Source of the DNA: a virus
DNA length: 64,000 bases
Direction: 5' to 3' (one strand)
IMG/VR virus record: IMGVR_UViG_3300046820_000903
Span: 18,292 to 82,291 of that record
Part shown: in pieces, positions 1 through 64,000 of the stretch
How the letters are laid out: every line of letters begins with the position of its first letter
How positions within the stretch are numbered: position 1 is the first letter of the stretch
Notes under the pieces: generated by a model
The model's input: only the letters and a program-made list of their open reading frames with translations
Databases searched by the model: none
Told to the model about the DNA's origin: nothing
Position numbers and translations under genes: made by a program

Positions 1-276
1 GTTCCAAATTTGTGGCTCACGGTCTCCGCGGCGTGTCATGTGATCAAAGATAATGTGTCCAAGTTCGTGACCAAAGCCAAAAATCATTTCACCATCTGAC
101 AACTTGCTAACGAACTCCGAATTGTAGTAAAACTTGCGACCGTCTGTTGCAATAGTCTTGCACCATTCAACTTCTTCCAACTTTAGACGTGTCGCCAAAG
201 GACCCCAGAAGGGATACTTCAAAAGCATAGCAACACGGCTTTTAACTAGTTTATCACGAGCAGGCAATTTAGACAT
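1..276 (-). CDS. HExxH metallopeptidase-like (DUF2201/VWA-associated) protein, N-terminal part, runs off the window start
   Basis: Hand translation: MSKLPARDKLVKSRVAMLLKYPFWG...TIATDGRKFYYN...GHELGHIIFDH. The TDG and HExxH motifs are typical of partners of MoxR AAA ATPases. AGGAG RBS and a sigma70 promoter lie upstream. Not in the ORF track. Confidence 0.8.
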   Translation of the reverse strand, partial: MSKLPARDKLVKSRVAMLLKYPFWGPLATRLKLEEVEWCKTIATDGRKFYYNSEFVSKLSDGEMIFGFGHELGHIIFDHMTRRGDREPQIWN

Positions 277-310
277 TTTAGGTGGCTCCTATTTGTTTCT
301 GTATGTATCT

Positions 311-339
311 ATTATACTATGTTCTTGGTTCCAGGTCAA
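311..339 (-). promoter_or_regulatory. sigma70-type early promoter
   Basis: Minus strand reads TTGACC-17 nt-TATAAT with an A-tract upstream. Confidence 0.8.
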
Positions 340-667
340 CCGTTTTTTCTTGTTTATTTTGTGGGCCTGATATATCCCAAATCATTGCTACTTGCGGGTC
401 TCTAAACCAAATATTTTGCTTTGGTATAAAGTCCCAATCCAATCGCTTTAATCCTTGTTCCCTGGCCCATCTGGTAACTTCATTAATTGTGGCTCCTTTG
501 GGATAAGTTCGGACGGACCAACTTTTCCTTTGTTCGCGGAGCCACTCGCTAACATCAGATGGGGTAGGGGGCTGGTCCGTCCAGACCTGGCGGGCTTCTG
601 AGCCGTACATTATTTCTAGTACGGCCCAGTCCCTTGACCTTTTATTCGTCTGTGAGTAAGTTGGCAT
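317..667 (-). CDS. hypothetical protein, probable distant member of the small F-x-L-x-W paralogue family
   Basis: ORF in operon context; C-terminal IWFRDPQVAMIW resembles the family motif. The start may be later (610). Confidence 0.55.
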   Translation of the reverse strand: MPTYSQTNKRSRDWAVLEIMYGSEARQVWTDQPPTPSDVSEWLREQRKSWSVRTYPKGATINEVTRWAREQGLKRLDWDFIPKQNIWFRDPQVAMIWDISGPQNKQEKTVDLEPRT

Positions 668-1742
668 AGCGTTTGAAGAACTCTGGAAAGTTGGTCATTT
701 TCTTACGATCAAATACAACCTTATAGTTCTTCAATACAGTATGAGCACCCATAATAACCATCTCTGGTTCAAAGTTACTCATCATAAAGCTGAGCCAGTT
801 ATCTGCACTCTTGTTAAAGTCTTCCAACTTGCCGCTTCTCTTGCCATCTTCATAACGTGTACGAAGTTCGTAGCTTAGGCTGGTAACCAAAGCATAAGCG
901 GCTGACACTTCCTTGCTCTTGAAGGTGGTAACTTTGCCTGACAGCACATCTGCTGGATCAGGTAAGTCTGCGGCATGCTTACGGTGTGCCATAAACTTAA
1001 TTGCCATACCTTCGCCAACCAAGCCTGCTACCATATCTGTGTTGGCAGAGTCGGGCATGTCGTCATCCAACATGTCGCTTACAAAACTCCAGGTGCGTGG
1101 AGTAGCAAAGGCACGGTCATGTTGTGTAGGATCAAAATTGTACAAGTCGCCTTTGAACTGTTTCAAGAAGCCCACCACGTGTGGATGGACTTCGTTCATA
1201 ATAGCCCATTGTTCCCAGTCTTCAAAGTCCACTCGGATCTCTAAGTGCATGAAGCGGTTAGCCAGTGGGCTAGGCATACGATATGTAACACCCTTATCAC
1301 CCATTCGGTTACCTGCGGCAATTAGAACTACATTGCCTGGCAATGTGTATTGTCCAACCTTGCGGTTAAGAATAAGCTGGTAAGCCGCGGCCTGAACAGC
1401 AGGAGGGGCAGAGTTAAGTTCGTCTAAGAACAAGAATACAATGTCGTATTCTTTAGCAAAATCTGCACTAGGCAATTCTGAAGGGGTAGCCCACTTCATA
1501 GTGTTATCGCCTTGACTGTAGTAAGGGACACCTTTAATGTCCGTTGGATCCATAAGAGCCATACGCAGGTCGACAACAGCAGAGTTGGGCCACTCTGCGG
1601 CAACCTGGTTCACCATGTCGGACTTGCCAACACCAGGAGGACCCCAAACAAACACCGGGCGGCGTTTTGCAACGGCGCGGCGAAGAATAGGTTTACACTC
1701 GCTAATCTTAACGGTGCGTGTTTCGACTGTATTATTTCCCAT
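642..1742 (-). CDS. MoxR-type AAA+ ATPase
   Basis: Walker A GPPGVGKS, Walker B LFLDELN, AAGNR sensor, PLANRF, TPRTW. Confidence 0.9.
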   Translation of the reverse strand: MGNNTVETRTVKISECKPILRRAVAKRRPVFVWGPPGVGKSDMVNQVAAEWPNSAVVDLRMALMDPTDIKGVPYYSQGDNTMKWATPSELPSADFAKEYDIVFLFLDELNSAPPAVQAAAYQLILNRKVGQYTLPGNVVLIAAGNRMGDKGVTYRMPSPLANRFMHLEIRVDFEDWEQWAIMNEVHPHVVGFLKQFKGDLYNFDPTQHDRAFATPRTWSFVSDMLDDDMPDSANTDMVAGLVGEGMAIKFMAHRKHAADLPDPADVLSGKVTTFKSKEVSAAYALVTSLSYELRTRYEDGKRSGKLEDFNKSADNWLSFMMSNFEPEMVIMGAHTVLKNYKVVFDRKKMTNFPEFFKRYANLLTDE

Positions 1743-1777
1743 TTGGTGGCTCCTACTTAGGGTGTGTTAAAAATTTA

Positions 1778-1806
1778 ATTATAGCAAAGAATGAGGTATT
1801 TGTCAA
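1778..1806 (-). promoter_or_regulatory. sigma70-type early promoter, perfect consensus
   Basis: TTGACA-17 nt-TATAAT upstream of the AAA gene. Confidence 0.85.
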
Positions 1807-1816
1807 TACCCCATTC
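1789..1816 (-). terminator. hairpin, probable terminator overlapping the next promoter
   Basis: GAATGGGGTATT-GACA-AATACCTCATTC forms a 12-bp stem with one GU pair, followed by TTT, just after the stop of 1825..2193. Confidence 0.5.
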
Positions 1817-1824
1817 CGTTGTAT

Positions 1825-2193
1825 TTAGGCAACTGCTTTTGGCAACTCGCGGCCTTCGGGCATAACTTGAGCGATAAACTCGCTTGAGTCAATTTGCTCT
1901 TTAGTCATTGGCTCTGGCAGTTCTACAAATTTAACATCTGTACAACCAGCACGGACCAAGGTACGAGTACGGCGCTTGTCGTTAGTGTAGCGAAAGGCAC
2001 CACGACCCTTTTTGTCAACAGCATATCCAACGTGGGTGAAAGTTTCACCAGCGATAACTTCTGCAATAGCGGCTTCAACGACAGCAGGTGCTACTACAGG
2101 AGCGGCAACTACCATTTCCATGACACCAGCGGCACGAGCACGAGCGGCACGTTTACGAATAGCGTCGGGGGTTTGCGAAAGAACTTTAGACAT
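1825..2193 (-). CDS. hypothetical protein
   Basis: 122-aa ORF with GGAG RBS and its own promoter. Confidence 0.75.
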   Translation of the reverse strand: MSKVLSQTPDAIRKRAARARAAGVMEMVVAAPVVAPAVVEAAIAEVIAGETFTHVGYAVDKKGRGAFRYTNDKRRTRTLVRAGCTDVKFVELPEPMTKEQIDSSEFIAQVMPEGRELPKAVA

Positions 2194-2252
2194 ATAAAAA
2201 CTCCAATTTGTTTGTTGAGTGTGTTATTGCAGAACCGTTCCGCAATAGTGTT

Positions 2253-2281
2253 ACTATACTACAGACCCAGATCCTTGTCAA
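2253..2281 (-). promoter_or_regulatory. sigma70-type early promoter
   Basis: TTGACA-17 nt-TATAGT, followed by a 10-bp leader hairpin at 2225-2247. Confidence 0.75.
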
Positions 2282-2423
2282 CCTGTTTTTGGTTCTTTGC
2301 GTGTCGTTTATATGCAACACGACTCTGCTCAACCTTACCTTTAAAAGGGGTATTTGCAGAGTACAGTTCCACACAACGGCGCTTTGAACGCTCAAGTTTG
2401 ATTGTGATAGTAGTCCGTTTCAT
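2259..2423 (-). CDS. small basic protein, ArfA-like
   Basis: Hand translation, 54 aa: MKRTTITIKLERSKRRCVELYSANTPFKGKVEQSRVAYKRHAKNQKQVDKDLGL. It lies directly downstream of a consensus promoter. Confidence 0.6.
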   Translation of the reverse strand: MKRTTITIKLERSKRRCVELYSANTPFKGKVEQSRVAYKRHAKNQKQVDKDLGL

Positions 2424-2432
2424 AGTGTTACT

Positions 2433-2461
2433 ATTATATGTGTTTTAGAGCCAAGAGTCAA
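2433..2461 (-). promoter_or_regulatory. sigma70-type early promoter with UP-like A-tracts
   Basis: TTGACT-17 nt-TATAAT with several A-tracts upstream (2466-2500). Confidence 0.8.
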
Positions 2462-2548
2462 CCGGTTTTTGCACTTTTTTGACTCTTTTTTGTTGTTTTT
2501 TGCAACTCTGCTTAAAAAATAAGCAGATTAGTACTTTGTACTACTTTG

Positions 2549-2555
2549 CTAAATA
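2549..2555 (+). promoter_or_regulatory. T4-like late promoter motif
   Basis: CTAAATA 5 nt before the ATG at 2561. Confidence 0.55.
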
Positions 2556-2560
2556 TGGTT

Positions 2561-3259
2561 ATGAATCCACGCCAAATTTTATCAGCCGCTTTTACAGCAA
2601 ACGGAGGTATTGCTGACTTTAGACCTCAATCAAATGCACTTGTTCCATTGGTGCTACCTGCGCCAGTTGGCACTTCAAACTTTTGGGTCAAGGGTCATAG
2701 CTTTCAGCTCAGTGAACGTGTTTGGCAAAACAACAATTCTGTTAAAGTAGTTGGGTTGGTATTCCATTGGTTCCTTGCACAAGATACAGGTGTTGAAACA
2801 TCTTTAGCAAATAAAATTAATCCGTTGCTTGCATCTGAAGTCTACTATTTTAGAACCACTGACATGGCATGGATGGGCACGGCAGTGACGCAACTATATC
2901 CAACTATTGGTTCATTTTTAAGAATTCCAGATCTTACACAAAATCTTACATTTTGGATTAAAAACGATACACCAGTTGCCGCCCCAGAGGTTAGTAATGT
3001 TGACCAAAGCTTTTACTGTTCAGTGAGAGCAGGCAAGCCACTACTTACTGCTCCTAGCATCATGAATTCCAACTCAGCAACTATGTCAGATCGTGTAATT
3101 GCTTCGAAGATACCTTTGAACATCAGTTGGAGAACAGAAGGTACTAAGTTAAAGTTTGGTTCAACTGGATTAAACTTTAGAATTGAAACGTTAAACAGCA
3201 GAATAGATCAAGTTGAAGTAAAGCTCGGCAGTACAAACACAGCACTTGTTAGAATTTAA
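2561..3259 (+). CDS. hypothetical protein, probably late or structural
   Basis: Long beta-rich ORF on the opposite strand, behind a TAAATA motif. Confidence 0.7.
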   Translation: MNPRQILSAAFTANGGIADFRPQSNALVPLVLPAPVGTSNFWVKGHSFQLSERVWQNNNSVKVVGLVFHWFLAQDTGVETSLANKINPLLASEVYYFRTTDMAWMGTAVTQLYPTIGSFLRIPDLTQNLTFWIKNDTPVAAPEVSNVDQSFYCSVRAGKPLLTAPSIMNSNSATMSDRVIASKIPLNISWRTEGTKLKFGSTGLNFRIETLNSRIDQVEVKLGSTNTALVRI

Positions 3260-3666
3260 CTTTTGCGTTGAATAGACCTGCGTAACCCATCAAGCCATAG
3301 CAAGATATCATCGTTTACTAAACGTATTTCTATGGCATCGTTTTCCCCAAAAATACGGAAGTAACCTGCTCCGTGGTAGTAAGGCCAATCTAAGTGTTGC
3401 TCGAGACCAATCAAATGCCCAGGCTTTGGACTCCAACCAGGAGGCATTTGATAAGACCAATATCGAAAGTGTGGTTTCATTAGTTCCCAACCAAAAGCAG
3501 TTAAGCGCAAACCTTTTTGCCGTCCTGGCTGGTAGTTTTTAAACACCGTGTATGGTGTTATTTTTGTTGCCTCCCATATATGAGGCACAGGATACTGAGC
3601 TAGGTACTCAGTTATCTTTAAAGCTAGTTCCTGACTCATTGATTTTGCGACCTTGTTTGAGTTCAA
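3256..3666 (-). CDS. hypothetical protein
   Basis: ORF coupled to the upstream gene; likely start MSQEL. Confidence 0.7.
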   Translation of the reverse strand: MNSNKVAKSMSQELALKITEYLAQYPVPHIWEATKITPYTVFKNYQPGRQKGLRLTAFGWELMKPHFRYWSYQMPPGWSPKPGHLIGLEQHLDWPYYHGAGYFRIFGENDAIEIRLVNDDILLWLDGLRRSIQRKS

Positions 3667-3919
3667 CTACACTAAAATCTGTAGTTTTAAACATTTTGTT
3701 CAAACGGTCAGACAAGTTAAATGCATGTCCGGGGTTAGAAAAACTTACCTTTTTATATTTTGGCCCTGGGTACGAAACCAAGCTATTCAGGGTACGTAAG
3801 TTAATAGGTTTGTCTTTATAGAATACGGCATATATAGCGTCAGCCGCGAGCACCTCTTCACTTTTATACGTGCGAGGGTTTGTATTTGTTAGTATTATTG
3901 TTGGCTTAGGTCTGCTCAT
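3608..3919 (-). CDS. hypothetical phage protein
   Basis: MSRPKPTIIL...GPKYKKVSFSNPGHAFNL; CTAAATA motif just upstream (3925-3931). Confidence 0.75.
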   Translation of the reverse strand: MSRPKPTIILTNTNPRTYKSEEVLAADAIYAVFYKDKPINLRTLNSLVSYPGPKYKKVSFSNPGHAFNLSDRLNKMFKTTDFSVVELKQGRKINESGTSFKDN

Positions 3920-3967
3920 GCACTTATTTAGCAAAAGTGCGTATTTAATGGACCTATTAACTACAGC

Positions 3968-4354
3968 TTAAATTGTTGTTTTGGTAGAATGAATAGTCTT
4001 TAGCTTACTGCCGTATGCTACTACACAGCTAATTTCACGATTTTTATTGTCTGTTAGTACAAGAGTCCATTCTCTAGTTTCTCTATTTGCCCAAAAAGAC
4101 ATCACAAACAGATCATCAACTACGCCAGTGGCAATGATATCTTCATTATTGGCATTTAAAGTTGCTCCTACTTCTATGCTAGGGCCGCAAGTCCATTTGC
4201 TATCAACTACAACACTTGCGGCCAACACTGGGATACACTTTGCTATAAGATATAGCAATAATCCAAATATGGCAATTTTAGTTATAAGTGGCCGCCAGCC
4301 ATTGAGTATGTTGTTGAGCATTATCTGAAGCCTTCTGTAATCCATACTTACCAC
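3968..4354 (-). CDS. hypothetical exported or membrane protein
   Basis: Hydrophobic N-terminal segment followed by a small Cys-containing domain. Confidence 0.6.
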   Translation of the reverse strand: MVSMDYRRLQIMLNNILNGWRPLITKIAIFGLLLYLIAKCIPVLAASVVVDSKWTCGPSIEVGATLNANNEDIIATGVVDDLFVMSFWANRETREWTLVLTDNKNREISCVVAYGSKLKTIHSTKTTI

Positions 4355-5261
4355 AGAACTTCATAAAATGTGGTCCTACAGAGGGATTACGTTCTTTCTG
4401 TACAGCTTCGGCAATGGTTTGATCGAGGATAGCTTTAATATTGTCGGGTTGTGCTGTTAAGTCAATAATAGCTTTGTTGCGCTCGTAATCATCTCTAACC
4501 AAATGTTCGACACCTTCGTGGTCGGACCAACGTTGCAACATTAGATTGTTCCACATGAATCCGCGGTTGTTTCTGTCGGCAAAGGCCTCACGGAGACCAA
4601 CCTTATTCTTTGTCCCCTTCTCACGTACTCCCGGATACGCAGAGAAGACATTGTCGGAGGTGTCGCCACGCATACACTTCTCAAAGAGTAGCCATTGTGG
4701 GTCTGGTGCGGCTTTGATTTCACCAGTCTTTTTATCTTTAATAGGCTTACGCTTGTCATCAAAGTATCCTTCATGTGTAGTTAATACGCCCGAGATACCA
4801 TTGAACAATTGAACATTAGGTGCAATGAGTTGTTCAAAGTCTGTGTCGCTTGAAACGATAATGTGGTTATCGCTTGGATGCAATTGGATCCAGCGAGCAA
4901 TGAAGTCATCGGCTTCGCATACAGGATTGCGTAGTACTGTTACGTTAGTCTTAGTGCTAATGTACTCGTAGAACTTGTCAAAGCTTTCCCAAAACAGCTT
5001 TTCTTCTTCTGCCTCTGCGGTAGTATGTTTAGCACGACCTTCTGCACGATTGGCTTTATAAGGAAGATAGACATCTTTGCGCCAGCTACGACCTTCAAAG
5101 CAGAACACAACATGTTTGCCCTGACGATCTCTCCACTCACGTAGAACAGATGCAAGAATAATGTGATAGCTCATGGCCACACGTTCTTCTGGATCACCAG
5201 TACGGATCACGTGCCGTGCGCGAAAGAATAGATTAGCGGCGTCAACGATTAGATAGCTCAT
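4278..5261 (-). CDS. rnh: T4-type RNase H / 5'-3' exonuclease
   Basis: LIVDAANLFFR, SWRKDVYLPYKANR, EADDFI, SSDTDFEQL and GDTSDNV motifs of the FEN/PIN 5' nuclease family. Confidence 0.88.
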   Translation of the reverse strand: MSYLIVDAANLFFRARHVIRTGDPEERVAMSYHIILASVLREWRDRQGKHVVFCFEGRSWRKDVYLPYKANRAEGRAKHTTAEAEEEKLFWESFDKFYEYISTKTNVTVLRNPVCEADDFIARWIQLHPSDNHIIVSSDTDFEQLIAPNVQLFNGISGVLTTHEGYFDDKRKPIKDKKTGEIKAAPDPQWLLFEKCMRGDTSDNVFSAYPGVREKGTKNKVGLREAFADRNNRGFMWNNLMLQRWSDHEGVEHLVRDDYERNKAIIDLTAQPDNIKAILDQTIAEAVQKERNPSVGPHFMKFCGKYGLQKASDNAQQHTQWLAATYN

Positions 5262-5267
5262 GTGTGT

Positions 5268-5296
5268 ATTGTAGCAAGAGCTACTAGAAAAGTCAA
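5268..5296 (-). promoter_or_regulatory. sigma70-type promoter, probably leaderless transcript
   Basis: TTGACT-17 nt-TACAAT ending 6 nt before the rnh ATG. Confidence 0.7.
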
Positions 5297-5616
5297 GCCT
5301 GATTACGAGTTTTATTGTTTGTTGCCATTCGGCCCGCTTCGGCTATAAATGAGCCATCTGCCATCCCATCCATACCAACATTACGGCAGAGTTCGGTGAA
5401 CCAACCATCAACGATTTCTTCTGGTGTAGCACCTCTAAAACCATTTTCTCTTAGGAACAGCACAAAGGCAGGATTCCATTCAAGTTCGAAATAACCTTGC
5501 TTTGGATTATTAGGATCAACATGTGCGGCAATAACATTAACCCATGGGTCTGGATTATCCTTCATTGACTTTGCAGTTGGTTTACGTTTGAATAGATTCT
5601 TAATATAGGTTAGCAT
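5293..5616 (-). CDS. hypothetical protein
   Basis: 107-aa ORF in the gene-dense array. Confidence 0.7.
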   Translation of the reverse strand: MLTYIKNLFKRKPTAKSMKDNPDPWVNVIAAHVDPNNPKQGYFELEWNPAFVLFLRENGFRGATPEEIVDGWFTELCRNVGMDGMADGSFIAEAGRMATNNKTRNQA

Positions 5617-5652
5617 ATGAATACTTATTTTGAGAAGTTACCGGTAAACAGC

Positions 5653-6564
5653 CTAATTTGCTTTTAAGTCAAGGAAGTTATCCCACTTATATGCCTTATG
5701 AAAGAAAAAGTTAAAATACTTTTGTGGAACAGCGTGTGAATACGAACCATTTCCACGAAGACCTCTGTCCATTACTTTAGTAAACATGAACTCGTCTTTG
5801 AACTGTTTTTGCATTAATGCAACTTTATTTGTTGAAAATGCCACTGGTAAAAAGTTGGTAGTATCAATGATCCATTGAAACAGCGCCATACCTCTAGGAT
5901 GTTTAGGATAAATGTCATCCATTACAATTATAGCGTTGTCATTTATGTAGTTGGTAGTAAGGTCTTGAAAAATTTCTTGATTCTCTTCAAACGAATCAGC
6001 GGCAAGATCAAACATCACCAAATCAAATTTTCTCTGACCTGGAATGCTCTTTAGGCTAACGTACATTTCTCTATGAGGTGGATTGTCTATTTTGTAAAAG
6101 GTTGTAAACTTCTGCCAAAAAATAACAAACTCTTCTACAGTTGACGGCGGAACACAATATTTGCCGTGTACTTCAAACATTTGTTGCTTCTCGGGATTAA
6201 TGTTTTCCAGCTTCCATGTGTCTAGATGAAATTTCTTTAAGAACTTTCCTGAAAACATATCATGTCCTCTAATGAAATTTGCAAGTTCTTTTACATAGGT
6301 GCAGTTATCTATTAGAGTCCAATTGAATTTTTTATTGTCTCCGTATAGTGTATGCAATTGTTCTGTTAAGATAGGAAGCATACCAAAATAGCTACCAAGG
6401 TCAAGTATATGTTTTGGATTGTGAGCTTCCATGAGAAGTGCAAAAAATACACAATCGGGATAGTGAAAGTTTAATGCAATATCTGGTTCATATAATGAAC
6501 TACGATCTATCGTTTTGAAGCCTTGCCATATAAAGTTTTCTGTAATTCGAGGTATGTTTAGCAT
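5653..6564 (-). CDS. putative class I SAM-dependent methyltransferase
   Basis: ILDLGSYFG motif I, FDLVMFD and IIVMDD. Confidence 0.6.
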   Translation of the reverse strand: MLNIPRITENFIWQGFKTIDRSSLYEPDIALNFHYPDCVFFALLMEAHNPKHILDLGSYFGMLPILTEQLHTLYGDNKKFNWTLIDNCTYVKELANFIRGHDMFSGKFLKKFHLDTWKLENINPEKQQMFEVHGKYCVPPSTVEEFVIFWQKFTTFYKIDNPPHREMYVSLKSIPGQRKFDLVMFDLAADSFEENQEIFQDLTTNYINDNAIIVMDDIYPKHPRGMALFQWIIDTTNFLPVAFSTNKVALMQKQFKDEFMFTKVMDRGLRGNGSYSHAVPQKYFNFFFHKAYKWDNFLDLKAN

Positions 6565-6824
6565 TAAAAAAATCTGTTTTCGCGCTTTTTAATCTCGATT
6601 AAGACATTATCTCTCCATTCATTGGATTCTCTATACCAGTTGTCTTTTTCATCAAGTGTGCGTGAACAACCGATGCAGAAATCTTTTTCATCTATAACGC
6701 AAATGCCCTGGCAGGGGTTTGATTCATTTGCGTGTTCCATCGTATTAACCTTGTCTGTCATAATAGTCGTGTTGGTTTTCATCAAGTTTAGTGTATAACT
6801 CTTTTGGTAAGAATAAGGCGGCAA
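6564..6824 (-). CDS. DUF1289-like small Cys-rich (Fe-S) protein
   Basis: SNPCQGICVID...CIGCSRTLDE..W pattern; true start probably later than the ORF start. Confidence 0.75.
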   Translation of the reverse strand: MPPYSYQKSYTLNLMKTNTTIMTDKVNTMEHANESNPCQGICVIDEKDFCIGCSRTLDEKDNWYRESNEWRDNVLIEIKKRENRFF

Positions 6825-7014
6825 TTCTCCGGCTCATTGGCAAGTTTGTTTCTTTTGGACGTTTAATTAAAGGAGAAACTCTATAGCCCTCAAATCGTAA
6901 TGATTGTACTTGGTGGCTAAGGCCACAGCTACATATCTGCTTCAACGGCAGAGTATAGAACGTATTATCTGAACTGCAAAGATGTGACCAAGTTTCCATA
7001 ATGCTATATATCAC
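6745..7014 (-). CDS. hypothetical protein
   Basis: ORF overlapping both neighbours in operon fashion. Confidence 0.5.
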   Translation of the reverse strand: MIYSIMETWSHLCSSDNTFYTLPLKQICSCGLSHQVQSLRFEGYRVSPLIKRPKETNLPMSRRIAALFLPKELYTKLDENQHDYYDRQG

Positions 7015-7370
7015 TTAAGGTGAGTTTTTTCTAGATTTACAATTTCTGCCTTGATAGCTTCAGCAAAGTTTAATGCTGATTGCTTGTTTAAAAGCATATG
7101 ATGTTCTTGCTTGTGTACTCCATTAACAAGTATATCATACACAGCTTTTAACCTATCTCCCCAACCTTTCCAGATTGGCGTCCACGTAGTGACATAGAAG
7201 CTTACTTCAACATCAGGGATGTCTTTATCACGTTGAACTTCAATCCACATTTTAACAGCATGGTCATCGGAGGTACAATCACACTCAACGTTAAAAACTT
7301 TAGCATCTCCAAAATCATTGTCGATGCTGATGCCCTGCGCTGGTCGTTGTGCTTTCATCACTTGCCCCAA
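7011..7370 (-). CDS. hypothetical protein
   Basis: ORF with CDCxxxxH motif; coupled to queE. Confidence 0.7.
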   Translation of the reverse strand: MGQVMKAQRPAQGISIDNDFGDAKVFNVECDCTSDDHAVKMWIEVQRDKDIPDVEVSFYVTTWTPIWKGWGDRLKAVYDILVNGVHKQEHHMLLNKQSALNFAEAIKAEIVNLEKTHLK

Positions 7371-8227
7371 CCGTTTGACCAGATGTCAACGTGCAGTCTA
7401 GGACTATATCTATAACCACGTGCCAGTGCTTCGTCTGCAATGTGTCTAGTATTTGAAAAGTATGCTTTGTCCGTGCCACCTACTGGCATAACATAAACTT
7501 GTCCACCAAAGCCTGCTTTGCGATACTCGCTAACTGCTTGGTCTACTTCTTTAAAATCTAAGATGTTATCAATAACAAACTTTAAGTAGGTATGTCCTAG
7601 TGTTTGATATTCGACTATAACATCGGGCTTAATAGCATCACTCCACTTTTCACCACTGGCACTTAACTTAGGGCTTACGCTAAAAGTTAGGTAGTCTCTG
7701 TCTCTACCAAAACGTGTCCATTCTTGAAACAAGTATTCATAAAAGTCTTCGTGTAACTTTTGAGTACCATTGGTTTCAAATGTTAAATTTTCTAAGTCTG
7801 CCATGCGTGGGTTGCTTAACAAACTTGGATAAAGCATTTGCCAACCCAACAACGGTTCACCACCTGTAATAACCAAATGTACATCGTTACCATTGTCTTG
7901 TAACCATTTATGATTAGGGGTAAGGTCTAGCATTGTGTCAATGCTTTGCTCTACGGAGTAGTTTGGACTAAGATGTTTAAAAGCAGGATGCCAACTTGCA
8001 TAGCTATCACATCCTGTTTGTGCTAACGGCAAGTCCATGAATGTTTTATATAAGTGAACTTCCTTACCAATGTCATCTGGCTCTGTAGTTTTCTCGCCAG
8101 CGGGCAGTCCAAAGCCCGGACACTTAAAGTTGCAACCAAATGTGCGGAAGAACACACTAGGTACACCTACAAAGCGTCCTTCGCCTTGTGCTGAGTAAAA
8201 GACTTCACTTACTTTAAATTCATTCAT
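7358..8227 (-). CDS. queE: 7-carboxy-7-deazaguanine synthase (radical SAM)
   Basis: EVFYSAQGEG..G.PSVFFRTFGCNFKC, GCDS, VITGGEPLL, ETNGT, SVSPKL and YSPRLHVDIW. Confidence 0.9.
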   Translation of the reverse strand: MNEFKVSEVFYSAQGEGRFVGVPSVFFRTFGCNFKCPGFGLPAGEKTTEPDDIGKEVHLYKTFMDLPLAQTGCDSYASWHPAFKHLSPNYSVEQSIDTMLDLTPNHKWLQDNGNDVHLVITGGEPLLGWQMLYPSLLSNPRMADLENLTFETNGTQKLHEDFYEYLFQEWTRFGRDRDYLTFSVSPKLSASGEKWSDAIKPDVIVEYQTLGHTYLKFVIDNILDFKEVDQAVSEYRKAGFGGQVYVMPVGGTDKAYFSNTRHIADEALARGYRYSPRLHVDIWSNGWGK

Positions 8228-8492
8228 AGATAGTAGACCACACTTTCAGTTTTTCAATTTTGGCTTGCTTTGCTTTGTCAAGGCCAGCTTCTGTTACAAT
8301 TCCCTTTAATTTTAACAGATCTACCATGGCAAGTACATCACCAATTTCACCTTCTAGGTGCTGTGCATTAGTTAGGGGCTTACCTGGCTTGAGGTTATCC
8401 AAACCAAAGCGATGACACTTGCTGACTGCTTGGATTACCTCTGCACATTCTTCACTGAGAATGTTCATAACTTCATGTAACTTGTTATCCAT
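8220..8492 (-). CDS. MazG-like NTP pyrophosphohydrolase
   Basis: EECAEVIQAVSK...EGEIGDVL all-alpha NTP-PPase motif. Confidence 0.75.
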   Translation of the reverse strand: MDNKLHEVMNILSEECAEVIQAVSKCHRFGLDNLKPGKPLTNAQHLEGEIGDVLAMVDLLKLKGIVTEAGLDKAKQAKIEKLKVWSTIYE

Positions 8493-8493
8493 A

Positions 8494-9045
8494 TTAACCT
8501 AAGTCCTGTCCGTAATCATCTGTAAATTTATCTAGCTTGTGTCTTTCAATTGCGGCACGAAGTGCTTCTTCAATAAGTGCATTAAAAGTCATATCACGTT
8601 CGTGAGCTAGCTTCATATATTTTAGCAATTCTTCGTCAGTGAAGTCAACTGGTACTTGCACACGAGTATCATAGGTTTCACCATTTACAATGGCTTCTAG
8701 TTTTTCAAGGAAGTCTTCTTCTACTTCCAAATCAGTGTAGTCAACGTCATCCCACGCTTGGTTACCAAGCGCACCGCGACTAGATGCCTCAGCACTATGT
8801 TTAGCCTGATACTTGGGATTGATTAATCGATATGCTCGATCATTTGTATAGTCACATACTTCAACTTCATATACTTTTTGGCTCTTTGTGCTAAACACAA
8901 TGTTAGCACTCCATCCACCACTACCATGGATGCCATTCCATGAACTTAGTTGATATGAGTTTGAACCATAGCAAGTCCATCCATAGTCGCCGCCTTCGGT
9001 AATACGGAATCCAGTTGTTTCAAAAAATTGTTGCAAGCTAATCAT
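8494..9045 (-). CDS. hypothetical protein
   Basis: 183-aa ORF; C-terminal AHERDMTFNALIEEAL resembles a ribbon-helix-helix. Confidence 0.7.
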   Translation of the reverse strand: MISLQQFFETTGFRITEGGDYGWTCYGSNSYQLSSWNGIHGSGGWSANIVFSTKSQKVYEVEVCDYTNDRAYRLINPKYQAKHSAEASSRGALGNQAWDDVDYTDLEVEEDFLEKLEAIVNGETYDTRVQVPVDFTDEELLKYMKLAHERDMTFNALIEEALRAAIERHKLDKFTDDYGQDLG

Positions 9046-9054
9046 ACTAACTCC

Positions 9055-9894
9055 TTAAATTTCAATTAAAATGTCAGGGTTCCAACCTGACTCTTCGCCG
9101 TGCGATTCATAACCACGTGGGTTACAAACAACTCTAGTTTCACCAATCATATAATCAAATGTTTGGTGCATATGGCCATGTGTCCATAGTTTAATCTGCG
9201 GACGATCTAATATAAACTCACTTAGGTCGCTAGCATAGCCACCATTCATGAGTGTATCGTGTTTGTACTGCTTGCTAATGCTTTGATAGCTAGGCGCATG
9301 GTGACCAACAACCACGCACTTCCTGTCTTTGTTGGCATCAACAATTTGCTTAATATACTCAACTGTTTTACGATGCCGGTCCATGGCATGTGCAGGACGT
9401 AGTTTAGTATATCCATGCTCGTCATTACGAATAACACGGAAGTCATTCATCATGTCACCAATGGTATGTAAGGTCATTGGATCACCTTTGTTCATGTCAG
9501 TCCATAGTGTACCACCTACAAATAGTACACCTTCAATAAACTGCATGTCACGTTCCAAGAAGTATATGTTAGGAAATTTAGCACATTCTTCACGTAGGTG
9601 TTCTACACCTCTGTGGAATTCTCCGTGGTAGAATTCATGATTACCAGCAACATAAACCACATGCGGGAATTGAAAACTACAACGCTTTAAAAAGTCGCGA
9701 AATAACTGAGCACGAGCCTGTCCAAATTTTAGTGCGGCAATTTCTAAGTGGCTGTACTTTGCTTCGGGGTGGTCGTGTAAGTCGTTGATGATCATAATGT
9801 CACCAGACAAAATAAGGACATCATAGTCCTTGTCGTTTTTAATGTTAATGTCTACAAACTCAAGGTGTAAATCACTAACCAGTTTGATCTTCAT
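9055..9894 (-). CDS. calcineurin-like metallophosphoesterase
   Basis: SDLHLE, GD, GNHE, HHAP and HGHMH motifs. Confidence 0.9.
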   Translation of the reverse strand: MKIKLVSDLHLEFVDINIKNDKDYDVLILSGDIMIINDLHDHPEAKYSHLEIAALKFGQARAQLFRDFLKRCSFQFPHVVYVAGNHEFYHGEFHRGVEHLREECAKFPNIYFLERDMQFIEGVLFVGGTLWTDMNKGDPMTLHTIGDMMNDFRVIRNDEHGYTKLRPAHAMDRHRKTVEYIKQIVDANKDRKCVVVGHHAPSYQSISKQYKHDTLMNGGYASDLSEFILDRPQIKLWTHGHMHQTFDYMIGETRVVCNPRGYESHGEESGWNPDILIEI

Positions 9895-10168
9895 TGCCAG
9901 CTTCCAGTTTTGCTATGGAGTTTAGTCCGTTTACTGGGATTCCATCTTCGTCAACGATTGCAAAACCATCAAAGACAAACCCAGCACCTTTACAAAAGTC
10001 TTCAAACGCTTGTAAAATTTCTTCTAGGTTGTCATGATTATGATCTAAGACAAGTTTCCTAGTACCATCATTGTAGCATAACACCCATTGTGTGTCAAGC
10101 TCATTCTTGTCTATTTTGCCTAACGAGTGCAATGCTTTAACAATGGTGTCCCAATCTTTATTGCTCAT
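9875..10168 (-). CDS. hypothetical protein
   Basis: 97-aa coupled ORF. Confidence 0.6.
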   Translation of the reverse strand: MSNKDWDTIVKALHSLGKIDKNELDTQWVLCYNDGTRKLVLDHNHDNLEEILQAFEDFCKGAGFVFDGFAIVDEDGIPVNGLNSIAKLEAGNEDQTG

Positions 10169-10949
10169 TGGACCTCAATGATTCGTTTAATACAGAAATG
10201 GCTCTAATCAAATCAATGTGTATGCCAGACTTAACAAGGGCCGCCTCAAATGTTTTTACATCTTTTGGAAAGCATTTTCCACTAAATCCGTACATACCAT
10301 CAGCACCTGGAACTGTCCAATGGCTTACTCCAAGTCGACCTTCGTGTGTTAACAATTGTTTAACAACATCATATGAGGCACCATGTGCTTTGCATAATTG
10401 TGAAACTTGATTAGCAAAGATAACCTTCATTGCCAAGAATGTATTTGTAGATAGCTTTGCTATCATTGCTTCCAGAGGATCTGTGATAATAGTAAGGCCA
10501 GGGTAACTCATTACAAGGTCTGAAAACTCTTTAGCATCACCACCCAATACAATTACATTTGGATTCATTGCATCTTCTCGCCAAGTTGCTTCTCTGATAT
10601 ATTCAGGCCATACAATTAAATCATCACCAAACAATTCAATCAACTTTTGAACCGACTCGATGCTTGATGTACTACGTAAAACAATCTTGCCTTTAAAACC
10701 TTTTTCTAATGCTTCGTTAATTGCCGAGTCAACATTAGCTGTAGAGTTTTCTGGAATTGGTAGAGAATCATCTAAGTCTGTGTTTACACAAATTACAAGG
10801 TACTCTGCTTTATCCCATGAATCAGGATTAGCAATGATTCCTTTTGGTGGATCGTTAAAAATAACATCAATTGAGGGATTGAAGTTTTTTAGAAAAAGTT
10901 CTGTGGATTGGCCAACAATGCCTTGGCCTTGAATGATAATAGAGGTCAT
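10158..10949 (-). CDS. short UDP-glucose/GDP-mannose 6-dehydrogenase family protein
   Basis: GxGxxG, ICVNT, LRST, PEYIRE, KLSTNTFLAMKVIFAN and GFSGKCFPKD (catalytic Cys); lacks the C-terminal UDP-binding domain. Confidence 0.8.
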   Translation of the reverse strand: MTSIIIQGQGIVGQSTELFLKNFNPSIDVIFNDPPKGIIANPDSWDKAEYLVICVNTDLDDSLPIPENSTANVDSAINEALEKGFKGKIVLRSTSSIESVQKLIELFGDDLIVWPEYIREATWREDAMNPNVIVLGGDAKEFSDLVMSYPGLTIITDPLEAMIAKLSTNTFLAMKVIFANQVSQLCKAHGASYDVVKQLLTHEGRLGVSHWTVPGADGMYGFSGKCFPKDVKTFEAALVKSGIHIDLIRAISVLNESLRSNEQ

Positions 10950-10979
10950 AATTTATTTTAACACAAATAGTTTTTAATG

Positions 10980-11729
10980 TCAAGGACGGATTGCGTACTC
11001 TGGATACTTTGCTATGCTACGATCAAGTAGTTCTTCTAGTCGATTTACATCAATCCAGCCTTTGATAACTACAAGAATTTTTCTATACTTTGGATTAAAG
11101 TCTGCGCCGTGTAAGTAGTCTTCGTTGTTCCATGAAAACGTATTTGAGTCCTCGGGCAAGCTTATATAATAACGGCCCGACTTAGGCACACGTTTTTTTG
11201 AATTGGGCTTATACTTTTCACTTGAGCATAACCAAAAAGTTTCTTTGGGATTTTGGTCAGCTAACTTAATACGTATCTCAGTTGGAAAACGCATAATACC
11301 ATCAAGCGCTGGAGGCATATTACCATCGTAATGTGCAATAATAGTTTTATGTGCGCTCCATAATCTAATTGAGCGAATTCTTACATAAGGCAGTTCTTCA
11401 AATATACGTTTAAGGTATCTGGGTTGCGAGTAAGCAAGGTTGGTTGAAACTTTTGTTTTCCATGCGGCATCTTTAAGAAGCTTTGCATCTTCGTACAATG
11501 CAAGACCGTCCCATTGAGTATGTTCAAGTGAAGGGTTGTTAGTTCCAACAGCACCACGGTCAATTATTTGTCTAGCAACGTTTTCTTTTTCTTCATGCCA
11601 TATACGCCAAAACTCTTCTGGATTGTCTAGTTCAAATTTTGGTACGTCAAGTGGCAAATAAGCAATGCCCTTGTACTTTTCTATAAGTCTTGGACATTGT
11701 GAAAGATTGATTAGAGATTCTAGACCCAT
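10980..11729 (-). CDS. hypothetical protein, possible cupin/2OG-Fe(II) oxygenase
   Basis: HYD...H(GAD) arrangement resembles an HxD...H triad. Confidence 0.5.
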   Translation of the reverse strand: MGLESLINLSQCPRLIEKYKGIAYLPLDVPKFELDNPEEFWRIWHEEKENVARQIIDRGAVGTNNPSLEHTQWDGLALYEDAKLLKDAAWKTKVSTNLAYSQPRYLKRIFEELPYVRIRSIRLWSAHKTIIAHYDGNMPPALDGIMRFPTEIRIKLADQNPKETFWLCSSEKYKPNSKKRVPKSGRYYISLPEDSNTFSWNNEDYLHGADFNPKYRKILVVIKGWIDVNRLEELLDRSIAKYPEYAIRP

Positions 11730-12053
11730 TTACTTTTCCAACAAATGCGTTTTTTCTTTAACGTCTTTGAATTCATCAGCAGTTTCGAGCTGGGGCTTCT
11801 TCTTTAGGATGGTTGGCCAAATCATACTAAGCTCTGCGTTTAATGCAATATATGGATGTTGACTTGCATCAACATCAGTATCTGCAAAAATTGCATCTAC
11901 TGGGCACTCTGGCACACATACTCCACAGTCAATGCATTCATCTGGATCAATAACAATAAAGTTAGGCCCTTCTTTAAAACAGTCAACTGGGCATACGTCT
12001 ACACAATCAGTGTACTTGCACTTGACACAACTTTCAGTAACTACATAAGTCAT
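11730..12053 (-). CDS. fdxA: ferredoxin (7Fe/dicluster FdxA family)
   Basis: [26 protein letters not shown]...[17 protein letters not shown]. Confidence 0.93.
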
Positions 12054-12512
12054 TTATATTTTCCAATTAGATTCAATGTATTCTTTATTATCAGGCTTAT
12101 TGCCTGTAAGCCCTAGCATACTTCTGTATGCCTGCCATGCTTCTTGTACCATTGGATCTGTATGTCCACCAGTAGGTAAAAGATCTGCCCATACAGCATC
12201 TTCTTGCATCATACTTCTATATATACCAAAGTTGCGAGGCTGGTGTATTTTGCCCTCACGAAATAGAACACTGGCTACACCTTGACAGTCAGACTCGTCT
12301 AATCCATCCAAGTATCCAGGCCTATACATATATTCTTGAATGATTGGAACCAGTTGTTCCTGTGTTTCAAACCGTGTACCAGCTACAATAACAACAACAT
12401 CGTTGATATCAACTACATCCATAACAATGTCACGAATACAACGACCTAGGCTAAAACCAACTTTCATAATGTACTCCTGTTCCACCAAGATTCCCAAGGA
12501 AAATCGATCCAA
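12054..12512 (-). CDS. hypothetical protein
   Basis: Likely start MKVGFSLGRCIRDIV. Confidence 0.7.
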   Translation of the reverse strand: MDRFSLGILVEQEYIMKVGFSLGRCIRDIVMDVVDINDVVVIVAGTRFETQEQLVPIIQEYMYRPGYLDGLDESDCQGVASVLFREGKIHQPRNFGIYRSMMQEDAVWADLLPTGGHTDPMVQEAWQAYRSMLGLTGNKPDNKEYIESNWKI

Positions 12513-12970
12513 ATATCGTTTTCCGCTTTGTTAACGCTCATACCACAGTAGTCAGTATACTGGTTGCTGGCCTCATTGTCAACCAAAGCGGCAAACCGTA
12601 TTGCACTATGCCAATACTTTTCAATAAAATCTGGCTCAATACCAGCTACACTAGACGCCCAATCTTCCATGAGCCACTGTTGTGTTGCCCCTGAATCATT
12701 GATGTCATCAACTAACAAGATTTTCTTCCCGGCTATAACATCTTCTGGAGCCCACAGTAAAGATTCTGTTTGCGGGTTATCTCGCAATGATATCTTGACA
12801 GCTTCATGCGGCACTCCCAGGTAATGACTCATCATTATGCTTATAGGTAGACCACCACGATCGACACCTATTACAACATCCGGACGCCAGTCCTGCTTTT
12901 GCATTTGTCGAAGTATTTCCTGTACAGTATTCTGTACATCTTGCCAGCCTAGTGTTAGTTTATTACTCAT
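12464..12970 (-). CDS. purine phosphoribosyltransferase (Gpt/Hpt-like)
   Basis: IGVDRGGL, PRPP-binding ILLVDDINDSGAT, and WIDFPWE. Confidence 0.88.
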   Translation of the reverse strand: MSNKLTLGWQDVQNTVQEILRQMQKQDWRPDVVIGVDRGGLPISIMMSHYLGVPHEAVKISLRDNPQTESLLWAPEDVIAGKKILLVDDINDSGATQQWLMEDWASSVAGIEPDFIEKYWHSAIRFAALVDNEASNQYTDYCGMSVNKAENDIWIDFPWESWWNRSTL

Positions 12971-13472
12971 TGGAATCTGGTCCGCTTAAAAGTTTTTCTA
13001 TTGCCTTATACTCATCATACATTTCTTTTAGCATGGGATACTTTTCATGCATTTCAAAATTTGGTGCAATTATTAGTAAACGCCTCTTTAGTGTTTCCAT
13101 CATGTCTGCCAGTTCGTCGATATCAATTTTACTCTTTCCAGTTTTAATATAACTTTTGTTATCTTCATTGGCAATTGATATATTAGGTTGACTTGATCCT
13201 ATAGTATATGTAGACTGTCCAATTCCATTGCTACTAAGGTATGCACCGCTAGTTCCAGATAGACCTGTTATTGTTATGTTTCCCAAGTCAATAGGGTTAA
13301 GTGGACCCAAGCTAATAGTATCATATGTGCCATTTAAATCTATAGAGGCAGTTTCAATTTCTTCTGCTATAAAACCAGTTTGAGTAGACATATTTGTCTC
13401 ATCCCATTTAAACTCAACAGGATCTATAGTGGACAGTACATCCTTCAATTTGTTTTTAGTATCATCATTCAT
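12963..13472 (-). CDS. hypothetical protein
   Basis: 169-aa ORF; N-terminus resembles a peptidase S74 chaperone fragment. Confidence 0.65.
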   Translation of the reverse strand: MNDDTKNKLKDVLSTIDPVEFKWDETNMSTQTGFIAEEIETASIDLNGTYDTISLGPLNPIDLGNITITGLSGTSGAYLSSNGIGQSTYTIGSSQPNISIANEDNKSYIKTGKSKIDIDELADMMETLKRRLLIIAPNFEMHEKYPMLKEMYDEYKAIEKLLSGPDSNE

Positions 13473-13475
13473 ACT

Positions 13476-14219
13476 TTACCGTGGGGCAAATTCTTGTTGC
13501 ATTTTAATATTGTCAAAGAACTCTTTCTTTGTACTTTGATCATCCTTAAAGGCACCTTTAAGTACTGTGGTCTGTGTCAAACTAGAGTGTGCCATAATGC
13601 CGCGATTCTCACAGCATCCGTGCGTGGCTTGAATGTATACTGCTACGTTTTCAGAGTCAGTAGCTTTGCTAATCTCGCGGGCGATGTCGTTACAAAGTTC
13701 CTCCTGGAGAGTACCTCGTCTGGCGCACCACTGGGCAATTCTTGTGTACTTCGATAAGCCAATAAGTTTATTAGCGGCAATAATACCAATATAGGCAACA
13801 CCACTAACAGGCTGATGATGATGACTGCACATACTGCGAAGCTCGCTACGTACAACAAGCATACCTTCATAACGGTCCGCTGAGTCATTTGGAAATGCTG
13901 TTGCATCTGGTGGTGTTTCATATCTACCTGCCATTATTTCATTGAAGTACATTTTAGCAAGTCGTCTTGCAGTACCTTTTGAGTTTGGATCGTCTTCACG
14001 ATCGATAAGCAACCTATCAAGCACTAGTTCAAATGCTTCTGCGGCTTCGTTAATTAACACTTCTTTTTCAGATTCGTTAATGTATTCGCTGATGTTGTCG
14101 CCAGCCCAAAAGCGTTTACCTTCACGCCTCATTCTAGAACGAATGTAGCCACCTAAGTAGCCTTCTGAATACCCACCATCGCCTGCCATTGCGTCCAGGC
14201 CTGTTTCTTTATTTGTCAA
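13476..14219 (-). CDS. folE: GTP cyclohydrolase I
   Basis: TARRLAKMY, SMCSHHHQP, IGLSKYTR, LQEEL and HGCCENRG; TTG start with GGAG RBS. Confidence 0.95.
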   Translation of the reverse strand: MTNKETGLDAMAGDGGYSEGYLGGYIRSRMRREGKRFWAGDNISEYINESEKEVLINEAAEAFELVLDRLLIDREDDPNSKGTARRLAKMYFNEIMAGRYETPPDATAFPNDSADRYEGMLVVRSELRSMCSHHHQPVSGVAYIGIIAANKLIGLSKYTRIAQWCARRGTLQEELCNDIAREISKATDSENVAVYIQATHGCCENRGIMAHSSLTQTTVLKGAFKDDQSTKKEFFDNIKMQQEFAPR

Positions 14220-14260
14220 TTTTGTTTCTCCGAGTTAATGACGTGGATGTCATATTGTTT

Positions 14261-14289
14261 ATTGTAACATCTATTTAGGAATTTAGCAA
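14261..14289 (-). promoter_or_regulatory. folE promoter region (sigma70-like plus late motif)
   Basis: TTGCTA-17 nt-TACAAT with TGn extension; CTAAATA is nested in the spacer. Confidence 0.5.
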
Positions 14290-14595
14290 GACTTCACTTG
14301 GCCAACTTAGCATGTATAACATTAAATCTTCTGCCTTTTTAAAGTGTATCAGTATGGTAATGTTAAAGTCTGGTGCTAACATTATATCCTTATCTGCATT
14401 CATCTTACCAAGTTTACGCCAATTAAAGTCGTTTCCTTTGTAATCAGTTGCGGTCCATCTATTCTTGCAATTATCAATCAACCACCGCCTAATGTCTTTG
14501 AGTATAAACAATGAAGCGGCGGTCTTGGCCGAATATACTTTATCCTTGGTTTGCGTTAGCATAGAACTCACTTTTACGCAAGTCATCCCAACCAC
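14275..14595 (-). CDS. hypothetical protein, small F-x-L-x-W family member
   Basis: IRRWLIDNC...IHFKKAEDLMLYMLSW. Confidence 0.65.
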   Translation of the reverse strand: MVGMTCVKVSSMLTQTKDKVYSAKTAASLFILKDIRRWLIDNCKNRWTATDYKGNDFNWRKLGKMNADKDIMLAPDFNITILIHFKKAEDLMLYMLSWPSEVLLNS

Positions 14596-14785
14596 CTACT
14601 AACTTACCATCAATTACAATTTGTGGAACAGCACGGGCTGATGGAACGGCTTCTAATAAGTTCTCACGAGTAAAACCATTAGTACCAATTTTATGTTCGG
14701 TGAAAGCAATGTTCTTGCTCTTCATCCAGTTTTTTGCCATATCGCAAAACTGGCATTGTTCTTTACTATATATAACGACTTGCAT
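14540..14785 (-). CDS. glutaredoxin
   Basis: CQFC active site, AVPQIVIDG and VGGWDDL. Confidence 0.92.
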   Translation of the reverse strand: MQVVIYSKEQCQFCDMAKNWMKSKNIAFTEHKIGTNGFTRENLLEAVPSARAVPQIVIDGKLVGGWDDLRKSEFYANANQG

Positions 14786-15220
14786 TTATTTTTCCTGTGA
14801 TGTATCGTATGTTTGTGCAAAGATGTCTTTCTTGACTGCACCAAAATCGCCCGGCCCGTGTCTAACAATGTAGTCGTTGCCCTTTGTGTATGCCAAGTCT
14901 CCCCACGATGTATGTAGTGTACCATCGTGGTTGGCTAGTTTGGCATGTTTGTTAATTTTCTTAGGTGTAGCTGTACCATTGCCATTGTCATCATAAAGTG
15001 TTTTAAACTTCTCTGGAGTAATAGGATAATTTTCTCCTTTTGGTCCAGTCATAATGTAGTGACCTACTTCGTAGTTAACCGGACCTTCTAATGTTTTTAC
15101 AGTACCTGGCTCTTTGGCAACTTCATACTTGACAGGTGCGGCCTTTTTAAATGTAGTAAAGGCACCGTCAGTGAACCAATCGTCATTGACTACTGATTCC
15201 TTTAAGTCTTTGATTTTCAT
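14786..15220 (-). CDS. PGDYG-like protein with an internal duplication
   Basis: Two similar halves (TVKTLEGPVNYEVGHYIM and TLHTSWGDLAYTKGNDYIV), PGDFG; N-terminus MKIKDLKE. Confidence 0.65.
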   Translation of the reverse strand: MKIKDLKESVVNDDWFTDGAFTTFKKAAPVKYEVAKEPGTVKTLEGPVNYEVGHYIMTGPKGENYPITPEKFKTLYDDNGNGTATPKKINKHAKLANHDGTLHTSWGDLAYTKGNDYIVRHGPGDFGAVKKDIFAQTYDTSQEK

Positions 15221-15384
15221 ACATTATCTCCTTTAGTGTCTTCTTGATTTGTTAGATATTTTTCTAAGGCATCTTTAAATGCTTCTTCGGTTAGACCATG
15301 CCAACCAATACATTTTCCAGTCGGACTACGACCACACCCACAGCTACCAAACTCTTTGGGGTTTTCTTTAACTCTGATTTGCAT
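15217..15384 (-). CDS. small CDGSH-like 3Cys-1His protein
   Basis: MQIRVKENPKEFGSCGCGRSPTGKCIGWH; pattern CxCxxS...CxGxH. Confidence 0.6.
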   Translation of the reverse strand: MQIRVKENPKEFGSCGCGRSPTGKCIGWHGLTEEAFKDALEKYLTNQEDTKGDNV

Positions 15385-15802
15385 TTTTTTCTTTTTCTGC
15401 TTCGTACACTCTTTTACGTAAGCTACTAGATGAAAAACTATGGTCACGCCCGTTAAAGTATAGGTCAATGTTTCGTTTGTGGCAAAGTTCCCTGCCAGTG
15501 AACTCTTTACCTTCGTATTCTACACCTAAGATGCGAACATCAAGTGGTAATATTAACAGCAAATCTTCTAAGTCTTTTTCAGTATTGTAGACCCAAATTT
15601 CATCTACATACTTATTTCCTCGTAGTTGCATTTGGCGTTCAATGATACTTTGTATAGGCTTATTTTTTGTAGCCCTATCTAATGTAGGATCGTTTTGTAA
15701 GCCTACAATTAGATAATCACATTGTGTCTTTGCTTCTTGCAACATAGAAACATGACCAGCATGTAACAAATCAAATGTTGAACAAGTAAATCCTACTTTC
15801 AA
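15368..15802 (-). CDS. glycerol-3-phosphate-type cytidylyltransferase
   Basis: GFTCSTFDLLHAGH (HxGH), ER, VDE and FSSSSLR; probable TTG start overlapping the galE stop. Confidence 0.85.
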   Translation of the reverse strand: MKVGFTCSTFDLLHAGHVSMLQEAKTQCDYLIVGLQNDPTLDRATKNKPIQSIIERQMQLRGNKYVDEIWVYNTEKDLEDLLLILPLDVRILGVEYEGKEFTGRELCHKRNIDLYFNGRDHSFSSSSLRKRVYEAEKEKNANQS

Positions 15803-16794
15803 GCTCTGCTCCTGTATTCTACAGAGTTGTACCATGCCCATGCAGTTTTAACAATGTTGTCAATACTACTAGAATCAGTCTTCCAACCTGTTTCTTTCTT
15901 AAATTTATATGCACTGGCAACTAGCGTAGCAGGGTCGCCTTCTCGTCTTGGTCCAGTATGTGTTAATACCATTCTTCCCGTGATACGTTCAACGCTGGCA
16001 ATGATTTCTTTAATGCTTACACCTTGGCCAGATCCTAGGTTGTATTCTACTGAGGATCCTGGTGACATGCCTTCGGAATACAATGTTGATAGGTAATGTG
16101 CATTAGCAATGTCTTCTACATGTAGATAGTCACGTACACAGGTACCATCGGTAGTAGGGTAATCTGTGCCGTTAAGAGTAAACACACCCTTGTCAACAAT
16201 TGTTTCCATGATGCGAGCAATTAAATGAGTTGCTTGTTTCAATTGGCCATGTCTTACTTTTGAATCAGCACCACAGGCATTGAAGTAACGCAATGCTACA
16301 GTTTTAAATCCATAGCCTTTAGCACAGTCCCGTAATACTTGCTCTGCCATTAACTTGCTTTGACCATATGGACTAATTGGAGACTTATCGCTTTGCTCTG
16401 TTAATGATGTACTATTGCCAGGGTCTCCATAAACTGCGGCACTGGAAGAAAACACTACAGTTTTTTTCCAACCTCTACTGGCAAGTGTGCTTAATAGACG
16501 AGCAGTATTACCTACATTGTTTAGATAGTAAGGACCTGGATCGGTCATACTAGGCCCAACTAAACTTGTGCCAGCAATGTGAATAAGTGCTGATGGATTC
16601 TTATCAATCATTAAATTGATAAACATAGGATTGGTAAAGTCGCCTGTGACAAAGGAATCTACAACACCACGTATCCATGGAGCAGTAGTATTTCTATCTA
16701 CTCCAATAACGTGATATCCTAGATCCTTAAATCTTAGAACAGTTTGTCCGCCAATATAACCATTGCAACCAGTTATAGCTACGCACTTATCCAT
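15799..16794 (-). CDS. galE: UDP-glucose 4-epimerase
   Basis: TGCNGYIG, SSSAAVYG, YGQSK, LRYFNACGAD, GTCVRDYLHV and RREGDP. Confidence 0.92.
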   Translation of the reverse strand: MDKCVAITGCNGYIGGQTVLRFKDLGYHVIGVDRNTTAPWIRGVVDSFVTGDFTNPMFINLMIDKNPSALIHIAGTSLVGPSMTDPGPYYLNNVGNTARLLSTLASRGWKKTVVFSSSAAVYGDPGNSTSLTEQSDKSPISPYGQSKLMAEQVLRDCAKGYGFKTVALRYFNACGADSKVRHGQLKQATHLIARIMETIVDKGVFTLNGTDYPTTDGTCVRDYLHVEDIANAHYLSTLYSEGMSPGSSVEYNLGSGQGVSIKEIIASVERITGRMVLTHTGPRREGDPATLVASAYKFKKETGWKTDSSSIDNIVKTAWAWYNSVEYRSRA

Positions 16795-18005
16795 TAGTAC
16801 TTTGCTCCTGATACATGATCACGATAGCGATTGCCTGAGCGATTCCATGGTGTAGCTTTACATTCCATACCACCTTCGGCAACAGTCCCAGCAGTTTCCA
16901 TAATGTCAATGATGCGATCAACAGTACCATTGTTCCAATCGCTAATCTTACCTTGACGAACATGAACACCAGCTAGTTGAATACGAAGCTTGTTTATAGC
17001 GTCATCTAAACTCCATGGAACATATAACCTGGTATGGTCATTGGCAAATGTCTCAGGAAAGCTACGATAGGCAGGATACAAAACATTACAACCAAGAGCA
17101 TCGGCCTCGCTAACGGTGTTTGAAACCCAGTCTTGTAAAGCACAGTTGAACAGAACACGGCTATCATTGACAATACTATAATACTCATTTTTACTTAGGT
17201 CCTCGTAGATTTTGAGTTTGTTTTGTTCTGCCATCTTGTAAGCACGTTCCAAATACTTTGGATTGTTACTGCGTAACGGACCGCCACTTAGTACTGCGAA
17301 CTCAACTGGATAGCCTGGCCATTGACGATGCCATTCTTCAATAAGATCCATAAAGAAGTCGGGTTGCTTCTCTTGGTCAAACCTTGCCGCAAAAATTACA
17401 CGGTGTGCTCTTTCTGGGAAAGATTTAATTTTATTATTAACACGACCTTGTACTTCTTCCTTACCAAATGCCAGTCCGCTAATGTTATAGATAGGAGCAG
17501 TCCAGTTTGCAATACGCATATGAGCTACCATCTCTTCGTTTGTTGCAAGCACTCCTGTAACAAAACAATTTACCATTTGCTCATATGTGCTCATCCACTT
17601 GCTCATTCCCCATACGTGAACAAAGTCATCTGGGTCAATTGCTTGTGCTAAACAACGCACAAAGATACGTGGACGCAAGTTAGCAGGCACTTGATCAAGG
17701 ATGTAAGGTAAGCTTTCGATACCTGGCTGGAACATGTCTTCAAAATAAATGACATCTTCATTTGTGACATCACCTCGTCGCATCATTTGAACAAGGTTCA
17801 TCATTTGACTCATACCAAAGTAACTACGGCCATGTGCGTCTAACACTTGTCCTACACTAATTGCTTTAGTATTGTCAATAGTACTTCCAGGCACTATCAC
17901 ATAGTTGATGCCTCGGCGTTTAAATACAGCTTCATTCCATTGCTGGAGTTGAAGCGTGTAACGCCCTTCATAGGGCTCGAGGCCCATATAAAAGAGCTTA
18001 CGCAT
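16794..18005 (-). CDS. GT-B glycosyltransferase
   Basis: FAARFDQEKQP, EYYSIV...ALQDWVSNTVSEA and YPAYRSFPE, as in the GT4-like C-terminal domain. Confidence 0.75.
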   Translation of the reverse strand: MRKLFYMGLEPYEGRYTLQLQQWNEAVFKRRGINYVIVPGSTIDNTKAISVGQVLDAHGRSYFGMSQMMNLVQMMRRGDVTNEDVIYFEDMFQPGIESLPYILDQVPANLRPRIFVRCLAQAIDPDDFVHVWGMSKWMSTYEQMVNCFVTGVLATNEEMVAHMRIANWTAPIYNISGLAFGKEEVQGRVNNKIKSFPERAHRVIFAARFDQEKQPDFFMDLIEEWHRQWPGYPVEFAVLSGGPLRSNNPKYLERAYKMAEQNKLKIYEDLSKNEYYSIVNDSRVLFNCALQDWVSNTVSEADALGCNVLYPAYRSFPETFANDHTRLYVPWSLDDAINKLRIQLAGVHVRQGKISDWNNGTVDRIIDIMETAGTVAEGGMECKATPWNRSGNRYRDHVSGAKY

Positions 18006-18448
18006 TACAGCACCAATCGATTTGGGTTACAGCACAGCCCATCAACTGTGTGTGCTTTACCTTCTGGAGTCCATGGGCTTTTATAAAAGCCTACATGAAT
18101 CTTAAGTGCTTTGTTAGCACGGTCTTGTGCGCTTTGCACATTAACTGTATAAGTGAAGCTACGATCTCCACTTGCCTCATGAGTACGCAACTCTGGCGTA
18201 TCAATAGCATAACTGTAAATCATGCCATCCTTACACAAGTCTGTAAGGTATTGGTTATAGAACTCCAAAGGCAAGTGCCCAAGGTCTTCAGTTAATACAC
18301 CATCGTATAACTCGCTAATTTTTAGCAAGTCAAACTTGATGTGGTTGATGTTAAGACCAGCCCTGCGGGGTTGGTAGCCATTGTTGTAACCACGGTCACC
18401 ACCGCGATTGAATTTTACGTGTTGTTTAATATTGCTTGAGGCATCCAT
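18005..18448 (-). CDS. hypothetical protein
   Basis: Likely start MDASSNIK; RGG-rich N-terminus. Confidence 0.65.
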   Translation of the reverse strand: MDASSNIKQHVKFNRGGDRGYNNGYQPRRAGLNINHIKFDLLKISELYDGVLTEDLGHLPLEFYNQYLTDLCKDGMIYSYAIDTPELRTHEASGDRSFTYTVNVQSAQDRANKALKIHVGFYKSPWTPEGKAHTVDGLCCNPNRLVL

Positions 18449-18794
18449 TTTCGCCATCCTCCGAAACTTCAATCCAAACTTTACGATCTGTGTACTTTGA
18501 TGAGATCTGACCATGTAGATCATCTGCCATCATTTCACAGGACTTGAAATCCAATGCCAGCGTTCCTTGCGAATATAAATTCTCTAACCAACGCTTGAAC
18601 TGAATAAACTCCACATCTCTATCATCATGAAAGACTTCGAGATACACTTTAAAGTGGAACATGTGTCGATGAGGATGTCCTAAAAAAGAAACATCATACT
18701 CGTCACCTGTTGCCAACTTAGGATCCGTAAGTGCCGCCGGATACCTATGAATACCTTCTTTGCGGAAGGTTACCCAAATCATGTCTGTTGACAT
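18426..18794 (-). CDS. QueD-paralogue T-fold protein (DpdL-like)
   Basis: EGIH...FLGHPHRHMFHFKV...DRDVEFI...SCEMMA...IEVSEDGENG; has LxxxHRHxF instead of the QueD CxxxHGH motif. Confidence 0.7.
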   Translation of the reverse strand: MSTDMIWVTFRKEGIHRYPAALTDPKLATGDEYDVSFLGHPHRHMFHFKVYLEVFHDDRDVEFIQFKRWLENLYSQGTLALDFKSCEMMADDLHGQISSKYTDRKVWIEVSEDGENGCLKQY

Positions 18795-18802
18795 GTTATT
18801 CC

Positions 18803-19012
18803 TTAATCAATGTAGTTGTTAGCTTTTAAGTATACCCACATCTTCCAGTCAATTGCCTGAGCAAATTCTAGAAGCTTGTCCATTTTTTTGTTAAGTTCAG
18901 CGATACCATCATCGCTACCGCTCTCTGCAACGGCTTCATCGGCACCAGCAGACTTTGGCAAAGGACGCTTAACCGCCTTGTTTAAATTGCCAACTTTAAC
19001 ATCATCGTTCAT
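18803..19012 (-). CDS. hypothetical protein
   Basis: 69-aa coupled ORF. Confidence 0.65.
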   Translation of the reverse strand: MNDDVKVGNLNKAVKRPLPKSAGADEAVAESGSDDGIAELNKKMDKLLEFAQAIDWKMWVYLKANNYID

Positions 19013-19013
19013 T

Positions 19014-19592
19014 TTATATTTCCTTGTTTAGGTTTACAGGTGTATCGCCTTTATAGGCACTCCATGGCGTAAAGTACTTTCTTTTAGTGAGGTTCTCTAA
19101 AGGAACGCACCATACACCAGGATTCGTAGCATCAAAGCTCTTGTCGTCGACTTTGATGGTTGTATTATAATTTAACAGTCTTAGGTAAGGAAGTTTTACC
19201 GAAACCATTGGAATAACACGATTGTTGTCACTGGCAGAGCTTTCTAGAAAGCCTTCAATTTGACTGGCAGTGATGTCTACTGTAATATAATCAATACTAG
19301 TGCCGTCAAGCAATTCATCAATCATGCCATCAATTTGGCGCCACGTATAATAATCATCATTTGCTACACTATGAAAGCTCATGTTAGCACCGAGATAAAC
19401 GTGACGAATGTACTTTGAATGATCGTGATAGCTAGACCTATCACCAATAATACGTTTAAGTGTATCCATGGGTTGGATACCAACAACAAACAATGTTAGC
19501 ATATCCTTAGCAGGCGAACTTTCAACTTCAGTCCCAATAAAGTAGTTTACACTAGTTGTTGGGCCTGTACCATAATCACGTTCAATACTCAT
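19014..19592 (-). CDS. hypothetical protein translationally coupled to the DpdA-like gene
   Basis: ATGA overlap with 19589..21145; YFIGTEVE, TLFVVG, YLGANMSF and DDKSFDATNPGVW. Confidence 0.75.
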   Translation of the reverse strand: MSIERDYGTGPTTSVNYFIGTEVESSPAKDMLTLFVVGIQPMDTLKRIIGDRSSYHDHSKYIRHVYLGANMSFHSVANDDYYTWRQIDGMIDELLDGTSIDYITVDITASQIEGFLESSASDNNRVIPMVSVKLPYLRLLNYNTTIKVDDKSFDATNPGVWCVPLENLTKRKYFTPWSAYKGDTPVNLNKEI

Positions 19593-21145
19593 TCCAAGTC
19601 CTCTTCAAGTTCCATTAACTTTTCATTGTCTAAACTTGCCATGTCATCTTCTTCTGGAAGCTCATCAACTGTGTCAAACAAGTCTTTACCTTTTGCGGCA
19701 TTAGCGGCGTCAACACCACCAAAGCTAATGGAGTTTAAGAACGTTGTATTATCAACAATCATTTGACGAGCTTCTGCCATAGTAGTTGCAGGATCAAATA
19801 GAACTTCTACAAAGTTGTTAAAGTACAAGATGTCATTTGGAATAAACTCACTTAACTGTGGAGCCTTCTTGCCAAACCCAACTGCATCTTTATAACTTAC
19901 TTTGGTCCGCTCGTATTCAATATCTGCTACTCGCAATGTTTCTTGCACCGCTTGTATATGATTATACACGTTATGTGCCATGATGAGCAAGTAGGACATG
20001 GTATCCCAACTAGTCTTTCCAACCTTACCTGTCTTGTTGGCATCGTTTGGACCAAGATAACAAATGTCGCCTGCTACCAGCCGTTCCATAATAGGACCTT
20101 GATGAGGCATAGCCAGCTTTGAACCTTTGAGCCGCTTGTCGTCAACACTCTTGCCCATAGAATATGTTAGCTTCTGTGGAGTAAAGTAATTGTAATTGTA
20201 ACTCAATGCATAGCCACCAGCCGCAACAAACGGACTTGCCGCATCAAAGCTAATGTTGATGTTAGGATTGTGATGCTTTTGTAATTGGCGCTTGATAGAA
20301 GTCAAGTAGCAGGCCCACTTTAGACGACCAATGCCTAGGAAGTGAATCCAGTCCTTATCTGCAATAAGACCATCTTCAATCAAGTCAAGCATACGATTTA
20401 ATACTGAGGGCATGTGCTTCATATTGATACCAGCAAACGCCCAACCTTCAAGTGTACGATCTTCGGTATAGCCTAACTCAACTACACTGGACTTTTTACT
20501 AAAGTGTTTGATTGTGTCGTACCACAGCTTGGAGTTATCTGGTGTGCTACCAGAGATAACGTTTAGAAACTTTGTAGCACCTGGTACACGATGCTTCATA
20601 AAGTAATGAAGGTTATGTACTGAAATATCAAGTGTATCTTCAAACTTGGTTAAACCAGTCTTAGCACTCAGCGGAGGTACTGCGGCAAACGCAGGAACGT
20701 CAAGTGTCATTGACCAATCTGAAGTATGTTCTAAGTAGCGTAGAATTTCTTCGCGGAACTTGTCACCTTCCGCACCTTTGATGTTCTTCCAATCCATCTT
20801 GATAACACCAGTTGCCAATTGGAAACCAGAGCTATCACCTACAATTGTTGTTCGGCTACGATCACGCTTGTGAATCATTGGCTCTTTGTCATCACAACGA
20901 GTCAAGTTGCGATCAGCATGGCCTGCTGAATATAGCGCAACGCCATAGTGATAGTACGAGTCTTCTGTCTTAAGAAAGTTTACACCTTCCAAGCCGTGTT
21001 CAAAACCTGCAGGGACACGACCAGCAGGTACAAATGTTGGATCACTGGCAACCTTACCAAGTTGTTTGGTATAGAAGCCACTAATGGCTGGGAGATAAAA
21101 GGCATAGTTGCCTTCTACTGCCCTTTTGGTCATGTCAATAGTCAT
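19589..21145 (-). CDS. dpdA: TGT-fold 7-deazaguanine DNA transglycosylase-like protein (DpdA family)
   Basis: GDSSGFQ (TGT DSGGFQ), SMTLDVP, IHFLGIG and SFDAASPF; lies with folE, queE and the T-fold gene and next to the clamp and polymerase. Confidence 0.8.
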   Translation of the reverse strand: MTIDMTKRAVEGNYAFYLPAISGFYTKQLGKVASDPTFVPAGRVPAGFEHGLEGVNFLKTEDSYYHYGVALYSAGHADRNLTRCDDKEPMIHKRDRSRTTIVGDSSGFQLATGVIKMDWKNIKGAEGDKFREEILRYLEHTSDWSMTLDVPAFAAVPPLSAKTGLTKFEDTLDISVHNLHYFMKHRVPGATKFLNVISGSTPDNSKLWYDTIKHFSKKSSVVELGYTEDRTLEGWAFAGINMKHMPSVLNRMLDLIEDGLIADKDWIHFLGIGRLKWACYLTSIKRQLQKHHNPNINISFDAASPFVAAGGYALSYNYNYFTPQKLTYSMGKSVDDKRLKGSKLAMPHQGPIMERLVAGDICYLGPNDANKTGKVGKTSWDTMSYLLIMAHNVYNHIQAVQETLRVADIEYERTKVSYKDAVGFGKKAPQLSEFIPNDILYFNNFVEVLFDPATTMAEARQMIVDNTTFLNSISFGGVDAANAAKGKDLFDTVDELPEEDDMASLDNEKLMELEEDLE

Positions 21146-21147
21146 GT

Positions 21148-21867
21148 TTAGTTTTGTGCGCCAGCAATATATTGATAAGCAATAAGACCGCTATTAAATT
21201 CAACCCGAGCGGCTTTCTCGCTAATGCTTAGAATAGGAGTACCTTGGCTACATTGTTTAAATGCTGTCATCATAGCTTGAATAGATAAAGCTACTGGACG
21301 CTTTAGTGTTTGTGTAGTGTCAGCAAAGGTAAACTTACCACCGTGACCACCACCTTGTCCACTACCAAATGTAAAGATCAACTTGCCGTTCTCTGTACTT
21401 GCAATAAAGTTTGGATCAATAGTAGCATACAATGTACCACGTGCCAACAATTCACTAATCTTGTTAGCTTGAGGCTGAACAACCACTTCCCAAGTTGTAC
21501 CTTTAAATGTACGGCTCTTGGTTTTCATCAAGTTAGTGGGAGTCAATCGATACTCGTCCTTGTTATTGTCTTTGTTTGTAAAGACCAAACGATCTTTCTC
21601 GCTGTTTTTGTCTGTGCCAACATCTGCTGTGCTGTCTTCTGACTTGTACAAGTTTGTTAAGCCAATAAAGAAGCCCAAGTTCATCATACCGAAGTTATCT
21701 GGTAACTCTGCTACCTTATCCTTGCTGTTGGCAAGTACAGTAAGCAAGCTACCTTCTGGGTATGCTGTAAATTTTGTAGAGTCTGTTTCTTGTTCAACTA
21801 AGATCTCTTCAAAGAGGCCCAAGCTGGCGATGTTTTTTGCTACATCAAGCGCGATATCTTTTAACAT
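21148..21867 (-). CDS. putative sliding clamp (gp45-like)
   Basis: 239 aa, beta/alpha two-lobed pattern, immediately downstream of the DNA polymerase. Confidence 0.6.
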   Translation of the reverse strand: MLKDIALDVAKNIASLGLFEEILVEQETDSTKFTAYPEGSLLTVLANSKDKVAELPDNFGMMNLGFFIGLTNLYKSEDSTADVGTDKNSEKDRLVFTNKDNNKDEYRLTPTNLMKTKSRTFKGTTWEVVVQPQANKISELLARGTLYATIDPNFIASTENGKLIFTFGSGQGGGHGGKFTFADTTQTLKRPVALSIQAMMTAFKQCSQGTPILSISEKAARVEFNSGLIAYQYIAGAQN

Positions 21868-21890
21868 TGTGATTCTCCTGTCATGTATTG

Positions 21891-21919
21891 ATTATATTTA
21901 GATTTAGGTTTAAAGTCAA
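21891..21919 (-). promoter_or_regulatory. sigma70-type promoter
   Basis: TTGACT-17 nt-TATAAT, AGGAG RBS downstream. Confidence 0.75.
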
Positions 21920-21935
21920 GTTCCTGTTCACCGTT

Positions 21936-24584
21936 TTAGGAAAACAAGTCATCAATAAATCCTCGGTCCTTACTAAGGCTCAAGTCCCAGTGTAATACGC
22001 CGAGCAAGTTTTCAATCTTACTGTCAATGATAGTTTCCTCCATTGCTGTATGATCAAATGGCAATTGCTTAAACCAATCTGGGAGATTCATCTCGTCAAT
22101 TGGATACGCAATACTGTTAATTTGCATTGGGTTGGACCTTAGCTTGCATACAATGGCCTTTTGACCATCTGTAATATCCATACTACGCCTATCTCCAAAT
22201 GCTTCTTTGATACGATTCCAGTTAATGGCCGCCATAGCATGTCCTACTCCGCATTTACCTGTTTTGACATAAACATCTGTATGCTTAGTTAGATTATTAA
22301 CACGCTTGGGTGTGCCCTTTTCCCAACCAGGGCGGCTCTTAAACTCCTCACGGAACTGTTTAACACGAGCCATGACATCTTGTTCACTCTTACCTTCCAG
22401 AGTCATGGTAAGTGCTTCTTCCAAGAACCGTTGCATGAACTCTGGAGTATCGGCTCGCTTCATGTCAAGCCCCATGGCTTTAAGCTCACCAGTGGCACCA
22501 TCTTTATCTTTACGCTTGCCTTCCTTATCATAGATAAGAACAGCATAACGCTTCTTGGTCATGTAAATGCCTTTACTTGCAACTACTTCTCGACCAGCTT
22601 TGATAATCTCACCTTGGCTAGCAGGAGCATTGAACGCATAGTTCATAAACGCAGAGAAGGTATCGTTTACCTGCTCACTAATAGCATCGTACAACTCGAT
22701 AATCTTTTCTCTGCTCCAATCAATCTCATCACGTTCAATTTGTTCTTTAAAGATTGGATATGCAGAGAAGTAAACAGAGTCAGTGTCACCATAGATAATT
22801 GCCTTGCCCATATGATCCTTCTCACCTGTCAAGCAATCGTTAACAGCACCTGCCATGTGTCTAGCAACTAAGCGTCCACATAGTGTAGTTGATTGACCTA
22901 AGCGTTGATCAAAGAATCGACTACCAGCGTTCAACAACGCACCGTAAGCAGAGTTCAAGTTAATCTTCTTAACCAGCTGTCGCTTGTCCCAGAAGTCAAA
23001 CATATCTGTTCCGTAAGCTTCTTTGGCTTTTGCCTGTAGTTCTTTACGTTCAGCATACCAACGCTCTAGTAGACCTGGGATAACACCTTTACTGGCATAG
23101 CTAAAGATTGTACCGTTGCCACTGATCATCAATGGCTTACCACCATGGAATACAAAGTCGTATACTTCTGCGCTTGACATTTCACTGCTGGTACCATCTG
23201 CCCAATCAACAATTTCTGTTTGCCCAATGTCTCGTTTCATCACAGATTCATATTCAAAGCAAGCAAACTTGCCCTCCCAAAACTCTGCAATGCCTTTGCC
23301 ATTTGCAATAAATTCGTCAATGCCGGCAAGTGTGCGTGATTGTCGTACTTGACCAATGATAGTCTCGGGACTCATATTAAGCGCACGGATCAGACTTGGA
23401 TACAGACTGTTAATGTCCATACTGCCAATCCACTCATGCATGCCTGCTTTAGGTACAGCAACATAAGCACCTGCCGCGGCATTGTCTTTTGCATCATTAC
23501 TGCGCCTTGGGCGGTCTGGAACCACCATGCCTAGTCTATGTGCTTCATTGATAACAGCTTGATCGGTAACTGCCACTGCACCTAGTGTAGCCCGAAGTCC
23601 TACACAGTTGGCATGACTAATCAAATTGGTAAGCTCAATGAACTTTAACTTGTCATCTAGTTTCTTCAACAACAGTACGTCTTGCCTGTTGTAGGCAATG
23701 AACTTTTCCCAGTCGTTGTTGTATAACTGATCCAGTGTGCCTTCATATGGAATCTTATTCTCACCAAGTTCATACTCACCAATGGCATCCAAGCGATAAG
23801 TGTGCATCTCATGATAGTTGTATTTTCGATACAGTTCAAGATAGTCCAGGTGAACACGACCAATAGGATCGTATGTTTCTAGTGTCTTGCCATACTTTTC
23901 AAACTCACGCTTCTTGGGGAATTGGTTCCATAGACAAATCCTTCGAGTGTGTTCTTTGCCTAGTATGCGTGTGATGCGATTGGTAGTGTAAGGAATATCA
24001 AAGCCTTCACTGTTCCAGCCACTCAGTACATCTGCATCATCTATCAGATCCAGAAACATTTCCAACATTTCTTTTTCGTCTGCACACAAGATTGTGTCAT
24101 CAAACTTTGATACAATGTCTTTGGCAATGTTATCTGCCATTGCTTCGGGTTTAAGAACTAATGTAATAGTCCTATTAATCCATTGCAAGTGCGTGGTGAT
24201 AGCAGTAATGTAATTGAAAGGATCATCTGGCGGCGCAAAGCCTTTTACCTTGTCGTATGATACCTCAATGTCAAAAAACGCTACATGAAGGTTAGGAGCA
24301 TCCATACCGCTATACACTTCTTCCAAGCAACGATTAAGCGGCTTGTAATCGCTTTCACACAGCTTTTTGTTATTGTGTATGCGCCTCTCTTTGTCAAAAG
24401 CCGCGGCATTGCTTAGTAGGATACGACTAACACGGTCACCGGCAATGTTAGTAAACTTGCCTTTGCTATCTGGGTAATACAGTACATACTTGGCTGGATA
24501 CTCTTTGAGTACCCTCTTGCCATCTACACGTTCTACAACGTGGATGATTTCTTTTTTCTTATCGTGATATGCGTCTACAAACAT
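21936..24584 (-). CDS. family B DNA polymerase (gp43-like)
   Basis: Exonuclease motifs FFDIE, GWNSEGFD and YNRQD; polymerase motifs DINSLYPS, KKINLNSAYG, YGDTDS and KKRYA; uninterrupted. Confidence 0.97.
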   Translation of the reverse strand: MFVDAYHDKKKEIIHVVERVDGKRVLKEYPAKYVLYYPDSKGKFTNIAGDRVSRILLSNAAAFDKERRIHNNKKLCESDYKPLNRCLEEVYSGMDAPNLHVAFFDIEVSYDKVKGFAPPDDPFNYITAITTHLQWINRTITLVLKPEAMADNIAKDIVSKFDDTILCADEKEMLEMFLDLIDDADVLSGWNSEGFDIPYTTNRITRILGKEHTRRICLWNQFPKKREFEKYGKTLETYDPIGRVHLDYLELYRKYNYHEMHTYRLDAIGEYELGENKIPYEGTLDQLYNNDWEKFIAYNRQDVLLLKKLDDKLKFIELTNLISHANCVGLRATLGAVAVTDQAVINEAHRLGMVVPDRPRRSNDAKDNAAAGAYVAVPKAGMHEWIGSMDINSLYPSLIRALNMSPETIIGQVRQSRTLAGIDEFIANGKGIAEFWEGKFACFEYESVMKRDIGQTEIVDWADGTSSEMSSAEVYDFVFHGGKPLMISGNGTIFSYASKGVIPGLLERWYAERKELQAKAKEAYGTDMFDFWDKRQLVKKINLNSAYGALLNAGSRFFDQRLGQSTTLCGRLVARHMAGAVNDCLTGEKDHMGKAIIYGDTDSVYFSAYPIFKEQIERDEIDWSREKIIELYDAISEQVNDTFSAFMNYAFNAPASQGEIIKAGREVVASKGIYMTKKRYAVLIYDKEGKRKDKDGATGELKAMGLDMKRADTPEFMQRFLEEALTMTLEGKSEQDVMARVKQFREEFKSRPGWEKGTPKRVNNLTKHTDVYVKTGKCGVGHAMAAINWNRIKEAFGDRRSMDITDGQKAIVCKLRSNPMQINSIAYPIDEMNLPDWFKQLPFDHTAMEETIIDSKIENLLGVLHWDLSLSKDRGFIDDLFS

Positions 24585-24601
24585 GTATTATGTATTTCTC
24601 T

Positions 24602-24994
24602 TTAATAGAAGTGTCTAGCCAGCGCATCACGCAACTTTTCTGACTCTACTTCAATCTCAAGTTCTTTGAGTGTGTTGGTCATCACATGCTCTAGGTCATC
24701 AAAGTCATAGATAGCATTATGCAGGCCCAAGAAGCCAGCATGTTGCGCGGCCGCATAAGCTTCCGGTCCCCATCCAAAGGTATCGTATAATACACCTCGG
24801 TAGCTACGCTTTTCATCAAGTTCACCTTTACACAGCTTTTCAACCACAGCACAGAATGCCCATAGCTGTTCCTCGGGTTCAAGACTTGAGAAGTACGAAT
24901 TGGCCATTTGCTGCCAGCTGTCAGCTGCCTTGGCAAACTCTCTGCCAGACTCATGCAATGCATCCATTACTTCTTGTTTTTTAATTTCATCCAT
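24602..24994 (-). CDS. hypothetical protein
   Basis: 130-aa ORF. Confidence 0.7.
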   Translation of the reverse strand: MDEIKKQEVMDALHESGREFAKAADSWQQMANSYFSSLEPEEQLWAFCAVVEKLCKGELDEKRSYRGVLYDTFGWGPEAYAAAQHAGFLGLHNAIYDFDDLEHVMTNTLKELEIEVESEKLRDALARHFY

Positions 24995-25425
24995 TAATTC
25001 TCTCCAAACAACTTATACATGAACCATTCTTCTTCTGGAATGATAGCAACGTTGAAACATTCTTTGATGTAGGTTTTCTTTTTAGGTGCGGCAAAACTTC
25101 GCTTGTGTTCCAGTGCAGGTACAAGCGCAACACGCTTTGCTGTAAAATGTTTAATACCACATACCATAATGCGGTTGTTGTCTACTGCTAATACAAACTG
25201 TCCAACTTGCAAAGACCTGCCAATAATATCTCTGTGGAATTCGTTTGGCTCAGCAACCACCGTTGGTACTTTGTGCTTTTTTGGCATGGAAGGCGGAGGG
25301 GTACCAACAGGTAGACAAGTCACTGGATTATAAGTACTACTCTTTCTCCCTTGCAGTGAAGGTGGTAAAGGGCGTGTTAAAGAAAGCCGTCTGCTGGGAA
25401 ACTTTGAAATGTTCTTGGTTGCCAT
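24994..25425 (-). CDS. hypothetical protein
   Basis: Start reassigned to MATKNISK, which has a GGAG RBS and a promoter upstream. Confidence 0.65.
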   Translation of the reverse strand: MATKNISKFPSRRLSLTRPLPPSLQGRKSSTYNPVTCLPVGTPPPSMPKKHKVPTVVAEPNEFHRDIIGRSLQVGQFVLAVDNNRIMVCGIKHFTAKRVALVPALEHKRSFAAPKKKTYIKECFNVAIIPEEEWFMYKLFGEN

Positions 25426-25449
25426 ACAATCTCCAATTGTAAAAGTACT

Positions 25450-25478
25450 AGTATAGCATATAGTTAAACGCAAGTCAA
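25450..25478 (-). promoter_or_regulatory. sigma70-type promoter
   Basis: TTGACT-17 nt-TATACT with TGn extension. Confidence 0.7.
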
Positions 25479-25724
25479 CGCAAATAACGCCGCTTCCTCG
25501 TCGCATTCAAATTGAATAAACTTCTCTCTTAGATAACCAGGGCTATGGTAGTATGGATGCTTACAGTTTGCTTTCAGCCACTCGTCTACCAAATGATCCT
25601 TATAACTGCGTTGGTATAGTGCCTGTACACCGTCAACAGTTTTTGCATAAACTACTTTGTGCAAGACAGGAAAGTTAATGCCAGGCCATGCTTCATTGGT
25701 TTTATAAGTTACTGTCATGACCAC
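25464..25724 (-). CDS. small paralogue-array protein
   Basis: VDEWLKANC...IQFECDEEAALFALTC. Confidence 0.7.
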   Translation of the reverse strand: MVMTVTYKTNEAWPGINFPVLHKVVYAKTVDGVQALYQRSYKDHLVDEWLKANCKHPYYHSPGYLREKFIQFECDEEAALFALTCV

Positions 25725-25972
25725 CTCAGTATAAAATACATAAGGTCGTCTTTATTCCTAAACCAAAACTTAGCATTGTTAACATACCAACGCATACCCG
25801 GTGTCCATACTCCATCAGCAGAGCTTGGCCCGTATGTTTCCACGCACCAAGCTACCATATCATACCATCTATCTACTCCGGCCTGGGTATGGTACAAATC
25901 CCATGATGGTACAGGCTGTACAGTGTAGTAACGTGCGCCGTAAACACGGCCCTCATCTTGAGTTAACCCCAT
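25715..25972 (-). CDS. small paralogue-array protein
   Basis: MVAWCVETYG...FWFRNKDDLMYFILRWS. Confidence 0.7.
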   Translation of the reverse strand: MGLTQDEGRVYGARYYTVQPVPSWDLYHTQAGVDRWYDMVAWCVETYGPSSADGVWTPGMRWYVNNAKFWFRNKDDLMYFILRWS

Positions 25973-26238
25973 GTTAGTTTAAATAGTGCCGCTTCTTCTC
26001 TGCTTTCAAAAACAAATATTCTTCCGCAATGTTTCCATTCACATTTACATTCATTATGCAACCAGTTGGTTATATCGATTGCACGTTTATTTGGACGTAG
26101 TGCTTCAAACTCAACTTTAACCCAACCTATGTCTACAAGCAGGCTACACATGACACCAAAGTCAATATCTTCAGCAATTTGTCGGCCTGCTCGTTCAATT
26201 ATTTGATCTTGCAGTACTTGCGTCGCGGTCTTATTCAT
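25963..26238 (-). CDS. small paralogue-array protein
   Basis: ITNWLHNEC...FVFESREEAALFKLTWG. Confidence 0.7.
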   Translation of the reverse strand: MNKTATQVLQDQIIERAGRQIAEDIDFGVMCSLLVDIGWVKVEFEALRPNKRAIDITNWLHNECKCEWKHCGRIFVFESREEAALFKLTWG

Positions 26239-26503
26239 GTCCCCACCTTAGTTTAGTCATAGTAAACATCTCTTGCGATACATCAAAGGTATTACGGTAA
26301 ATCATCCATCTACCGTCGATATGACTATACCACTCACTGCCCTCTACACCGTTTTCTCGAATCCACATGGAAACTTCTTTGCGGCATGCAATAGTGTACC
26401 AAGGCACACCATCAACCTCAGCAGTTGTTAGCACTTCAAACGGTGGCTCTGGATAAACCACATGGGTCCATTGTTGTTGAACGGCAGTTTTAACTACTGG
26501 CAT
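26231..26503 (-). CDS. small paralogue-array protein
   Basis: VSMWIRENG...FDVSQEMFTMTKLRWG. Confidence 0.7.
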   Translation of the reverse strand: MPVVKTAVQQQWTHVVYPEPPFEVLTTAEVDGVPWYTIACRKEVSMWIRENGVEGSEWYSHIDGRWMIYRNTFDVSQEMFTMTKLRWGHE

Positions 26504-26729
26504 TGGACCACCTTAATATAAACAAAGCACGTTCCTCTGGATCTTTTACTCGCCATAAGTCATGCCCCATAACACCGTAAAGCTCACCATGAACATTGAC
26601 TTCTTGGCTTTTGCACCAATTCCAAACTTGTTCGCGCAACTTAACTGGCAATAGCACATCACGATTGTCGCCTACAATAGACAAGCCATCTTTGCTTGTT
26701 AAAAATGTTTTGACACTCATTAGGACCAC
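26490..26729 (-). CDS. small paralogue-array protein
   Basis: VWNWCKSQ...WRVKDPEERALFILRWS. Confidence 0.7.
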   Translation of the reverse strand: MVLMSVKTFLTSKDGLSIVGDNRDVLLPVKLREQVWNWCKSQEVNVHGELYGVMGHDLWRVKDPEERALFILRWSNASS

Positions 26730-26998
26730 CTAAGGTTGTAAATCATTATAAACTGATTGGCTTCTTCTGCAGATTTAAACTTCCATGTATCGTAGCTGAT
26801 TCTGCGAGCATTAGAGTTTTCCTGTACCCATTCTAATACTTTTTCAATCTCATCTGGGTCAACTGTAGTTCCAAAGAACTTGTCAGACTTATGTTCGGGG
26901 TTTTCATTCAGCTGAACAGTATGTCCCCATACTCCTTGCCAGCAATATTGAGCCTTGTACCACTTCACTGTATGCTTCCGCCCCATACCAAATGACAA
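26720..26998 (-). CDS. small paralogue-array protein
   Basis: VLEWVQENS...WKFKSAEEANQFIMIYNLRWS. Confidence 0.7.
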   Translation of the reverse strand: MSFGMGRKHTVKWYKAQYCWQGVWGHTVQLNENPEHKSDKFFGTTVDPDEIEKVLEWVQENSNARRISYDTWKFKSAEEANQFIMIYNLRWS

Positions 26999-27231
26999 TA
27001 CATTACATCTTCCTTGTTACTAAAAGTAACTTCAGTGATAGTATCCCATTTGCTACTGTTTACATCACTAACATCTGTAGTATTCATGATCCACTTATCG
27101 TCATCGCCATGATACATTTCAAAGTAAGCAAATTCTGCTTTGGTTGTCATAACAAGCGGGCTAATGTTTTCACATAACCAATTCAGCAAAGCTTCTTCGT
27201 TTGCATCACCTATGTAGATACGGGTTTTCAT
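26965..27231 (-). CDS. small paralogue-array protein
   Basis: LLNWLCENI...VTFSNKEDVMYCHLVWG. Confidence 0.7.
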   Translation of the reverse strand: MKTRIYIGDANEEALLNWLCENISPLVMTTKAEFAYFEMYHGDDDKWIMNTTDVSDVNSSKWDTITEVTFSNKEDVMYCHLVWGGSIQ

Positions 27232-27521
27232 TAGATGTTAAAGTTTAACATAAAGTATGCGGCTTCGTCTTTGTCCTTGATATGTACAGTAATCATCGGA
27301 TCACCTGAATTGAATCTAGGAGTACAGTCGGCTGTTGGACAATGTTGTTGCATCCACTTAATAAACTCATGCTGGTCTTTGCAGTAGGCCCAGCAATGCC
27401 AGCCTACAATTTCTTCAAGAAACTCTCTTTTTGGGGCTCTTGGATCTTTGAGAAGAAAGTCTGGTATATTGTGCCAACCATCCTCACGGCGCCAGTGATG
27501 TATTGTGACTGCTTGTTCCAT
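27231..27521 (-). CDS. small paralogue-array protein
   Basis: FIKWMQQHC...VHIKDKDEAAYFMLNF. Confidence 0.7.
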   Translation of the reverse strand: MEQAVTIHHWRREDGWHNIPDFLLKDPRAPKREFLEEIVGWHCWAYCKDQHEFIKWMQQHCPTADCTPRFNSGDPMITVHIKDKDEAAYFMLNFNI

Positions 27522-27522
27522 G

Positions 27523-27810
27523 TCATAACATTCTAATTAGGCCTATGGTGTCAATTGTGGTCAACAAAATATAGTTAGCGAGCATGCCAAAAGATTTCCT
27601 AGTCCAACTAGCCCAAGCATACATAGCACAGCCAAGGATCCAAATAGGATAAAGAGTAAGAAGCGGAGGCGTGGGGACTGTGAGTGCCATAGTAATACTG
27701 CAACCAATGCTGATAGCCCAAGCAAGCAACTCAACAACAAACCGAATTCGGTTAGACTTAAAGTCATCCTGGATCCAATCTATCGTTGGCCTAACAAATA
27801 CATCTAACAT
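27523..27810 (-). CDS. small membrane protein (about 3 TM)
   Basis: Three hydrophobic stretches. Confidence 0.7.
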   Translation of the reverse strand: MLDVFVRPTIDWIQDDFKSNRIRFVVELLAWAISIGCSITMALTVPTPPLLTLYPIWILGCAMYAWASWTRKSFGMLANYILLTTIDTIGLIRML

Positions 27811-28061
27811 TACACTTTGTTTTTAGTAACGATTAGAATTTCTTCGACAGCATCCAAATCACTCTGGTCCTTGTCAAAGTCACCTTTAAAAGCTTTGGTG
27901 ATAGCTTTTGTCAAGACTGCGGGCTTGATTTCCATTTCTTCGGCAATTGCCGCAACTGTTTCTTTCAGGCCCACATTAAGGTCGTCAATTTCACGTTTGA
28001 CTTGAACGCCTTCTTGGATCACTTTAGTCAGTTTGGCAATTTGTTCGGGGGTAAAGCTCAT
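27810..28061 (-). CDS. DsbA-like dsDNA-binding protein
   Basis: 83-aa helical protein with a pattern like T4 DsbA or GapR (IQEGVQVKREIDDL...LKETVAAIAEEMEIKP); own promoter and AGGAG RBS. Confidence 0.6.
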   Translation of the reverse strand: MSFTPEQIAKLTKVIQEGVQVKREIDDLNVGLKETVAAIAEEMEIKPAVLTKAITKAFKGDFDKDQSDLDAVEEILIVTKNKV

Positions 28062-28097
28062 TGTATATCTCCTGTAAATGAATATGTTACAGTAGTA

Positions 28098-28126
28098 AGT
28101 ATAGCGGATTAGCTTCGATAAGTCAA
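28098..28126 (-). promoter_or_regulatory. sigma70-type promoter
   Basis: TTGACT-17 nt-TATACT. Confidence 0.7.
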
Positions 28127-28900
28127 CTGATGATTGCGTCGGACTATATCATTTTCATCGCACACTGATCCATGTTGGATCTCCACAATCTTACAAGGAC
28201 CACTAAAGGGATTGCTGATCCTGTGCCATTCACCCAATGGCACAACATAATGTTGACCTGCTGATATGGTCCTTGGTGGTAAATTGTAGCCACTGTGCAT
28301 TTCACCGTACACATCACACATGCCTGATACAATGTGCCAGTATTCGTGTCGAGACTCATGCTTTTGCATACTCAGGCTTTGACCGGGCTCAACCACCAGC
28401 TCTTTGACTTTTGTTGCCTGTCCATTGGTAGGATCATTGTATATGACCCGATATCCACCCCATGGCCGTTTTACAAATACACCTTTCCAATCACTTAGGA
28501 AATCACTGCTGGAACCGCGTTTATCTTCGCCACCAATGCCAAACTTAAAAATGATATCAGTCACAGCCATTTCTGGAATGTTGGTGGCTGTACGATCACC
28601 CCCATTGGCAAATATGATTTGATCGCTGGGGTATTCTTTTTTAACACGTTCCAATAAATCTGTAGCTGTATCGTCATTGTCATCCCAGCTCAAGACTTGA
28701 TCCACTTGTTTTAAATTGCCAACAACTTCAGCACGATGATACCAGGGCATAAAGGCAGAACCTTTTTTACGTGCTAGCCAAACATCACTGTTGATGCCCA
28801 CAACAAGACAGTCGCCCAGCTCTGCGGCTGACTTTATCAATGAAATGTGGCCAGCATGAATAGGATCAAACCCGCCACTCACAACCACAACTCGCTTCAT
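28109..28900 (-). CDS. cytidylyltransferase fused to a mannose-6-phosphate isomerase-like cupin
   Basis: SGGFDPIHAGH and FANGGDR, followed by RPWGGY, SLSMQKHESRHEYW, WHRISNP and EIQHG...ENDIVR. Confidence 0.85.
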   Translation of the reverse strand: MKRVVVVSGGFDPIHAGHISLIKSAAELGDCLVVGINSDVWLARKKGSAFMPWYHRAEVVGNLKQVDQVLSWDDNDDTATDLLERVKKEYPSDQIIFANGGDRTATNIPEMAVTDIIFKFGIGGEDKRGSSSDFLSDWKGVFVKRPWGGYRVIYNDPTNGQATKVKELVVEPGQSLSMQKHESRHEYWHIVSGMCDVYGEMHSGYNLPPRTISAGQHYVVPLGEWHRISNPFSGPCKIVEIQHGSVCDENDIVRRNHQLTYRS

Positions 28901-29502
28901 AGTAATTTAGAAAACTTTTCTTTTACTTCTTCGTAGGTTGGATTATTTTCAAACCCAATCTGTACAAAATACAAATGTTCGCTGTTGAATCTGTTGTCAA
29001 ACATGACAACTTGATCTCCACGCATCATCCAGGCACCTTCTGGAATAAAAGTATCTTCATCCAGTGGGAAATCTCTTTTATTTCTATCTTCGTCCTTGAC
29101 TATTACATCCTTGGAGATCCATTTGACATTGGATGTTGGATGACTTGCAAGTGTCAGATTGAATAAACATTGTCTTGCAGGTAAATCATAATCAAAGATC
29201 TTGTCCACTGCTGGATTGAACGGCGTAGTACGAATACGACCTTGCCAAGGAATACTGATGCTGAAGGGTTTTAAATTGACAATGTTCAACAGCTCAATGT
29301 TTAATCCAATGTCTTCGATATGGTTGAGCAATTCAAACTGTCCTTGTAGGTCAGGTGTCATTCTAATCTTGCGTAACAGTCCAGTGATAGGATTGAAGTT
29401 GAGTGTTAATTTTTTAACCTGCTCCATGTCTGCCGCAAACCATTTGTTAAAGTTCTCAACATCAGTGCTATAGTTTTTTTGAATTAGGTGTGCTTTTTCC
29501 AT
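28897..29502 (-). CDS. hypothetical protein
   Basis: 201-aa coupled ORF. Confidence 0.65.
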   Translation of the reverse strand: MEKAHLIQKNYSTDVENFNKWFAADMEQVKKLTLNFNPITGLLRKIRMTPDLQGQFELLNHIEDIGLNIELLNIVNLKPFSISIPWQGRIRTTPFNPAVDKIFDYDLPARQCLFNLTLASHPTSNVKWISKDVIVKDEDRNKRDFPLDEDTFIPEGAWMMRGDQVVMFDNRFNSEHLYFVQIGFENNPTYEEVKEKFSKLL

Positions 29503-29505
29503 TTT

Positions 29506-30669
29506 TTACTCTAAATATAAGGGATTACTCAGGCATGTCATTAGCCCTTTTTTTATTCCGCCCAACTTGATCCAGTCATTGCCAACCAAGTCTGCTAATT
29601 TTTCTAGTCCAGCTGTATATATCTGAGTATGCTTGGCATGTGCGTCCTTCAAAAACCATTCGTCTCTGGGACTCCACATCAACAGCAAATCGTGTTTGCC
29701 ACTGGAATATGTATCTGCTGACCAGTCTTCATAGACCAAACGATGGCATCCGTCATTGGTCAGATACCATGTTTTACCGTTGACAACTGCATTGCCCAGT
29801 GCATTGCCTTTTCTATTGAGCCAGCGTGAATCAAAGTCCTCTACCGGAATATTTTTAAGATATCGCATTATAACATGTCCTTGCTTGCACAGTAGATCTT
29901 TGGCATCTGGGCTCCAAAAGAAGAACTCATCATGTTCCCAGTCTCTGTTTAGGCTCTGTGTGACTGGACTAACTGAGTTATCAACAATGTCAACAAAGCG
30001 GATGGCATAACGCCGATCCTTCTCTAGGTTAACTCTGGGCTTGTCCATGCCCCATACAAAACAAACACGCTTGCCTTGGGCAAACAGGTCCAAGTAGTCT
30101 TGATTCTTTTCTCTAATGTAGCGGCGAGCCAGTTGGTTGGGACTGAACACAGCATTTGCTTTGTATAGAAAATCAAACTTGTTATCATCCACACTAAACA
30201 GGTTGGGCTGATAGTCAATATGGTCAACTAATCTAAACTTTGTAGCAGGACTAGATTCTAGTATCTTTTCAGCCACCGGGATGGCCACACGCTTTACTTC
30301 GCTGTTGAGATAAGTGTCCCAAGAACCATCGCCGCCAAAGTTGTGGAATGTTGCTAACTCATCTACATGTAGCCCTTGATCAATAAATGCACGAAGCATG
30401 GTATAACTGTCAGCACCACCTGACCACCATAAGACCACATAGTCATAGCGTTCTCTAATTTGTCTGGCACGAGCTTGATATAACTGTTTTAAACTTTCAG
30501 CAGGTTCCACAGTCCAATCATACAGGCCAAATTCTTCATCATTAAAGTTCCAATGTACTGGAATAGCAGTGGCATTGCTTAACTCAATGGCTTCTACCTT
30601 GCTGTAAGTTTTGAACTTGCCAACTTGGTAAAAGCCAAACTTGTCCTTGCTTAAATGTGCGTTTAACAT
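29506..30669 (-). CDS. PP-loop (SGGxDS) ATP pyrophosphatase-like protein
   Basis: YDYVVLWWSGGADS motif; no QueC zinc-binding Cys cluster. Confidence 0.6.
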   Translation of the reverse strand: MLNAHLSKDKFGFYQVGKFKTYSKVEAIELSNATAIPVHWNFNDEEFGLYDWTVEPAESLKQLYQARARQIRERYDYVVLWWSGGADSYTMLRAFIDQGLHVDELATFHNFGGDGSWDTYLNSEVKRVAIPVAEKILESSPATKFRLVDHIDYQPNLFSVDDNKFDFLYKANAVFSPNQLARRYIREKNQDYLDLFAQGKRVCFVWGMDKPRVNLEKDRRYAIRFVDIVDNSVSPVTQSLNRDWEHDEFFFWSPDAKDLLCKQGHVIMRYLKNIPVEDFDSRWLNRKGNALGNAVVNGKTWYLTNDGCHRLVYEDWSADTYSSGKHDLLLMWSPRDEWFLKDAHAKHTQIYTAGLEKLADLVGNDWIKLGGIKKGLMTCLSNPLYLE

Positions 30670-31979
30670 TATGTTCCGTATTTTTTTCTAAAATTGATTA
30701 CCGACTGTACTTTTGCTGTTTGTAAAACTCTAAAGTTAAAATCTACTATGGTTTTTATTTTTATACTTGCTTCTAATTTTTTCTCGTCTGACCAAGATGC
30801 AATTTCTTTAATCAGTTCTAACACTTTAAAGAAACGTTGGGTATCATCTGTTTCTAGATCGTAGCTTTCATCCCAAATACTATTAAATGTAACAAACCCT
30901 TGTTCGCGCATTGCTTTTAAACTGCCACTGGTTGCAAACATAATAAATGGTTGCTTGTACGCAATAGGTTTGTAACTTTTTTCAGTCAAGTGTACAATGT
31001 TAGTAAAGAAGTTTGTTTCAGCAATAATATTAACAAAGCTGTTTTCATACAATTGTCTAGTAGAATCAAACTCGTCAAACATTAAATTCAACTTATGGTC
31101 AGGCGTGTCCAGTATTAGAGGAAGCTGTGCTTCAATGCCTGCTAGATCTTCATCTGATATAATATTCCTTGTGCTTAGTCTATTGAAGAATTGTCTGGCA
31201 TGATTGGTGTATGTGCCGCCGTTGTCAATTTCCAATTTGGAAAAGCTAATGTTAAAATGTTCCAGCAAGTTGTTCTTATACAAATAAGCCAGAATGAGTA
31301 CACGATGAGCCTGTGAGCCCCAGCGACGATTGAACATTAAAAACGTCTTGGACTTCTTGCCTATTGTATACTTGACTTCTTTGTTTTGTAAAATATCTTT
31401 ATAGATGTAAAAGTAAAACGGAAGATATTCAAACTGTAAGCCTTCGTTGGGCTTGCTGAATCGTTGACAATAGCTGTCATAAACTTCTTGACAATTAGGA
31501 CTGCATGTTAGATATATAACTTGTGACATTGGTAAACCACTGTTGCGAAAGTAGTTTTCTATCTGCATCAAGTCGCTGTCTTTTAAAATGCTTTCCAATG
31601 GACATGTTACAAGTAGGTATGCTGTTTTATTTTTAATGCGATTAAACACATTAGCTGGCAGCTGACTCCACCCTAGCATGCCTCCTAACTTGCCTGAGCC
31701 AAAAAACTCTTCTATGCTGTGCCACCAGTAATGATTGTACTCGTACAAGAAAGTTTCATTGGGTAAGTCACATATTGGATATGTTCTGACCAGTTCAGAT
31801 TTCTGAAGAAACTCATAACAGTTGGATGTTTGAAGCTCAAATTGAAGCTCATTGCCTACTCGCTTGAAATGTGTTCGGCCCGAAGCTCTGGCCATATCAT
31901 ACACATTGGGCGGACTATTATTGGGTATTGGATTGATTGGTCCAATCCAATCAAATACAAAATTAACCTTTTTGCTCAT
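30669..31979 (-). CDS. putative glycosyltransferase-like protein
   Basis: FLMFNRR...HR, VNIIAET..F...LTEKSYKPI, GFVTF...DESYD; the TEK motif recalls GT10-like enzymes; paralogue at 35795. Confidence 0.5.
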   Translation of the reverse strand: MSKKVNFVFDWIGPINPIPNNSPPNVYDMARASGRTHFKRVGNELQFELQTSNCYEFLQKSELVRTYPICDLPNETFLYEYNHYWWHSIEEFFGSGKLGGMLGWSQLPANVFNRIKNKTAYLLVTCPLESILKDSDLMQIENYFRNSGLPMSQVIYLTCSPNCQEVYDSYCQRFSKPNEGLQFEYLPFYFYIYKDILQNKEVKYTIGKKSKTFLMFNRRWGSQAHRVLILAYLYKNNLLEHFNISFSKLEIDNGGTYTNHARQFFNRLSTRNIISDEDLAGIEAQLPLILDTPDHKLNLMFDEFDSTRQLYENSFVNIIAETNFFTNIVHLTEKSYKPIAYKQPFIMFATSGSLKAMREQGFVTFNSIWDESYDLETDDTQRFFKVLELIKEIASWSDEKKLEASIKIKTIVDFNFRVLQTAKVQSVINFRKKYGT

Positions 31980-32640
31980 AGGTGTTGTAAAAAATAGTAT
32001 TGATAGCGTCAGCATAAATTTCTTTATAGCCATGTAAGACAAGAAGATTTCTAATTAATTTATGACTGCGTTGTATATCAGGGTAGTTGTCGTAGCCCGA
32101 ATGTATATCTGATAATTCTGCAATAATCATTTTAGGTCTAAAGTCCTCTAAGCTAAACGATTCAAAGACTTCTTGCTCATAACCTTCAACATCAACAACT
32201 AGTAAGTCAAAGTCTTTGCTAATATTATGTTTATGCAAAATAGTATCTAACTTAGTGGTCGGTACAATTAGTTCTGACTCGTTGTTAAAGTGTTTATGTT
32301 CAAAAATATTCTTGTGGGCGGCATGCATAGTATCGCTCAGTGTACTCAGTCCCCCAGCAACATGAATCTTTTTTTCGTTGTTACTATTTCCAATAGCACA
32401 TTGTTCAAATTGAACATTGTTGTTTTGATGTCGTTGCTTGCACTGGTCCATATGATCGGGTACAGGTTCTATGTAAATCCCAGTCCAACCTAGATCTGCA
32501 AGCCCGCTAGTATTAGAAAAAGATTCGCCATTAAATGCACCAACTTCAACAAAACAGCCGTTAGTTTTATTAAAATACTGTAGATAAATTTCTTTAAGAT
32601 TGGTTATTTGGCAAGTAGGAGATATTCTAATATTATTCAT
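31963..32640 (-). CDS. FkbM-family methyltransferase
   Basis: FVEVGAFNG..FSNT, GIYIEP and DLLVVDVEGYE. Confidence 0.88.
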   Translation of the reverse strand: MNNIRISPTCQITNLKEIYLQYFNKTNGCFVEVGAFNGESFSNTSGLADLGWTGIYIEPVPDHMDQCKQRHQNNNVQFEQCAIGNSNNEKKIHVAGGLSTLSDTMHAAHKNIFEHKHFNNESELIVPTTKLDTILHKHNISKDFDLLVVDVEGYEQEVFESFSLEDFRPKMIIAELSDIHSGYDNYPDIQRSHKLIRNLLVLHGYKEIYADAINTIFYNTYEQKG

Positions 32641-32673
32641 CGTTATTCAAGTCCTTTAACCAGTTATTTAATA

Positions 32674-33318
32674 CTATTGAACTATCAGCTCATAGTCTGT
32701 CACACTTACAGTATTTAAAACGTATAGAGCATCACAGTGATCTTTGAATCTTTCAAGGTAACCAAGAGATTCCATCAGTGCTCTGAAGCCTTCATAAGTT
32801 GTTCCAGTCTTGTACATATTAAACTCACTGATTTCTGCCCACACTATGCTAGGCCGTGCCGCACCAATAGAACTGAATACTTGATGTTCAGCACCCTGTA
32901 CGTCAATGTGAACAAAGTCTGGACTAGCATTATGCACAGAACAAAAGGTGTCTAAGGTAATACTGGGAACTGTATAGCCTTCGCCCCATTGCCAACGTTC
33001 ATTTAATAAGTTGGGTCCTGGTTCGCATACACTACCAGACCATGGCCATTCTTGTCCGTCTAGCACAGCACTGGGATAAAAGGTTAAATTCCCATTGGAA
33101 TTTGATACTGCCATATGGAAGTAGTTTATGCCATGCTCAACTGCTGTTTTTTTGTTTTGTGCTTCCCATGCACTGGCGCATTCAAATGCATAAAATGTCG
33201 CGGCAGGAAATTCGGCTTTGATTCGTCTGGTGTCATTCAAGTCTGCGGCACCTATGTCAAATATTACTGCGTTGGGCCTTAGGTTGGTGGCCAGCCATGT
33301 TAAATTAAGATTACTCAT
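32674..33318 (-). CDS. FkbM-family methyltransferase
   Basis: IFDIGA, YAFE, ITLDTF and DFVHIDVQGAE. Confidence 0.85.
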   Translation of the reverse strand: MSNLNLTWLATNLRPNAVIFDIGAADLNDTRRIKAEFPAATFYAFECASAWEAQNKKTAVEHGINYFHMAVSNSNGNLTFYPSAVLDGQEWPWSGSVCEPGPNLLNERWQWGEGYTVPSITLDTFCSVHNASPDFVHIDVQGAEHQVFSSIGAARPSIVWAEISEFNMYKTGTTYEGFRALMESLGYLERFKDHCDALYVLNTVSVTDYELIVQ

Positions 33319-34270
33319 TGATTTGTCCTTGTATCCAGTCGTATGTTTTATTCAACCCATACTCTAAGTTCTCACCAGGTGCCCAGCCTATTGTGTCTCG
33401 AATAAGTTTGTTGTGACTGTTGCGCCCCATAACTCCCGTTGGCCCATCTACATTTCTAATAGACACATTCTTGTATGCCAACTTGGCAATCAATAGAGCT
33501 AAATCATTGATGCTGATCATACGCTCGCTACCCAAGTTTAAAGGAAACTCGCAGTCGCTGGCCATGATGCGATGTATGCCTTCTATACACTCATCAATGT
33601 ACAAGAAGCTACGAGTTTGATTGCCTGGCCCCCATATCTCTACTGTGTCGCTTTCTGTGCATTGTGCTACCTTGCGACACAAGGCCGCCGGCGCTTTTTC
33701 TTTGCCGTTATTCCAAGAACCCCAAGGACCAAAAATATTATGAAAGCGGGCAATTCTTGCTCTGATGCCATAATTGCGAGCAAAACTCATGTACAGACGC
33801 TCACTGAATAACTTCTCCCATCCATATTCGCTGTCTGGGTCAGCAGGATACGCACTTTCTTCGCTCAGTAACGGATTGGCTGGATCCAGTTGGTTATGGC
33901 TGGGATACATGCAGGCGCTACTACTGTAGAACACACGAGTAACACCCTTCTTGGTCATTTCATGTACAATATTCAAATTGATCATTGCTGAGTTATGTAC
34001 AATGTCAGCGTCATGTTCACCAGTGAAGATATAACCTGCGCCGCCCATGTCCGCGGCCAGTTGATATATTTCGTAAATGTCTTCTGTTATCAATTGCTGT
34101 ACATTGGTTTGCACACGAAGATCCATAATATGGAATTCATCTGCATCTGTAGCACTGAACTCTGGATGCTTTAGGTCAGCACCAATTACATAGTGACCTA
34201 GTCGTTTTAAATCAGTCACCAAGTGACTTCCAATGAAGCCACCGGCTCCGCATACTAATACTTTTTTCAT
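33311..34270 (-). CDS. NAD-dependent epimerase, GDP-mannose 3,5-epimerase-like
   Basis: GAGGFIG, LAADMGGAGYI, SSSACMYP, YGWEKL, RFHNIFGP and EKAPAALCRKV. Confidence 0.88.
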   Translation of the reverse strand: MKKVLVCGAGGFIGSHLVTDLKRLGHYVIGADLKHPEFSATDADEFHIMDLRVQTNVQQLITEDIYEIYQLAADMGGAGYIFTGEHDADIVHNSAMINLNIVHEMTKKGVTRVFYSSSACMYPSHNQLDPANPLLSEESAYPADPDSEYGWEKLFSERLYMSFARNYGIRARIARFHNIFGPWGSWNNGKEKAPAALCRKVAQCTESDTVEIWGPGNQTRSFLYIDECIEGIHRIMASDCEFPLNLGSERMISINDLALLIAKLAYKNVSIRNVDGPTGVMGRNSHNKLIRDTIGWAPGENLEYGLNKTYDWIQGQINE

Positions 34271-35775
34271 TCTGATGGTTCTATAATAGTTGTTGAAGGC
34301 TGATTGTAGTTGCCTGTTTTGGCTATTTCTTTAGCCAATTTACTTACCTCATACTCTCTTTGACACCTGTCAATGAAGGTAACCATTTCAGGGAACACTT
34401 CCTTGAAGTTGGTACCATTGCGCTTGTCATGCTCTTGTATGTACAAATAAAAATCATGCCGGGCAACAACGTTTTCTCGTTTGTTTGGATCCTCAGCCTT
34501 GATAACGTTCAGTAGTCTTGCCAAGTTATCTACTTCATGCTGATAAAAGCCATCCTGATAGTCCACGTATTCAAATTGGCCCACATTTCCTGTCATCCAG
34601 TTCACATGCTTTTCCAATGTTTCTATCAGGCCTGGGCCTGCAATCAATGCACTTAAATGCCTGGGATGACGCAGGTATGGGAAGTCAAGTGTGACGCCAC
34701 GAAGGCCACTGACCTTATGTTCGGGTGTTGGTGATCTACGTATTGCAAGAATATCTTTTAAGAAATTTCTAAATTGTGGAATACTCAATATATTGAATGT
34801 ACACATGATTGTCACATCCAACTCTGGATAGCGTAGAGCCAAGTTCCATAAGTTGTAGTACCACTTGTTATAGTCCAGGCCTACACGAACATATTCGGCT
34901 TGCTTGCCCCATGTATCACAAGACGTAAAGATCTTTAAATTTCTAACCTTGCCTTCACGTTTAATTTGTTGACATTTCTCAAAGAACTTGTCAATGATGT
35001 CTTGGTCAACACCCAGGTTAGTATTAATGGCCAGTTCTAAGTCAGGATTAGGATTTTCAATGATCCAGTCTAGTGTGCGGAATGTTTCTTTGCTTAGTAA
35101 GGGTTCGCCTCCAGTAATACGAAATACCTTTAATTCAGGATATAGTGTAGGCCACCACTTCCACCATGCGTCGATATAAGGGTTGACGTCCTTATTTGGA
35201 ATAGGCATGCGGTTTGCGCTTTCCAACCAGGTAATATCTTGTGTGACAGATTGACTGAGTTTAATAGCACCATGGCGCTTGGCAGACTGCATTAGTGTAC
35301 TGCTGATCTCTGGACTGCAATAACCACATCCAAAGTTACATACATTACTAAAACTCACTTCCACGTAGGCTGGAACAACATCTGCATCCCAGGGCAGTTT
35401 AGAACTGGATTCTAAGAATGGTTCTCCCCAGACTGTATCAGCACTTTTCTTTGTACGATCCGAAACGTATGTGCCATCATTACCTGGAGCATCTTCTACT
35501 CGCCAGCAGTAGTCGCACTCTTTGGGACGTTGACCTTCCAGCATTAGTTTACGAGAGTGCTTCTTGTGCCAGGTATTGTGCAAGGCACTGGGATTGACTA
35601 CAATTTCCTCTAAGGGAATTTTATGTGGACTGGGATGATGACACGAGTGTGTTTGCCCAGTGGCCAAATGAATGGTTACTTGTTGCCATTTGGCCACACA
35701 ATAAGTGGGGCTGACCTTGTCCAATTCTTTATGAATACGGATCAGTCTGTCGTTGTATTGTTCGGTAATTGCCAT
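34267..35775 (-). CDS. radical SAM protein with N-terminal twitch/SPASM-like domain
   Basis: CVAKW...SCHH...ECDYCW, then CNFGCGYC and ITGGEPL; late motif at 35781-35787. Confidence 0.85.
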   Translation of the reverse strand: MAITEQYNDRLIRIHKELDKVSPTYCVAKWQQVTIHLATGQTHSCHHPSPHKIPLEEIVVNPSALHNTWHKKHSRKLMLEGQRPKECDYCWRVEDAPGNDGTYVSDRTKKSADTVWGEPFLESSSKLPWDADVVPAYVEVSFSNVCNFGCGYCSPEISSTLMQSAKRHGAIKLSQSVTQDITWLESANRMPIPNKDVNPYIDAWWKWWPTLYPELKVFRITGGEPLLSKETFRTLDWIIENPNPDLELAINTNLGVDQDIIDKFFEKCQQIKREGKVRNLKIFTSCDTWGKQAEYVRVGLDYNKWYYNLWNLALRYPELDVTIMCTFNILSIPQFRNFLKDILAIRRSPTPEHKVSGLRGVTLDFPYLRHPRHLSALIAGPGLIETLEKHVNWMTGNVGQFEYVDYQDGFYQHEVDNLARLLNVIKAEDPNKRENVVARHDFYLYIQEHDKRNGTNFKEVFPEMVTFIDRCQREYEVSKLAKEIAKTGNYNQPSTTIIEPSE

Positions 35776-35794
35776 AATGTTATTTAGTATGTAG

Positions 35795-37096
35795 TTAATC
35801 CCATAAGGTTTCAATTGCTTCTACAACTTGAGTTGAGATTAGTTGATCCATAAATGCCTTGTTGGTCAGCAGATGTCTATTGTGCTGTATTGTTGGTTGG
35901 CACTGGAGTAATAGTGCGGCAAAGTCTGCTTCACTTAGTGCAATGATACGCTTTAATGTACGAGTCAATTCAATTCCACGTTCTACAGGATCAGTTATGG
36001 CGTCATATGATTCATCTATATACGGGCCAAAGGTTTTAAATCCATACTCACGTAGCTGTTGTAAGAATCCCGGAGCACCTGCCAACAAGAATATTTGTCC
36101 GTGTAGCATGGGTTTAAAAATCTTTTCTGTGGGGAATATGGCATTGGTAAAGAAAAGTGTTTCAGTAACAAGATTTACAGGGTATTCATCGTATAGTGTG
36201 TTATTTAAATCCAGTGCGTAGTTGATGTCAAAGCGATCTGTGTCTGCTATCAGCGGAAGTTTATTATACACTTGATTAAAACTGTTGTCAAGATTGTCAA
36301 TGTAACCATTGCAACGATCTTTAAGTAGTTGCCATTGATAAGGCAAGTCAAAGTCTTTGCCTTCCCAATTGATATCAGGTTCCGTAAAATGCTTGGGCAT
36401 ACTGACAGCACCATGTTCTACAAGACCAAAGTGTTCCAGTAGCGTAACAAAGAATATGCGGTGCGGATACGGGCGCCTATTTAAACTCATAAAACGACGA
36501 GTACCAGGTTTCCATTTGGCCATTGGGATACCTAGTTCTGGCTTGTCCCTGTAGCGTTGATTAAAGTTAATCCAGTTGGCAAAGAATCCATACCAAGCAC
36601 ACTTCATTAACACTGGCATCTTGTTTCTGCGGCACCATTGTAGATACACAGATTCTACGTTGCAAGTACTGCTGACATACAGCACACGATCTGCTAAGTT
36701 GTATTGTGCTATCCAATTGGTCAAGTCTGGGAATACTTCTTCCGTAAAGCCCTCTTCTGAGTAGTCAATTATAATGCGACAGTTGGCGTCATGCAATGCC
36801 AGTAGTCTGTTGGGATTGGAAGCAAACCACGAGTCAATCAGGGCCAGCTTCTGCTGATTCCATCCTCCGTGTAGACCAATGATTACTACACCACGTTCTG
36901 TGGCTTTATATTCATTAAATGTTTTAAATTCATTTTGGCTTTTAAAGTAATTGAAAATGATGTAGTCTAGTAGCGGATCAATTGTAAAGTTCTTAGAGCC
37001 TTCTTCGGGTATGTACTGTTTCAAGTAACGGTTCCATAAGTTCTCATCTGTAAAGTCTGGGGCAATGTAATCGCCATACCACGTGATAGTTGTCAT
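35795..37096 (-). CDS. putative glycosyltransferase-like protein, paralogue of 30669..31979
   Basis: FMSLNRRPYPHR, VNLVTET.F...PTEKIFKP and GFKTF...DESYD. Confidence 0.5.
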   Translation of the reverse strand: MTTITWYGDYIAPDFTDENLWNRYLKQYIPEEGSKNFTIDPLLDYIIFNYFKSQNEFKTFNEYKATERGVVIIGLHGGWNQQKLALIDSWFASNPNRLLALHDANCRIIIDYSEEGFTEEVFPDLTNWIAQYNLADRVLYVSSTCNVESVYLQWCRRNKMPVLMKCAWYGFFANWINFNQRYRDKPELGIPMAKWKPGTRRFMSLNRRPYPHRIFFVTLLEHFGLVEHGAVSMPKHFTEPDINWEGKDFDLPYQWQLLKDRCNGYIDNLDNSFNQVYNKLPLIADTDRFDINYALDLNNTLYDEYPVNLVTETLFFTNAIFPTEKIFKPMLHGQIFLLAGAPGFLQQLREYGFKTFGPYIDESYDAITDPVERGIELTRTLKRIIALSEADFAALLLQCQPTIQHNRHLLTNKAFMDQLISTQVVEAIETLWD

Positions 37097-37114
37097 GCTG
37101 ATACTTATAGTCAA

Positions 37115-37166
37115 AGAAAAACCCCAACGTGCCAGGATGATCAGTCCGCAGAGGTTGGGGCCGTGT
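37115..37166 (-). terminator. structured intrinsic terminator-like element after the endolysin gene
   Basis: CCCCAAC...GTTGGGG stem followed by TTTTTCTTT on the minus strand, enclosing an inner hairpin. Confidence 0.6.
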
Positions 37167-37170
37167 TAAC

Positions 37171-37806
37171 TTATTTGCTGTCAGTGTGAACTGATCGTAA
37201 TACTTCTAGTATATGATGAAAGTGTGCAGTACGATCAGCTAAGCCAATTGTGCCACCGTTGATCTTTTTAGTGACTGTTGTTACATCTTCCTTGTCAGCC
37301 CATGTATTCAACTTGCGAGTATCCCAGAACCAACCTGCACTTAGTACAGCCACTGGGTTCTTGGCAACTTGATCTGGGTCTGCTACTAAGTCTAAGCCTA
37401 GTGCTTTACCACATGATTTGTAGTTGTCTTTACCTGTCAATTGAATTACACCGCGCCCGCGAAACTTGTAGCCTTCGCCTGATGCCTCATTGCCATTGCC
37501 CATACGGTCGCAATAGGCTCTGTTTGCAATCTTTTCTGGCTTACGTGCGTATTCGTCTGCAACACCTGCAAACTTCTTAGGCCAAAAAGCCAACAATGCT
37601 TTGGCTTGATAGTTTAAGTTTTCTTCTACTGCATTAAAGTTACCACTTTCGTGGGCAGTTTGTGCAATAAACATGGCCTGTCTTTCGGGCGTATTGATTT
37701 CAAAGTGTTCAAACGTTTCGTTTAGTCCTTCTAAGAACATAGACAAACGTTCTGACTTTGCCTGGGGCAAACATGCTTTTAACACATCCAAAGTTAATTC
37801 TGACAT
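37171..37806 (-). CDS. glycoside hydrolase family 19 endolysin
   Basis: AMFIAQTAHESGNF...EENLNY, GYKFRGRGVIQLTGKDNY, SAGWFW and TKKINGGTIGLADR. Confidence 0.92.
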   Translation of the reverse strand: MSELTLDVLKACLPQAKSERLSMFLEGLNETFEHFEINTPERQAMFIAQTAHESGNFNAVEENLNYQAKALLAFWPKKFAGVADEYARKPEKIANRAYCDRMGNGNEASGEGYKFRGRGVIQLTGKDNYKSCGKALGLDLVADPDQVAKNPVAVLSAGWFWDTRKLNTWADKEDVTTVTKKINGGTIGLADRTAHFHHILEVLRSVHTDSK

Positions 37807-37816
37807 AAATGTCTCC

Positions 37817-39124
37817 TTATTGTATGTGCTTATTTAACAAATCAGAGGTTCCAGGTAGCGTTTTACGCCAGTCTGTGCCACGTGTAGTGTCTAAAAAGTC
37901 CATTAATTCTACGTAACGCTTAACTGCTAGTATGTTTTCAAACTTACTGTCAAAGTGATCAATTAACCATTTGTGAATAGTTCTACCTACAGGTGTGTCC
38001 CGTGTAGCGTATAACTCTGCTAATTCTTCCTTAGCTGAACGTGGTAAACTCATAACGCTGTGCATAGCAGGAGCATCAACAAACTTAACTTGGAATGGTA
38101 CGCCTTGGCTGTGGACCCAATCTTCTGTTTCAAACATTGTATGTGTAGTGCTCATTTGTGTACAGCTTGTTAGTCTATGTAACTTAACAACGCCTTCTTT
38201 TTCGTACTCTTTAACTCGCTTAACGTTGCGTTGGAATGTGTCCCACGAACTTGTACGAATTAACTCAAAAGGTTCGTAAGCCGCATCAATGCTGCCGGCC
38301 AATTCAACATGCTTGAAGTGACTCCAACGCTGTGCTAATTTGTCGTTAATAACTGACAAGTTAGTATCGTAGTCTAAGTATACTTCTTTAGCACGACCTG
38401 ACGCAATAATACGATCTAGCATTTCGTCGTGTGCAGGAACAATCATTGGTTCCCCGCCTGTGATGTAGATATGTTCTAGTGTAGGTAGTAGTTCATCAAA
38501 CTTAGACCACCATATGTCAGTTTCCCACCAACGTACTTCTTTTGGATTAAACAGCTTGCCGTGTTCGTTGCGTTCTAGTTTAACTCTAGGATGACCAAAG
38601 CCCCAAGGCACTTCTAAATTATTATTGTTAAATCCAACCCAGTCTTCATACCATTGGTTTGAGTAGCTGGGTCCACAGTGAACACACTTTTGGTTACATA
38701 AGTTTCCAAAGCGTATGTCTAGTGTTGTTGGATTCCATTTGACATAGCCATTTTCGTCCATGTCTGCATTCATATAAGTGGCAGGACTTACTATGTTTGT
38801 GCTTGGATTACGGCGCTCCATGCTTTGTCTACGACTAGCATTAATGTTCTTTGGATCGCCACCTGTTGCGCTTTCACGCTCACTACAGCATGAGCACAAG
38901 TCATGCCACCCGCCTTGTGTTTTTACATCATTAATGCGAACTGACCTATGCCACTTACCATTGAGCCCTTGATTAGGCGTGTGTGTCATAATGTTCATTA
39001 ACTTGCCGTTCTCATCAAGAGCCATGCCCTCGTTCATTGTTCGACTGTTAGTTAATGCACATATCCTATAATCGCCAAGAGGGGTTATCATCAACCCCTG
39101 CCACGGCAGTCTACAAAAAGCCAT
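37817..39124 (-). CDS. radical SAM protein with N-terminal twitch/SPASM-like domain
   Basis: FCRLPW, CSCC, LDIRFGNLCNQKCVHC and ITGGEP. Confidence 0.85.
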   Translation of the reverse strand: MAFCRLPWQGLMITPLGDYRICALTNSRTMNEGMALDENGKLMNIMTHTPNQGLNGKWHRSVRINDVKTQGGWHDLCSCCSERESATGGDPKNINASRRQSMERRNPSTNIVSPATYMNADMDENGYVKWNPTTLDIRFGNLCNQKCVHCGPSYSNQWYEDWVGFNNNNLEVPWGFGHPRVKLERNEHGKLFNPKEVRWWETDIWWSKFDELLPTLEHIYITGGEPMIVPAHDEMLDRIIASGRAKEVYLDYDTNLSVINDKLAQRWSHFKHVELAGSIDAAYEPFELIRTSSWDTFQRNVKRVKEYEKEGVVKLHRLTSCTQMSTTHTMFETEDWVHSQGVPFQVKFVDAPAMHSVMSLPRSAKEELAELYATRDTPVGRTIHKWLIDHFDSKFENILAVKRYVELMDFLDTTRGTDWRKTLPGTSDLLNKHIQ

Positions 39125-39127
39125 TGT

Positions 39128-41758
39128 TTACTTTCGGGCTAAAAAGCCCTGAGAGTTACGCTTGTATCCTTCTGGGATTAGCTTTACTTGTTTATCCAAC
39201 ATACAGAAGTATTCGTTTTCCTTTAATTGTGCAGATGCGTTTACAAGTGCTTGATCAAAGTTTTCATTCTTTTGTTTGTTGTGAATAGTCCACATTGTGG
39301 CATACGCACGTTCTGGATTGTCTTTATACTGCTTTAGTAATTTCTTTTCTAAGTCTTGATCAAAGCCAGGAGGTGCGCTTTCTTTAACTTTTTTGTTGTC
39401 CTTCTTTTCAGGACGCTTGCCACCAGTTTCTTTTTCTAGACGTTGTAGTAATTCTTCATCACTGCCGCCACCCAGCTTGTCAAATGCTTTTTTAGCGCCT
39501 GCTTTGATAGTGTCAATAATACCTTCATTTACAGCAGGAGCCATTGACCTACGGCTTTCAGCCACTTGTTTGATTACAGCTTTAGCGGCTTGTGCTTGTT
39601 CTGGAGGTAACGTAGCAATTTTAGACTGTGTATATTGTTCTACTTTGTCATCGCCGCCTAGTTTCTCAGAGGCCATGTCCCATAGTTTTTCTACACCCTT
39701 CATGCCTAACTTTGCCGCACTATAAGCGCCATAAGCGGCCATTGGGATACCAAGTAATGGGCCTAAGATACCAACAATAGCTGGAGCACCTGCTGCCGCA
39801 ACAACACCTAATCCAAGACCGCCGGCAAACTTAGCCAATGCAGGAGCGTCTTCTTCTACACCACGTTCGCCAGGAACGCTGCCACGAAAGTTCTTTTGCT
39901 TGTCTAGTACAGCTCGCATCTTGGTCATAATACGATCAAATGCACGAGCATCTGTTAAAGCACGTAAGAACTCTTCTTGACGGCCAGCTTTCATAAAAGA
40001 CTTATAACGTCCGCCAACAAAGCGAGCTTCTGGATATTCTAATGTAATTGGCTCACCACCAACCATGATTTCAGCATCTTGCCCTTGTTCAACGGCTTTT
40101 AAAATGCTTAGTATGTTCTTACGGCCTTGTTCCGATTCCATATTTGCTTCCTTAATTTTTGTTACGTTTTCAACCTTAGGATCTATGCCTTGTTCTTTTT
40201 GGCTTAGCAAATAGTCCCAAACACTTGTTGTCATCATTTCTGCTTTGGCAATTTTTTCTTGCGCCCATTCTGGCAAGTTATCGTTGTCGCCAATTGTGTC
40301 CATTAGGCCGTTGACCGCTCGAGCCATGGTACGCAGATTGCTTTTGGCCATACCTGCTTCGTCATCGTATTCAGGATTACTGGCTTCAGTCATACTTTCA
40401 CCCATGCCAGCTAGATTCTGTTCTACTTGTTTAACCCATCCTGACACATCACTGCTACCGATTTCTTCTACATCGCCTACAAAGTCAGCAACTTCATCCA
40501 CTGCCGCTCCTACCTTTTCTGGGCCGTGTTTGGCCAATAGGTCTGTGCGTTGCATTAGAATACGACGAATAATGGCCTGTGCTACTGGTGAGTCTTCATC
40601 ACCAGGATTGTCCATCATGCCTTCCGCCACACCTTGTTCTAAGCTTTCGACAATTACGCCTAAGCCTTTATTACCTGTGCCTTCTTTATTTGGACCAAGA
40701 ATTTGAGTGACTCTGACTTTTTTACCGTCATGGGGACCACCGTTTACTGTAATTATATTACCTACTTGTCTATTAGGCTTAAGGTTAAGTTTAATCTCTT
40801 GCGGTGCAGAATTTTGTGGTTGTGCTGATTGTTGCGGAGGCTGTTCTTGCTTTTGTGCAGGTTTGCTACCCTTCTTCCACTCGTATACCTCGTCATTCAA
40901 TGAAGCTCTATATGCTAATACAAATTGTTTTTCTGACCCCGACCTGTAAACAAAGTTGTCAATTTTAGATATTTTAACTGCTTCTTTGGTTGCATTGTCA
41001 ATTGCTTGTTTTGCATTATAGCAGTCAGTTAATTCACAATACTTTGTAACCAAATCATACACATTAGTTGCCATGTACTCCATTGGAGAAATACTATCTC
41101 CGGTAGAAATTTCTATGTCGGCGGACCTAAGTCTAATTTTTAATCCGCCAGTGGCATCTGTTAGCGCCTTACCAGCATAATTAGCCCAGTAACCTGGCCC
41201 TTTAGCTTGTGCCAATGTTGGTAAACCTGCGCCAGCTACAGCGGCAGCTCCGGCACCCAAGCCTTTTAAGAATCCTCTACGGTCGATTTCTTCTAAACTG
41301 CCTTCCGCCACACCTTCAGCAGGCTTGTCTTTCCAAGGCTTCCACATACCGTGCTTGTGATTATCTACAATGTATAGTGTATGTGTGACAGAGCCGTCTT
41401 CATTCTTAGATTTTTCTACATCAACAACTTTTTTAGCACCCCATTCGTTCTTGTCAAACATGTATTCTTCATGGTCAGCAGTTGCTTCGTCTTGTGCCTG
41501 GATAACGTATAACTTGTTATACTCTTTACCGTTAGGAGCAGATCCTTCTTGGTCAACATACTTTACAGCACGTTTCTGTGTGAATGCTTTGTGTTGAGCT
41601 TGACGTTGTTGACTAATAGCATCTTCGTCATCTGCGGCCTGTTGAGCAGGGCTAGGACGTGGCTCGCTGGGAACTCGAGCCTTAGGTTTAGCATTTAGCG
41701 CCGCATAATAATCGACGTCGCTGTCAAAGTTGCGTGGATCTACTTCGTTGATTTTCAT
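39128..41758 (-). CDS. mosaic multi-module protein, probable head-internal polyprotein
   Basis: MKINE N-terminus; modules separated by VAE/LEE/MTE/IKE/VEE/VNE/VKE/LKE; internal Tat-like signal and a hydrophobic segment. Confidence 0.6.
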   Translation of the reverse strand: MKINEVDPRNFDSDVDYYAALNAKPKARVPSEPRPSPAQQAADDEDAISQQRQAQHKAFTQKRAVKYVDQEGSAPNGKEYNKLYVIQAQDEATADHEEYMFDKNEWGAKKVVDVEKSKNEDGSVTHTLYIVDNHKHGMWKPWKDKPAEGVAEGSLEEIDRRGFLKGLGAGAAAVAGAGLPTLAQAKGPGYWANYAGKALTDATGGLKIRLRSADIEISTGDSISPMEYMATNVYDLVTKYCELTDCYNAKQAIDNATKEAVKISKIDNFVYRSGSEKQFVLAYRASLNDEVYEWKKGSKPAQKQEQPPQQSAQPQNSAPQEIKLNLKPNRQVGNIITVNGGPHDGKKVRVTQILGPNKEGTGNKGLGVIVESLEQGVAEGMMDNPGDEDSPVAQAIIRRILMQRTDLLAKHGPEKVGAAVDEVADFVGDVEEIGSSDVSGWVKQVEQNLAGMGESMTEASNPEYDDEAGMAKSNLRTMARAVNGLMDTIGDNDNLPEWAQEKIAKAEMMTTSVWDYLLSQKEQGIDPKVENVTKIKEANMESEQGRKNILSILKAVEQGQDAEIMVGGEPITLEYPEARFVGGRYKSFMKAGRQEEFLRALTDARAFDRIMTKMRAVLDKQKNFRGSVPGERGVEEDAPALAKFAGGLGLGVVAAAGAPAIVGILGPLLGIPMAAYGAYSAAKLGMKGVEKLWDMASEKLGGDDKVEQYTQSKIATLPPEQAQAAKAVIKQVAESRRSMAPAVNEGIIDTIKAGAKKAFDKLGGGSDEELLQRLEKETGGKRPEKKDNKKVKESAPPGFDQDLEKKLLKQYKDNPERAYATMWTIHNKQKNENFDQALVNASAQLKENEYFCMLDKQVKLIPEGYKRNSQGFLARK

Positions 41759-43872
41759 TTTCTTAATACACTTTTCATAAACTGTGTGGCCATTGCTTGC
41801 GCTTCGCTAACTGGCTTCATGTGAGTACTTAGCCCGATACTTTCTTGGGCTGGTTGCTTACTAATATCATGGAATCCAAAGCGGTCTACCATTAGGTATG
41901 TACTGCCCACTTTCATAATATCGCCAACGCTCATGCTGGTGTGTCCTGTGTTGCTTTGATTGATTAGATCACGTGCTTCTCCACGTGGACTCCAGTTTTC
42001 ACCTTGCATCATTGAAAACACTTTGTCTGGATTAGTTTCACGTAGTGTACCAATTTGTACATGTGTTTGTTCCAGTGTTTCTGGTGTGGGCATTTGACCC
42101 TTCTTGGTCAACCAGTTGGCACCCATCATCATGTCACGGCCTGCTTCATCGTTCCAGTACCAAACTTCTGTGCTGCCTTCTGGGTAAGCATCAGACAAGC
42201 TGGAGTATTGTGTAGCCGCAGGTCCTGCTTCTGTTTGTAATTCACGCTCGCCAAAGTAGTTTAACATTTGACGGAAGCCTTCGCCATCGTTTAGTGTTTG
42301 TTGCATTATGGCCTTGCTTTCTGGCTTTAACTGATCAAACTTGCTTAGGATCTTGTTGGCTGTTTTAGCACTGATAGTAATGCTACTACCGTCGGCCAAG
42401 GTCATTGGCTGTGGCTTATCGTAGTCAGCTTGACGACGAATCTGCATGATAATGTTCTTGTCTGCTGATGCTTGATCAGCTGGTGTAGCTTCATCTTCTT
42501 CAGCTTCGGTTACCGGTGCCATACCGCCTACTTCACGATCTAGTTTGTCAGCAATCCATTGTACTGGATCACCTTCACGTGCTTTGGCAACACCATAAGG
42601 CATTTCACCACTGTTTAAATAATAATCAAATAAGGCTTCGTAAAATTCTGGATTATCATCAATTTCGCCGCCAGCTTTAAATTGTTTAAATGAATCTGCA
42701 AATTGATCTAAAATACTTTCTAATTCCGGATCAACAATTAGGCCTTCATTTAAATCAATTCCTAAATCTTCAGCAAATAATTCACCAATTTCGTTGTCAT
42801 CATCTGCGTCACGTTGTGCTTTATAACTTAGACGATCATAGTAGTGAAAGTGTAGATCTGTTTCTAAAGCTTGACTTAGTTCGCCGCCGGCTTTAAAGTG
42901 CTCTACAGCTTCTTCATTGTTGGCAATGATTCTGGCCAACTGTGGATCCATACGGTATTCAGCTTCTTTAACTTCGATGCCAGCTTGACGTAAAACAGCA
43001 ATGTTGTCATCGCCCAATTCTTCTTCGTCATCTAATTCCAATTGACCGTTCTTGTTAAACGTTACATTGGTTGTACCGCCTGTTTTGTCAAACTGTGGCT
43101 TAGGCGCAGAACTGGTAGCGTTGCCCATGTTGGGAGTATTGCCGCCTGCACGACTTGGAATAGTGCCTGTAGTACCAATTGTACCAAAGCCTTCGCTTAC
43201 GCTTTCATTTTGTATGCCTGTTGTATGTGGGTGACGTACATAATAAGCTTGACCGCTTGCACTGATATAGTGTGGTAGTCGTTGTCCGTCACCGTCCATA
43301 AACTCTAAGTCACGTGCGCTAATGCGTGTAATACGGTTGTCCATGTCATAAAGAATTAGAAACTTGCCGTTTTGGCTCATACGTGCTTGGTCATATACCT
43401 TCATACTACGTCCGTCGGCTGGTAAACCATATTGCTGGCGAGTATCTTGTCTAACACGATCTGTTTCTGCACGACGAATTTCATTTTGACGAGCATTATA
43501 AATTCTACGCTGTGTTTCACGTTCTGCTTCACGTTGACGAACTAGTTCTTTATAGTTAGGGCTAAAAATATCTGCCATGTGACGACCAACGCTGTATTCT
43601 GTGCCAGGATGACGATTCTGTCCTGGCGTACCTGTATTCTGAGCATGTGCCCCGCTCATTGCAACACCAGCGGCCATTGCTGCCGGAATAATCTTTCTGG
43701 CAACATGTTGTAGGATGTCTTTACCAGCTTCGCTTAGGTCACCTTCAACAACAACAATGGTGTCAAACGGGTCTTTAAACTGCTTGACCTGCTGAAGCAC
43801 AATGCCTTCATGTAGACGACTGCTAATTTGCTTAACAACACGACCTTCACGGACTAATTGAATACGAATCAT
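41755..43872 (-). CDS. mosaic multi-module protein with C-terminal YodL-like domain
   Basis: Modules bounded by LHE/LSE/VSE/VKE/LNE/VTE/IQE-type sites; GHTSMSVGDI...YLMVDRFGF resembles YodL. Confidence 0.6.
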   Translation of the reverse strand: MIRIQLVREGRVVKQISSRLHEGIVLQQVKQFKDPFDTIVVVEGDLSEAGKDILQHVARKIIPAAMAAGVAMSGAHAQNTGTPGQNRHPGTEYSVGRHMADIFSPNYKELVRQREAERETQRRIYNARQNEIRRAETDRVRQDTRQQYGLPADGRSMKVYDQARMSQNGKFLILYDMDNRITRISARDLEFMDGDGQRLPHYISASGQAYYVRHPHTTGIQNESVSEGFGTIGTTGTIPSRAGGNTPNMGNATSSAPKPQFDKTGGTTNVTFNKNGQLELDDEEELGDDNIAVLRQAGIEVKEAEYRMDPQLARIIANNEEAVEHFKAGGELSQALETDLHFHYYDRLSYKAQRDADDDNEIGELFAEDLGIDLNEGLIVDPELESILDQFADSFKQFKAGGEIDDNPEFYEALFDYYLNSGEMPYGVAKAREGDPVQWIADKLDREVGGMAPVTEAEEDEATPADQASADKNIIMQIRRQADYDKPQPMTLADGSSITISAKTANKILSKFDQLKPESKAIMQQTLNDGEGFRQMLNYFGERELQTEAGPAATQYSSLSDAYPEGSTEVWYWNDEAGRDMMMGANWLTKKGQMPTPETLEQTHVQIGTLRETNPDKVFSMMQGENWSPRGEARDLINQSNTGHTSMSVGDIMKVGSTYLMVDRFGFHDISKQPAQESIGLSTHMKPVSEAQAMATQFMKSVLRK

Positions 43873-43873
43873 T

Positions 43874-46147
43874 TTATTTTACCTTTTTCCAATCTATGCT
43901 AGGCACAGTACTGTTTTTATTAACGAAATCTGGCTCTTTGCTTTTGCTACCTGTTAACTCTACAGGCTCCTTGCCTGTGATAGCTTTAACAGCGTCTCTG
44001 ATCATTTTATTTTCTTCATCTGTATAAGCATAGGCAAACGGACCAGCATTTGGTCCCAGCACTACTTTGTCACCGCCGCGGTTACCAGCCACGTGAATAG
44101 CATAACGATAAAAGCCATAACCAGGATCAGTGTTTAAATGGAACATTCCTTTAATAATACTGGCCTGCTCTGGATTCATTTTATCTTCTTTAAGATAATG
44201 GTGAATACCTTCTACAATACGTTGTGCTTGCTTTACACGATGCGTATACAATTCCAATGTCGTCATACGCTGTGAGCACTCACGCATGAAGTTAGACTCT
44301 TCATCTGTAATACCACGCGATCCACGACCACCTTTACTGCGAATACGCTTTAATTCATTGTATGCCGCAACAATAGTATTTAATGTATTTGTCAACTGCT
44401 TGATGTTCTCAGCGGCACGACGGAAGCTGCCACCGTGTTCTACTTTAAGGTCTGCGGCCATTGCGTCTGCTTCGCGGCGTGCTTTATCACGTAACCCGCC
44501 TAGAGTATAACGACCTGCGCCACCCAATACTAACACTTCTGTGTCTGTCATTGGTTTATCTCGATCCAAGCGATAGATAACATTTTTATGATCTAATACA
44601 TGTGCTTCTTTTGCAATCTTTGTATTACGGCGATTATTCATCCACTCTTTATATTGACCAAATTCATGTGGACTTAATGAAACATTATTTTTCACTTTCC
44701 AAACAATTCGCTGAATTGTTTCTGGAATATCTTTATCAATTTTACTGAAATAATCACGCATGGTAGTAAGTTTAGTTGGATCTTTTGCATCCGTATTACC
44801 TGCAAAATAATCACGCATGGTAGCTAAACTAGATTCAAATACACCTTGCCCAATGTAAGCAGGACCTGGAGTGTACTTTTGTCCCACTGCGGCACGTGCG
44901 GCTCTACGCCTGGCTCGACGACTACGACCACGTGTCATTGGATAAGCCACTACAGCAATGTCTGCACTTGTTGTGGCACCCGGAGACGCACCACCTTCGT
45001 CTTCCATGACATTGCCTTCTGCTAGACCATGCTTCTTCATCAAACTATAAATCTGACTGCCTGGCTTGACTGGTTGTCCAGATTTTAAAAACGCATCAAT
45101 CATGCCCAATTCTTGTTGCTTGCGTTGTGCAGACGTATCAACAGCAGGTGTTGCATTAGTGTTGCTATCGTCGTCACTGATGTCGTTGGGCTCATAATAC
45201 CAGCCCATGCCCGGATCATCACTGCCAGTTTTTGCTGGATTATCAAACTTGAAATAGGCAATTTGTGTTTTGCCCCAGTAGCCTTTGAATTCGCCAGTGG
45301 CATCATTCATGTCTTCTCGATCAAAATGATCTGCTTCAAATCGACCAAAGAAATCTATACTACGACGATATGACTCTGGCTTGGGATACTTGTAAGGATC
45401 TTCTCCATTGTCATCATCTCTGCCGTGCCCATTTGAAAATTCTTCTAAGTCTTTTTTGGCAAAGTTATCATTGTGGAAACTACCAACAATGTACCATTTT
45501 AAATCATGATCAACATCATTGTGTTCTACGCCTATTACGTTGACATTGTAACCTCGATCGTCAAACCAACTGTTGGCATAACCCACTAGATTTTGTTTGG
45601 CTTTTTCGCCACGTGTATCAATGTTAAATCCATCGTTGCTGACATCAAATTCTTCAAACCAATCATCACCAATGATATCAGCAAGCTCGTCATCTGAGTA
45701 CCAACGTCCTGAATCACCACTATCACCTGGTCCAGGTGCGAATTCTTTTAAAGTACTTTCGCTAACACCATCTCCGTGGCTGTCATCATGGTGTCCAGCA
45801 ACATGATGCTCGCCTGGCATCTCTACTTCATCGCGTTTGACATCAGTGGTTTCACTGGCACCAGCAGCCTTGGGCCACTCTAGGCCTTGTCCCACTTGAG
45901 CATCAGCATCGTAGTTGTGCGGCTCTTGTGCTTGTTGATGTCCTAAAAATATACCGCCTTTACCAACAGCCAAATCACCTTGCTGGCTTAGTCCATGCCC
46001 ACCACCTGGTGGTCGTGCGCCAACACGAGCTGTGCTGGCCAAGGTAGACGCCGCGCTTGGTGGTCCACTTGGGCCCGACGGACCACCTAGTGATGCTCCA
46101 CCCCCAGTAGCGGCCATCTCATTTAATGTTAATTCGCGAAGTTTCAT
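43874..46147 (-). CDS. mosaic multi-module protein, probable head-internal polyprotein
   Basis: MKLRELTLNE N-terminus; LKE/LEE/LAE/VME/VFE/IVE junctions; ATAAATA late motif upstream. Confidence 0.6.
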   Translation of the reverse strand: MKLRELTLNEMAATGGGASLGGPSGPSGPPSAASTLASTARVGARPPGGGHGLSQQGDLAVGKGGIFLGHQQAQEPHNYDADAQVGQGLEWPKAAGASETTDVKRDEVEMPGEHHVAGHHDDSHGDGVSESTLKEFAPGPGDSGDSGRWYSDDELADIIGDDWFEEFDVSNDGFNIDTRGEKAKQNLVGYANSWFDDRGYNVNVIGVEHNDVDHDLKWYIVGSFHNDNFAKKDLEEFSNGHGRDDDNGEDPYKYPKPESYRRSIDFFGRFEADHFDREDMNDATGEFKGYWGKTQIAYFKFDNPAKTGSDDPGMGWYYEPNDISDDDSNTNATPAVDTSAQRKQQELGMIDAFLKSGQPVKPGSQIYSLMKKHGLAEGNVMEDEGGASPGATTSADIAVVAYPMTRGRSRRARRRAARAAVGQKYTPGPAYIGQGVFESSLATMRDYFAGNTDAKDPTKLTTMRDYFSKIDKDIPETIQRIVWKVKNNVSLSPHEFGQYKEWMNNRRNTKIAKEAHVLDHKNVIYRLDRDKPMTDTEVLVLGGAGRYTLGGLRDKARREADAMAADLKVEHGGSFRRAAENIKQLTNTLNTIVAAYNELKRIRSKGGRGSRGITDEESNFMRECSQRMTTLELYTHRVKQAQRIVEGIHHYLKEDKMNPEQASIIKGMFHLNTDPGYGFYRYAIHVAGNRGGDKVVLGPNAGPFAYAYTDEENKMIRDAVKAITGKEPVELTGSKSKEPDFVNKNSTVPSIDWKKVK

Positions 46148-46152
46148 AGATA

Positions 46153-46215
46153 TATTTATTCGTTTGGTTCGGTATAACTGACTGTATTACTTATCATTAT
46201 CTTAGCCGTTAAATA
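46153..46215. promoter_or_regulatory. divergent late-promoter region
   Basis: ATAAATA on the minus strand (46153-46159) and TTAAATA on the plus strand (46209-46215) between divergent operons. Confidence 0.55.
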
Positions 46216-46262
46216 AAGTACTACTACTTTTAAATATGGGTATATAATTCTAAGGAGACCCA

Positions 46263-46544
46263 ATGGGAGAATTTCTAAAACTAGTGGCTGAAGTAGGCTT
46301 TCCAATTGCTGCCGCAGTGGCCGCAGGATACTTTGTATTCTTAACGTTGAAGTTTATTTTAGCAGGTGTTACATCAAGTGTAAATGGTCTTAAGGGCATT
46401 ATTGGTGCTCTTGACAACCGTGTTAAAACAATGAACCATGACGTTATACGTATTGATACCATTGTAAGTAATGCGCTAGGCCTAAAGCCTGACGTAGACC
46501 GTATTGCCAGAGCAGACGGTAAAAATGACGCACGTAGAGACTAA
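46263..46544 (+). CDS. single-TM membrane protein (YvrJ/holin-like)
   Basis: AEVGFPIAAAVAAGYFVF followed by a coiled coil; AAGGAG RBS. Confidence 0.7.
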   Translation: MGEFLKLVAEVGFPIAAAVAAGYFVFLTLKFILAGVTSSVNGLKGIIGALDNRVKTMNHDVIRIDTIVSNALGLKPDVDRIARADGKNDARRD

Positions 46545-46791
46545 AATGATTGTTACAATTGATCTAACTTGGCTATCAAGTTTATGGACATTATTCCCTT
46601 ATTTCCTACTAGGCTTGGGTTTTGGAATAGCATTTTATTACATGTTCTACGATAAAAATTCCTTGACTGAACTAGACCGTAAAAAGCACGACCTAGAAGT
46701 TAAAAAAGAATGGTTCCGCATGTTAGCAGAACAACAAAAAGAAAACGCCAAGAAGGCAGCTTGGAACTCTAAACTTGGTAGAGCTAGATAA
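46504..46791 (+). CDS. single-TM membrane protein
   Basis: LFPYFLLGLGFGIAFYYMF TM with a basic tail; likely start MIVTIDL. Confidence 0.65.
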   Translation: MPEQTVKMTHVETKMIVTIDLTWLSSLWTLFPYFLLGLGFGIAFYYMFYDKNSLTELDRKKHDLEVKKEWFRMLAEQQKENAKKAAWNSKLGRAR

Positions 46792-46991
46792 TGTTACACT
46801 TTGATTATAATTGGGACCTAAGCTTTGCAGGCATCTTACTTGACGAAGAGCTAAACGTAGATAGTCTAGGCTGGTCCAACGGTGATTGTTTCAAGCTTGA
46901 AACAGTAAATGGTCGTCGTTATTTGCGTAAGCTAGATCCATTGGTATCTTTTATTGTTGCAGCCAAAGAGGAAATGAAAAATGAAGTTTAA
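46791..46991 (+). CDS. hypothetical protein
   Basis: Coupled 66-aa ORF. Confidence 0.65.
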   Translation: MLHFDYNWDLSFAGILLDEELNVDSLGWSNGDCFKLETVNGRRYLRKLDPLVSFIVAAKEEMKNEV

Positions 46992-47133
46992 ACCACAATA
47001 TATCTGGAGTGATTTGGATTTAATTAGAAGTTTAATACTTGGCGTAATCATTGGCACAGTATTTGGATTGATACTGGGCTTTGAATTATGGAGACCAGTT
47101 GTTATAAATTGTTTTAAGCCACTGGTAGGCTAA
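46981..47133 (+). CDS. small membrane protein
   Basis: Hand translation MKFKPQYIWSDLDLIRSLILGVIIGTVFGLILGFELWRPVVINCFKPLVG; fills the gap between coupled genes. Confidence 0.6.
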   Translation: MKFKPQYIWSDLDLIRSLILGVIIGTVFGLILGFELWRPVVINCFKPLVG

Positions 47134-47134
47134 T

Positions 47135-47356
47135 GTGAAGCAATACTATATTCTAACATTGGATCCAGAGTTTTTGTCTGTGATTAAATGGATTAAGGCC
47201 AACAAGATAGAATTCGACGCACACTTGAATAGAACAAGGTTTTGGGTCAAAGAAGGTGAAGAACAGGCAATGTTTCTTCTAACTTGGGGTAGCGTATGCA
47301 CTCCGGTACACGAAGATGAGGATTTGATAACAGGGAGAAGATATGGACATAGCTGA
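47135..47356 (+). CDS. hypothetical protein, small F-x-L-x-W family member
   Basis: VIKWIKANK...FWVKEGEEQAMFLLTWG. Confidence 0.65.
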   Translation: MKQYYILTLDPEFLSVIKWIKANKIEFDAHLNRTRFWVKEGEEQAMFLLTWGSVCTPVHEDEDLITGRRYGHS

Positions 47357-47693
47357 AATGATTAACAAGTACGGGTTTCCCATTATTGCCGCAGGCGGCA
47401 TGGGATACTTGATTTACTACGTATGGGAATGGGCCACCAAAGAAGTCAAGCCAGTGTTGGGAGAAGCCAACACCACGCTGATTGCTCTGATTGACCGTAT
47501 TCGTATGCTAGACAACGACTTGATTCGACTGCAACAAAAGGTCAACACTACATTACACTTACGTGGCAAGATCATTGAAAGCGAACGTGTATTGGAAGCG
47601 CACAAAGTTGATACAGAAGCCGAAAAGAAGTTTAAGAGTGTGATAGACGGCGCCAAAGAAGACAAGAACACAGCGGCAAGCGGCGAAGGTTAA
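47343..47693 (+). CDS. single-TM membrane protein, paralogue of 46263..46544
   Basis: KYGFPIIAAGGMGYLIY...ALIDRIRMLDNDLIRL versus ALDNRVKTMNHDVIRI. Confidence 0.7.
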   Translation: MDIAEMINKYGFPIIAAGGMGYLIYYVWEWATKEVKPVLGEANTTLIALIDRIRMLDNDLIRLQQKVNTTLHLRGKIIESERVLEAHKVDTEAEKKFKSVIDGAKEDKNTAASGEG

Positions 47694-47724
47694 GAGTCCT
47701 TAAATATTGCTTTAAGGGGAATAG

Positions 47725-49245
47725 ATGGACGCGGTTATTGTTTCGGATTGTTCAAACGGCGAAAACAATACATTCTTATATCGTTATATTGGGCCATATA
47801 AAATTGCCCACGTGTGTCGCAGCCAAGGATACTCAGCACAGGTTATAGACTTTGTAATGAGCATGACGTACGACACACTACTAGGATACCTACGTAAGTT
47901 TGTTGACAAAGAAACCAAAATGGTAGCACTCAGTGCTACCTTTCTTTGTCAAGTGCCTGCTAAACAAAGCGATGGCTCCTGGGCTCGTGCCCCAGAGCAT
48001 GTAATACGAGCCTTACGTCAAATTAAAATAGAGTTCCCACAAGCAAGATACGTGCTAGGCGGCTATATGAGTGAACACTTGGACGGCTTTGGATTCATTG
48101 ACTGCCGTGTACTCAGCAATGCCGAAGCCATTACAGCCGAATTAATCAATTACCTTGCCGGTGTGGGCGAAGAACCACAGTATAAACTACAAAAGCCAAG
48201 TTGGAAGCGGGCCGCTGGACTTGAAAAGATGTATTATGCTCCTCGCAATGCCGTATACAATATAGAAACAGACAACTTCAGCTTCCATGAACAGGATTGT
48301 ATAGTAGAACAAGAAACATTACCACTGGAAGTAAGTCGTGGCTGTGTGTTTAAGTGTAAATTCTGTAATCATGAGAACCTAGGACGTCCCAAATTAGATT
48401 ATCTTCGTAGCATGGACTGTATCCGTGAGGAACTGGTCAACAACTATGAACGTTGGGGTGTTACAAACTACAATATACTATGCGACACGTTTAACGATAC
48501 TGAAATTAAACTACGCAGGTGGCATGAAATGGTCACAAGCTTGCCATTTAAAATTAAATTTGCCGCTTACATACGTGTGGACTTGATACATCGTTTCCCG
48601 GACATGGCACACTTGTTGCAAGAAGGCGGCTTACATGCGGCATTCCACGGACTTGAAAGCCTACATCCAGACGCAAGTCGCATTGTAGGTAAAGCCTGGA
48701 GCGGTCGACATGCTCGCGAATACATTCCTGAGTTGTATCACAATACGTGGGGTGGCCAAGTACATCAGCATCTTAACTTTATTGTGGGATTACCTGGCGA
48801 CAGCATAGAGTCCATGGAAAGCACAGCTGATTGGATAATACAGAATCAGCTACAAAGTGCCAGCTTTGGGGAGTTGTATCTGGTCAAGGGTAGCTTTAGA
48901 CATCTAAGCGAGTTTGAACGCAATGCTGAACAATACGGATACACCTTTGATGACACCAAAATACAGGATGCTCGTGTAGAAAGCGGCGGCGGTAGTTATA
49001 ATAAGTATTGGAAGCTGGACTATATTGACTTTGAAAAAGCCCGGCTTGTGGCACGTTCGCTGAACAGACGCATAGGTTCCCATGTTGGTCCAATGAATTG
49101 GACTATACTAAGTGCGTTATCAGTGGGCATGCCAGAGTCAAAAATAAATGTTAAACGTATACAGTTTAGTCTGGGTACATACGCCACACATAAATTGGCA
49201 TTTATTCAACGATATTTGACCAAATTAAATGGCATAAGTGCCTAA
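47725..49245 (+). CDS. radical SAM protein with B12-binding-like N-terminal domain
   Basis: LEVSRGCVFKCKFC, CDTFND, GLESL and FIVGLPGD; N-terminal YIGPYKIA...VIDF. Confidence 0.8.
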   Translation: MDAVIVSDCSNGENNTFLYRYIGPYKIAHVCRSQGYSAQVIDFVMSMTYDTLLGYLRKFVDKETKMVALSATFLCQVPAKQSDGSWARAPEHVIRALRQIKIEFPQARYVLGGYMSEHLDGFGFIDCRVLSNAEAITAELINYLAGVGEEPQYKLQKPSWKRAAGLEKMYYAPRNAVYNIETDNFSFHEQDCIVEQETLPLEVSRGCVFKCKFCNHENLGRPKLDYLRSMDCIREELVNNYERWGVTNYNILCDTFNDTEIKLRRWHEMVTSLPFKIKFAAYIRVDLIHRFPDMAHLLQEGGLHAAFHGLESLHPDASRIVGKAWSGRHAREYIPELYHNTWGGQVHQHLNFIVGLPGDSIESMESTADWIIQNQLQSASFGELYLVKGSFRHLSEFERNAEQYGYTFDDTKIQDARVESGGGSYNKYWKLDYIDFEKARLVARSLNRRIGSHVGPMNWTILSALSVGMPESKINVKRIQFSLGTYATHKLAFIQRYLTKLNGISA

Positions 49246-49253
49246 GGAGATTT

Positions 49254-49991
49254 ATGAGTTACGTTATAGCAACTCTTGTATTAACACACATCACCATTGC
49301 ATGTGTAACATTGTATCTACACCGCAGTCAAGCACACAGAGGTGTTACGTTTCATCCTGCGGTAGCGCATTTAATGCGTTTCTGGCTGTGGATGACAACA
49401 GGACAAATTACCAAGCAATGGGTGGCAGTACACCGCAAGCATCACAGATTTACAGAAGTAGAAGGTGATCCACACAGTCCACACGTATTTGGCTTTTGGC
49501 GTGTGCTGTTTAAAGGTGCGTTTCTATATCACTCTGCTAGTAAAGACGCAGACATGGTAAAACAATATGGTGCAGGCACACCAGATGATTGGATGGAACA
49601 AAATATATACACCAAGCACAGCCGTATTGGTATCATGCTTATGTTACTGATAGACTTAGTGGTGTTTGGTCTGCCGGGTTTATTAATATGGGGTATTCAA
49701 ATGATATGGATTCCATTCTGGGCCGCAGGTGTTATTAACGGCTTAGGTCACTGGTGGGGATATAGAAATGGCGAAACTAAAGATCACAGCAGAAACATTG
49801 TTCCTTGGGATATTATTGTTGGTGGGGAATGCCTTCATAATAACCATCATTTGGATCCTGGTAATCCTCGACTAAGCCGTCGTTGGTTTGAATTTGATAT
49901 AGGCTGGCTTTACATAAAGTTGCTGTGTTCGTTTAGATTGGCAACACTTAAACCATCTGTAGCAAATCCTTCAGTAACTGAATCCAAGTAA
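49254..49991 (+). CDS. membrane fatty-acid (delta-9 acyl-CoA type) desaturase
   Basis: His boxes HRSQAH, HRKHH and HNNHH; several TM segments; WFEFDIGW. Confidence 0.92.
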   Translation: MSYVIATLVLTHITIACVTLYLHRSQAHRGVTFHPAVAHLMRFWLWMTTGQITKQWVAVHRKHHRFTEVEGDPHSPHVFGFWRVLFKGAFLYHSASKDADMVKQYGAGTPDDWMEQNIYTKHSRIGIMLMLLIDLVVFGLPGLLIWGIQMIWIPFWAAGVINGLGHWWGYRNGETKDHSRNIVPWDIIVGGECLHNNHHLDPGNPRLSRRWFEFDIGWLYIKLLCSFRLATLKPSVANPSVTESK

Positions 49992-50320
49992 GTTTTACTT
50001 GGCATAGTGCCTTGCAAGTGGTTTCTATTGTCTGCGGTCATAGTGTAAACCCACGCTTGCTTTGTTTCGCCTTCGTGAAATACGTTGGTGTACACACGAT
50101 TATAAAATACAGGAAAGCCTTCGCGCTGATCTAAACCTGCAAGTATTTCATCATCAATGTCCCAAAGAATGCCCAGCGAGCATCCACCCTGCTGTTCGTA
50201 TACATTGGCATACAATAACATTTCCCAAGCATAGTTAGGCAATACTGCCGGTCCTAGTCGTACTGCATTTGGGCTCATTTGATTGTTGTTTGTATTCATG
50301 CCGTAAGCAAAATATAACAC
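49910..50320 (-). CDS. gamma-glutamylcyclotransferase family protein
   Basis: LYFAYGMN, GILWDI, LDQREGFPVFY, AWVY and PSKTY. Confidence 0.85.
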   Translation of the reverse strand: MLYFAYGMNTNNNQMSPNAVRLGPAVLPNYAWEMLLYANVYEQQGGCSLGILWDIDDEILAGLDQREGFPVFYNRVYTNVFHEGETKQAWVYTMTADNRNHLQGTMPSKTYLDSVTEGFATDGLSVANLNEHSNFM

Positions 50321-50321
50321 A

Positions 50322-51035
50322 TTAAACTCCTAATAGGTGAAAGTTCTTTTCTATATGGTCCCATACACCAATCGGACTACGGGTATCAGACCAAATTAAC
50401 TGGGCACTAACTGTTAAACGCACACCCGGGCCCTGTACAACATGGTGTGGTAAATTTGTGCGTAGTATTGCACTAGGCGCATTACTAGATGTAGCAAAGT
50501 CATAGTCTGGGCATGTTTCCCAAGTCAATGCTCCGCTATTGAGTTCTTTAATCCAAGGCAGCAACCAGTGTACTGCAATTATCTTTCCAGGAATAGTTTT
50601 AACAAACTTGGTATAATTTTCAGTCTTGGGGAACCAACGAATTATGCCAGGTGCATCAGACAACTCATAATAGCTTAACCTGGCCTCTAGTACAACTTCA
50701 GTTTTGTCATCCTTTAACTTGGTGCCATCAACATGAATGTTCTTACCATTGTTGTTGGGTGCGCCAGTGAATACTGTTAAGTTTCTAACACAAATACCAA
50801 GTGGTTCTAGAAACTTATCAGTCTGCTCTACTGTCTTGGGGAAAAACTCTTTGCAATCTCCAATGGGACTGTATAGTTCCTGGTTGCCTACATCTTGTTT
50901 AAATTTTTCATTGAAGTATGCTAAAAAGTTGGCCTTTTCTTCTTCATCAAGCTTTAGTGAAAGTGGATAAAAATAAGAAGGATTGGCTGTAGGTGTACTG
51001 TAAGGATCTAGCCAAGTAAGATTTTTAAGGCCCAT
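50322..51035 (-). CDS. hypothetical protein, possible cupin/2OG-Fe(II) oxygenase
   Basis: IHVDG...NLPHHV...RLTVS pattern. Confidence 0.5.
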   Translation of the reverse strand: MGLKNLTWLDPYSTPTANPSYFYPLSLKLDEEEKANFLAYFNEKFKQDVGNQELYSPIGDCKEFFPKTVEQTDKFLEPLGICVRNLTVFTGAPNNNGKNIHVDGTKLKDDKTEVVLEARLSYYELSDAPGIIRWFPKTENYTKFVKTIPGKIIAVHWLLPWIKELNSGALTWETCPDYDFATSSNAPSAILRTNLPHHVVQGPGVRLTVSAQLIWSDTRSPIGVWDHIEKNFHLLGV

Positions 51036-51040
51036 TGTTA

Positions 51041-51271
51041 TTAAACCTTTGTTTTGATAACGTCAATGGCTGATTGTACACTTGTAATGGCCTGTGCTTC
51101 CTCATCACTAATTTCAATGTTAAACTTATCTTCAAATGCCATTACCAATTCAACTGCATCCAAGCTGTCTAAGTCTAGATCAGCAAAGTTAGCACCAGCA
51201 TCTAGCGTATTTGTACCCAGTTGTTCTTTGATTAATTCGATTATTTGTTGTTCGATTGTCATAATTGTCAT
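51041..51271 (-). CDS. acpP: acyl carrier protein
   Basis: DLDLDSLDAVELVMAFEDKFNIEISDEEA; phosphopantetheine Ser in DSL. Confidence 0.93.
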   Translation of the reverse strand: MTIMTIEQQIIELIKEQLGTNTLDAGANFADLDLDSLDAVELVMAFEDKFNIEISDEEAQAITSVQSAIDVIKTKV

Positions 51272-51279
51272 GTCTTCCC

Positions 51280-53322
51280 TTATTTGCTTGTAGCTCTATA
51301 TGTACCATCCCAATTGGCTGGTAGTCCTTCGTTCATACGCTCTAACATATTTTCATAATAGTGTCGGAGTTCATTATCTTCTTTGATAAGCTTTTCGCAT
51401 GCCTTGATAGCACGAGCCCAATCACCGCGATAGTATGCAGTTAGATAGATATCGTGCTGTGTAGTGTTGGTTTCGCCAAGTGTAAAGATCTTAACACCTT
51501 GCGTCTTGCCTTTAACAGCAATACAATCTAACTCGACGACCGGGTACTCATCCTTGACCAGTTCTGCTGTACGTTGTCCTAAAACAATCTTGACACCATA
51601 CGGCTTAGACTGGCCCTCGAGTCGGCTCGCCAAATTAACACCGTCGCCAAGACAAGTATAGTCAAAGCGTTGATCACTACCCATATTGCCCACCACAACG
51701 GCGGCAGTATTAATTCCCAAACCCATACCAAAGGCAGGAATGCCTTCTGCTGTAACTTCTGCATTAAACGCATCTAAGCTTCCCATCATTTCAAGTGCAG
51801 TCTTGACAGCCATGTGTGCATGACGAGCTTCGTCAACTGGTGCATTCCAGAATGCCATTTGTGCATCGCCAATGTACTTGTCAAGTGTTCCGTTATTGTC
51901 AATGATCTTCTTTGTCATTGCTGTCATATAACGGTTCATAATCTTAGTAAGTCCCTGTACGTCCTTACCATAGTGTTCGGAGATCGTAGTAAATCCACGA
52001 ACGTCTGTGAACATGATACTGAGTTCACGTTCATCGCCACCCAGCTGTAATAGCTCGGGATTCTTTTGTAGCTTGGCAACTAACGCTGGACTCAGGTAAG
52101 TGCCAAACTGTTTCTTGATCTGTTGCTTTTGCTTGAACTCTTGTACGAATCGTGCAAACAATGCATGACCGTATAGCAGTACTGCGGCAAAAACAACATA
52201 GTAGATGTCCCATAGTTGACTGTAGTTTGCCCACAAGTATAAGCCACCTTGAACAACACCATATACTAGGCCACCTAGAACAAATAGTGCGGCCCAGATT
52301 GGCACACGTGGCATGGCAAAGATAACAATAGCCGCAATGCCGATGATGGTCAACAATTCAACCATACCAGCCCAAGCAGGACGAGTAGGTGTGTTACCAT
52401 CGATAAGTGTTTGTATAGCTTGTGCTTGTAAGTTATGTGCCCACTGTTCACCACGCGGTGTGCCAATGATACCACCAAGACCTTCTACACCTAAACCCAG
52501 TACAACAATTTTACCCTTAAGATTCAAGTCTTTGCGTGACAGTTCACTTAGTTCATAACGCTTGAATTCTTTGTTCCAACGCAACCATACACGACCGTTG
52601 GCATCAGTTTCCACAATAGGCTGTCCAGCAATGCGTACTTTTTCTACACCTGCTTCGCTCATCTTCATTTGATAGCTTTGCTCGCCTGTGTATACACGTA
52701 ATGCTTCAATTGGCAAGCTTGGATAGTATTCTTTGTTTACTGTAACAACCAAGGGCATACGACGAACAACACCGTCAATTTCAGGAGCCGCTACAGTTGT
52801 ACCAACACCCTTGGCACCTTGAGCTAGCTCTGGACGTGGACTTAGCGCACCTGGCCATGAGTACAACCAAGTGTAAGGATCGCCACCCATTACAGCTACG
52901 CCACGACGAACTGCATCAGGCTTTTTGTTTTGTGTAGTAGGAGTTTGTGCAATAACACTGGGAGTTTTATTTAGAACTTTAGCAAGCTCTGCATCACCGC
53001 CTAGTCTATCCTTTTCAGTCATAAGCACAGGCACAACAATGGTGGCCGCACCTAGTTCATGAATACGTTGAATAGCTTGTGCAATTTCTCGTCTGTCCCA
53101 AGGCCATTGCCCCAGGCGTTCCATTGACTTTTCACCAATATCGATTACAACCACTTCTTTGGATTGTTCTACAGCATCGCTGGCAAGTAGCATGTCAAAG
53201 CCTTTAAGCTGAATGCTTTCTACTGGTGCTGGATTTTGGATTTTTAATAGGATTAGTAGTGCGGCAGTGATTACTACCCATGCTACACTTAATGGTCCTG
53301 GTATAAGTTTTAGTATCTTCAT
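51280..53322 (-). CDS. CHASE2-domain membrane adenylate/guanylate cyclase (class III)
   Basis: GQWPWDR, DGVVRRMPL, three TMs, FTDVRGFT, DKYIGDA, GIGIN-like, YTCLGDGVNLASRLEG and VKGK. Confidence 0.93.
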   Translation of the reverse strand: MKILKLIPGPLSVAWVVITAALLILLKIQNPAPVESIQLKGFDMLLASDAVEQSKEVVVIDIGEKSMERLGQWPWDRREIAQAIQRIHELGAATIVVPVLMTEKDRLGGDAELAKVLNKTPSVIAQTPTTQNKKPDAVRRGVAVMGGDPYTWLYSWPGALSPRPELAQGAKGVGTTVAAPEIDGVVRRMPLVVTVNKEYYPSLPIEALRVYTGEQSYQMKMSEAGVEKVRIAGQPIVETDANGRVWLRWNKEFKRYELSELSRKDLNLKGKIVVLGLGVEGLGGIIGTPRGEQWAHNLQAQAIQTLIDGNTPTRPAWAGMVELLTIIGIAAIVIFAMPRVPIWAALFVLGGLVYGVVQGGLYLWANYSQLWDIYYVVFAAVLLYGHALFARFVQEFKQKQQIKKQFGTYLSPALVAKLQKNPELLQLGGDERELSIMFTDVRGFTTISEHYGKDVQGLTKIMNRYMTAMTKKIIDNNGTLDKYIGDAQMAFWNAPVDEARHAHMAVKTALEMMGSLDAFNAEVTAEGIPAFGMGLGINTAAVVVGNMGSDQRFDYTCLGDGVNLASRLEGQSKPYGVKIVLGQRTAELVKDEYPVVELDCIAVKGKTQGVKIFTLGETNTTQHDIYLTAYYRGDWARAIKACEKLIKEDNELRHYYENMLERMNEGLPANWDGTYRATSK

Positions 53323-53328
53323 TTTGTT

Positions 53329-53357
53329 AGTATAACAGAACAAGTGGACAAAGTCAA
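53329..53357 (-). promoter_or_regulatory. sigma70-type promoter, leaderless transcript
   Basis: TTGACT-17 nt-TATACT with TGn extension, 6 nt before the cyclase ATG. Confidence 0.7.
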
Positions 53358-53368
53358 CTCAGGGCCAC

Positions 53369-55828
53369 TTAACTCATAATTGGCACAACTTCAATCTCTG
53401 TACCGTAAGCATAGCCGTTGTTTTGAACCCATTGAGTGGCCACACGGTTAGCATCACGTTGATTATTACCCACGCCCGAGAATCTATGCATCTCGTTGCC
53501 ATCATTGTCAATGATCTTCCAGGCTCCTGTAAATGTGCCAGGTACAGCTCGTTGCTGTGCTAGGTCTGTTGTGGATCCTGGCCTTATGTCTGGCTCAATA
53601 TCAGTAACGCCGGGAATAGGTCTTGGTGTTGATGTGGGTAATTGTCCTACACTACCTGCTGGTACAGGAGCACCTGCTGTGGCACGAATTGGTTGTATAG
53701 GTTCAGCAATCTGATCACCCCAACGTCTTACACCAAATTTATTTTTGGCCAAGTACGCAGGCATTCCATGCGGCCCTTGTTCAATATAATCCGTTAAATG
53801 TTCTAATGCACCAGCATCAGTTGTTATGTTTGTTGGGACTTCTGCCAATCTTTTGTTTCTATCCAGATCAAAGATTTCATAACGGTTTTGATCAAACCTA
53901 GGACGGAACGATAGGTTGTTGCGACTTGTTGGCGTAATGCCATTGTCAAATCGCCACTGTCGCCATTCGGTACCTGCCGCTTCTCTGTTTGATCCATTGG
54001 GATCTACACTCTTAAATTGTCCAACAGTCTTGCCAGTGTTTGCATCGTATACTTCCCAGTTGTTTGCGTTGTTGTCATACGGGCGAAGTGCTGTGGCTGT
54101 CATTCTATCAAACACTTCAGGATTTTCAATACCCCACTCTTTTATTGCTGTTGACTTGGCTTCGTCTTCTGTTGATGCTACAACTTCAATGCGTTGATTG
54201 TTGTACTTGACACTCCACCAATACCTGCCACCTTTTTCTCTTTTTACTTTACGTTGTAATTGTGCTTGACGTAAGAAACTGGCCAACGCACTCTTAGGCA
54301 ACTCGCCTGCGCTGTATCTAGCAAAATATTGTAGTGTGTTGGTAGAGTCATCACTGGGAGCAATCATCTTATAAAACTTTTTAACATACTCTTGCTTGTG
54401 TTTGTTTTCATCAAGTGCAATGTCCATGCCTACCACAAATCGTAATAGTGTGGTTTCAAGTTGATCTATGTTGGCATTTAACCAATCGCCACCTGGGCTA
54501 CGGAATTCAATGTAGCCATCTTTTGTATTGATACTGGTGTACTTAGATGTAGCACCTGCATGAATAATCTTACTGGCCGCGGTGTCTAAGTCTTGTTTCA
54601 TGCGGGCCATGACCTGCTGAACTTTGTCAGGTGTTGCCGCAGATTTAATCAAGCTGATAGCACTCTTGGCATACGTGTTGCCAATGCGATCAAACTGTTT
54701 TAGAATGTATTCATCACCAATGAACAATGCCAACTTAACAAAGTCCAACTTTTCACGACTAAAGTTAGGAACACTAACGTTCATGTGTAGGCCTGTTGAT
54801 TCGTTTGTGTAGCAACCTCTGCCCTTGGCCCAGTTAATGACTTTGCGTAAGTCACTGAGCATTTCGTCTACTGGTAGCGGTGGGCTAACAAACTCCAAGC
54901 CGCCTTCACTACTTGGATCATCTGGTTCTAAGCTACCATCTGGTTCAACAACATACTTGCCTGGTTCTCTCTTACCACCGTGGTAGTTGTCGCTGGCGTT
55001 CCATGGTCGACCAATTGCCTGTCCAAATTCTGCCGCAACATCGCTTGGGGAATCGCCGCCATTATTTTGTCCCATCATGTAAGGCCAAGATAACTCACCG
55101 CCTGCATCGTTGTAAATATCATGCATGGTATGCAGGCCTTGTGATTCAAGGAAGTCGCGCTCACCTGGATATTCCCAGCTATCTCGCCAGTTGTCTTCTG
55201 CACGTTGCCAATTTTCGTCTTGTGAAGCAATAGCATCTTTGACCATTTGACCTATCATTTCATCTACTGATTCGTCAGCATCAGCCCAGTGATGGTATGC
55301 TGGTGTTTCTTTAATACGAACACGTTCTTCTTTGTCGGTACTAAAACTATGTGCTCGATTGCCAGCTTCAACAGCCGCATCTATTTCTTCCCCACTAAGC
55401 CCCATATCCTCAAGAGCTTGTCTACGCATTTCATCTCTATCCGCTTCGCCTTCGATGTACGTTGTTACTTCTTCTTCTTCTACATCTGCCCAATCTTCGC
55501 TTTGCTTTTCCATAGCATAGTCATCATACTTGCTTTGCAAGTCATTGATGGCATCTTGTACACTACGACGACTATTTGAAAAGTCCCCGTTAGTGAAAAA
55601 GTTCATAATATCGTCGAAGTCAACTACACTTTCATCAGCATCAAAGTCTGGTTCCCATTCTTGGTCTTCATCGCTGGCAGCGCCTGGAACAATCATTTCG
55701 AATTCCATACCAGCAAGTGCGCCGGGAATTCCTGCAGCCATTTTACGTAGGTTGCTGGGGCTCATGTTGACTTCCATAAGGTCAACATCTTCTATTAAGG
55801 GTTTGTTAAAAACGTCACGAATTTTCAT
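53369..55828 (-). CDS. putative amidoligase (COOH-NH2 ligase) with C-terminal repeated modules
   Basis: GMEFEM, EPDGSL, GLEFVSPPL, NESTGLHMNVS, KYTSIN and IEFRSPGG; N-terminus MKIRDV...LIE...LME; CTAAATA upstream (55836-55842). Confidence 0.78.
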   Translation of the reverse strand: MKIRDVFNKPLIEDVDLMEVNMSPSNLRKMAAGIPGALAGMEFEMIVPGAASDEDQEWEPDFDADESVVDFDDIMNFFTNGDFSNSRRSVQDAINDLQSKYDDYAMEKQSEDWADVEEEEVTTYIEGEADRDEMRRQALEDMGLSGEEIDAAVEAGNRAHSFSTDKEERVRIKETPAYHHWADADESVDEMIGQMVKDAIASQDENWQRAEDNWRDSWEYPGERDFLESQGLHTMHDIYNDAGGELSWPYMMGQNNGGDSPSDVAAEFGQAIGRPWNASDNYHGGKREPGKYVVEPDGSLEPDDPSSEGGLEFVSPPLPVDEMLSDLRKVINWAKGRGCYTNESTGLHMNVSVPNFSREKLDFVKLALFIGDEYILKQFDRIGNTYAKSAISLIKSAATPDKVQQVMARMKQDLDTAASKIIHAGATSKYTSINTKDGYIEFRSPGGDWLNANIDQLETTLLRFVVGMDIALDENKHKQEYVKKFYKMIAPSDDSTNTLQYFARYSAGELPKSALASFLRQAQLQRKVKREKGGRYWWSVKYNNQRIEVVASTEDEAKSTAIKEWGIENPEVFDRMTATALRPYDNNANNWEVYDANTGKTVGQFKSVDPNGSNREAAGTEWRQWRFDNGITPTSRNNLSFRPRFDQNRYEIFDLDRNKRLAEVPTNITTDAGALEHLTDYIEQGPHGMPAYLAKNKFGVRRWGDQIAEPIQPIRATAGAPVPAGSVGQLPTSTPRPIPGVTDIEPDIRPGSTTDLAQQRAVPGTFTGAWKIIDNDGNEMHRFSGVGNNQRDANRVATQWVQNNGYAYGTEIEVVPIMS

Positions 55829-55904
55829 AGTACTATATTTAGTTTGACCTTTACGGTATGCTGTGCTAAACTTGTCCTATTAAATATTGCTTTAATTTGG
55901 AGAT

Positions 55905-56258
55905 ATGATGCATTGGGGATACCATTTGATGTTGGATTGTAGCGGTTGCAAACGCATTGACAGCCGTGAGAACATTTATAACTTTACCAAAGATATGGTC
56001 AAGCGCATTGACATGACAGCACACGGCGAACCTGTTATTGAGTACTTGTTGGAAGGTGATCCTAAGCAAGGCTATAGCATGATGCAGTTGATTACAACCA
56101 GCAACATCTGCGGCCACTTTATGGAACTTGACGGTACTGCTTATTTTGACGTATTCAGTTGTAAGAAGTTTGATATTGAAACGGCCAAGTCAGTTGTTCA
56201 AGAATACTTTGATCCTGCCAAGATCAGAGTCAACTACATTACTCGTCACGCAGATTGA
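55905..56258 (+). CDS. speD: S-adenosylmethionine decarboxylase proenzyme
   Basis: WGYHLMLDCSGC, GYS...LITTSNICGHF and YFDVFSCKKFD; class 1B-type pyruvoyl enzyme. Confidence 0.8.
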   Translation: MMHWGYHLMLDCSGCKRIDSRENIYNFTKDMVKRIDMTAHGEPVIEYLLEGDPKQGYSMMQLITTSNICGHFMELDGTAYFDVFSCKKFDIETAKSVVQEYFDPAKIRVNYITRHAD

Positions 56259-58157
56259 TTACTGTCCTTGGTTTACAGTAATCTTAGTACATCCACCTGC
56301 GGTGGCACAGTTACTTGTAATTGAGTAAAACTGCTGTGTGCTTCCGCGTTGTGTCAAGCTTAGATCCTGCGCTAAACCTGATAATGTAACTCTAGCCATG
56401 TGCCCAGCACTACCTTGTTGAGTAATGTCAACGTTCTTGCTACCGCCGCTTAGGTTAACTTCAGCATAGTGACTTCCGCTATCCTTTTGTTGGATGTTAA
56501 GGGAGTTGTTATTGTTTTGTATGTTAACAAACACTCCTTTGCCACCACCAGTGCTTTGTTGAGTAATGTTAACTGTATTGCTATTGCCAGTGACATTTAA
56601 CTCAGCGTAGTTAACTTGCGTTTGGTTATTACCAGACTGTGCAATAGTAATATCATTGAATGAGCCATTGCCGTTATATTCAGCATAGTTTTGTCGAGTG
56701 CCAAATTGTGTTACAGTTATTTCATTCATGTTACCAATCTGTTCAATGTAAACTTTGCTGTCATTTGTGGTACGTCCTGTGAATGACTGTACCTTGGCTG
56801 TATTTGTAGAATCAGCATTAAAGGCTGAAGCACTACCTCCACAGCATAATGTATTTGCTGCCGCAGTAGTTGGATCAACAACGGTATTGCTAGTTGCAGT
56901 ACTTGTGGTAGTATTATTGGCATCATAGAAATAGGTAATCTCGGCAATTTGTACGCTGTTGCCAGCATTGTTTTTAATAGAAGGAAATATCATAAAATAA
57001 TAAACATAAGCAGTAGAGTTAGTTACTGGTATGTCATTACTAACACTAAATCTATTATTAGACAACGACAAAGACCCTTGCTGAATTAATGTCCATGTTG
57101 ATCCATCATTTGAGCCGTAAAGTTTATAACTTGTTGGGTCTCGTTCTACAGCATCATTAGCCGTAGTTAATTTAAAACTAGTAACAACTCGACCAGCATT
57201 TAATTGAATAGTGACCCCGGCATTTTGTTTGTCAAAGTTTAAGTATTTGGTATAGGGATTATTATCAAACGCATTGTAAGGACCTTCATTACTGGGACTG
57301 TTATTGCTAGTAGGTATCGCTCGAGTAATATACACACCAGAGCTATTATTGTAAATTGCTGTGGGGGCTGGTGGCGGAGGGCCCGGTGGAGTTTGTGGTG
57401 TTCCTGTTCCTGGCCCGGCATTGGTCACACTCATTGTGCTATTATAGCCGCCTGCTGTGCCTGATGTTGTACCACCTGTGGTACTGGGACCACCGCCGTT
57501 TTCGTTGGCAACAAGTCCTGCTGTGCTTTGTCCAGGAGTACCCGAACTGTTGACAATACAGGGATTACTTCCACCCCATGCACCTTGGCAAGCACCCATA
57601 CCTGGGTTTGTTGTCCATCCTTGAGCATTGTATCCGTAAGCAGGGCCAAACTCTGGGTTATACAATAAGTTGCCGCCACCGTTGAGTTGTAAGGTAGGAG
57701 CACGATACCAAGGACCGTAATCACCTGCCCAGTAACTTCCGTCGATGCCATACATTGCAACTGTGGCATAGGCTACGTTGGCACAACTACCACCGCAGTT
57801 GGTTGAACTGACTGTTAGTGTTGTCCAAGGTACGCTAGGATCAGCCCAAGGGTTTCCAGGTGCGCCATTTGGGTTTGGTAGATTTCTATTGTAGCTTGAA
57901 TTTACTGAAGATAATAATGTGCCGCCCGCCGCATAGAATTGTATTCTTACGTTGGCAGTATCTGCTTCGTTTGGTCTACCACCACCATTGTGTGCTAGGG
58001 CACTAAATGTAAATGTTCCGCCTTGTTGCATGGCACTATTGAACACTACGTTTTGACTGATAGTTGTTGTCACATAAGCAGTGGCAATAGAGTTATAGTT
58101 TGTCTGTGCAAACGCAGTTGAACACAATAAAACTAAAGATAATAAAAACTTTTTCAT
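56259..58157 (-). CDS. secreted protein with lectin/discoidin-like domains and C-terminal curlin-like repeats
   Basis: Sec signal (MKKFLL...AFA); AFDNNPYTKYL...LTTAND..RDPTSYKLYGSNDGSTWTLI (F5/8-like); repeats VYIEQIGNMNEITVTQ and ITQQGSAGH. Confidence 0.75.
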   Translation of the reverse strand: MKKFLLSLVLLCSTAFAQTNYNSIATAYVTTTISQNVVFNSAMQQGGTFTFSALAHNGGGRPNEADTANVRIQFYAAGGTLLSSVNSSYNRNLPNPNGAPGNPWADPSVPWTTLTVSSTNCGGSCANVAYATVAMYGIDGSYWAGDYGPWYRAPTLQLNGGGNLLYNPEFGPAYGYNAQGWTTNPGMGACQGAWGGSNPCIVNSSGTPGQSTAGLVANENGGGPSTTGGTTSGTAGGYNSTMSVTNAGPGTGTPQTPPGPPPPAPTAIYNNSSGVYITRAIPTSNNSPSNEGPYNAFDNNPYTKYLNFDKQNAGVTIQLNAGRVVTSFKLTTANDAVERDPTSYKLYGSNDGSTWTLIQQGSLSLSNNRFSVSNDIPVTNSTAYVYYFMIFPSIKNNAGNSVQIAEITYFYDANNTTTSTATSNTVVDPTTAAANTLCCGGSASAFNADSTNTAKVQSFTGRTTNDSKVYIEQIGNMNEITVTQFGTRQNYAEYNGNGSFNDITIAQSGNNQTQVNYAELNVTGNSNTVNITQQSTGGGKGVFVNIQNNNNSLNIQQKDSGSHYAEVNLSGGSKNVDITQQGSAGHMARVTLSGLAQDLSLTQRGSTQQFYSITSNCATAGGCTKITVNQGQ

Positions 58158-59260
58158 CGACGTAGTACACCATTGTTTTGTTTAATGTAGATAGTATTGC
58201 CACCTCCGCCGCCGGGGCCAATTAGTTCACTGGCACTAGCATCATTATGAACAATTGTAACAAATGTATTGCTACTGTAGCCCTGTGTTTTAACTTCAGA
58301 ATAGTGATCTTCGTTGCTTCTAAAAGCAATACCTTTACCCCTACTTTGAATATCAGCTCCGTCAGGTATTGTCCATGCTACACAAACACTTGTGCTGGCG
58401 TTACAGCCATTTTTGCCCGCTGAAATTGCCAGTGCCAATATACGTGCTTTTTCAATTTCATCTGCTGACTCTTTGACTCGTTGCGCTAAACGTCTGGCGG
58501 CTTCTGCTTCAATTTCAGCATCCATTTCTTCTTTCTTGGTACGACCAGTGTTGTCGCGAATCGCACGTTCAACTTCGTATGGCCTAACAAGAATTAAGTT
58601 GTTGTTGATTTTGCTTTCTAGTGTGTTAATAATAGTTGGCATTGTAGGTCTGCTATCAAAGCTGGTAACGTATGTTGCTTCAAATGCCTTATCTAATACA
58701 ACTGTGCCAGCGGCATTAGATACAGAAATCTGTCCCACCTTACAACGGTTTTCTTCTAGTTCGTACTTCTTTTGTTCGCTTTCGTCTTTGCAACTTGGTA
58801 GTAATACAACTAGGCTTTGCCCTGTTTCGTCGACAGTCATTGAAAAGTCGGTGCCACGAACAGAAATGTTTGCTGTGGGTGTATTAACAGCAACTTGTTG
58901 TGGACTGTTTTTGGCAATTTGGCCTGATGCATAACGTACAGTACCCATTGTTACTTTCATTGCCAATTTACCAGCATCGCTCTTCTTTGGATCAAATACA
59001 AAGTCGTCGATTACTAACTTTGAGTTTTCAGTGATTTTAACTTTAGTATCGTCTCGGAATGTGATGTTGCTTGAACAAGCCTGAGTCAGATAGGTATCCA
59101 TGCTTTCGATACTAGCACCCTTTATGCCTGAGGTTTTTGTTTTGCCACGTTGAACTTCACATTGTGTTCCTTTGTTATCGGACACAACACCAATACTACC
59201 GCTGGCAAAGGCGGTAGTATTTTGTACTAACAAAAGGGCTAATAGTAGCCTCCAATACAT
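58154..59260 (-). CDS. FecR-domain protein
   Basis: Signal peptide, ITFRDDTKVKITENSKL, GTVRYASG and VNTPTANISVRGTDF. Confidence 0.85.
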   Translation of the reverse strand: MYWRLLLALLLVQNTTAFASGSIGVVSDNKGTQCEVQRGKTKTSGIKGASIESMDTYLTQACSSNITFRDDTKVKITENSKLVIDDFVFDPKKSDAGKLAMKVTMGTVRYASGQIAKNSPQQVAVNTPTANISVRGTDFSMTVDETGQSLVVLLPSCKDESEQKKYELEENRCKVGQISVSNAAGTVVLDKAFEATYVTSFDSRPTMPTIINTLESKINNNLILVRPYEVERAIRDNTGRTKKEEMDAEIEAEAARRLAQRVKESADEIEKARILALAISAGKNGCNASTSVCVAWTIPDGADIQSRGKGIAFRSNEDHYSEVKTQGYSSNTFVTIVHNDASASELIGPGGGGGNTIYIKQNNGVLRR

Positions 59261-59263
59261 CGT

Positions 59264-60079
59264 TTATCTCGCAATGGCTGTGCCAGGATTAACAATTGAG
59301 CTACTACTTGTTCTAACAGTGATTGTATTGTTGCTACCTGTTGCGCGGATATCCACTGTGGTATCGTTAGTACCTTGTTGCTGAGTAGTGATACTGTTGA
59401 AACTACCAGCAATCACTTGCTTCAAGAAGTGACCGTTGGCACCAGCCGCATCCGTTTGTTGAATGTTTAATACGTTGCTGTTGCCAGTAATTTCAATGTC
59501 ACTTGTACCATTTGAACTCTTTAGTTCTTTGGTAATCTGGTTTTGATTGCCTGTGATTGCTGTTGTACTTGTAATGTCGCTACCTACTAACTGTTGAATA
59601 ACCAAGTTATTATCACCTGTGATAGTTTCAGTAACTGTGTTACGAAGGTTTAACGCATTGTTTGCATTGCCAATTGTTAAACTTGTATAGTTGTTGTGAC
59701 CAGTAACAGTACTTGTATAAACGTTGTTGCTACCTTGAATGTTATACTGTGCTGTGTTGGCATTACCAGTTTGTGTTAGTGTTAATGTGTTTGAACCGCC
59801 AGTAATTGTGCCATAGTTTGTAGAACTTGGGGCCGCTGGAGTAACAGTAGTGATACCGCTAGCAGAAACTGCTGTCACGGCTGTTAGTGCTGTACCACCT
59901 ACATTGTTAGTTCCGCCAACTTGTTCAATGGTAACAGTATTACTATTACCAACTTGTTCGATATAGACTTTATTGGGTCCGGTAGCAGATTGTGCCGTAG
60001 CGAACGCACTAACACTTGTAAGTGCTAATGCTACTAAAGTCATTGACAATGCTTTTGTCTTCTTCATCATTTTCAACAT
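59264..60079 (-). CDS. curlin-like repeat protein (CsgA/CsgB-like)
   Basis: Signal peptide plus many (I/V)xQxGxxN repeats, e.g. VYIEQVGNSNTVTIEQVG and LTQTGNANTAQYNIQGSNN. Confidence 0.78.
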   Translation of the reverse strand: MLKMMKKTKALSMTLVALALTSVSAFATAQSATGPNKVYIEQVGNSNTVTIEQVGGTNNVGGTALTAVTAVSASGITTVTPAAPSSTNYGTITGGSNTLTLTQTGNANTAQYNIQGSNNVYTSTVTGHNNYTSLTIGNANNALNLRNTVTETITGDNNLVIQQLVGSDITSTTAITGNQNQITKELKSSNGTSDIEITGNSNVLNIQQTDAAGANGHFLKQVIAGSFNSITTQQQGTNDTTVDIRATGSNNTITVRTSSSSIVNPGTAIAR

Positions 60080-60232
60080 AGATAGATTATTTGTTCTCTA
60101 CCTAGCTCCTGGGCAATGCCCGTTAACTTACCCTTTGTTCCTACTAGGGTGTGTGATTTTTCCGTACCACACACTACACAAGCAAGATCTATGCACAAGC
60201 TTTCATAAACAAGTGCTTTTAATAGTTAATTT

Positions 60233-60391
60233 TTAACTATCGTTTTGGCTTGGACCGTTTGCTTTTTTGTTTTCCTTAGTCCTCACCCTTTCTTTACTTT
60301 CACTTAACATCTTTTCCGTCGCTGGACAAGTCCAGCGCGGCGGCGCTGAAGTCTTGGGCGTTAGCCGGGGTTTGTGTCTGAACCAACTCAT
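60233..60391 (-). CDS. small basic protein overlapping the csgG 3' end
   Basis: MSWFRHKPRLTPK..., with GGAG about 8 nt upstream of the ATG. Confidence 0.4.
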   Translation of the reverse strand: MSWFRHKPRLTPKTSAPPRWTCPATEKMLSESKERVRTKENKKANGPSQNDS

Positions 60392-61274
60392 CTTTCTTCT
60401 CCGCTTTTTCAATTTGCGCTGGCACTGGCAGTGCCTTTGCAACAGGCTTGTCCTCTACGAAAGCCCAGTGCCCTTTACGGGCACCTTCATGAATTGTGTT
60501 TACCACTGCGGCTTGAACAGCAATGTCAATAGCTTTGTTGATACTTTCGTTGATACTGCCGCCAATTTCGCCTTCAAGTGCAGTTGCGTTTGCTCCTAAG
60601 GCTGTACCATCACCCACGAATCGTAGCAGAGTAACTTTATCCATATAACTTAAAACTGTTTTAGTTACTGTTGTTGTTGTTAAGATTTCTCCTGTGTTAA
60701 CACTGACTGTTCGTAGTGTAACTGTAACCGTATCGCTTTGATATTGTGTGCTGGCACCAATGCCAAATATACGCACACCAGATCCACCTGTTAGTGTGTT
60801 ACTGTCATAGCCAACAATGCCGCCTTCAACAATGATACCAGCAAACATCATTGGAGGTAAAGGTTTAGCATCTTTGCCTTGATATTGTTCGCGAGCTTGA
60901 CGAATCATTTGACGCTCTTTAATCAGGTTGTCTAAGCCTACACGTTCTAGTACTGTAAACCAACGTGCATCACCGGCTTCTTGTAAACTCTTGATTAGAT
61001 AGTTTTCACCACCTTGTGTTACTGCTGAACTTAAACTAGCAATGTTTGGCATTGACTTACGTTGTCCAGTCTTATCTGTAAAACCATAGACTGCAACAGG
61101 GATAGGGCCGCCTACTGGTGGTGCTAGTTTGTTTTGTTCTTTCTTTAAGAACTTGCTAGATTCTATAACGGGTTCGTCAAACTGTTTGCCAGTGATTTTC
61201 TCACGTAGTGCTGAACTTGAAGCACAACCTGTTAATAGTGCTACTACGGCCAAGGATAATAATGTCTTTTTCAT
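60300..61274 (-). CDS. csgG: curli secretion channel lipoprotein CsgG
   Basis: Lipobox LTGC, VAVYGFTDKTGQRK, SSAVTQG, WFTVLERVGLDNLIKERQMIR and EGGIVGYDSNTLTGGSG. Confidence 0.92.
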   Translation of the reverse strand: MKKTLLSLAVVALLTGCASSSALREKITGKQFDEPVIESSKFLKKEQNKLAPPVGGPIPVAVYGFTDKTGQRKSMPNIASLSSAVTQGGENYLIKSLQEAGDARWFTVLERVGLDNLIKERQMIRQAREQYQGKDAKPLPPMMFAGIIVEGGIVGYDSNTLTGGSGVRIFGIGASTQYQSDTVTVTLRTVSVNTGEILTTTTVTKTVLSYMDKVTLLRFVGDGTALGANATALEGEIGGSINESINKAIDIAVQAAVVNTIHEGARKGHWAFVEDKPVAKALPVPAQIEKAEKKDELVQTQTPANAQDFSAAALDLSSDGKDVK

Positions 61275-61284
61275 ACTTTAATCC

Positions 61285-61761
61285 TTAAATCTTAAATGCC
61301 GCGTATGGCATAACTAATTCTGTATAGTTGTTGGGGTTAATCATGTCACTGATTCTAACAACAATATTGTTTCCAACAATTTTCCATGTAATGTTTTGTC
61401 CACCAATGTCAATATCGCCACATGGGCCACCAACACTTAACGGTGTACATGCTGGAGCACCAGTGCTTGAGCCAAATAAGCTGTCACTGATACGTTTTGC
61501 TAGTTCACTGTAGATACGTGTTTCTAGATTAGCTTGGAATCTAGCTTGCGGAGTGTTTGCCGCATCACGCTCAGCCGCTGCCTTGATAGCATCTGCGGCT
61601 TGTCTATTCTTGTCTTTTTGCTGATCTTCTAACTGTTTAATAGTCAAGACGTGACTACTGTAGCCAATACCACTAAAGGCTGGACTACTAAAACTATGTT
61701 GAAGTTCTGCGGCATTTAATGCACCGCAAACCATCATTAATACTAACGTTATCTTTTTCAT
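61285..61761 (-). CDS. csgF: curli assembly protein CsgF
   Basis: Signal peptide, then AELQHSFSSPAFSG (CsgF N-terminal FxNPxFGG-like) and FQANLETRIYSELAKRISDSLFG; adjacent to csgG. Confidence 0.8.
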   Translation of the reverse strand: MKKITLVLMMVCGALNAAELQHSFSSPAFSGIGYSSHVLTIKQLEDQQKDKNRQAADAIKAAAERDAANTPQARFQANLETRIYSELAKRISDSLFGSSTGAPACTPLSVGGPCGDIDIGGQNITWKIVGNNIVVRISDMINPNNYTELVMPYAAFKI

Positions 61762-61794
61762 AGGCTAAAGTAGAGTAAAAATGCTCTACCCTAG

Positions 61795-61801
61795 TATTTA
61801 A
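61795..61801 (-). promoter_or_regulatory. late promoter motif for the csg operon
   Basis: TTAAATA 33 nt upstream of csgF, followed by a leader hairpin (GTAGAG/CTCTAC). Confidence 0.5.
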
Positions 61802-61834
61802 AAGGCTGTGTTAGATCGATAAGTGCTAATATAA

Positions 61835-63292
61835 TTATTTTAATTCGCGAGTGCTATGTGTGGTAGACATGGCAGTACGACCCTGTGGTGCCACAGTAGG
61901 GTCTTTGTTCTTGTCCACGGCAGTTAGTGCTTCTAACATAGGACCGCTTTCAAAGAAATTACGTGTGTATCCGCCCATGCGTGATGTACGGAATTGGCAA
62001 AGTTTGTTTGAACCCTTGGCAACCTTTTCGCCTTCGGCTGGTTTAGTCCAAATTTGAATAGTACGACTATTGCCTTGGTTAACATACTTGACATCAAGAT
62101 CCAAGTGTTTCATTGCTTCTTGTAGGTTAGCACTAAACTTAAGAATCTTATAGCTACCGCCTGCAATCTTGTCATCTAGTTTGACAATTTCAACATCTTC
62201 TAGACTTTCGCCACGAGCATAGATGTTGGCGGCATGTGACAATTGTTTGACTATTTCAGCTTCTTTGCCCGGTGTTTGGTCTTCAATGGTTTTGACAACA
62301 TAGGGATGAACTGTGTCGTCATAAAACTTCAACAAGTTCTTGTAAATTTGTTCTTCGCCTAGGGCAGGATCAAACTGTGCTTGATATGGACCAATGTCCA
62401 TGTTAAAGTTAATCTTAAACCACTTAGTCAAGTTGCCCAGTGTTAGTCCACTGAACTGTCCTAGTGTGTCGCTACCAAAAGTTTTCAAGCTCAGTAGGTT
62501 AACTTTACTGCCATCAACCTTTAAGGTCAAGTCTGCCTTGGTACCCTTGGCATCTGTAGTGCCATCACTAATAACATCAATGCGGTTGTTGTTTTTATCT
62601 TTACGAACTTTTTCACAGCTGACCTGCACACTATCAGATTCGTTAACATACTTGATAGCACTTGAGAATACAGCTTGTAAGTCACTGTCGAACTTTCTAG
62701 CATTAGCTTGCTCAATGAAAGCTTCGGCACTACGAGCAGGGATGCGAGCCAAGAAGCTCAATGTGTCTGACTTGGCCCCCGAATCAGGGTATGTAATAAC
62801 ACGTTCAATGGTAAACACATAGTTTTTGCCATCTAACTGGCTTTGTATATGTCCAATCATATCAAGCACTTGTTCGTTGGTAAGTGTTTGACCAATGTTA
62901 AAGAACTTGGCACTTACTGCCAGTCCCATAAACAGTTCGGCCAAGTGTCCAGCATTGTAGGACTTCTTGCCTTCTAATTTTGTAAACTCTTTGCCTTTGA
63001 ATAAGATGCTTAGTGGTTGTAAGCCTAGCTTACCATCAATGTACATTTTAACTTCTTTAGGCAAGTTAGCTTTGATATCACCACTGTACAACGCGGCTTG
63101 AAGTACAGGTACTTCTGATTTATCAATGGTAGCAATTGGGTTTTCAAATCTATCTCTGTAGCTTGGGTCAACAGGAAGTTCTGTGTCGGCATTGATTAGG
63201 TCAATCAAGATGCGTAGATACTTGCCGTCGTGCTTTAAAAGCTCTGCGGCTGTCAATGACTTTTCACTTAAAAATAAATCTCTAAAAAACAT
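61835..63292 (-). CDS. hypothetical protein, possible PD-(D/E)xK nuclease fold
   Basis: NAGHLAE...KGTKADLTLKVDG...LLSLKT; N-terminus MFFRDLFLSE. Confidence 0.5.
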   Translation of the reverse strand: MFFRDLFLSEKSLTAAELLKHDGKYLRILIDLINADTELPVDPSYRDRFENPIATIDKSEVPVLQAALYSGDIKANLPKEVKMYIDGKLGLQPLSILFKGKEFTKLEGKKSYNAGHLAELFMGLAVSAKFFNIGQTLTNEQVLDMIGHIQSQLDGKNYVFTIERVITYPDSGAKSDTLSFLARIPARSAEAFIEQANARKFDSDLQAVFSSAIKYVNESDSVQVSCEKVRKDKNNNRIDVISDGTTDAKGTKADLTLKVDGSKVNLLSLKTFGSDTLGQFSGLTLGNLTKWFKINFNMDIGPYQAQFDPALGEEQIYKNLLKFYDDTVHPYVVKTIEDQTPGKEAEIVKQLSHAANIYARGESLEDVEIVKLDDKIAGGSYKILKFSANLQEAMKHLDLDVKYVNQGNSRTIQIWTKPAEGEKVAKGSNKLCQFRTSRMGGYTRNFFESGPMLEALTAVDKNKDPTVAPQGRTAMSTTHSTRELK

Positions 63293-63293
63293 C

Positions 63294-64000
63294 TTAGTTA
63301 AACCTGTAATCGTATTTCATATTAGCAACACCTGTTTGTGCCTTACCAACAATTTCTTGATAAGCATCTGGGTGTGTTTGCTTTAGCTTTGCTAATATAG
63401 TCTGTATATTGTCTAAGTCGCTGGCCTTGCCTGATTTACCAAACAAGTATTTTGCAATCTTTTCTGGATGCTTACTCAATGTTTGTGCAACTTCATCGTC
63501 AACCAACCCATGCTTAAAACTCCATTTCCAGTTGGGATTAACCGCCCTGGCAATAGCACTTTTAAGTATATGTCGGAAGGCGCCTTTGGCACCTGTGGCA
63601 GGTTCTCCGCGCTTTGACCAACGACTGAACTCGCCTTCTCCAGGCTCGGCAATATCCAAGTCTATTTGTAAGAACTCATCAGAACCTGGAATAGGAGCCT
63701 TTACAGATAAACCATCGCCGCCTTTTTTAAAGTCTTCATCGCTGAATCCACTGCCTCGTAGTTTGCCTGACAGCCATTCACGGAAACGATTTTGGCTAGC
63801 CTTAAGGTCATCGTTAGGATCAACGTTAATGAAATCAACTGGGTCAAGAACAACATCACCATCCCCAGTTGTTTTGTTTGGATAAATGCTACTACCTGTT
63901 AGATACTTAAACAAAGGAATGCCCATGCGCTTTTCAAGGTACTTGACTGTGGCATGAACTTCCTCTGTTGTAGCGTCTTGTTTTGTAAGAGGTTTTTTAG
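63294..64000 (-). CDS. putative pol-beta-superfamily nucleotidyltransferase, 5' end outside the window
   Basis: Frame stays open to the window edge; LTGSS...KTTGDGDVVL and LQIDLD motifs. Confidence 0.6.
   Translation of the reverse strand, partial: KKPLTKQDATTEEVHATVKYLEKRMGIPLFKYLTGSSIYPNKTTGDGDVVLDPVDFINVDPNDDLKASQNRFREWLSGKLRGSGFSDEDFKKGGDGLSVKAPIPGSDEFLQIDLDIAEPGEGEFSRWSKRGEPATGAKGAFRHILKSAIARAVNPNWKWSFKHGLVDDEVAQTLSKHPEKIAKYLFGKSGKASDLDNIQTILAKLKQTHPDAYQEIVGKAQTGVANMKYDYRFN

Follow-up and report, generated by a model that had tools for sequence, protein, structure and literature searches.

In T-even phages, GT-B alpha- and beta-glucosyltransferases glucosylate 5-hydroxymethylcytosine, and in animal tRNA the 7-deazaguanine derivative queuosine is galactosylated or mannosylated. 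Among the closest described systems to the locus analyzed here is that of Cellulophaga phage phiST, in which 2'-deoxy-7-deazaguanosine (dDG) replaces all dG, with genes for FolE, QueD, QueE, DpdL and DpdA3 (Cui et al. 2023, PMC10516641). In its section 16, the same study gives LxxxHRHxF as the signature of DpdL, for which it proposes an activity as 7-carboxy-7-deazaguanine decarboxylase. It further reports that dpdL and dpdA of ACP17 or phiST gave no dDG in E. coli, and suggests that additional enzymes are required; the word 'glycosyltransferase' is absent from its main text. For the Pseudomonas jumbo phage PA5oct (Wroclawvirus), an earlier computational record lists a deazaguanine synthesis and incorporation system. 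Its DNA is described as resisting several restriction enzymes with G-containing sites and as a target of nucleases that recognize hypermodification, in an account that gives no chemical identification of the base. Finally, huimycin and dapiramicin are described as N2-glycosylated 7-deazaguanine natural products (PMC7439116; bioRxiv 10.64898/2026.04.15.718813).

The window, by which we mean the whole 64,000-nucleotide stretch that was analyzed, belongs to an incomplete jumbo-phage contig of 82 kb. It carries eight genes close together, all on the minus strand, followed downstream and in the same transcriptional direction by genes for FolE, a phosphoribosyltransferase, a MazG-like protein and a QueE-like protein; replication genes (PolB, RNase H) surround the cluster.

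19589..21145, minus strand: predicted TGT-fold enzyme, DpdA-like, 518 aa (AF2 model, Foldseek, hhalign)
19014..19592, minus strand: conserved protein, 192 aa (ORF, ATGA coupling, co-occurrence)
18803..19012, minus strand: small lineage-specific ORF, 69 aa (ORF)
18426..18794, minus strand: DpdL-like QueD paralogue, 122 aa (signature motif, phrog_17812)
18005..18523, minus strand: lineage-specific ORF, 172 aa (ORF, longest form)
16794..18005, minus strand: GT4-like (GT-B) glycosyltransferase, type 1, 403 aa (Pfam below cut-off, homologues)
15799..16794, minus strand: UDP-glucose 4-epimerase GalE, 331 aa (TIGR01179, PF01370)
15368..15841, minus strand: nucleotidyltransferase of the cytidylyl/adenylyltransferase family, 157 aa (PF01467, TIGR00125, phrog_7878)
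13476..14219, minus strand: GTP cyclohydrolase I, FolE (PF01227 137.9 bits, phrog_2197)
12464..12970, minus strand: purine-type phosphoribosyltransferase (PF00156 50.5 bits)
8220..8492, minus strand: MazG-like nucleotide pyrophosphohydrolase (PF03819 27.4 bits, cut-off 22)
7358..8227, minus strand: QueE-like radical SAM enzyme, 7-carboxy-7-deazaguanine synthase (identity to phage QueEs)

An earlier note, made from the letters alone, had described the first eight of these as one tightly packed run in which a dpdA-like gene and a gene for a 192-aa protein share an ATGA. All eight ORFs lie where it placed them, and the ATGA stop/start overlap joining the 518-aa and 192-aa genes can be read in the sequence. 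The remaining junctions are overlaps or gaps of 1 to 8 nt. The longest form of the 172-aa ORF shares 98 nt with the end of the 122-aa ORF, which makes a later start probable. From about 21,900 to 12,645, the minus strand showed no terminator-like site. A sigma-70-like match (11 of 12) is located at 21919-21891, upstream of a neighboring 239-aa gene, and promoter-like sites were not in excess of shuffled sequences (36 versus 32 +/- 6). The 239-aa gene, directly upstream of the run, is homologous to one that encodes a virion protein in PA5oct.

No sequence match to the 518-aa protein was obtained in Pfam, PHROG, NCBIfam or PDB. Its AF2 model (pLDDT 83.4, pTM 0.85), however, has only tRNA-guanine transglycosylases among the 50 PDB matches listed by Foldseek (E 8e-7 to 8e-6, probability 1.0, TM by target 0.46-0.54). 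An hhalign comparison with a DpdA3 alignment reached 89.9% (E 1.7e-6) and paired the motifs GDSSGFQ/DSGGLQ, HFLGIG and FDAAS/YDSTT; D104, D149 and D301 are invariant in 30 sequences. As judged from the model, the protein has a TGT fold, in agreement with the dpdA-like label of the earlier note. It represents a subfamily related to DpdA3, and we predict it to be a guanine/7-deazaguanine DNA transglycosylase.

The 122-aa protein, noted earlier as a T-fold protein, carries the DpdL signature in the form LGHPHRHMF. It is 55% identical to the ACP17 DpdL and to its BUDD homologue, about 55-56% to the DpdL-like protein of PA5oct and 34% to the phiST DpdL, and the motif is kept in 59 of its 62 homologues. 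The QueE-like protein shares 45% identity with the annotated BUCT-ZZ01 QueE and 30% with its PA5oct counterpart, and matches five NCBIfam QueE models, all below their cut-offs. Neither QueC nor QueD was found on the 82-kb contig, so that a QueD may come from the host or from a gene elsewhere; QueF and QueA were likewise not seen, and with QueC, QueF and QueA all missing from view, queuosine is out of reach of this pathway. The best NCBIfam models for the phosphoribosyltransferase are xanthine and hypoxanthine-guanine phosphoribosyltransferases, all below cut-off; homologues occur in the PA5oct and BUCT-ZZ01 clusters and in distant metagenomic loci. MazG genes are also present in the phiST cluster and in one related locus (L030), and distant loci have a GMP-reductase-family gene in the cluster.

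For the putative glycosyltransferase, matches to Glycos_transf_1 and Glyco_trans_1_4 are weak and below the Pfam cut-offs (20.9 versus 26.4), as are the profile matches to GT4 enzymes in PDB weak, whereas its homologues score above the cut-offs (BUDD 45.7 bits; BUCT-ZZ01 28.3 and 26.5), as do most of the metagenomic relatives listed. Its atlas neighbors are viral GT1/GT4 clusters. R208, K213 and E300 on the donor side do not vary between the six contexts compared, and the same holds for E10, R15, Y16, D90, D127 and E142 in the N-terminal part. By sequence, we classify it as a GT4-like glycosyltransferase, in line with the GT-B assignment made earlier. The galE assignment is borne out by TIGR01179 (306.3 bits, cut-off 262.3) and PF01370 (E 9e-46), and an epimerase gene follows the glycosyltransferase gene in 48 of 54 related loci. 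What had been called a cytidylyltransferase passes the cut-offs of PF01467 (44.7 bits, cut-off 21) and TIGR00125 (53, cut-off 27.7), scores 73 against RfaE domain II (cut-off 181.5), and is confined to the close clade; in one locus (L168) it is flanked by the transglycosylase and 192-aa genes. Further sugar-nucleotide genes, of a sort that phages use for other ends, are found at 28-35 kb of the window, and a nucleotide-sugar dehydrogenase gene at 10158-10949.

Like the phiST cluster, the locus combines FolE, QueE, a DpdL with the LxxxHRHxF signature, MazG and a divergent TGT-like enzyme next to a DNA polymerase gene, and neither has QueC. The phiST DpdA3 has 259 aa, however, whereas the window transglycosylase has 518 and is DpdA3-like at the profile level only; further, phiST has a P-loop kinase-like gene between DpdL and DpdA3, where ACP17 has the glycosyltransferase. 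Within the 35 kb of phiST examined, there was no match to the glycosyltransferase, the 192-aa protein, GalE or the phosphoribosyltransferase. In PA5oct, EST35_0316-0322 encode, in order, PolB, the virion protein, the transglycosylase (52% identical to that of the window), a glycosyltransferase-like protein, a DpdL-like protein, a phosphoribosyltransferase-like protein and QueE. Its glycosyltransferase differs in being of type 2 and only 22% identical, and a search within 9 kb gave no counterpart of the 192-aa protein, GalE or FolE.

The earlier note had proposed co-occurrence and synteny with dpdA as a check on the glycosyltransferase, and this was borne out from both sides. On the transglycosylase side, we compared the 54 viral loci that extend 6 kb or more downstream (transglycosylase identity 41-96%). 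All have a DpdL-like gene and all but one (L059) a glycosyltransferase gene, of type 1 in 47 and type 2 in 6 (53/54), the two types swapping at one position within a single clade. From the glycosyltransferase side, the best 80 of at least 394 viral relatives had the transglycosylase in 76 cases and DpdL in 77; in the four loci without transglycosylase, the glycosyltransferase is at most 1.7 kb from the contig end and the upstream part is missing. Glycosyltransferase homologues also adjoin a transglycosylase in PA5oct-like phages, ACP17, the Xanthomonas phages X1/BUDD, cyanophage BUCT-ZZ01 and an Azospirillum mobile island, which combines a YhhQ-like gene, a type-2 glycosyltransferase and a transglycosylase of the 518-aa family. 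The transglycosylase is adjacent in all 16 cultured-phage records matched; the arrangement with TGT-like and DpdL-like genes was seen directly in PA5oct, ACP17, BUDD and BUCT-ZZ01, adjacency in the other records being taken from coordinates. The BUCT-ZZ01 glycosyltransferase is 71% identical, its partner being a DpdA3. Gene order otherwise differs between the T4-like cyanophage, ACP17, the Xanthomonas phages and PA5oct. In pf16, which has DpdA3 with QueC, no glycosyltransferase match was found.

Since the glycosyltransferase stays with the transglycosylase over deep divergence and in several unrelated lineages, its distribution is not independent of that of dpdA, and it is likely to function in the deazaguanine pathway. 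The bulk of the co-occurrence is contributed by a single large phage group whose gene order is conserved, however, and synteny alone can hold genes together.

What the genes encode, the TGT fold and the co-occurrence were established directly. From these we infer the following pathway, with all its catalytic steps, its action on DNA and the sugar with its point of attachment. FolE would convert GTP to dihydroneopterin triphosphate, a QueD encoded elsewhere or by the host would make CPH4, and the QueE-like enzyme would form 7-carboxy-7-deazaguanine, which the DpdL-like enzyme would decarboxylate to 7-deazaguanine. The 518-aa enzyme would then swap guanine in phage DNA for 7-deazaguanine, and the released guanine may plausibly be salvaged by the phosphoribosyltransferase. 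Before or after insertion, the GT4-like enzyme would move a hexose from a UDP-sugar to the deazaguanine, the donor in this lineage probably being UDP-galactose from the adjacent GalE. We read the locus as a module by which an uncultured jumbo phage would modify its DNA with 7-deazaguanine in the DpdL manner, a glycosyltransferase being part of it; this reading as a whole, sugar included, has a probability of about 0.5. That the module puts a 7-deazaguanine into DNA is very probable, and a function of the glycosyltransferase within the pathway is likely, which upholds this part of the earlier proposal of a glycosylated deazaguanine. The sugar on the DNA base we still only infer, because plain 7-deazaguanine has no obvious hydroxyl acceptor: an O-glycoside would need an unseen hydroxylation, and otherwise an N- or C-glycosidic bond would have to form. 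We know of no GT4 enzyme that forms such a bond on DNA. The chances that the final base bears a sugar are evenly balanced, and much the same applies to a hexose, probably galactose, on 7-deazaguanine in DNA.

Like the T-even enzymes, the proposed one would be a phage GT-B protein that attaches sugar from a UDP-sugar to a modified base as counter-defence. The T-even enzymes, however, act on a pyrimidine bearing a hydroxymethyl group, whereas the base here would be a purine analogue with no evident hydroxyl; the searches that were run showed no sequence similarity to those enzymes. Glycosylated queuosine also has a sugar on a 7-deazaguanine derivative in nucleic acid, but in RNA and on a cyclopentenediol hydroxyl. 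In huimycin biosynthesis, as described, a glycosyltransferase encoded beside FolE, QueD and QueE homologues, HuiG, places a sugar on a 7-deazaguanine core, which shows that the chemistry allows an N-glycosidic bond at the 2-amino group; huimycin and dapiramicin are, however, free actinomycete small molecules derived from preQ0 through QueC, in clusters described without a transglycosylase.

Even within the pathway, the glycosyltransferase could act on an intermediate or the nucleotide pool and leave the virion base sugar-free, for example as dDG. This could involve a transient glycoside of the free base, a pre-replicative step through the phosphoribosyltransferase, or a protein serving as a non-transferase subunit of the transglycosylase. 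The co-occurrence fits this equally well; the phosphoribosyltransferase, MazG and the distant GMP-reductase-family gene point to nucleotide-level chemistry, the phiST kinase-like gene occupies the ACP17 glycosyltransferase position, and the reported failure of dpdL plus dpdA to reconstitute dDG (PMC10516641) would leave room for such a step. Yet phiST makes dDG with no detectable glycosyltransferase, and the invariant R208, K213 and E300 together with a dedicated GalE fit real sugar transfer with the product kept, so that we consider this reading unlikely.

Alternatively, the glycosyltransferase, GalE and nucleotidyltransferase could be auxiliary genes for host surface polysaccharide or for the glycosylation of virion proteins, kept here by a conserved gene order of the replication region. 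Relatives annotated 'glycosyltransferase involved in cell wall biosynthesis', the second sugar-nucleotide island and dehydrogenase in the window, and the upstream virion-protein homologue would agree with this. It is nevertheless improbable, as the glycosyltransferase adjoins a TGT-like or DpdL-like gene despite differing gene orders, bacterial island included, with an adjacent transglycosylase in every cultured-phage record and no counterpart in pf16. Still less probable is a glycosylated small molecule as product of the cluster. A cyanobacterial pterin glucoside pathway uses FolE, a T-fold enzyme, an SDR and a glycosyltransferase, all of which have counterparts here, so that a pterin glycoside could be formed from the FolE and T-fold products. 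A huimycin- or dapiramicin-like N2-glycoside is also conceivable, given that HuiG is reported to add GlcNAc to the 2-amino group of the preQ0-derived free base. The SDR, however, is a GalE equivalog and not a pterin reductase, the cluster sits among PolB and RNase H, and the most constant neighbor of the glycosyltransferase is a TGT-fold transglycosylase with intact motifs, whereas the characterized deazapurine metabolite clusters, as published, are described without nucleic-acid insertion enzymes.

The conserved 192-aa protein regularly accompanies this DpdA clade, as the earlier note had anticipated: its gene is present in all 54 viral loci compared above and, in ACP17, a homologue adjoins a DpdA3. 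Near the transglycosylases of PA5oct, BUCT-ZZ01, BUDD and the Azospirillum island, a search for homologues gave none. At E<=1e-3 the family comprises 760 representatives, of which the 150 listed are all standalone proteins of 127-352 aa. Structure comparison of its AF2 model (pLDDT 84.5) gave no convincing fold match, and the protein is a candidate for a dedicated DpdA-binding partner. Homologues of the 69-aa ORF, from the closest clade only, occur in 19 of 79 loci and those of the 172-aa ORF in 18 of 79; neither has a protein-family match.

As these deazaguanine genes occur almost everywhere together with the glycosyltransferase, a sugar-bearing DNA purine is predicted. If this is true, the virion DNA would carry a sugar-bearing deazapurine, by which restriction would be blocked.

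The module lies a short way downstream of the gene for a family-B DNA polymerase (21936-24584), in a region from 4 to 46 kb of the window where nearly all genes are on the minus strand. Since the 82,291 bases of the IMG/VR virus contig amount to only about 25% of a genome (CheckV), the source is indicated to be a jumbo phage. All eight ORFs that the earlier note had read as one tightly packed run were recovered where it had placed them; those on which the argument turns, and the deazaguanine genes further downstream, are:

19589-21145, minus strand: 518-aa DpdA-like transglycosylase
19014-19592, minus strand: 192-aa protein
18426-18794, minus strand: 122-aa DpdL-like protein
16794-18005, minus strand: 403-aa GT4-like glycosyltransferase (GT)
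15799-16794, minus strand: GalE
15368-15841, minus strand: 157-aa nucleotidyltransferase
13476-14219, minus strand: FolE, GTP cyclohydrolase I
12464-12970, minus strand: purine-type phosphoribosyltransferase
8220-8492, minus strand: MazG
7358-8227, minus strand: QueE-like radical SAM enzyme

The 518-aa gene does end, and the 192-aa gene begin, within one shared ATGA; at the remaining junctions the eight ORFs either overlap briefly or are 1-8 nt apart. The minus strand from ~21,900 to 12,645 showed no terminator-like site, and a strong sigma-70-like match is located at 21919-21891, yet sigma-70-like matches overall are not enriched relative to shuffled sequences; co-transcription of the module genes is thus plausible only. 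The 172-aa and 69-aa proteins had no match in Pfam, PHROG, NCBIfam or PDB sequence searches. Contig bases 1-18291, the 18 kb that precede the window, gave no queuosine genes; this part encodes ThyX, so that thymidine looks ordinary, together with fatty-acid desaturase/hydroxylase and Asp/Asn-hydroxylase-like genes (lipid-type oxygenases).

The 518-aa protein has no match in Pfam, PHROGs, NCBIfam or PDB sequences, and the Pfam TGT family (PF01702) is absent both from this protein at E<=0.01 and from a six-frame search of the 82-kb contig at E<=1. The DpdA3 and DpdA4 subfamilies are likewise detected by HHpred alone (Cui et al., PMC10516641, cited here and below from the part of the paper available to us). 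An AlphaFold2 model built from a 30-sequence alignment (pLDDT 83.4, pTM 0.85) adopts the TIM-barrel fold of tRNA-guanine transglycosylases, and all 50 matches listed in a Foldseek search against the PDB are to these enzymes (E 8e-7 to 8e-6, probability 1.0, TM by target 0.46-0.54). Two motifs, GDSSGFQ with D104 and ISFDAAS with D301, carry aspartates that are invariant in the family and that we take to be equivalent to Asp102 and Asp280 of TGT. Aligned by hhalign to five DpdA3-type proteins (from ACP17, BUCT-ZZ01, BUDD, pf16 and phiST), the family scored a probability of 89.9% with an E-value of 1.7e-6 over 177 columns, pairing GDSSGFQ with DSGGLQ, HFLGIG with HFLGIG and ISFDAAS with ISYDSTT. 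The fold matches, the motif alignment and the invariant aspartates therefore justify the label 'dpdA-like', which had been given from the sequence alone. A search of the DpdA3 proteins with the family HMM gave no match at E<=0.01, nor did tblastn, and the protein is best treated as a subfamily of its own, putatively sister to DpdA3. The metagenome protein collection holds at least 1,931 relatives, and none of the 120 listed carries a Pfam label. From its motifs and modelled fold, the enzyme is predicted to swap guanine in DNA for 7-deazaguanine.

The 122-aa protein, noted before as a T-fold protein, proved to be DpdL-like: it has the sequence LGHPHRHMF, the DpdL signature LxxxHRHxF, instead of the QueD motif CxxxHGH, and shares 55% identity with ACP17 DpdL (E 8e-41) and 34% with the DpdL of the Cellulophaga phage phiST. 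The signature, kept in 59 of 62 homologues, separates DpdL from QueD, and DpdL is the proposed decarboxylase of 7-carboxy-7-deazaguanine, a role that is a prediction and whose reconstitution failed (PMC10516641). The same decarboxylation is predicted for the 122-aa protein. QueC, QueD, canonical TGT and PTPS (Pfam) were not found in the 82-kb contig, about 25% of the genome; of the phiST-type gene set for 2'-deoxy-7-deazaguanosine (dDG), FolE, QueE-like, DpdL-like and DpdA-like genes are present and QueC and QueD are missing from these 82 kb. Judged by its genes, the set is therefore DpdL-type rather than preQ0-type, given the presence of FolE, QueE-like and DpdL-like genes and the lack of QueC over this length.

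The phosphoribosyltransferase can be read as serving salvage of the released guanine or a nucleotide-level route, and the GMP-reductase-family and YhhQ-like genes of distant loci can be read alike. One such distant relative (L063) has, at 16388-18771 between FolE and QueE, a GMP reductase/IMPDH-family gene (E 2.5e-70), a phosphoribosyltransferase and a YhhQ-like transporter. The combination of phosphoribosyltransferase, GMP reductase and QueE would also fit a toyocamycin-like nucleoside pathway, which we rate below guanine salvage. Besides these genes, the extended cluster includes, at 10980-12053, a 249-aa protein without family match; its neighbours are a 2x[4Fe-4S] ferredoxin and, at 10158-10949, a short homologue of nucleotide-sugar dehydrogenase. 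This group, kept in 13-14 of 79 loci, supplies candidates for extra base or sugar chemistry.

Among the sugar genes, GalE passed the TIGR01179 equivalog cut-off (306.3 bits against 262.3) and the 157-aa protein belongs to the cytidylyl/adenylyltransferase family. The GT scores just below the cut-offs of Glycos_transf_1 (20.9 bits, cut-off 26.4) and Glyco_trans_1_4 (21.0, cut-off 27); homologues in the phages BUDD (45.7 bits) and BUCT-ZZ01 (28.3 and 26.5) exceed the Pfam cut-offs, and most of the 120 metagenomic relatives listed, from at least 8,000 scored in the metagenome protein collection, carry PF00534. Its profile matches to GT4 enzymes in the PDB are weak (E 0.004-0.8), and its Atlas neighbours are viral GT1/GT4 clusters, 'GT4-conflict' among them. 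Across 10 GT sequences from six genomic contexts, R208, K213, E300 and a set of N-terminal residues are invariant. The first three are presumably the donor-side residues of GT4 enzymes in the C-terminal domain (Arg/Lys, and Glu of an EX7E-like motif), and the N-terminal ones may be read as reflecting a shared acceptor.

To establish how regularly the GT and the transglycosylase occur together, we scanned viral contigs from both sides. The scan for the transglycosylase gave 78 loci with 41-96% identity to the 518-aa protein, of which we counted the 54 that have 6 kb or more of downstream sequence. The 192-aa and DpdL-like genes were each present in all 54. A match to the window GT was found in 49, and four of the other five had a GT of the kind seen in ACP17 and the Pseudomonas jumbo phage PA5oct, bringing loci with a GT to 53; classified by type, 47 had the window's kind (type 1), six the PA5oct/ACP17 kind (type 2) and one had none. 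The two types swap at one position within a single clade, which argues for selection maintaining a GT there. The sole locus without a detectable GT (L059), where the epimerase follows directly after the DpdL-like gene, is a natural GT-less variant worth comparing. The scan for the GT confirmed at least 394 viral relatives; within 8 kb of the best 80 (67-94% identity), which as close relatives are largely one lineage, a transglycosylase was found in 76 and DpdL in 77. In all four loci without a transglycosylase, the GT lies no more than 1.7 kb from the contig end. The co-occurrence and synteny of the GT and the 192-aa gene with this DpdA clade, which the earlier note had named as the point to examine, thus hold from both directions.

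The association extends to other lineages: all 16 cultured-phage records matching the GT have an adjoining TGT-like gene. The gene order is transglycosylase, GT, DpdL-like in PA5oct and ten relatives, GT, TGT, DpdL-like, QueE in the Xanthomonas phages BUDD and X1, and FolE, 192-aa homologue, DpdA3, GT, DpdL, QueE in ACP17. In the T4-like cyanophage BUCT-ZZ01, a GT with 71% identity to that of the window adjoins a DpdL-like gene and a DpdA3, not an enzyme of the 518-aa family. A second GT-like gene in this phage (UTS52035, 447 aa, 14604-15947, weak Glyco_trans_1_4) is directly beside the DpdA3-like gene, for which reason BUCT-ZZ01 may add two sugars. In the species-genome collection, seven of the eight matches are copies of the phage cluster on MAG contigs and the other is a scaffold of Azospirillum isscasi. 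There, at 7325-10526, a YhhQ-like Vut_1 gene and a type-2 GT with 46-48% identity to jumbo-phage GTs are grouped with an oppositely oriented transglycosylase of the 518-aa family, in a bacterial mobile island where integrases, a transposase and an AAA_15 ATPase surround them. No GT match was found in pf16, in which DpdA3 is paired with QueC, or in the 35 kb covered of phiST, for which plain dDG has been measured. Between DpdL and DpdA3, where ACP17 has the GT, phiST has a P-loop kinase-like gene (CGPG_00066, 16382-16861; AAA_18, 29.8 bits, cut-off 29.4).

The best-supported reading is that the module modifies DNA with 7-deazaguanine and that its GT contributes a sugar. In the window's lineage this would probably be galactose, because in 48 of the 54 loci the GT is followed by a GalE. 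The system would thereby be a variant of DpdL-type deazaguanine modification with a GT built in. In the DNA of phiST, 2'-deoxy-7-deazaguanosine, reported with an [M+H]+ of m/z 267.109, replaces all dG (PMC10516641), and since this product is sugar-free, the comparison points to a role of the GT that goes beyond dDG formation. In the biosynthesis of huimycin and dapiramicin, a glycosyltransferase attaches a sugar to the 2-amino group of the 7-deazaguanine core (PMC7439116; bioRxiv 10.64898/2026.04.15.718813; both available in part). The acceptors there are free bases, whereas the proposed product of the window is a base in DNA.

The idea of a glycosylated deazaguanine had come from the earlier note; its genetic side stands, in that the GT is kept with deazaguanine genes across lineages, and the sugar-bearing DNA base itself is what we infer from this. 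7-Deazaguanine is a base without a hydroxyl group. We put somewhat less than even odds (about 0.45) on a hexosylated 7-deazaguanine, with galactose here, replacing DNA guanine in a very large, global aquatic group of jumbo phages and also in PA5oct, ACP17, Xanthomonas X1/BUDD, BUCT-ZZ01 and some bacterial islands; a GT4-type enzyme would form an N- or C-glycosidic bond or act after an unseen hydroxylation, and the 192-aa protein would be a further new enzyme or subunit.

In the literature searched, which covered few subscription journals, there was no report of glycosylated deazaguanine in DNA, and follow-ups on DpdL and work on the base identity of PA5oct likewise gave none. The available main text of Cui et al. 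2023 does not contain the word 'glycosyltransferase'; it describes that dpdL and dpdA of phiST and of ACP17 yielded no dDG in E. coli (PMC10516641). For PA5oct, a deazaguanine synthesis and incorporation system has been noted (Iyer et al. 2021, available in part), and the available part of the END-nuclease preprint deduces a modified G from restriction patterns, with LC-MS for other phages only.

The 192-aa protein, which the earlier note had cast as a dedicated partner of DpdA, has no match in Pfam, PHROG, NCBIfam or PDB sequence searches. Its family, marked by an NPGVW motif and by acidic residues that are conserved, comprises 760 representatives; each of the 150 listed is a standalone protein, and no fused form was found among these or among proteins of 528-2000 aa. 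An AlphaFold2 model (pLDDT 84.5) gave nothing in Foldseek against the PDB at E<=1e-3, and its only BFVD match is the ACP17 homologue. In VIA-align wide the best Z-score, to STAS domains, was 7.2, a value that the tool itself classes as common, and the Atlas neighbours (fungal DUF7730, 0.90) are at chance level. Homologues accompany the 518-aa family and the DpdA3 of ACP17; none was found near the transglycosylases of PA5oct, BUCT-ZZ01, BUDD and Azospirillum. Prediction of a complex between the 518-aa and 192-aa proteins returned 'no answer' (score 0.00 in two runs), which counts neither way. In ACP17 (7212-7724) the homology begins ~90-110 nt upstream of the annotated start of ASD50402 (7326), so this gene model looks too short.

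The window has further cargo. A second island of sugar and tailoring genes (28109-39124) includes:

28109-28900: cytidylyltransferase-like domain fused to a mannose-6-phosphate-isomerase/cupin domain
32674-33318: FkbM methyltransferase
33311-34270: GDP-fucose-synthase-like epimerase
34267-35814 and 37817-39124: two radical SAM proteins

Unusual for a phage are a fusion of a CHASE2 sensor with an adenylate/guanylate cyclase domain (51280-53343) and, adjoining it, an 819-aa protein with an Amidoligase_2 domain (53369-55828). Homologues of the curli secretion proteins CsgG (160 bits) and CsgF (60300-61761) are preceded by proteins with FecR-like and F5/8-type-C domains.

To our knowledge, the glycosylated DNA bases described so far are all pyrimidines. 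If the proposed product is real, it would be the first known case of a purine analogue in DNA that bears a sugar, and a glycosylated deazapurine would constitute a new class of DNA hypermodification. Such a base might explain the modified G that restriction patterns indicate for PA5oct, and also the failure to reconstitute dDG from dpdL and dpdA alone. The module is abundant: at least 8,000 relatives of the GT and at least 1,900 of the transglycosylase were scored among metagenome proteins. Several of the phages that bear it are in culture, so that the prediction is directly testable. It is also relevant to restriction and to modification-dependent defence nucleases, as well as to the sequencing and cloning of the DNA of such phages.

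Follow-up and report, generated by a model that had tools for sequence, protein, structure and literature searches.

Three mosaic proteins encoded in tandem by an uncultured phage as probable T4-type head-internal cargo polyproteins

The three-gene locus and its promoter-like motif

The window analysed here is a 64-kb stretch of an 82,291-bp contig, in which three consecutive genes on the minus strand, named ORF A, ORF B and ORF C, encode proteins of 757, 705 and 876 aa, respectively (Table 1). The sizes and the tight coupling of the three ORFs described in an earlier note on this DNA were found again, the stop of ORF A being separated by 1 nt from the start of ORF B, and ORF B overlapping ORF C in the sequence ATGA; the openings reported for ORF A (MKLRELTLNE) and ORF C (MKINE) are also present. 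A radical-SAM ORF begins 3 nt past ORF C, and an endolysin gene, located two genes downstream of the trio, appears to be co-transcribed with it. Contigs from RNA libraries cover parts of all three genes; strand and transcript start are not readable from them, and they are no proof of transcription.

The ATAAATA motif that had been placed ahead of the operon was confirmed. It resembles the T4 late promoter and is the sole copy on both strands of the window, where 16.3 ± 3.7 copies are expected, and in the whole contig too; the exact T4 motif TATAAATA was looked for and is absent. In the relative G003, ATAAATA is found upstream of 17 listed ORFs, which include four of 1,466–2,806 aa, and it also precedes two small ORFs with T4-type leaders adjoining the head protease gene.

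Table 1. Genes, modules, signals and joint boxes at the locus (window coordinates; a slash marks the putative cut).
Feature	Coordinates	Strand	Remark
T4-late-promoter-like motif AATAAATA (ATAAATA)	46153..46159	-	5 nt upstream of ORF A ATG
ORF A	43874..46147	-	Mosaic protein, 757 aa, MKLRELTLNE...
ORF A leader MKLRELTLNE	46118..46147	-	Resembles T4 capsid targeting sequence; LNE10 kept in 7/7 spanning alignments
Degenerate third box copy (GLAEG, LAE377/G of ORF A)	45013..45030	.	78% identical to reference copy
ORF B	41755..43872	-	705 aa, MIRIQLVREG..., three to four modules; most conserved of the trio
ORF B 48-aa N-terminal leader, end LSE48/A	43729..43872	-	E48 invariant in 71 sequences
ORF B Sec-type signal-like segment AGKDILQHVARKIIPAAMAAGVAMSGAHA/Q, immediately past LSE48	43642..43728	-	Read from sequence
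ORF C	39128..41758	-	Mosaic protein, 876 aa, MKINEV..., about nine modules
18-nt joint box copy 1 (GVAEG, ORF C residues 149–153)	41299..41316	.	Exact direct repeat of 40618–40635
ORF C module 2 (residues 153–379), opening with Tat signal	40622..41302	-	Present/absent between two boxes
Internal twin-arginine signal DRRGFLKGLGAGAAAVAGAGLPTLAQA (ORF C residues 158–185)	41204..41287	-	TIGR01409
18-nt joint box copy 2 (GVAEG, ORF C residues 376–380)	40618..40635	.	Exact repeat of 41299–41316
ORF C most widely shared module (residues 380–458)	40385..40621	-	Covered by 142/147 subjects
ORF C hydrophobic helical hairpin module (residues 640–685), past VEE636/D	39704..39841	-	Read from sequence

Homology breakpoints and the junction motif

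Homologue searches returned 560 proteins for ORF C, 276 for ORF A and 190 for ORF B, most of which match a part of the query at high identity. For ORF A and ORF C, most homologues are 60–90% identical over just 8–30% of the query, whereas for ORF B many are collinear over the full length, down to 38% identity, and others share the first third only; the description of all three proteins as strings of unrelated modules, therefore, holds for ORF A and ORF C and less so for ORF B. In ORF C, for which 2438 cluster representatives were collected at E ≤ 0.001 (clusters at 50% identity), the ends of the HMMER stretches cluster at about residues 145–162, 372–388, 449–466, 527–540, 629–643 and 738–746. 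Homologue coverage of ORF A shows steps near LKE135, LEE236, LAE377, VFE438 and AKE514, and its breakpoint peaks include 132 and 229, lying 3 and 7 residues from the Glu of LKE135 and LEE236, respectively; in ORF B, breakpoints were observed at about 223–227 and 541–548.

Searching 50,697 phage records by megablast and tblastn with the locus and the three proteins brought no match, and no homologue of the three proteins in a cultured phage was found by tblastn. BFVD returned only uncharacterised proteins of uncultured phages and weak rows of cyanophage proteins, and a search of the ESM Atlas with ORF A residues 515–757 gave no usable match. Pfam, PHROGs and NCBIfam assigned no family to the three proteins, apart from the Tat signal discussed below; the models of ORF C and ORF B found no match in the PDB by Foldseek at E ≤ 0.001, and in the wide VIA-align search the best Z of these whole models of >400 residues was 6.3 and 5.4, respectively, corresponding to the usual background. 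The term effectors, which the earlier note had used for the modules, thus finds no backing, as no recognisable effector domain or fold emerged in any of them by these family and structure searches. Relatives fuse the shared modules to Zeta-toxin, ParB_N, TonB_C and GP88 domains, some having a single ParB_N or Zeta_toxin domain. One relative bearing DUF6321 (P0100) has matches in 502 records of cultured marine phages; the one gene inspected, located between the terminase genes of Synechococcus phage ACG-2014f, encodes a Lys-rich protein with neither a T4-type leader nor GVAEG joints, and was set aside.

All 16 junction strings previously listed exist in the three proteins, in which [ILVM]xE occurs 18 times in 876 aa (ORF C), 11 times in 705 aa (ORF B) and 12 times in 757 aa (ORF A). 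The comparison with the rest of the proteome, proposed along with that list, revealed no enrichment, the resulting densities of 2.05, 1.56 and 1.59 sites per 100 aa lying within the spread seen among the contig's 103 other called ORFs. What is above chance is the position of the sites at homology breakpoints, and not their number. Among 1229 de-duplicated breakpoints from 352 family proteins, 590 lie within 3 residues of the Glu of an [ILVM]xE (12.7% for random positions) and 315 within ±1 residue (0.057 for random positions); in ORF C, 7 of the 9 breakpoint peaks are at most 5 residues away from such a Glu. The enrichment of [ILVM]xE at breakpoints is 3.8-fold (3.78×) and rises to 5.4-fold when G, A or S comes next, while the controls are depleted or near 1 ([ILVM]xD 0.59×, [ILVM]xQ 0.68×, [ILVM]xK 0.78×, [DEKR]xE 0.95×) and [AGS]xE is only weakly enriched (1.37×). 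Modules are shuffled with their boundaries at [ILVM]xE followed by G/A/S, as had been proposed. The breakpoint consensus is G-V-A-E/(G, A or S), of the T4 gp21 type; when the logo was aligned on any Glu near a breakpoint, Gly at P4 reached 24%, Ala at P2 20% and G/A/S at P1' 48%, and V/L/I/M at P3 53% compared to 20% in the control. As far as the residues go, the junction motif of the family matches the specificity of gp21, given as L/I-X-E in the accessible text of PMC9026906; work on T4 presented there shows that processing is blocked by Asp.

Retention of the sites in alignments spanning them is low for VNE745 (0.26), VAE152 (0.44) and LNE376 (0.49), and high for LSE48 (0.99) and LAE377 (0.92), with a background of 0.55–0.74 for any Glu. 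In the structure model of ORF C, segments with pLDDT < 50 lie between the folded blocks and contain VAE152, VAE379, MTE458, IKE537, VEE636 and VNE745, and in that of ORF B the sites VKE303, LNE376 and VTE456 sit in three short pLDDT dips. Overall, 11 of the 18 sites of ORF C, where 40% of the residues are of low confidence, and 4 of the 11 sites of ORF B, where 24% are, fall in low-confidence segments; the low-pLDDT stretch at residues 147–388 of ORF C could be due to a shallow alignment and not to disorder. Residues 390–452 of the most widely shared module reach a pLDDT of 80–90, and the hydrophobic hairpin is modelled as helices 650–669 and 673–700 (pLDDT 69–93).

Leaders, head protease and export signals

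The claim of T4-like N-terminal leaders was upheld in the family as a whole: the motif occurs in the first 20 residues of 67 of 94 distinct N-termini, compared to 29 of 95 control ORFs. Leader forms include MRAKEFIAE, MRAHEFITE and MKFFKEIKNPVTE, and the T4 capsid targeting sequence is MKTYQEFIAE (PMC8442874). In the trio, the leader ends at MKLRELTLNE/M in ORF A and at MKINE/V, shorter than the T4-type leaders of about 10–19 residues, in ORF C; in ORF B, VRE9/G is found together with LSE48/A, and the leader is modelled by AlphaFold as a small beta-beta-alpha-beta unit (pLDDT ~76). Of five related fragmentary records, two contain a gp21-family Peptidase_S77 above cut-off (92.5 and 87.2 bits); none was found in the other three or on the window's own contig, itself estimated to be a 25% fragment. 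In the relative G005 the protease lies within a head module of T4 order, which also holds a separate scaffold-like gene, and the capsid protein carries YLTE/T.

The twin-arginine signal inside ORF C was recognised by TIGR01409 (NCBIfam) with 20.2 bits, above the cut-off of 16.7, over model positions 1–29 of 29, and by Pfam TAT_signal (PF10518) with 21.7 bits, slightly below the cut-off of 22.7; TIGR01409 was above cut-off in 4 of 4 relatives tested as well. The cassette ...xE/GSLEE[IV]DRRGFLKG... occurs in 15 distinct contexts (ORF C and 14 relatives), all of them internal, and in each of the 15 it lies 2–3 residues past an [ILVM]xE; tblastn of the cassette against the phage records gave none at E ≤ 1. 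The signal is conserved 73–640 residues inside the proteins, and in relatives it is followed by a TonB/TolA C-terminal or a Zeta-toxin domain. On the textbook view a Tat signal works only at the N-terminus; that of ORF C starts at residue 158 of 876, and a cut at VAE152/G or LEE157/I would be needed to bring it there. The segment of ORF B after LSE48, judged by its residues, is Sec-signal-like, with P63, A64, A65, A68, G69 and A71 invariant.

The joint box and the possible function of the trio

The commonest named joint is also a repeat at the DNA level. A metagenome contig (run X7) joins position 40617 to 41299, skipping 681 nt with 18 letters shared, and the protein P0002 is without the same 227 residues; the box mediates a natural deletion of a 681-nt module, exactly between its two copies in ORF C. 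The string GGTGTGGCGGAAGGC spells GVAEG at 15 of 24 sites with distinct flanks, in ORFs where GTG makes up 19% of the Val codons and GCG 11% of the Ala codons. In IMG/VR, at least 160 copies of the box were found in at least 128 loci, 145 of the listed copies being in an open frame, with at least 138 distinct left and at least 137 distinct right flanks; the spacings are multiples of 3 in 32 of 32 cases among the matches listed, and conservation collapses beyond CAA plus the box. At the third, degenerate copy in ORF A (residues 375–383) coverage by homologues drops from 121 to about 58. The loose ends of the metagenome contigs coincide with joints only partly, and a second joint, from 44900 to 46129 (side 27), was set aside, its support being too weak; runs X4, X5 and X7 were interpreted only where they cover the stretch. 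Short conserved motifs between variable segments are also known as recombination points in the 'His boxes' of T-even tail fibres; unlike these, the box of the family lies in putative head-cargo genes, is an exact string of 15–18 nt found in more than 100 contexts and also encodes a protease-type site.

The box, which shows a role at the DNA level, could alone give the clustering of breakpoints via recombination, and one may ask whether the three are ordinary multidomain late proteins, neither packaged nor cut, in which (Q)GVAEG-like strings are flexible linkers or recombination boxes and the likeness to gp21 sites is incidental; the lack of enrichment in motif density would agree with this, the cleavage itself being predicted from sequence. 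Yet just 48 of the 590 junction sites are GVAEG, the remainder being varied in sequence and sharing a hydrophobic-x-Glu followed by a small residue. Moreover, Asp, Gln and Lys at P1 are depleted, the leaders end in the same motif, and the Tat signal is conserved deep inside the proteins though it needs an N-terminus, so that we hold this explanation to be unlikely.

As the module joints fit a T4-type head protease, the proteins probably enter the capsid and are cleaved inside it. We therefore regard a T4-style head-internal cargo, built as recombination-jointed polyproteins, as a rather probable explanation of the locus. In favour of the head-cargo part of the earlier note, which this reading retains, are the mosaicism, the placement of the junctions, the leaders, the promoter motif, the protease in relatives and the internal Tat signal; against it are the motif density and the collinear homologues of ORF B. 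Late transcription, packaging, cleavage, injection and export of the three proteins are all steps that we infer.

The internal proteins of T4, which are single and small, are the classic case of proteins injected with phage DNA. Like T4 IPI, IPII, IPIII and Alt, the trio has short N-terminal leaders of the MKTYQEFIAE type, ending in hydrophobic-x-Glu, and the family shares with the T4 proteins L/I-X-E-type sites, a late-promoter-like motif, a gp21-family protease in some records of the lineage and a hypervariable cargo behind a conserved leader (PMC3012670). On the other hand, T4 internal proteins are single small proteins with one cut beside the leader (PMC8442874), whereas the proteins of the trio are 705–876 aa long with several internal sites at module joints, and in the family the most frequent joint is a fixed DNA box and some sites are followed by export signals; no module of the trio is homologous to a T4 internal protein. 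In phiKZ, 201phi2-1 and SPN3US, according to the accessible parts of two sources (PMC9026906; PMC10052503), a diverged gp21 homologue cuts many head proteins after Glu, and several cuts fall within long propeptides. The motif there is S/A-X-E or A-X-E, to which the family junctions, with their preference for [ILVM]xE over [AGS]xE, do not conform, and a single mature fragment remains once the propeptides have been cut off, those parts giving no description of a polyprotein made of independent shuffled modules. The polyvalent proteins (Iyer et al. 2017; PMC5512222) are likewise large and multidomain; they have been predicted to be packaged, to travel with the DNA into the recipient and perhaps to be split into individual effectors. 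Their processing is attributed to a zincin-like peptidase domain of their own, while the joints of the trio fit the prohead protease, and they contain known conflict domains (MuF, ParB, ART, methylases, zincin peptidase), none of which was found in the trio by Pfam, PHROGs or NCBIfam.

A leader, a late promoter motif and protease-type sites would equally fit a disposable filler of the prohead core, scaffold-like as T4 gp22, gp67 and gp68, which is loaded by its leader, chopped and expelled before DNA packaging, with nothing delivered. The accessible text of PMC9026906 reports that T4 core proteins are cut to several fragments that mostly leave the head, and the finding of no effector domain in the three proteins points the same way. 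Extreme mosaicism and turnover of modules are, however, unexpected for a scaffold that determines size, and the head module of G005 has a scaffold-like gene of its own; furthermore, the fusions to Zeta-toxin, ParB_N, TonB_C and GP88 in relatives and the export signals right behind the sites have no obvious role in debris, making a filler improbable. Still less likely are precursors of envelope-directed proteins acting late in the producing cell (lysis timing, superinfection exclusion, receptor masking), cut by a phage or host protease, with Tat/Sec pieces exported and never injected: the Tat and Sec-like signals, the hydrophobic hairpin, the apparent co-transcription with the endolysin and the TonB/TolA domain behind the Tat signal of relatives would suit them, but gp21 of T4 belongs to the prohead core and does its cutting once proheads are assembled (PMC9026906), T4-type leaders point to capsid loading and most modules are without an export signal.

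With head-internal cargo as the preferred reading, the trio would be a late operon of an uncultured T4-related freshwater phage of about 330 kb, and a T4-type capsid-targeting leader would take each protein into the prohead core. A gp21-family prohead protease of the phage would then cleave the G-[VLIM]-x-E/[GAS] linkers that connect the folded modules, on the C-terminal side of Glu, and release about 7–10 fragments of 3–24 kDa per protein; these would remain with the DNA and be carried into the next host. The ORF C fragment 153–379 would thus start with a Tat signal and the ORF B fragment from residue 49 with a Sec-like signal, and host translocons could re-address these tagged pieces to the envelope. 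(Q)GVAEG, the most frequent joint, is also a fixed DNA box of 15–18 nt, at which modules would be gained, lost and swapped by recombination. In its broadest form, which we put forward tentatively, as a possibility that we would not call probable, CAA-GGTGTGGCGGAAGGC (QGVAEG) would serve a large clade of uncultured giant phages related to T4 as a universal joint, at once a recombination point and a protease cut site, where cutting unmasks Tat/Sec signals and the translocons of the new host send injected proteins to the periplasm.

In the literature searched, this injected-then-exported route of delivery is undescribed for any phage, and the same literature contains no account of a protease-processed head polyprotein, of a Tat signal on a phage protein that is injected, or of a capsid targeting sequence from a cyanophage or jumbo phage; in the text of a 2026 review on jumbo phages, the terms 'polyprotein' and 'prohead protease' are absent. 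If true, our reading would mean that a large and environmentally widespread group of giant phages assembles its injected cargo combinatorially, that one short sequence couples gene shuffling to proteolytic release, and that the host re-exports part of the cargo to its own envelope. It would also define a large pool of small modules without assigned function, provide a testable rule by which proteins delivered with the virion could be predicted in phages known from metagenomes, and suggest a natural way of loading T4-type capsids with several proteins.

Gene array and its homologues

The three genes were found, as the earlier note had described them in position and coupling, to be translationally coupled on one strand; next in their array come a radical-SAM gene and an endolysin gene, which may share the late transcript with the mosaic proteins ORF A, ORF B and ORF C. 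The window takes up bases 18292-82291 of its source, an IMG/VR virus contig of 82,291 bp, and since CheckV estimated this contig to be 25% complete, the genome would measure about 330 kb. Its DNA polymerase is nearest, with 42-48% identity, to those of cultured T4-related jumbo phages of 350-490 kb (Sinorhizobium phage Phosso, Agrobacterium phage Atu_ph07, Vibrio phage 2.275.O and 350-kb E. coli phages), and a near-complete locus was detected in three public runs from two studies (word share of at least 0.91), all labelled as freshwater metagenomes.

Coordinates of the features in the window
Feature	Position	Strand	Remarks
ORF A	43874-46147	minus	757 aa
ORF B	41755-43872	minus	705 aa
ORF C	39128-41758	minus	876 aa
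Radical-SAM protein	37817-39124	minus	435 aa; starts 3 nt past the ORF C stop
Glycoside-hydrolase-19-type endolysin	37171-37806	minus	next after the radical-SAM gene
Exact 19-nt direct repeat within ORF A	44748-44766; 44805-44823		57 nt apart; duplicated TMRDYF peptide
Curli secretion genes CsgG and CsgF; CHASE2-adenylate cyclase	60300-61761; 51280-53343	minus; minus	cyclase about 40% identical to the Pelagibacter phage HTVC008M and Methylophilales phage Melnitz counterparts
Auxiliary genes: second radical-SAM protein, fatty-acid desaturase, S-adenosylmethionine decarboxylase	47725-49991; 55905-56258	plus; plus	

The three proteins had no match among 50,697 phage records and no family assigned in Pfam or PHROG, and their homologues were found in a large metagenomic protein collection (560 for ORF C, 276 for ORF A and 190 for ORF B). 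The earlier note had read all three as strings of unrelated modules; this holds for ORFs A and C, for which the majority of homologues are 60-90% identical across just 8-30% of the query, and holds less for the more conservative ORF B, which has many full-length collinear homologues, with identity down to 38%, and others in which the first 225 residues are common and the tails different. When ORF C was searched exhaustively with HMMER, cut-offs of E ≤ 0.001, 1e-10 and 1e-30 yielded 2438, 1051 and 176 cluster representatives, and the ends of the matched stretches recur near residues 145-162, 372-388, 449-466, 527-540, 629-643 and 738-746.

Module boundaries and the junction motif

All 16 junction strings named at the outset were located in the three proteins; on the other hand, the density of the [ILVM]xE motif, for which enrichment was to be checked, is no higher than in the other ORFs of the contig (18, 11 and 12 occurrences in ORFs C, B and A, or 2.05, 1.56 and 1.59 per 100 aa). 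The proposal that modules are shuffled with their edges at these sites was instead sustained by the family breakpoints, the points at which homology between members ends. An all-against-all comparison of 352 proteins gave 1878 calls, reduced to 1229 by removing contexts more than 60% alike, and the Glu of an [ILVM]xE falls within ±3 residues of 590 of them (48%, against 12.7% of random positions) and within ±1 residue of 315 (26% against 5.7%). In ORF C, such a Glu lies no more than 5 residues from 7 of 9 breakpoint peaks. The enrichment at breakpoints is 3.8-fold for [ILVM]xE and 5.4-fold when G/A/S follows, compared with 0.59 for [ILVM]xD, 0.68 for [ILVM]xQ, 0.78 for [ILVM]xK, 0.95 for [DEKR]xE, 1.37 for [AGS]xE and 1.67 for the reversed motif. 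When sequences were aligned on any breakpoint-near Glu, P4 was Gly in 24%, P2 Ala in 20%, P1' G/A/S in 48%, and P3 V/L/I/M in 53%, against 20% at other Glu residues. The literal GVAEG occurs at just 48 of the 590 junction sites, the remaining strings being varied with the same pattern, and the retention of single sites across homologues is mixed.

According to PMC9026906, the T4 prohead protease gp21 cuts after Glu in L/I-X-E, the same specificity as the junction motif, which differs from the S/A-X-E of phiKZ and SPN3US.

The AlphaFold2 model of ORF C (mean pLDDT 60.8) has confident blocks at 30-140, 390-452, 541-622, 650-740 and 790-876, and separators with pLDDT below 50 that contain VAE152, VAE379, MTE458, IKE537, VEE636 and VNE745, the low stretch 147-388 being modelled from only 2-4 aligned homologues. 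The ORF B model (mean 65.8) dips briefly at 298-306, 376-379 and 450-468, where VKE303, LNE376 and VTE456 lie. When every site is counted, low-confidence segments are modestly enriched in them (11 of 18 sites in ORF C, where 40% of residues are low, and 4 of 11 in ORF B, where 24% are). Fold searches with the two models gave no significant match.

Leaders, protease and export signals

The motif occurs within 20 residues of 67 of 94 distinct family N-termini, against 29 of 95 other ORFs of the contig, and within 12 residues of 47 of 94 against 16 of 95. The family leaders MRAKEFIAE, MRAHEFITE and MKFFKEIKNPVTE, and MKLRELTLNE in the window, resemble the T4 capsid targeting sequence MKTYQEFIAE (PMC8442874). 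In several related loci (L008-L011, L021-L023, L049), basic ORFs of 121-123 aa starting MRAKEFIAER or MRINELITEM, 5 nt past an ATAAATA, resemble T4 small internal proteins in size and leader.

The ATAAATA noted before the operon does lie 5 nt upstream of ORF A, and no second copy stands in the window, for which 16.3 ± 3.7 are expected, or elsewhere in the contig; the full T4 late motif TATAAATA was not found. Related loci totalling 712 kb contain 98 ATAAATA copies, and for 65 of these an ORF of 60 aa or more starts within 40 nt; in the related record G003, 17 listed ORFs follow the motif, four of them 1,466-2,806 aa long and two of them small, leader-bearing and adjacent to the protease. In many leader-bearing ORFs (window 46148-46159, minus strand; loci L003-L056) it stands just 5-7 nt from the ATG, with no Shine-Dalgarno visible in between; if ATAAATA is the -10 of a T4-type late promoter, the mRNAs would be leaderless or nearly so. 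Contigs from two other runs (X2, X4) match the window as far as 46160, directly upstream of ATAAATA, and then diverge, so that promoter motif and operon are found as a unit in differing upstream contexts.

A Peptidase_S77 gene is absent from the window's own contig, an estimated 25% fragment, and was found above cut-off in two of five related records, all fragments (92.5 and 87.2 bits). In the related record G005, the gene order is that of T4 (portal, protease, scaffold, capsid protein), and the capsid protein, which shares 65% identity with its Phosso counterpart, carries YLTE|T ahead of its conserved core.

In ORF C, the stretch 158-185 (DRRGFLKGLGAGAAAVAGAGLPTLAQA) matches the TIGR01409 twin-arginine (Tat) model over its full length with 20.2 bits (cut-off 16.7), the Pfam Tat model scoring slightly below cut-off; all four relatives scanned passed TIGR01409. 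The cassette ...xE|GSLEE[IV]DRRGFLKG... recurs in 15 distinct contexts including ORF C, starting at residues 73-640 and invariably 2-3 residues past an [ILVM]xE; a sixteenth regex match was rejected as spurious. The signal is followed by a TonB/TolA C-terminal domain in one relative and by a Zeta-toxin-type kinase in another. A Tat signal functions at the N-terminus, yet here its internal position is conserved, which argues indirectly for a cut at the site before it. In ORF B, as read from its sequence, the invariant LSE48|A is directly followed by a Sec-like segment (KIIPAAMAAGVAMSGAHA|Q), and in ORF C a hydrophobic module of helical-hairpin type comes after VEE636|D.

The joint in DNA and the reading of the three genes

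In ORF C, GVAEG occurs at two joints whose DNA is the same 18-nt string, directly repeated at a distance of 681 nt, and the 227 codons between the copies are exactly missing in a protein of the metagenomic collection (P0002) and in one contig of a public run (X7); a third copy in ORF A, 78% matching, encodes GLAEG. In the related loci, 15 of 24 GVAEG sites with distinct flanks are spelled GGTGTGGCGGAAGGC, in ORFs where GTG makes up just 19% of Val and GCG just 11% of Ala codons. A scan of IMG/VR for this 15-mer returned at least 160 copies in at least 128 loci. Among the matches listed, 145 of 160 copies lie in an open frame and read GVAEG, 99 of 160 are preceded by Gln, all 32 neighbouring spacings are multiples of three (150-615 nt), and at least 138 left and 137 right flanks are distinct. 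Since the flanks differ and sequence information falls to background immediately beyond CAA plus the box, the commonest joint is a discrete 15-18-nt element of otherwise unrelated modules, best explained as a recombination point.

Recombination at this box thus contributes to the clustering of breakpoints, but it explains neither the remaining 542 of the 590 junction sites nor the P1 depletion of Asp, Gln and Lys, nor the leaders and the buried Tat signal. The reading of the genes as cleaved and delivered polyproteins is weakened by flat motif density, mixed site conservation, the largely collinear ORF B and the protease-free contig. We consider it unlikely that the proteins are disposable core filler. 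An uncut multidomain protein is likewise improbable. An envelope-directed precursor active in the producing cell seems very improbable.

Among known systems, the nearest is that of T4, where IPI-III and Alt carry a capsid targeting sequence and are processed by gp21; part of this logic is shared by phiKZ-like phages, in their processed head and ejection proteins, and by Aravind's polyvalent proteins (PMC5512222), with differences in motif, cutting agent and domain content. Our literature searches brought up no account of head polyproteins jointed by protease sites, of a DNA joint of fixed sequence, or of an injected phage protein whose Tat signal is masked. Read most economically, the three genes would encode a T4-type system of internal proteins in polyprotein form, in which the leader would direct the protein into the prohead, a gp21-type protease would cut at the joints, and the fragments, computed at 3.5-24 kDa, some acidic and some basic, if all junction-supported sites are cut, would be delivered along with the DNA.

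What the first reader, a model, noticed from the sequence alone, without database searches (positions are those of the whole stretch)
41204..41296. Hidden internal twin-arginine (Tat) signal peptide exposed by a predicted cleavage
Seen: about 157 residues into the 876-aa protein, LEE is directly followed by IDRRGFLKGLGAGAAAVAGAGLPTLAQA. This matches the Tat consensus (S/T/D)RRxFLK, a Gly/Ala h-region and an AxA cleavage site. Established: Tat signals normally function at the N-terminus. Inference: cleavage after LEE creates a new N-terminal Tat signal, so an injected folded module could be exported to the periplasm at once, for example for superinfection exclusion or envelope remodelling.
Basis: partly seen in the sequence, partly recalled or inferred. 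Interest (0 to 1): 0.85.

Follow-up and report, generated by a model that had tools for sequence, protein, structure and literature searches.

The report
Buried Tat export signal in phage polyprotein
An uncultured giant freshwater phage carries a complete bacterial Tat export signal 158 residues inside a modular protein, directly behind a head-protease-type cut site, and hundreds of related phage proteins keep this layout, which suggests (untested) that cutting exposes an export address.

Summary
Residues 155-185 of the 876-aa ORF 39128-41758(-) read LEE-IDRRGFLKGLGAGAAAVAGAGLPTLAQA. Pfam TAT_signal scores 21.7 bits against a cut-off of 22.7.

It is a portable cassette, not a chance match. A profile of it finds 439 protein clusters. 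In 164 of 168 distinct copies the RR motif follows a [LIVM]-x-E site, at protein positions 8 to 1076. The copies precede at least 68 unrelated cargo groups. TonB/TolA C-terminal domains, which are periplasmic, are the commonest named cargo (16 of 124).

An internal start codon is excluded. Three things favour release by a T4-type head protease:
- N-termini that look like capsid-targeting leaders;
- a very acidic stretch before RR;
- modules that occur on either side of the signal.

This protease is found in related records, but never in a record that also holds the cassette. Cutting, packaging, injection and Tat dependence are all untested. Internal uncut Tat signals are already known (FecR), so exposure is not strictly required.

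The scan found the same layout before on other DNA.

The parts
39128..41758 (-). 876-aa mosaic (polyprotein-like) gene, built of at least 8 modules that recur separately in other phage proteins
   Evidence: ORF. Coverage map of 120 homologues: residues 185-295 are covered by 10-13 hits, residues about 395-445 by 109.
41744..41758 (-). N-terminus MKINE, which fits the capsid-targeting-like leader pattern of the family (M-[KR]-[IL]-x-[ED]-hydrophobic)
   Evidence: The pattern is met by 100 of 153 cassette proteins but by only 13 of 463 ORFs of the related record G006.
41288..41323 (-). Acidic junction PAEGVAEGSLEE (aa 146-157) with two Glu sites, VAE|G and LEE|I
   Evidence: The same QGVAEGSL-x-E junction precedes many other modules that have no signal. 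Its codons are conserved at synonymous sites.
41204..41287 (-). Tat-type signal I158-A185: IDRRGFLK, then the h-region GLGAGAAAVAGAGLPTL, then the c-region AQA
   Evidence: Pfam PF10518, 21.7 bits. Family statistics.
40868..41203 (-). Cargo domain aa 186-297, a predicted four-helix bundle of unknown function that is always found behind the signal
   Evidence: AlphaFold model, pLDDT 78-89 over most of this range. No fold match at E<=1e-3. 10 of 10 homologues are signal-linked. Downstream of the signal in 8 of 8 proteins.
40643..40867 (-). Gln/Pro-rich spacer and a small KOW-like module (aa 298-372) that travels with the cargo in the stand-alone form P0121
   Evidence: Alignment A2. Pfam KOW in P0121.
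40613..40642 (-). Second junction LEQGVAEGMM (aa 373-382), which closes the signal-cargo unit
   Evidence: The 14-nt stretch that codes GVAEG is identical at 40620-40633 and 41301-41314.
39131..40612 (-). Further modules (aa 383-876), including the widely shared module aa 383-460 and a Gly/Ala-rich hydrophobic stretch at aa 636-690
   Evidence: The module aa 383-460 lies upstream of the signal in 8 other proteins and downstream in 11.

Best explanation
The segment is a genuine Tat-type export signal that forms one portable unit with the domain behind it. The unit sits inside a mosaic head-cargo protein of an uncultured freshwater jumbo phage of the T4 superfamily.

Proposed mechanism:
1. The protein is drawn into the prohead by its capsid-targeting-like N-terminus (inferred).
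2. The gp21-type prohead protease cuts at the acidic junctions, VAE|G and/or LEE|I (inferred).
3. This removes a strongly acidic stretch and leaves IDRRGFLK... as a new, positively charged N-terminus (shown as arithmetic on the sequence).
4. The released unit is ejected with the DNA (inferred by analogy with T4 internal proteins).
5. The new host's Tat system exports it, and signal peptidase trims it at AQA|K (inferred).
6. It then acts in the periplasm. In relatives the cargo is often a TonB/TolA C-terminal domain. The cargo of this window is a helical bundle of unknown function.
For: Signal identity:
- Pfam TAT_signal matches the window's copy (21.7 bits) and 106 of 124 relatives at E<=1e-3.
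- The uncharged run after RRGFLK has a median of 16 aa and a mean Kyte-Doolittle value of 1.1. That is weak and short, as in Tat signals.
- A strict AxA site is present in 109 of 168 copies.

Portability:
- The cassette lies at positions 8-1076 of its proteins.
- It precedes 68 cargo clusters among 157 copies.

Periplasmic cargo:
- TonB_2 occurs in 16 of 124 proteins.
- In 7 of 7 examined it lies between the signal and the next junction.

Glu-site link:
- [LIVM]-x-E directly before [IVLMA][DSNTG]RR in 155 of 168 copies, and shifted by one residue in 9 more.
- The link holds in 10 of 10 homologues found by cargo alone.

Acid mask:
- The 12 aa before RR have a mean net charge of -4.26.
- After a cut at E(-3) the n-region is +2 or +3 in 155 of 155 copies.
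- Tat n-regions are described as positively charged (PMC13673990 passages).

Units behave independently:
- Module aa 383-460 lies upstream of the signal in 8 proteins and downstream in 11.
- 59 of 105 upstream regions share a module with the far-downstream region of another protein.

Head-cargo context:
- The leader-like N-terminal pattern is met by 100 of 153 cassette proteins against 13 of 463 G006 ORFs.
- The window's DNA polymerase is 56-59% identical to that of five related records.
- Two of those records, G003 and G005, hold Peptidase_S77, gp23 and the T4 portal. They also hold mosaic proteins with QGVAE junctions and leader-like N-termini.
- The G005 protease is 51-59% identical to those of Phosso, Atu_ph07 and Vibrio phage 2.275.O. 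These are also the window's nearest cultured relatives by polymerase.
- G006, which carries two cassettes, is syntenic with G003 on both sides of G003's head module. The module falls in the piece missing from G006.

T4 precedent (PMC9026906 passages): gp21 cuts after L/I-x-E, a 10-residue leader suffices for packaging, and leader fusions are delivered into the infected cell.
Against: - No record holds both the cassette and the protease. PF03420 was found in 0 of 1 (G000), 0 of 5 and 0 of 18 cassette-bearing records. The cassette profile was found in 0 of 5 records G001-G005. All of these records are fragments.
- No proteomic, expression or export data exist.
- Internal Tat signals can work uncut.
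- 66 of 168 copies lie within 60 residues of the N-terminus. There they could act as ordinary signals in the producing cell and compete with packaging.
- None of the 168 proteins has two complete signals. A fixed membrane topology would predict this; free units would not.
- In 12 of 168 copies the residue at -3 is Asp. In T4, Asp at that position blocks processing.
- A cut at LEE| leaves only two residues before RR.
- Cys is not enriched in the cargo: 0.56% against 0.64% upstream and 0.89% far downstream.
- 0 of 5 phage records encode TatC, so everything depends on an unknown host.
- The profile used for the survey included the junction columns, which biases the 164 of 168 count. One search is the unbiased control.
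Confidence: 0.45

Rival explanations
1. Uncut internal Tat signal-anchor, like FecR (class V Tat substrates). The protein is made in the infected cell. The modules before the signal stay in the cytoplasm, Tat threads the part behind it into the periplasm, and no phage protease or virion delivery is involved.
For: Internal uncleaved Tat signals are documented for FecR and Streptomyces Rieske proteins (PMC13673990 passages). There is exactly one complete signal per protein in 168 of 168. In L043 a cytoplasmic-type nucleotidyltransferase-like module lies upstream of the signal. No cleavage has been shown.
Against: The same modules occur on either side of the signal in different proteins: aa 383-460 is upstream in 8 and downstream in 11, and there are 287 upstream/far-downstream pairs. 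This would put one module in two compartments. The stretch before RR is strongly acidic (mean -4.26). An AxA cut site is kept in 109 of 168 copies. The h-region is short and weak for a stable anchor. This model leaves the leader-like N-termini unexplained.
Confidence: 0.2
2. A polyprotein that is cut and exported in the producing cell only. A phage or host protease releases the units in the cytoplasm, or small fragments leave the maturing head. The Tat unit then goes to the periplasm of the same cell late in infection, for example for lysis control or envelope changes, and is never injected.
For: The same junction, charge and cargo data as the best explanation. The short forms with RR at positions 8-20 (36 of 168) look like ordinary precursors. 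The T4 review notes that core fragments are released from the head on cleavage (passages).
Against: In T4 the Glu-specific protease acts inside the prohead, and products of this size stay inside and are ejected (by analogy only). The leader-like N-termini suggest packaging. No other protease was identified in the window: Pfam found none in the 8 proteins scanned.
Confidence: 0.2
3. Not an export signal. The Gly/Ala stretch is a membrane-insertion or pore-forming piece of an ejection protein, and the likeness to Tat signals is convergent.
For: The same protein has a second Gly/Ala-rich hydrophobic stretch at aa 636-690. Ejection proteins of other phages enter membranes (abstract of PMC8402733, search listing).
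Against: RRGFLKG is almost invariant. Pfam TAT_signal hits 106 of 124 proteins. Signal-peptidase-type sites follow the stretch in 109 of 168 copies. TonB/TolA periplasmic domains follow it. In L043 a Met precedes SRRGFLRG, as in a captured bacterial precursor.
Confidence: 0.07
4. An internal translation start just before RR makes a separate protein with an ordinary N-terminal Tat signal.
For: The residue two places before RR is always I, V, L, M or A. Some codons of I, V, L and M are start codons in table 11.
Against: In 24 distinct DNA copies that codon is ATA 9, ATC 4, ATT 3, GTA 6, GTT 1 and ATG 1. GTG and TTG never occur, and 7 copies use codons that are not starts. The nearest Shine-Dalgarno-like GGAAGG lies 13 nt upstream, as read from the codons.
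Confidence: 0.02

Closest known systems
Phage T4 internal proteins (IPI, IPII, IPIII) and Alt: capsid-targeting leader, gp21 processing, ejection with the DNA
   Same: A short N-terminal leader ends in hydrophobic-x-Glu, cut sites are of the L/I-x-E type, the cargo is hypervariable, and the phage is of the T4 superfamily with Peptidase_S77 in related records.
   Different: The T4 proteins are single units that act in the cytoplasm. No export signal is described for them in the passages read. Here many units are strung on one chain, and one unit carries a Tat signal. Packaging and cutting are not shown here.
Class IV/V Tat substrates (Streptomyces Rieske proteins, FecR) with internal Tat signals
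   Same: A twin-arginine signal lies far from the N-terminus, with other domains in front of it.
   Different: Those signals are uncleaved anchors in a fixed domain order. Here the order of neighbouring modules is free, an AxA site follows the signal, and an acidic protease-type junction precedes it.
Polyvalent proteins of phages and conjugative elements (Iyer et al. 2017, PMC5512222)
   Same: Long chains of unrelated modules, predicted to be packaged, injected and in some cases cut into pieces (passages).
   Different: That paper's text holds no occurrence of 'signal peptide', 'periplasm' or 'twin-arginine'. Its processing is by zincin-like peptidase domains. Pfam finds none of its hallmark domains in the window's protein.
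Polyproteins of eukaryotic RNA viruses with internal signal sequences (recalled, not checked here)
   Same: Internal signals direct parts of one chain across a membrane, and proteases separate the parts.
   Different: Those signals act co-translationally through Sec61 in the cell that makes the protein. Here the pathway would be Tat, post-translational, and possibly in the next host.

Membership tests
Tat (twin-arginine) signal peptide, Pfam PF10518 | Consensus S/T-R-R-x-F-L-K at the border of the n- and h-regions | tested here: met
   D-R-R-G-F-L-K at aa 159-165. RRGFL is invariant in 34 aligned copies.
Tat (twin-arginine) signal peptide, Pfam PF10518 | Score at or above Pfam's gathering cut-off (22.7 bits) | tested here: inconclusive
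   The window's copy scores 21.7 bits. 8 of 20 relatives reach 22.7-24.9 bits. 106 of 124 match at E<=1e-3.
Tat (twin-arginine) signal peptide, Pfam PF10518 | Weakly hydrophobic h-region followed by a signal-peptidase site (AxA) | tested here: met
   The window has GLGAGAAAVAGAGLPTL then AQA|K. In the family the uncharged run has a median of 16 aa and a mean KD of 1.1. Strict AxA is present in 109 of 168 copies.
Tat (twin-arginine) signal peptide, Pfam PF10518 | N-terminal position with a positively charged n-region | tested here: not met
   RR lies at aa 160-161 of 876. In the family the 12 aa before RR have a mean net charge of -4.26. The feature would be met only after a cut at the Glu site, which gives +2 or +3 in 155 of 155 copies.
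Tat (twin-arginine) signal peptide, Pfam PF10518 | Export that depends on TatABC and on the RR pair | not testable with these tools
   The host is unknown. TatC is found in 0 of 5 related phage records.
T4-type head cargo (capsid-targeting leader, gp21 processing) | N-terminal leader of about 10 residues ending in hydrophobic-x-Glu | tested here: met
   The window protein starts MKINE and the neighbouring 757-aa protein starts MKLRELTLNE. The pattern is met by 100 of 153 cassette proteins against 13 of 463 G006 ORFs. This is a motif match only; function was not tested.
T4-type head cargo (capsid-targeting leader, gp21 processing) | A gp21-type protease (Peptidase_S77) in the same genome | tested here: inconclusive
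   Absent from G000, which is about 25% complete. Present in the related records G003 and G005. Synteny places it in the piece missing from G006. It is present in the nearest cultured relatives.
T4-type head cargo (capsid-targeting leader, gp21 processing) | Cleavage after L/I-x-E, presence in virions, and ejection into the host | not testable with these tools
   This needs virion proteomics of a cultured member. The cassette has no match in the phage collection.
Class V Tat substrates (FecR-like) | Fixed order: cytoplasmic domain, uncleaved signal-anchor, periplasmic domain | tested here: not met
   Module aa 383-460 lies upstream of the signal in 8 proteins and downstream in 11. AxA sites follow the signal in 109 of 168 copies.
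Polyvalent proteins (Iyer et al. 2017) | One polypeptide with many domains of disparate activity, encoded by a phage or conjugative element | tested here: inconclusive
   The many-module mosaic build is shown. Apart from TAT_signal, no Pfam domain is recognised in the window's protein. Relatives carry a cytidylyltransferase-like domain, M48, TonB_2 and DUF6321.

The most novel reading that the evidence does not exclude
A two-step address code. A capsid-targeting leader takes the polyprotein into the prohead. The head-maturation protease then strips an acidic mask and exposes a Tat signal. The unit stays in the cytoplasm of the producing cell, travels in the virion, is injected with the DNA, and is immediately re-exported by the new host's Tat system into the periplasm. 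This would give jumbo phages pre-made periplasmic effectors, such as TonB/TolA decoys, that act before any phage gene is expressed.
Probability: 0.35. Interest if true: 0.9.

Novelty: new variant of a known kind. Interest (0 to 1): 0.72.

Why it matters
Proteins injected by phages are known to act in the cytoplasm. If this reading is true, it adds a route by which virion cargo reaches the periplasm using the host's own Tat machinery, with capsid maturation as the switch that arms the signal. It would explain how very large, slow phages could change the envelope, block TonB- or Tol-dependent entry of rivals, or counter periplasmic defences within seconds of infection. It would also offer a natural design for delivering proteins to the periplasm with engineered phages. 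The cassette is short, highly conserved and easy to test with reporter fusions.

Tried and rejected
- Internal start codon: rejected on codon usage.
- Chance match: rejected.
- Cys enrichment as a sign of a periplasmic destination: not seen.
- Fold of the window's cargo: four helices, with no match at E<=1e-3 in PDB or BFVD.
- PHROGs: nothing for the three mosaic proteins.
- Cultured phages: no match to the whole protein, to 12 kb of DNA, or to the 40-aa cassette.
- A record holding both the cassette and Peptidase_S77: sought in 24 cassette-bearing records, none found. Conversely, the cassette profile found nothing in G001-G005.
- G006, labelled 99% complete, at first looked like a counter-example: no S77, gp23, portal or phmmer hit. 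Synteny showed that its contig ends just where G003's head module lies, so the absence says nothing.
- Phage-encoded TatC: none in 5 records.
- Tail sheath family PF04984: no hit in 5 records, uninformative.
- A T4-like late-promoter word 5 nt before the ATG of the first mosaic gene occurs once. 24 of 100 shuffles do as well, so no claim is made.
- Reads: contigs of three RNA libraries lie on parts of the three genes at 99% or more. The tool warns that this does not show transcription. The parts without cover prove nothing. The freshwater habitat rests on three DNA runs that hold 80-89% of the words, from two studies, one of which may be the source.
- Literature: searches found no paper describing a protease-exposed Tat signal in phage cargo. 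This covers only the held library. Supplements were not consulted.
- Papers: passages were read from PMC3012670, PMC9026906, PMC13673990, PMC7029224 and PMC5512222. All other papers were seen only in search listings.
Full report
THE OBSERVATION

The ORF at 39128-41758 on the minus strand encodes 876 residues. Residues 155-185 read LEE IDRRGFLKGLGAGAAAVAGAGLPTLAQA, and they map exactly to the coordinates given, 41204-41296. Pfam's TAT_signal model matches aa 157-175 with E 1.9e-4 and 21.7 bits, one bit under its curated cut-off of 22.7. The description is therefore correct in every detail.

IT IS A CONSERVED, PORTABLE CASSETTE

A homologue search gave 678 proteins, all from metagenomes. Each matches only parts of the query, so the protein is a mosaic of at least eight modules. 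Ten of the 120 listed hits carry the same RRGFLK segment, nine of them by the strict pattern, at positions 72 to 640.

A search restricted to aa 146-300 among shorter proteins returned 27 proteins, and all 27 carry the cassette. I built a 40-column profile from 34 copies and ran it against 1.84 billion representatives. It found 439 at E<=1e-3 and 90 at E<=1e-10. Of the 150 listed, 149 have the RRxF motif.

Over all proteins in hand there are 168 distinct copies:
- RR lies at position 20 or earlier in 36, at 21-60 in 30, at 61-200 in 54 and beyond 200 in 48. The maximum is 1076.
- [LIVM]-x-E stands directly before [IVLMA][DSNTG]RR in 155 copies, and one residue further back in 9.
- The residue at -3 is Glu in 155 and Asp in 12.

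The profile contained the junction columns, so this count is biased. The unbiased control is a search with the cargo domain alone: all 10 proteins it finds, down to 27% identity, have the Glu site and the signal in front of the cargo.

THE PHAGE

- G000 is an IMG/VR virus record of 82,291 bases, estimated 25% complete.
- The window holds a T4-type family B polymerase, a GH19 endolysin and several radical SAM genes.
- The polymerase is 56-59% identical to those of five large related records.
- Among cultured phages it is 42-48% identical to Sinorhizobium phage Phosso, Agrobacterium phage Atu_ph07, Vibrio phage 2.275.O and the 350-kb Escherichia jumbo phages.
- Two related records, G003 and G005, hold Peptidase_S77 (87-88 bits), gp23 (315-320 bits) and the T4 portal.
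- The G005 protease is 51-59% identical to those of Phosso, Atu_ph07 and Vibrio phage 2.275.O.
- The DNA occurs in freshwater metagenomes: three runs from two studies hold 80-89% of the sampled words, and one study may be the source.

THE PROTEASE LINK IS INDIRECT

No record holds both the cassette and the protease. PF03420 was absent from G000, from G006-G010 and from 18 further cassette-bearing records. The cassette profile found nothing in G001-G005.

G006 is 342,865 bases, is labelled 99% complete and has two cassettes. It lacked S77, gp23, the portal and any phmmer hit to G003's head proteins. Synteny explains this. G003 genes at 50-68 kb match G006 genes from 27 kb down to 2.5 kb, running off the start of the contig. 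A G003 gene at 92-97 kb matches G006 at 325-331 kb, near the other end. G003's portal, protease and capsid genes at 70-76 kb therefore fall in the piece that G006 lacks. G003 and G005, which have the protease, also have mosaic proteins with QGVAE junctions and leader-like N-termini.

ANATOMY

The junction before the signal, (Q)GVAEGSL-x-E, is generic. It precedes many other modules that have no signal. Stand-alone proteins end with GVAE plus two to four residues.

The 12 residues before RR have a mean net charge of -4.26. After a cut at Glu(-3) the n-region would be +2 or +3 in 155 of 155 copies. A recent review describes Tat n-regions as positively charged (PMC13673990, passages).

The uncharged run after RRGFLK has a median of 16 residues and a mean hydropathy of 1.1. 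That is short and weak for a membrane anchor. A strict AxA site follows in 109 of 168 copies.

N-termini fit a pattern M-[KRILN]-[ILVTAFKM]-x-[DEQ]-[ILFVY] in 100 of 153 cassette proteins, against 13 of 463 ORFs of G006. The window's proteins start MKINE and MKLRELTLNE.

In 24 distinct DNA copies the codon two places before RR is ATA 9, ATC 4, ATT 3, GTA 6, GTT 1 and ATG 1. An internal start therefore does not explain the layout. The junction and the RRGFLKG codons are conserved even at synonymous sites.

CARGO

The first 100 residues behind the signal fall into 68 clusters among 157 copies.
- Of 124 cassette proteins up to 560 aa (out of 169), Pfam finds TAT_signal in 106, TonB_2 in 16, TolA in 12, DUF6321 in 11, TonB_C in 11 and Peptidase_M48 in 2.
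- In 7 of 7 proteins examined, the TonB_2 domain lies between the signal and the next junction. These are periplasmic domains of Gram-negative bacteria.
- The window's own cargo (aa 186-297) is predicted as four helices, with pLDDT 78-89 over most of the range and a weak stretch at aa 209-221. It has no fold match.
- Cys is not enriched in the cargo.

CUT OR UNCUT

Internal Tat signals that work without cutting are known: Streptomyces Rieske proteins, and FecR, where a folded cytoplasmic domain precedes the signal. This is the main rival.

Against the rival: the module at aa 383-460 lies upstream of the signal in 8 proteins and downstream in 11. Also, 59 of 105 upstream regions share a module with the far-downstream region of another protein. 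Under a fixed topology one module would then sit in two compartments.

For the rival: none of the 168 proteins has two complete signals, and 66 copies lie near the N-terminus.

T4 gives the precedent for the cut-and-inject reading (PMC9026906, passages; PMC3012670, passages). gp21 cuts after L/I-x-E, ten leader residues suffice for packaging, and leader fusions are delivered into the infected cell. An Asp at the cut position blocks processing, which bears on the 12 copies with Asp.

LITERATURE

The polyvalent-protein paper (PMC5512222) holds no occurrence of 'signal peptide', 'periplasm' or 'twin-arginine'. Six searches of the held library found no description of a protease-exposed Tat signal in phage cargo.

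The scan itself has reported the same layout on other DNA: eight follow-up notes were listed, and 30 findings hold the search words. I read these after forming my view, and they are not independent evidence.

VERDICT

That the segment is a Tat export signal for the unit behind it is well supported by sequence. That a Glu-specific head protease exposes it is plausible and supported by several indirect lines. That the unit is injected and then exported is an attractive inference with no direct support. I file it as a new variant of known kinds (T4-type head cargo, polyvalent proteins, Tat substrates) and rate interest at 0.72.

Noticed in passing
window 43639-43737 (-), aa 46-78 of the 705-aa ORF 41755-43872: A second buried signal-like segment directly after a Glu site: LSE, then AGKDILQHVARK, a hydrophobic stretch, and AHA-Q. 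It looks Sec-type rather than Tat-type. The layout is kept at the same position in 72 of 72 homologues.
   Followed up: partly
window 40620-40633 and 41301-41314 (-): The 14 nt that code GVAEG are identical at both ends of the signal-cargo cassette (0.01 expected by chance). The same codons recur at synonymous sites in 24 loci of other phages. One contig of an RNA library (X7, depth 2) joins 40617 to 41299 and skips exactly the 681-base cassette. This is a possible natural variant without the cassette, resting on a single weak record.
   Followed up: partly
P0121, P0122, P0123, P0125 (alignment A2): Stand-alone relatives of the cassette unit end with ...QGVAE plus 2-4 residues. The junction therefore also marks the end of genes, as if modules were exchanged at this word.
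   Followed up: no
G006 (L084-L101) against G003 (L102-L104): A record rated 99% complete lacks the whole head module, because its ends lie on either side of it. The completeness estimates for this lineage are too high.
   Followed up: yes
window 39689-39853 (-), aa 636-690: A second Gly/Ala-rich hydrophobic stretch, long enough for two membrane helices, lies in the same protein. It is shared by 57-72 of 120 homologues.
   Followed up: no
L043 2482-4167 (+): A relative with a cytidylyltransferase-like first module has GVAE-D-M-S-RRGFLRG... with a different h-region and ARA|D. It looks like a bacterial Tat precursor captured together with its initiator Met.
   Followed up: partly
window 46145-46159 (-): ATAAATA lies 5 nt before the ATG of the first of the three mosaic genes. 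It resembles a T4 late-promoter word, but it is a single occurrence and not above chance (24 of 100 shuffles).
   Followed up: yes
alignment A3 (124 cassette proteins): Single members match Pfam ATLF (a zinc-metallopeptidase domain), eCIS_core and Gly-zipper_Omp. Two match Peptidase_M48. So some cargo may be enzymes.
   Followed up: no
window 34267-39124 and 47725-49245: Three radical SAM genes and a GH19 endolysin without any signal flank the mosaic genes.
   Followed up: no
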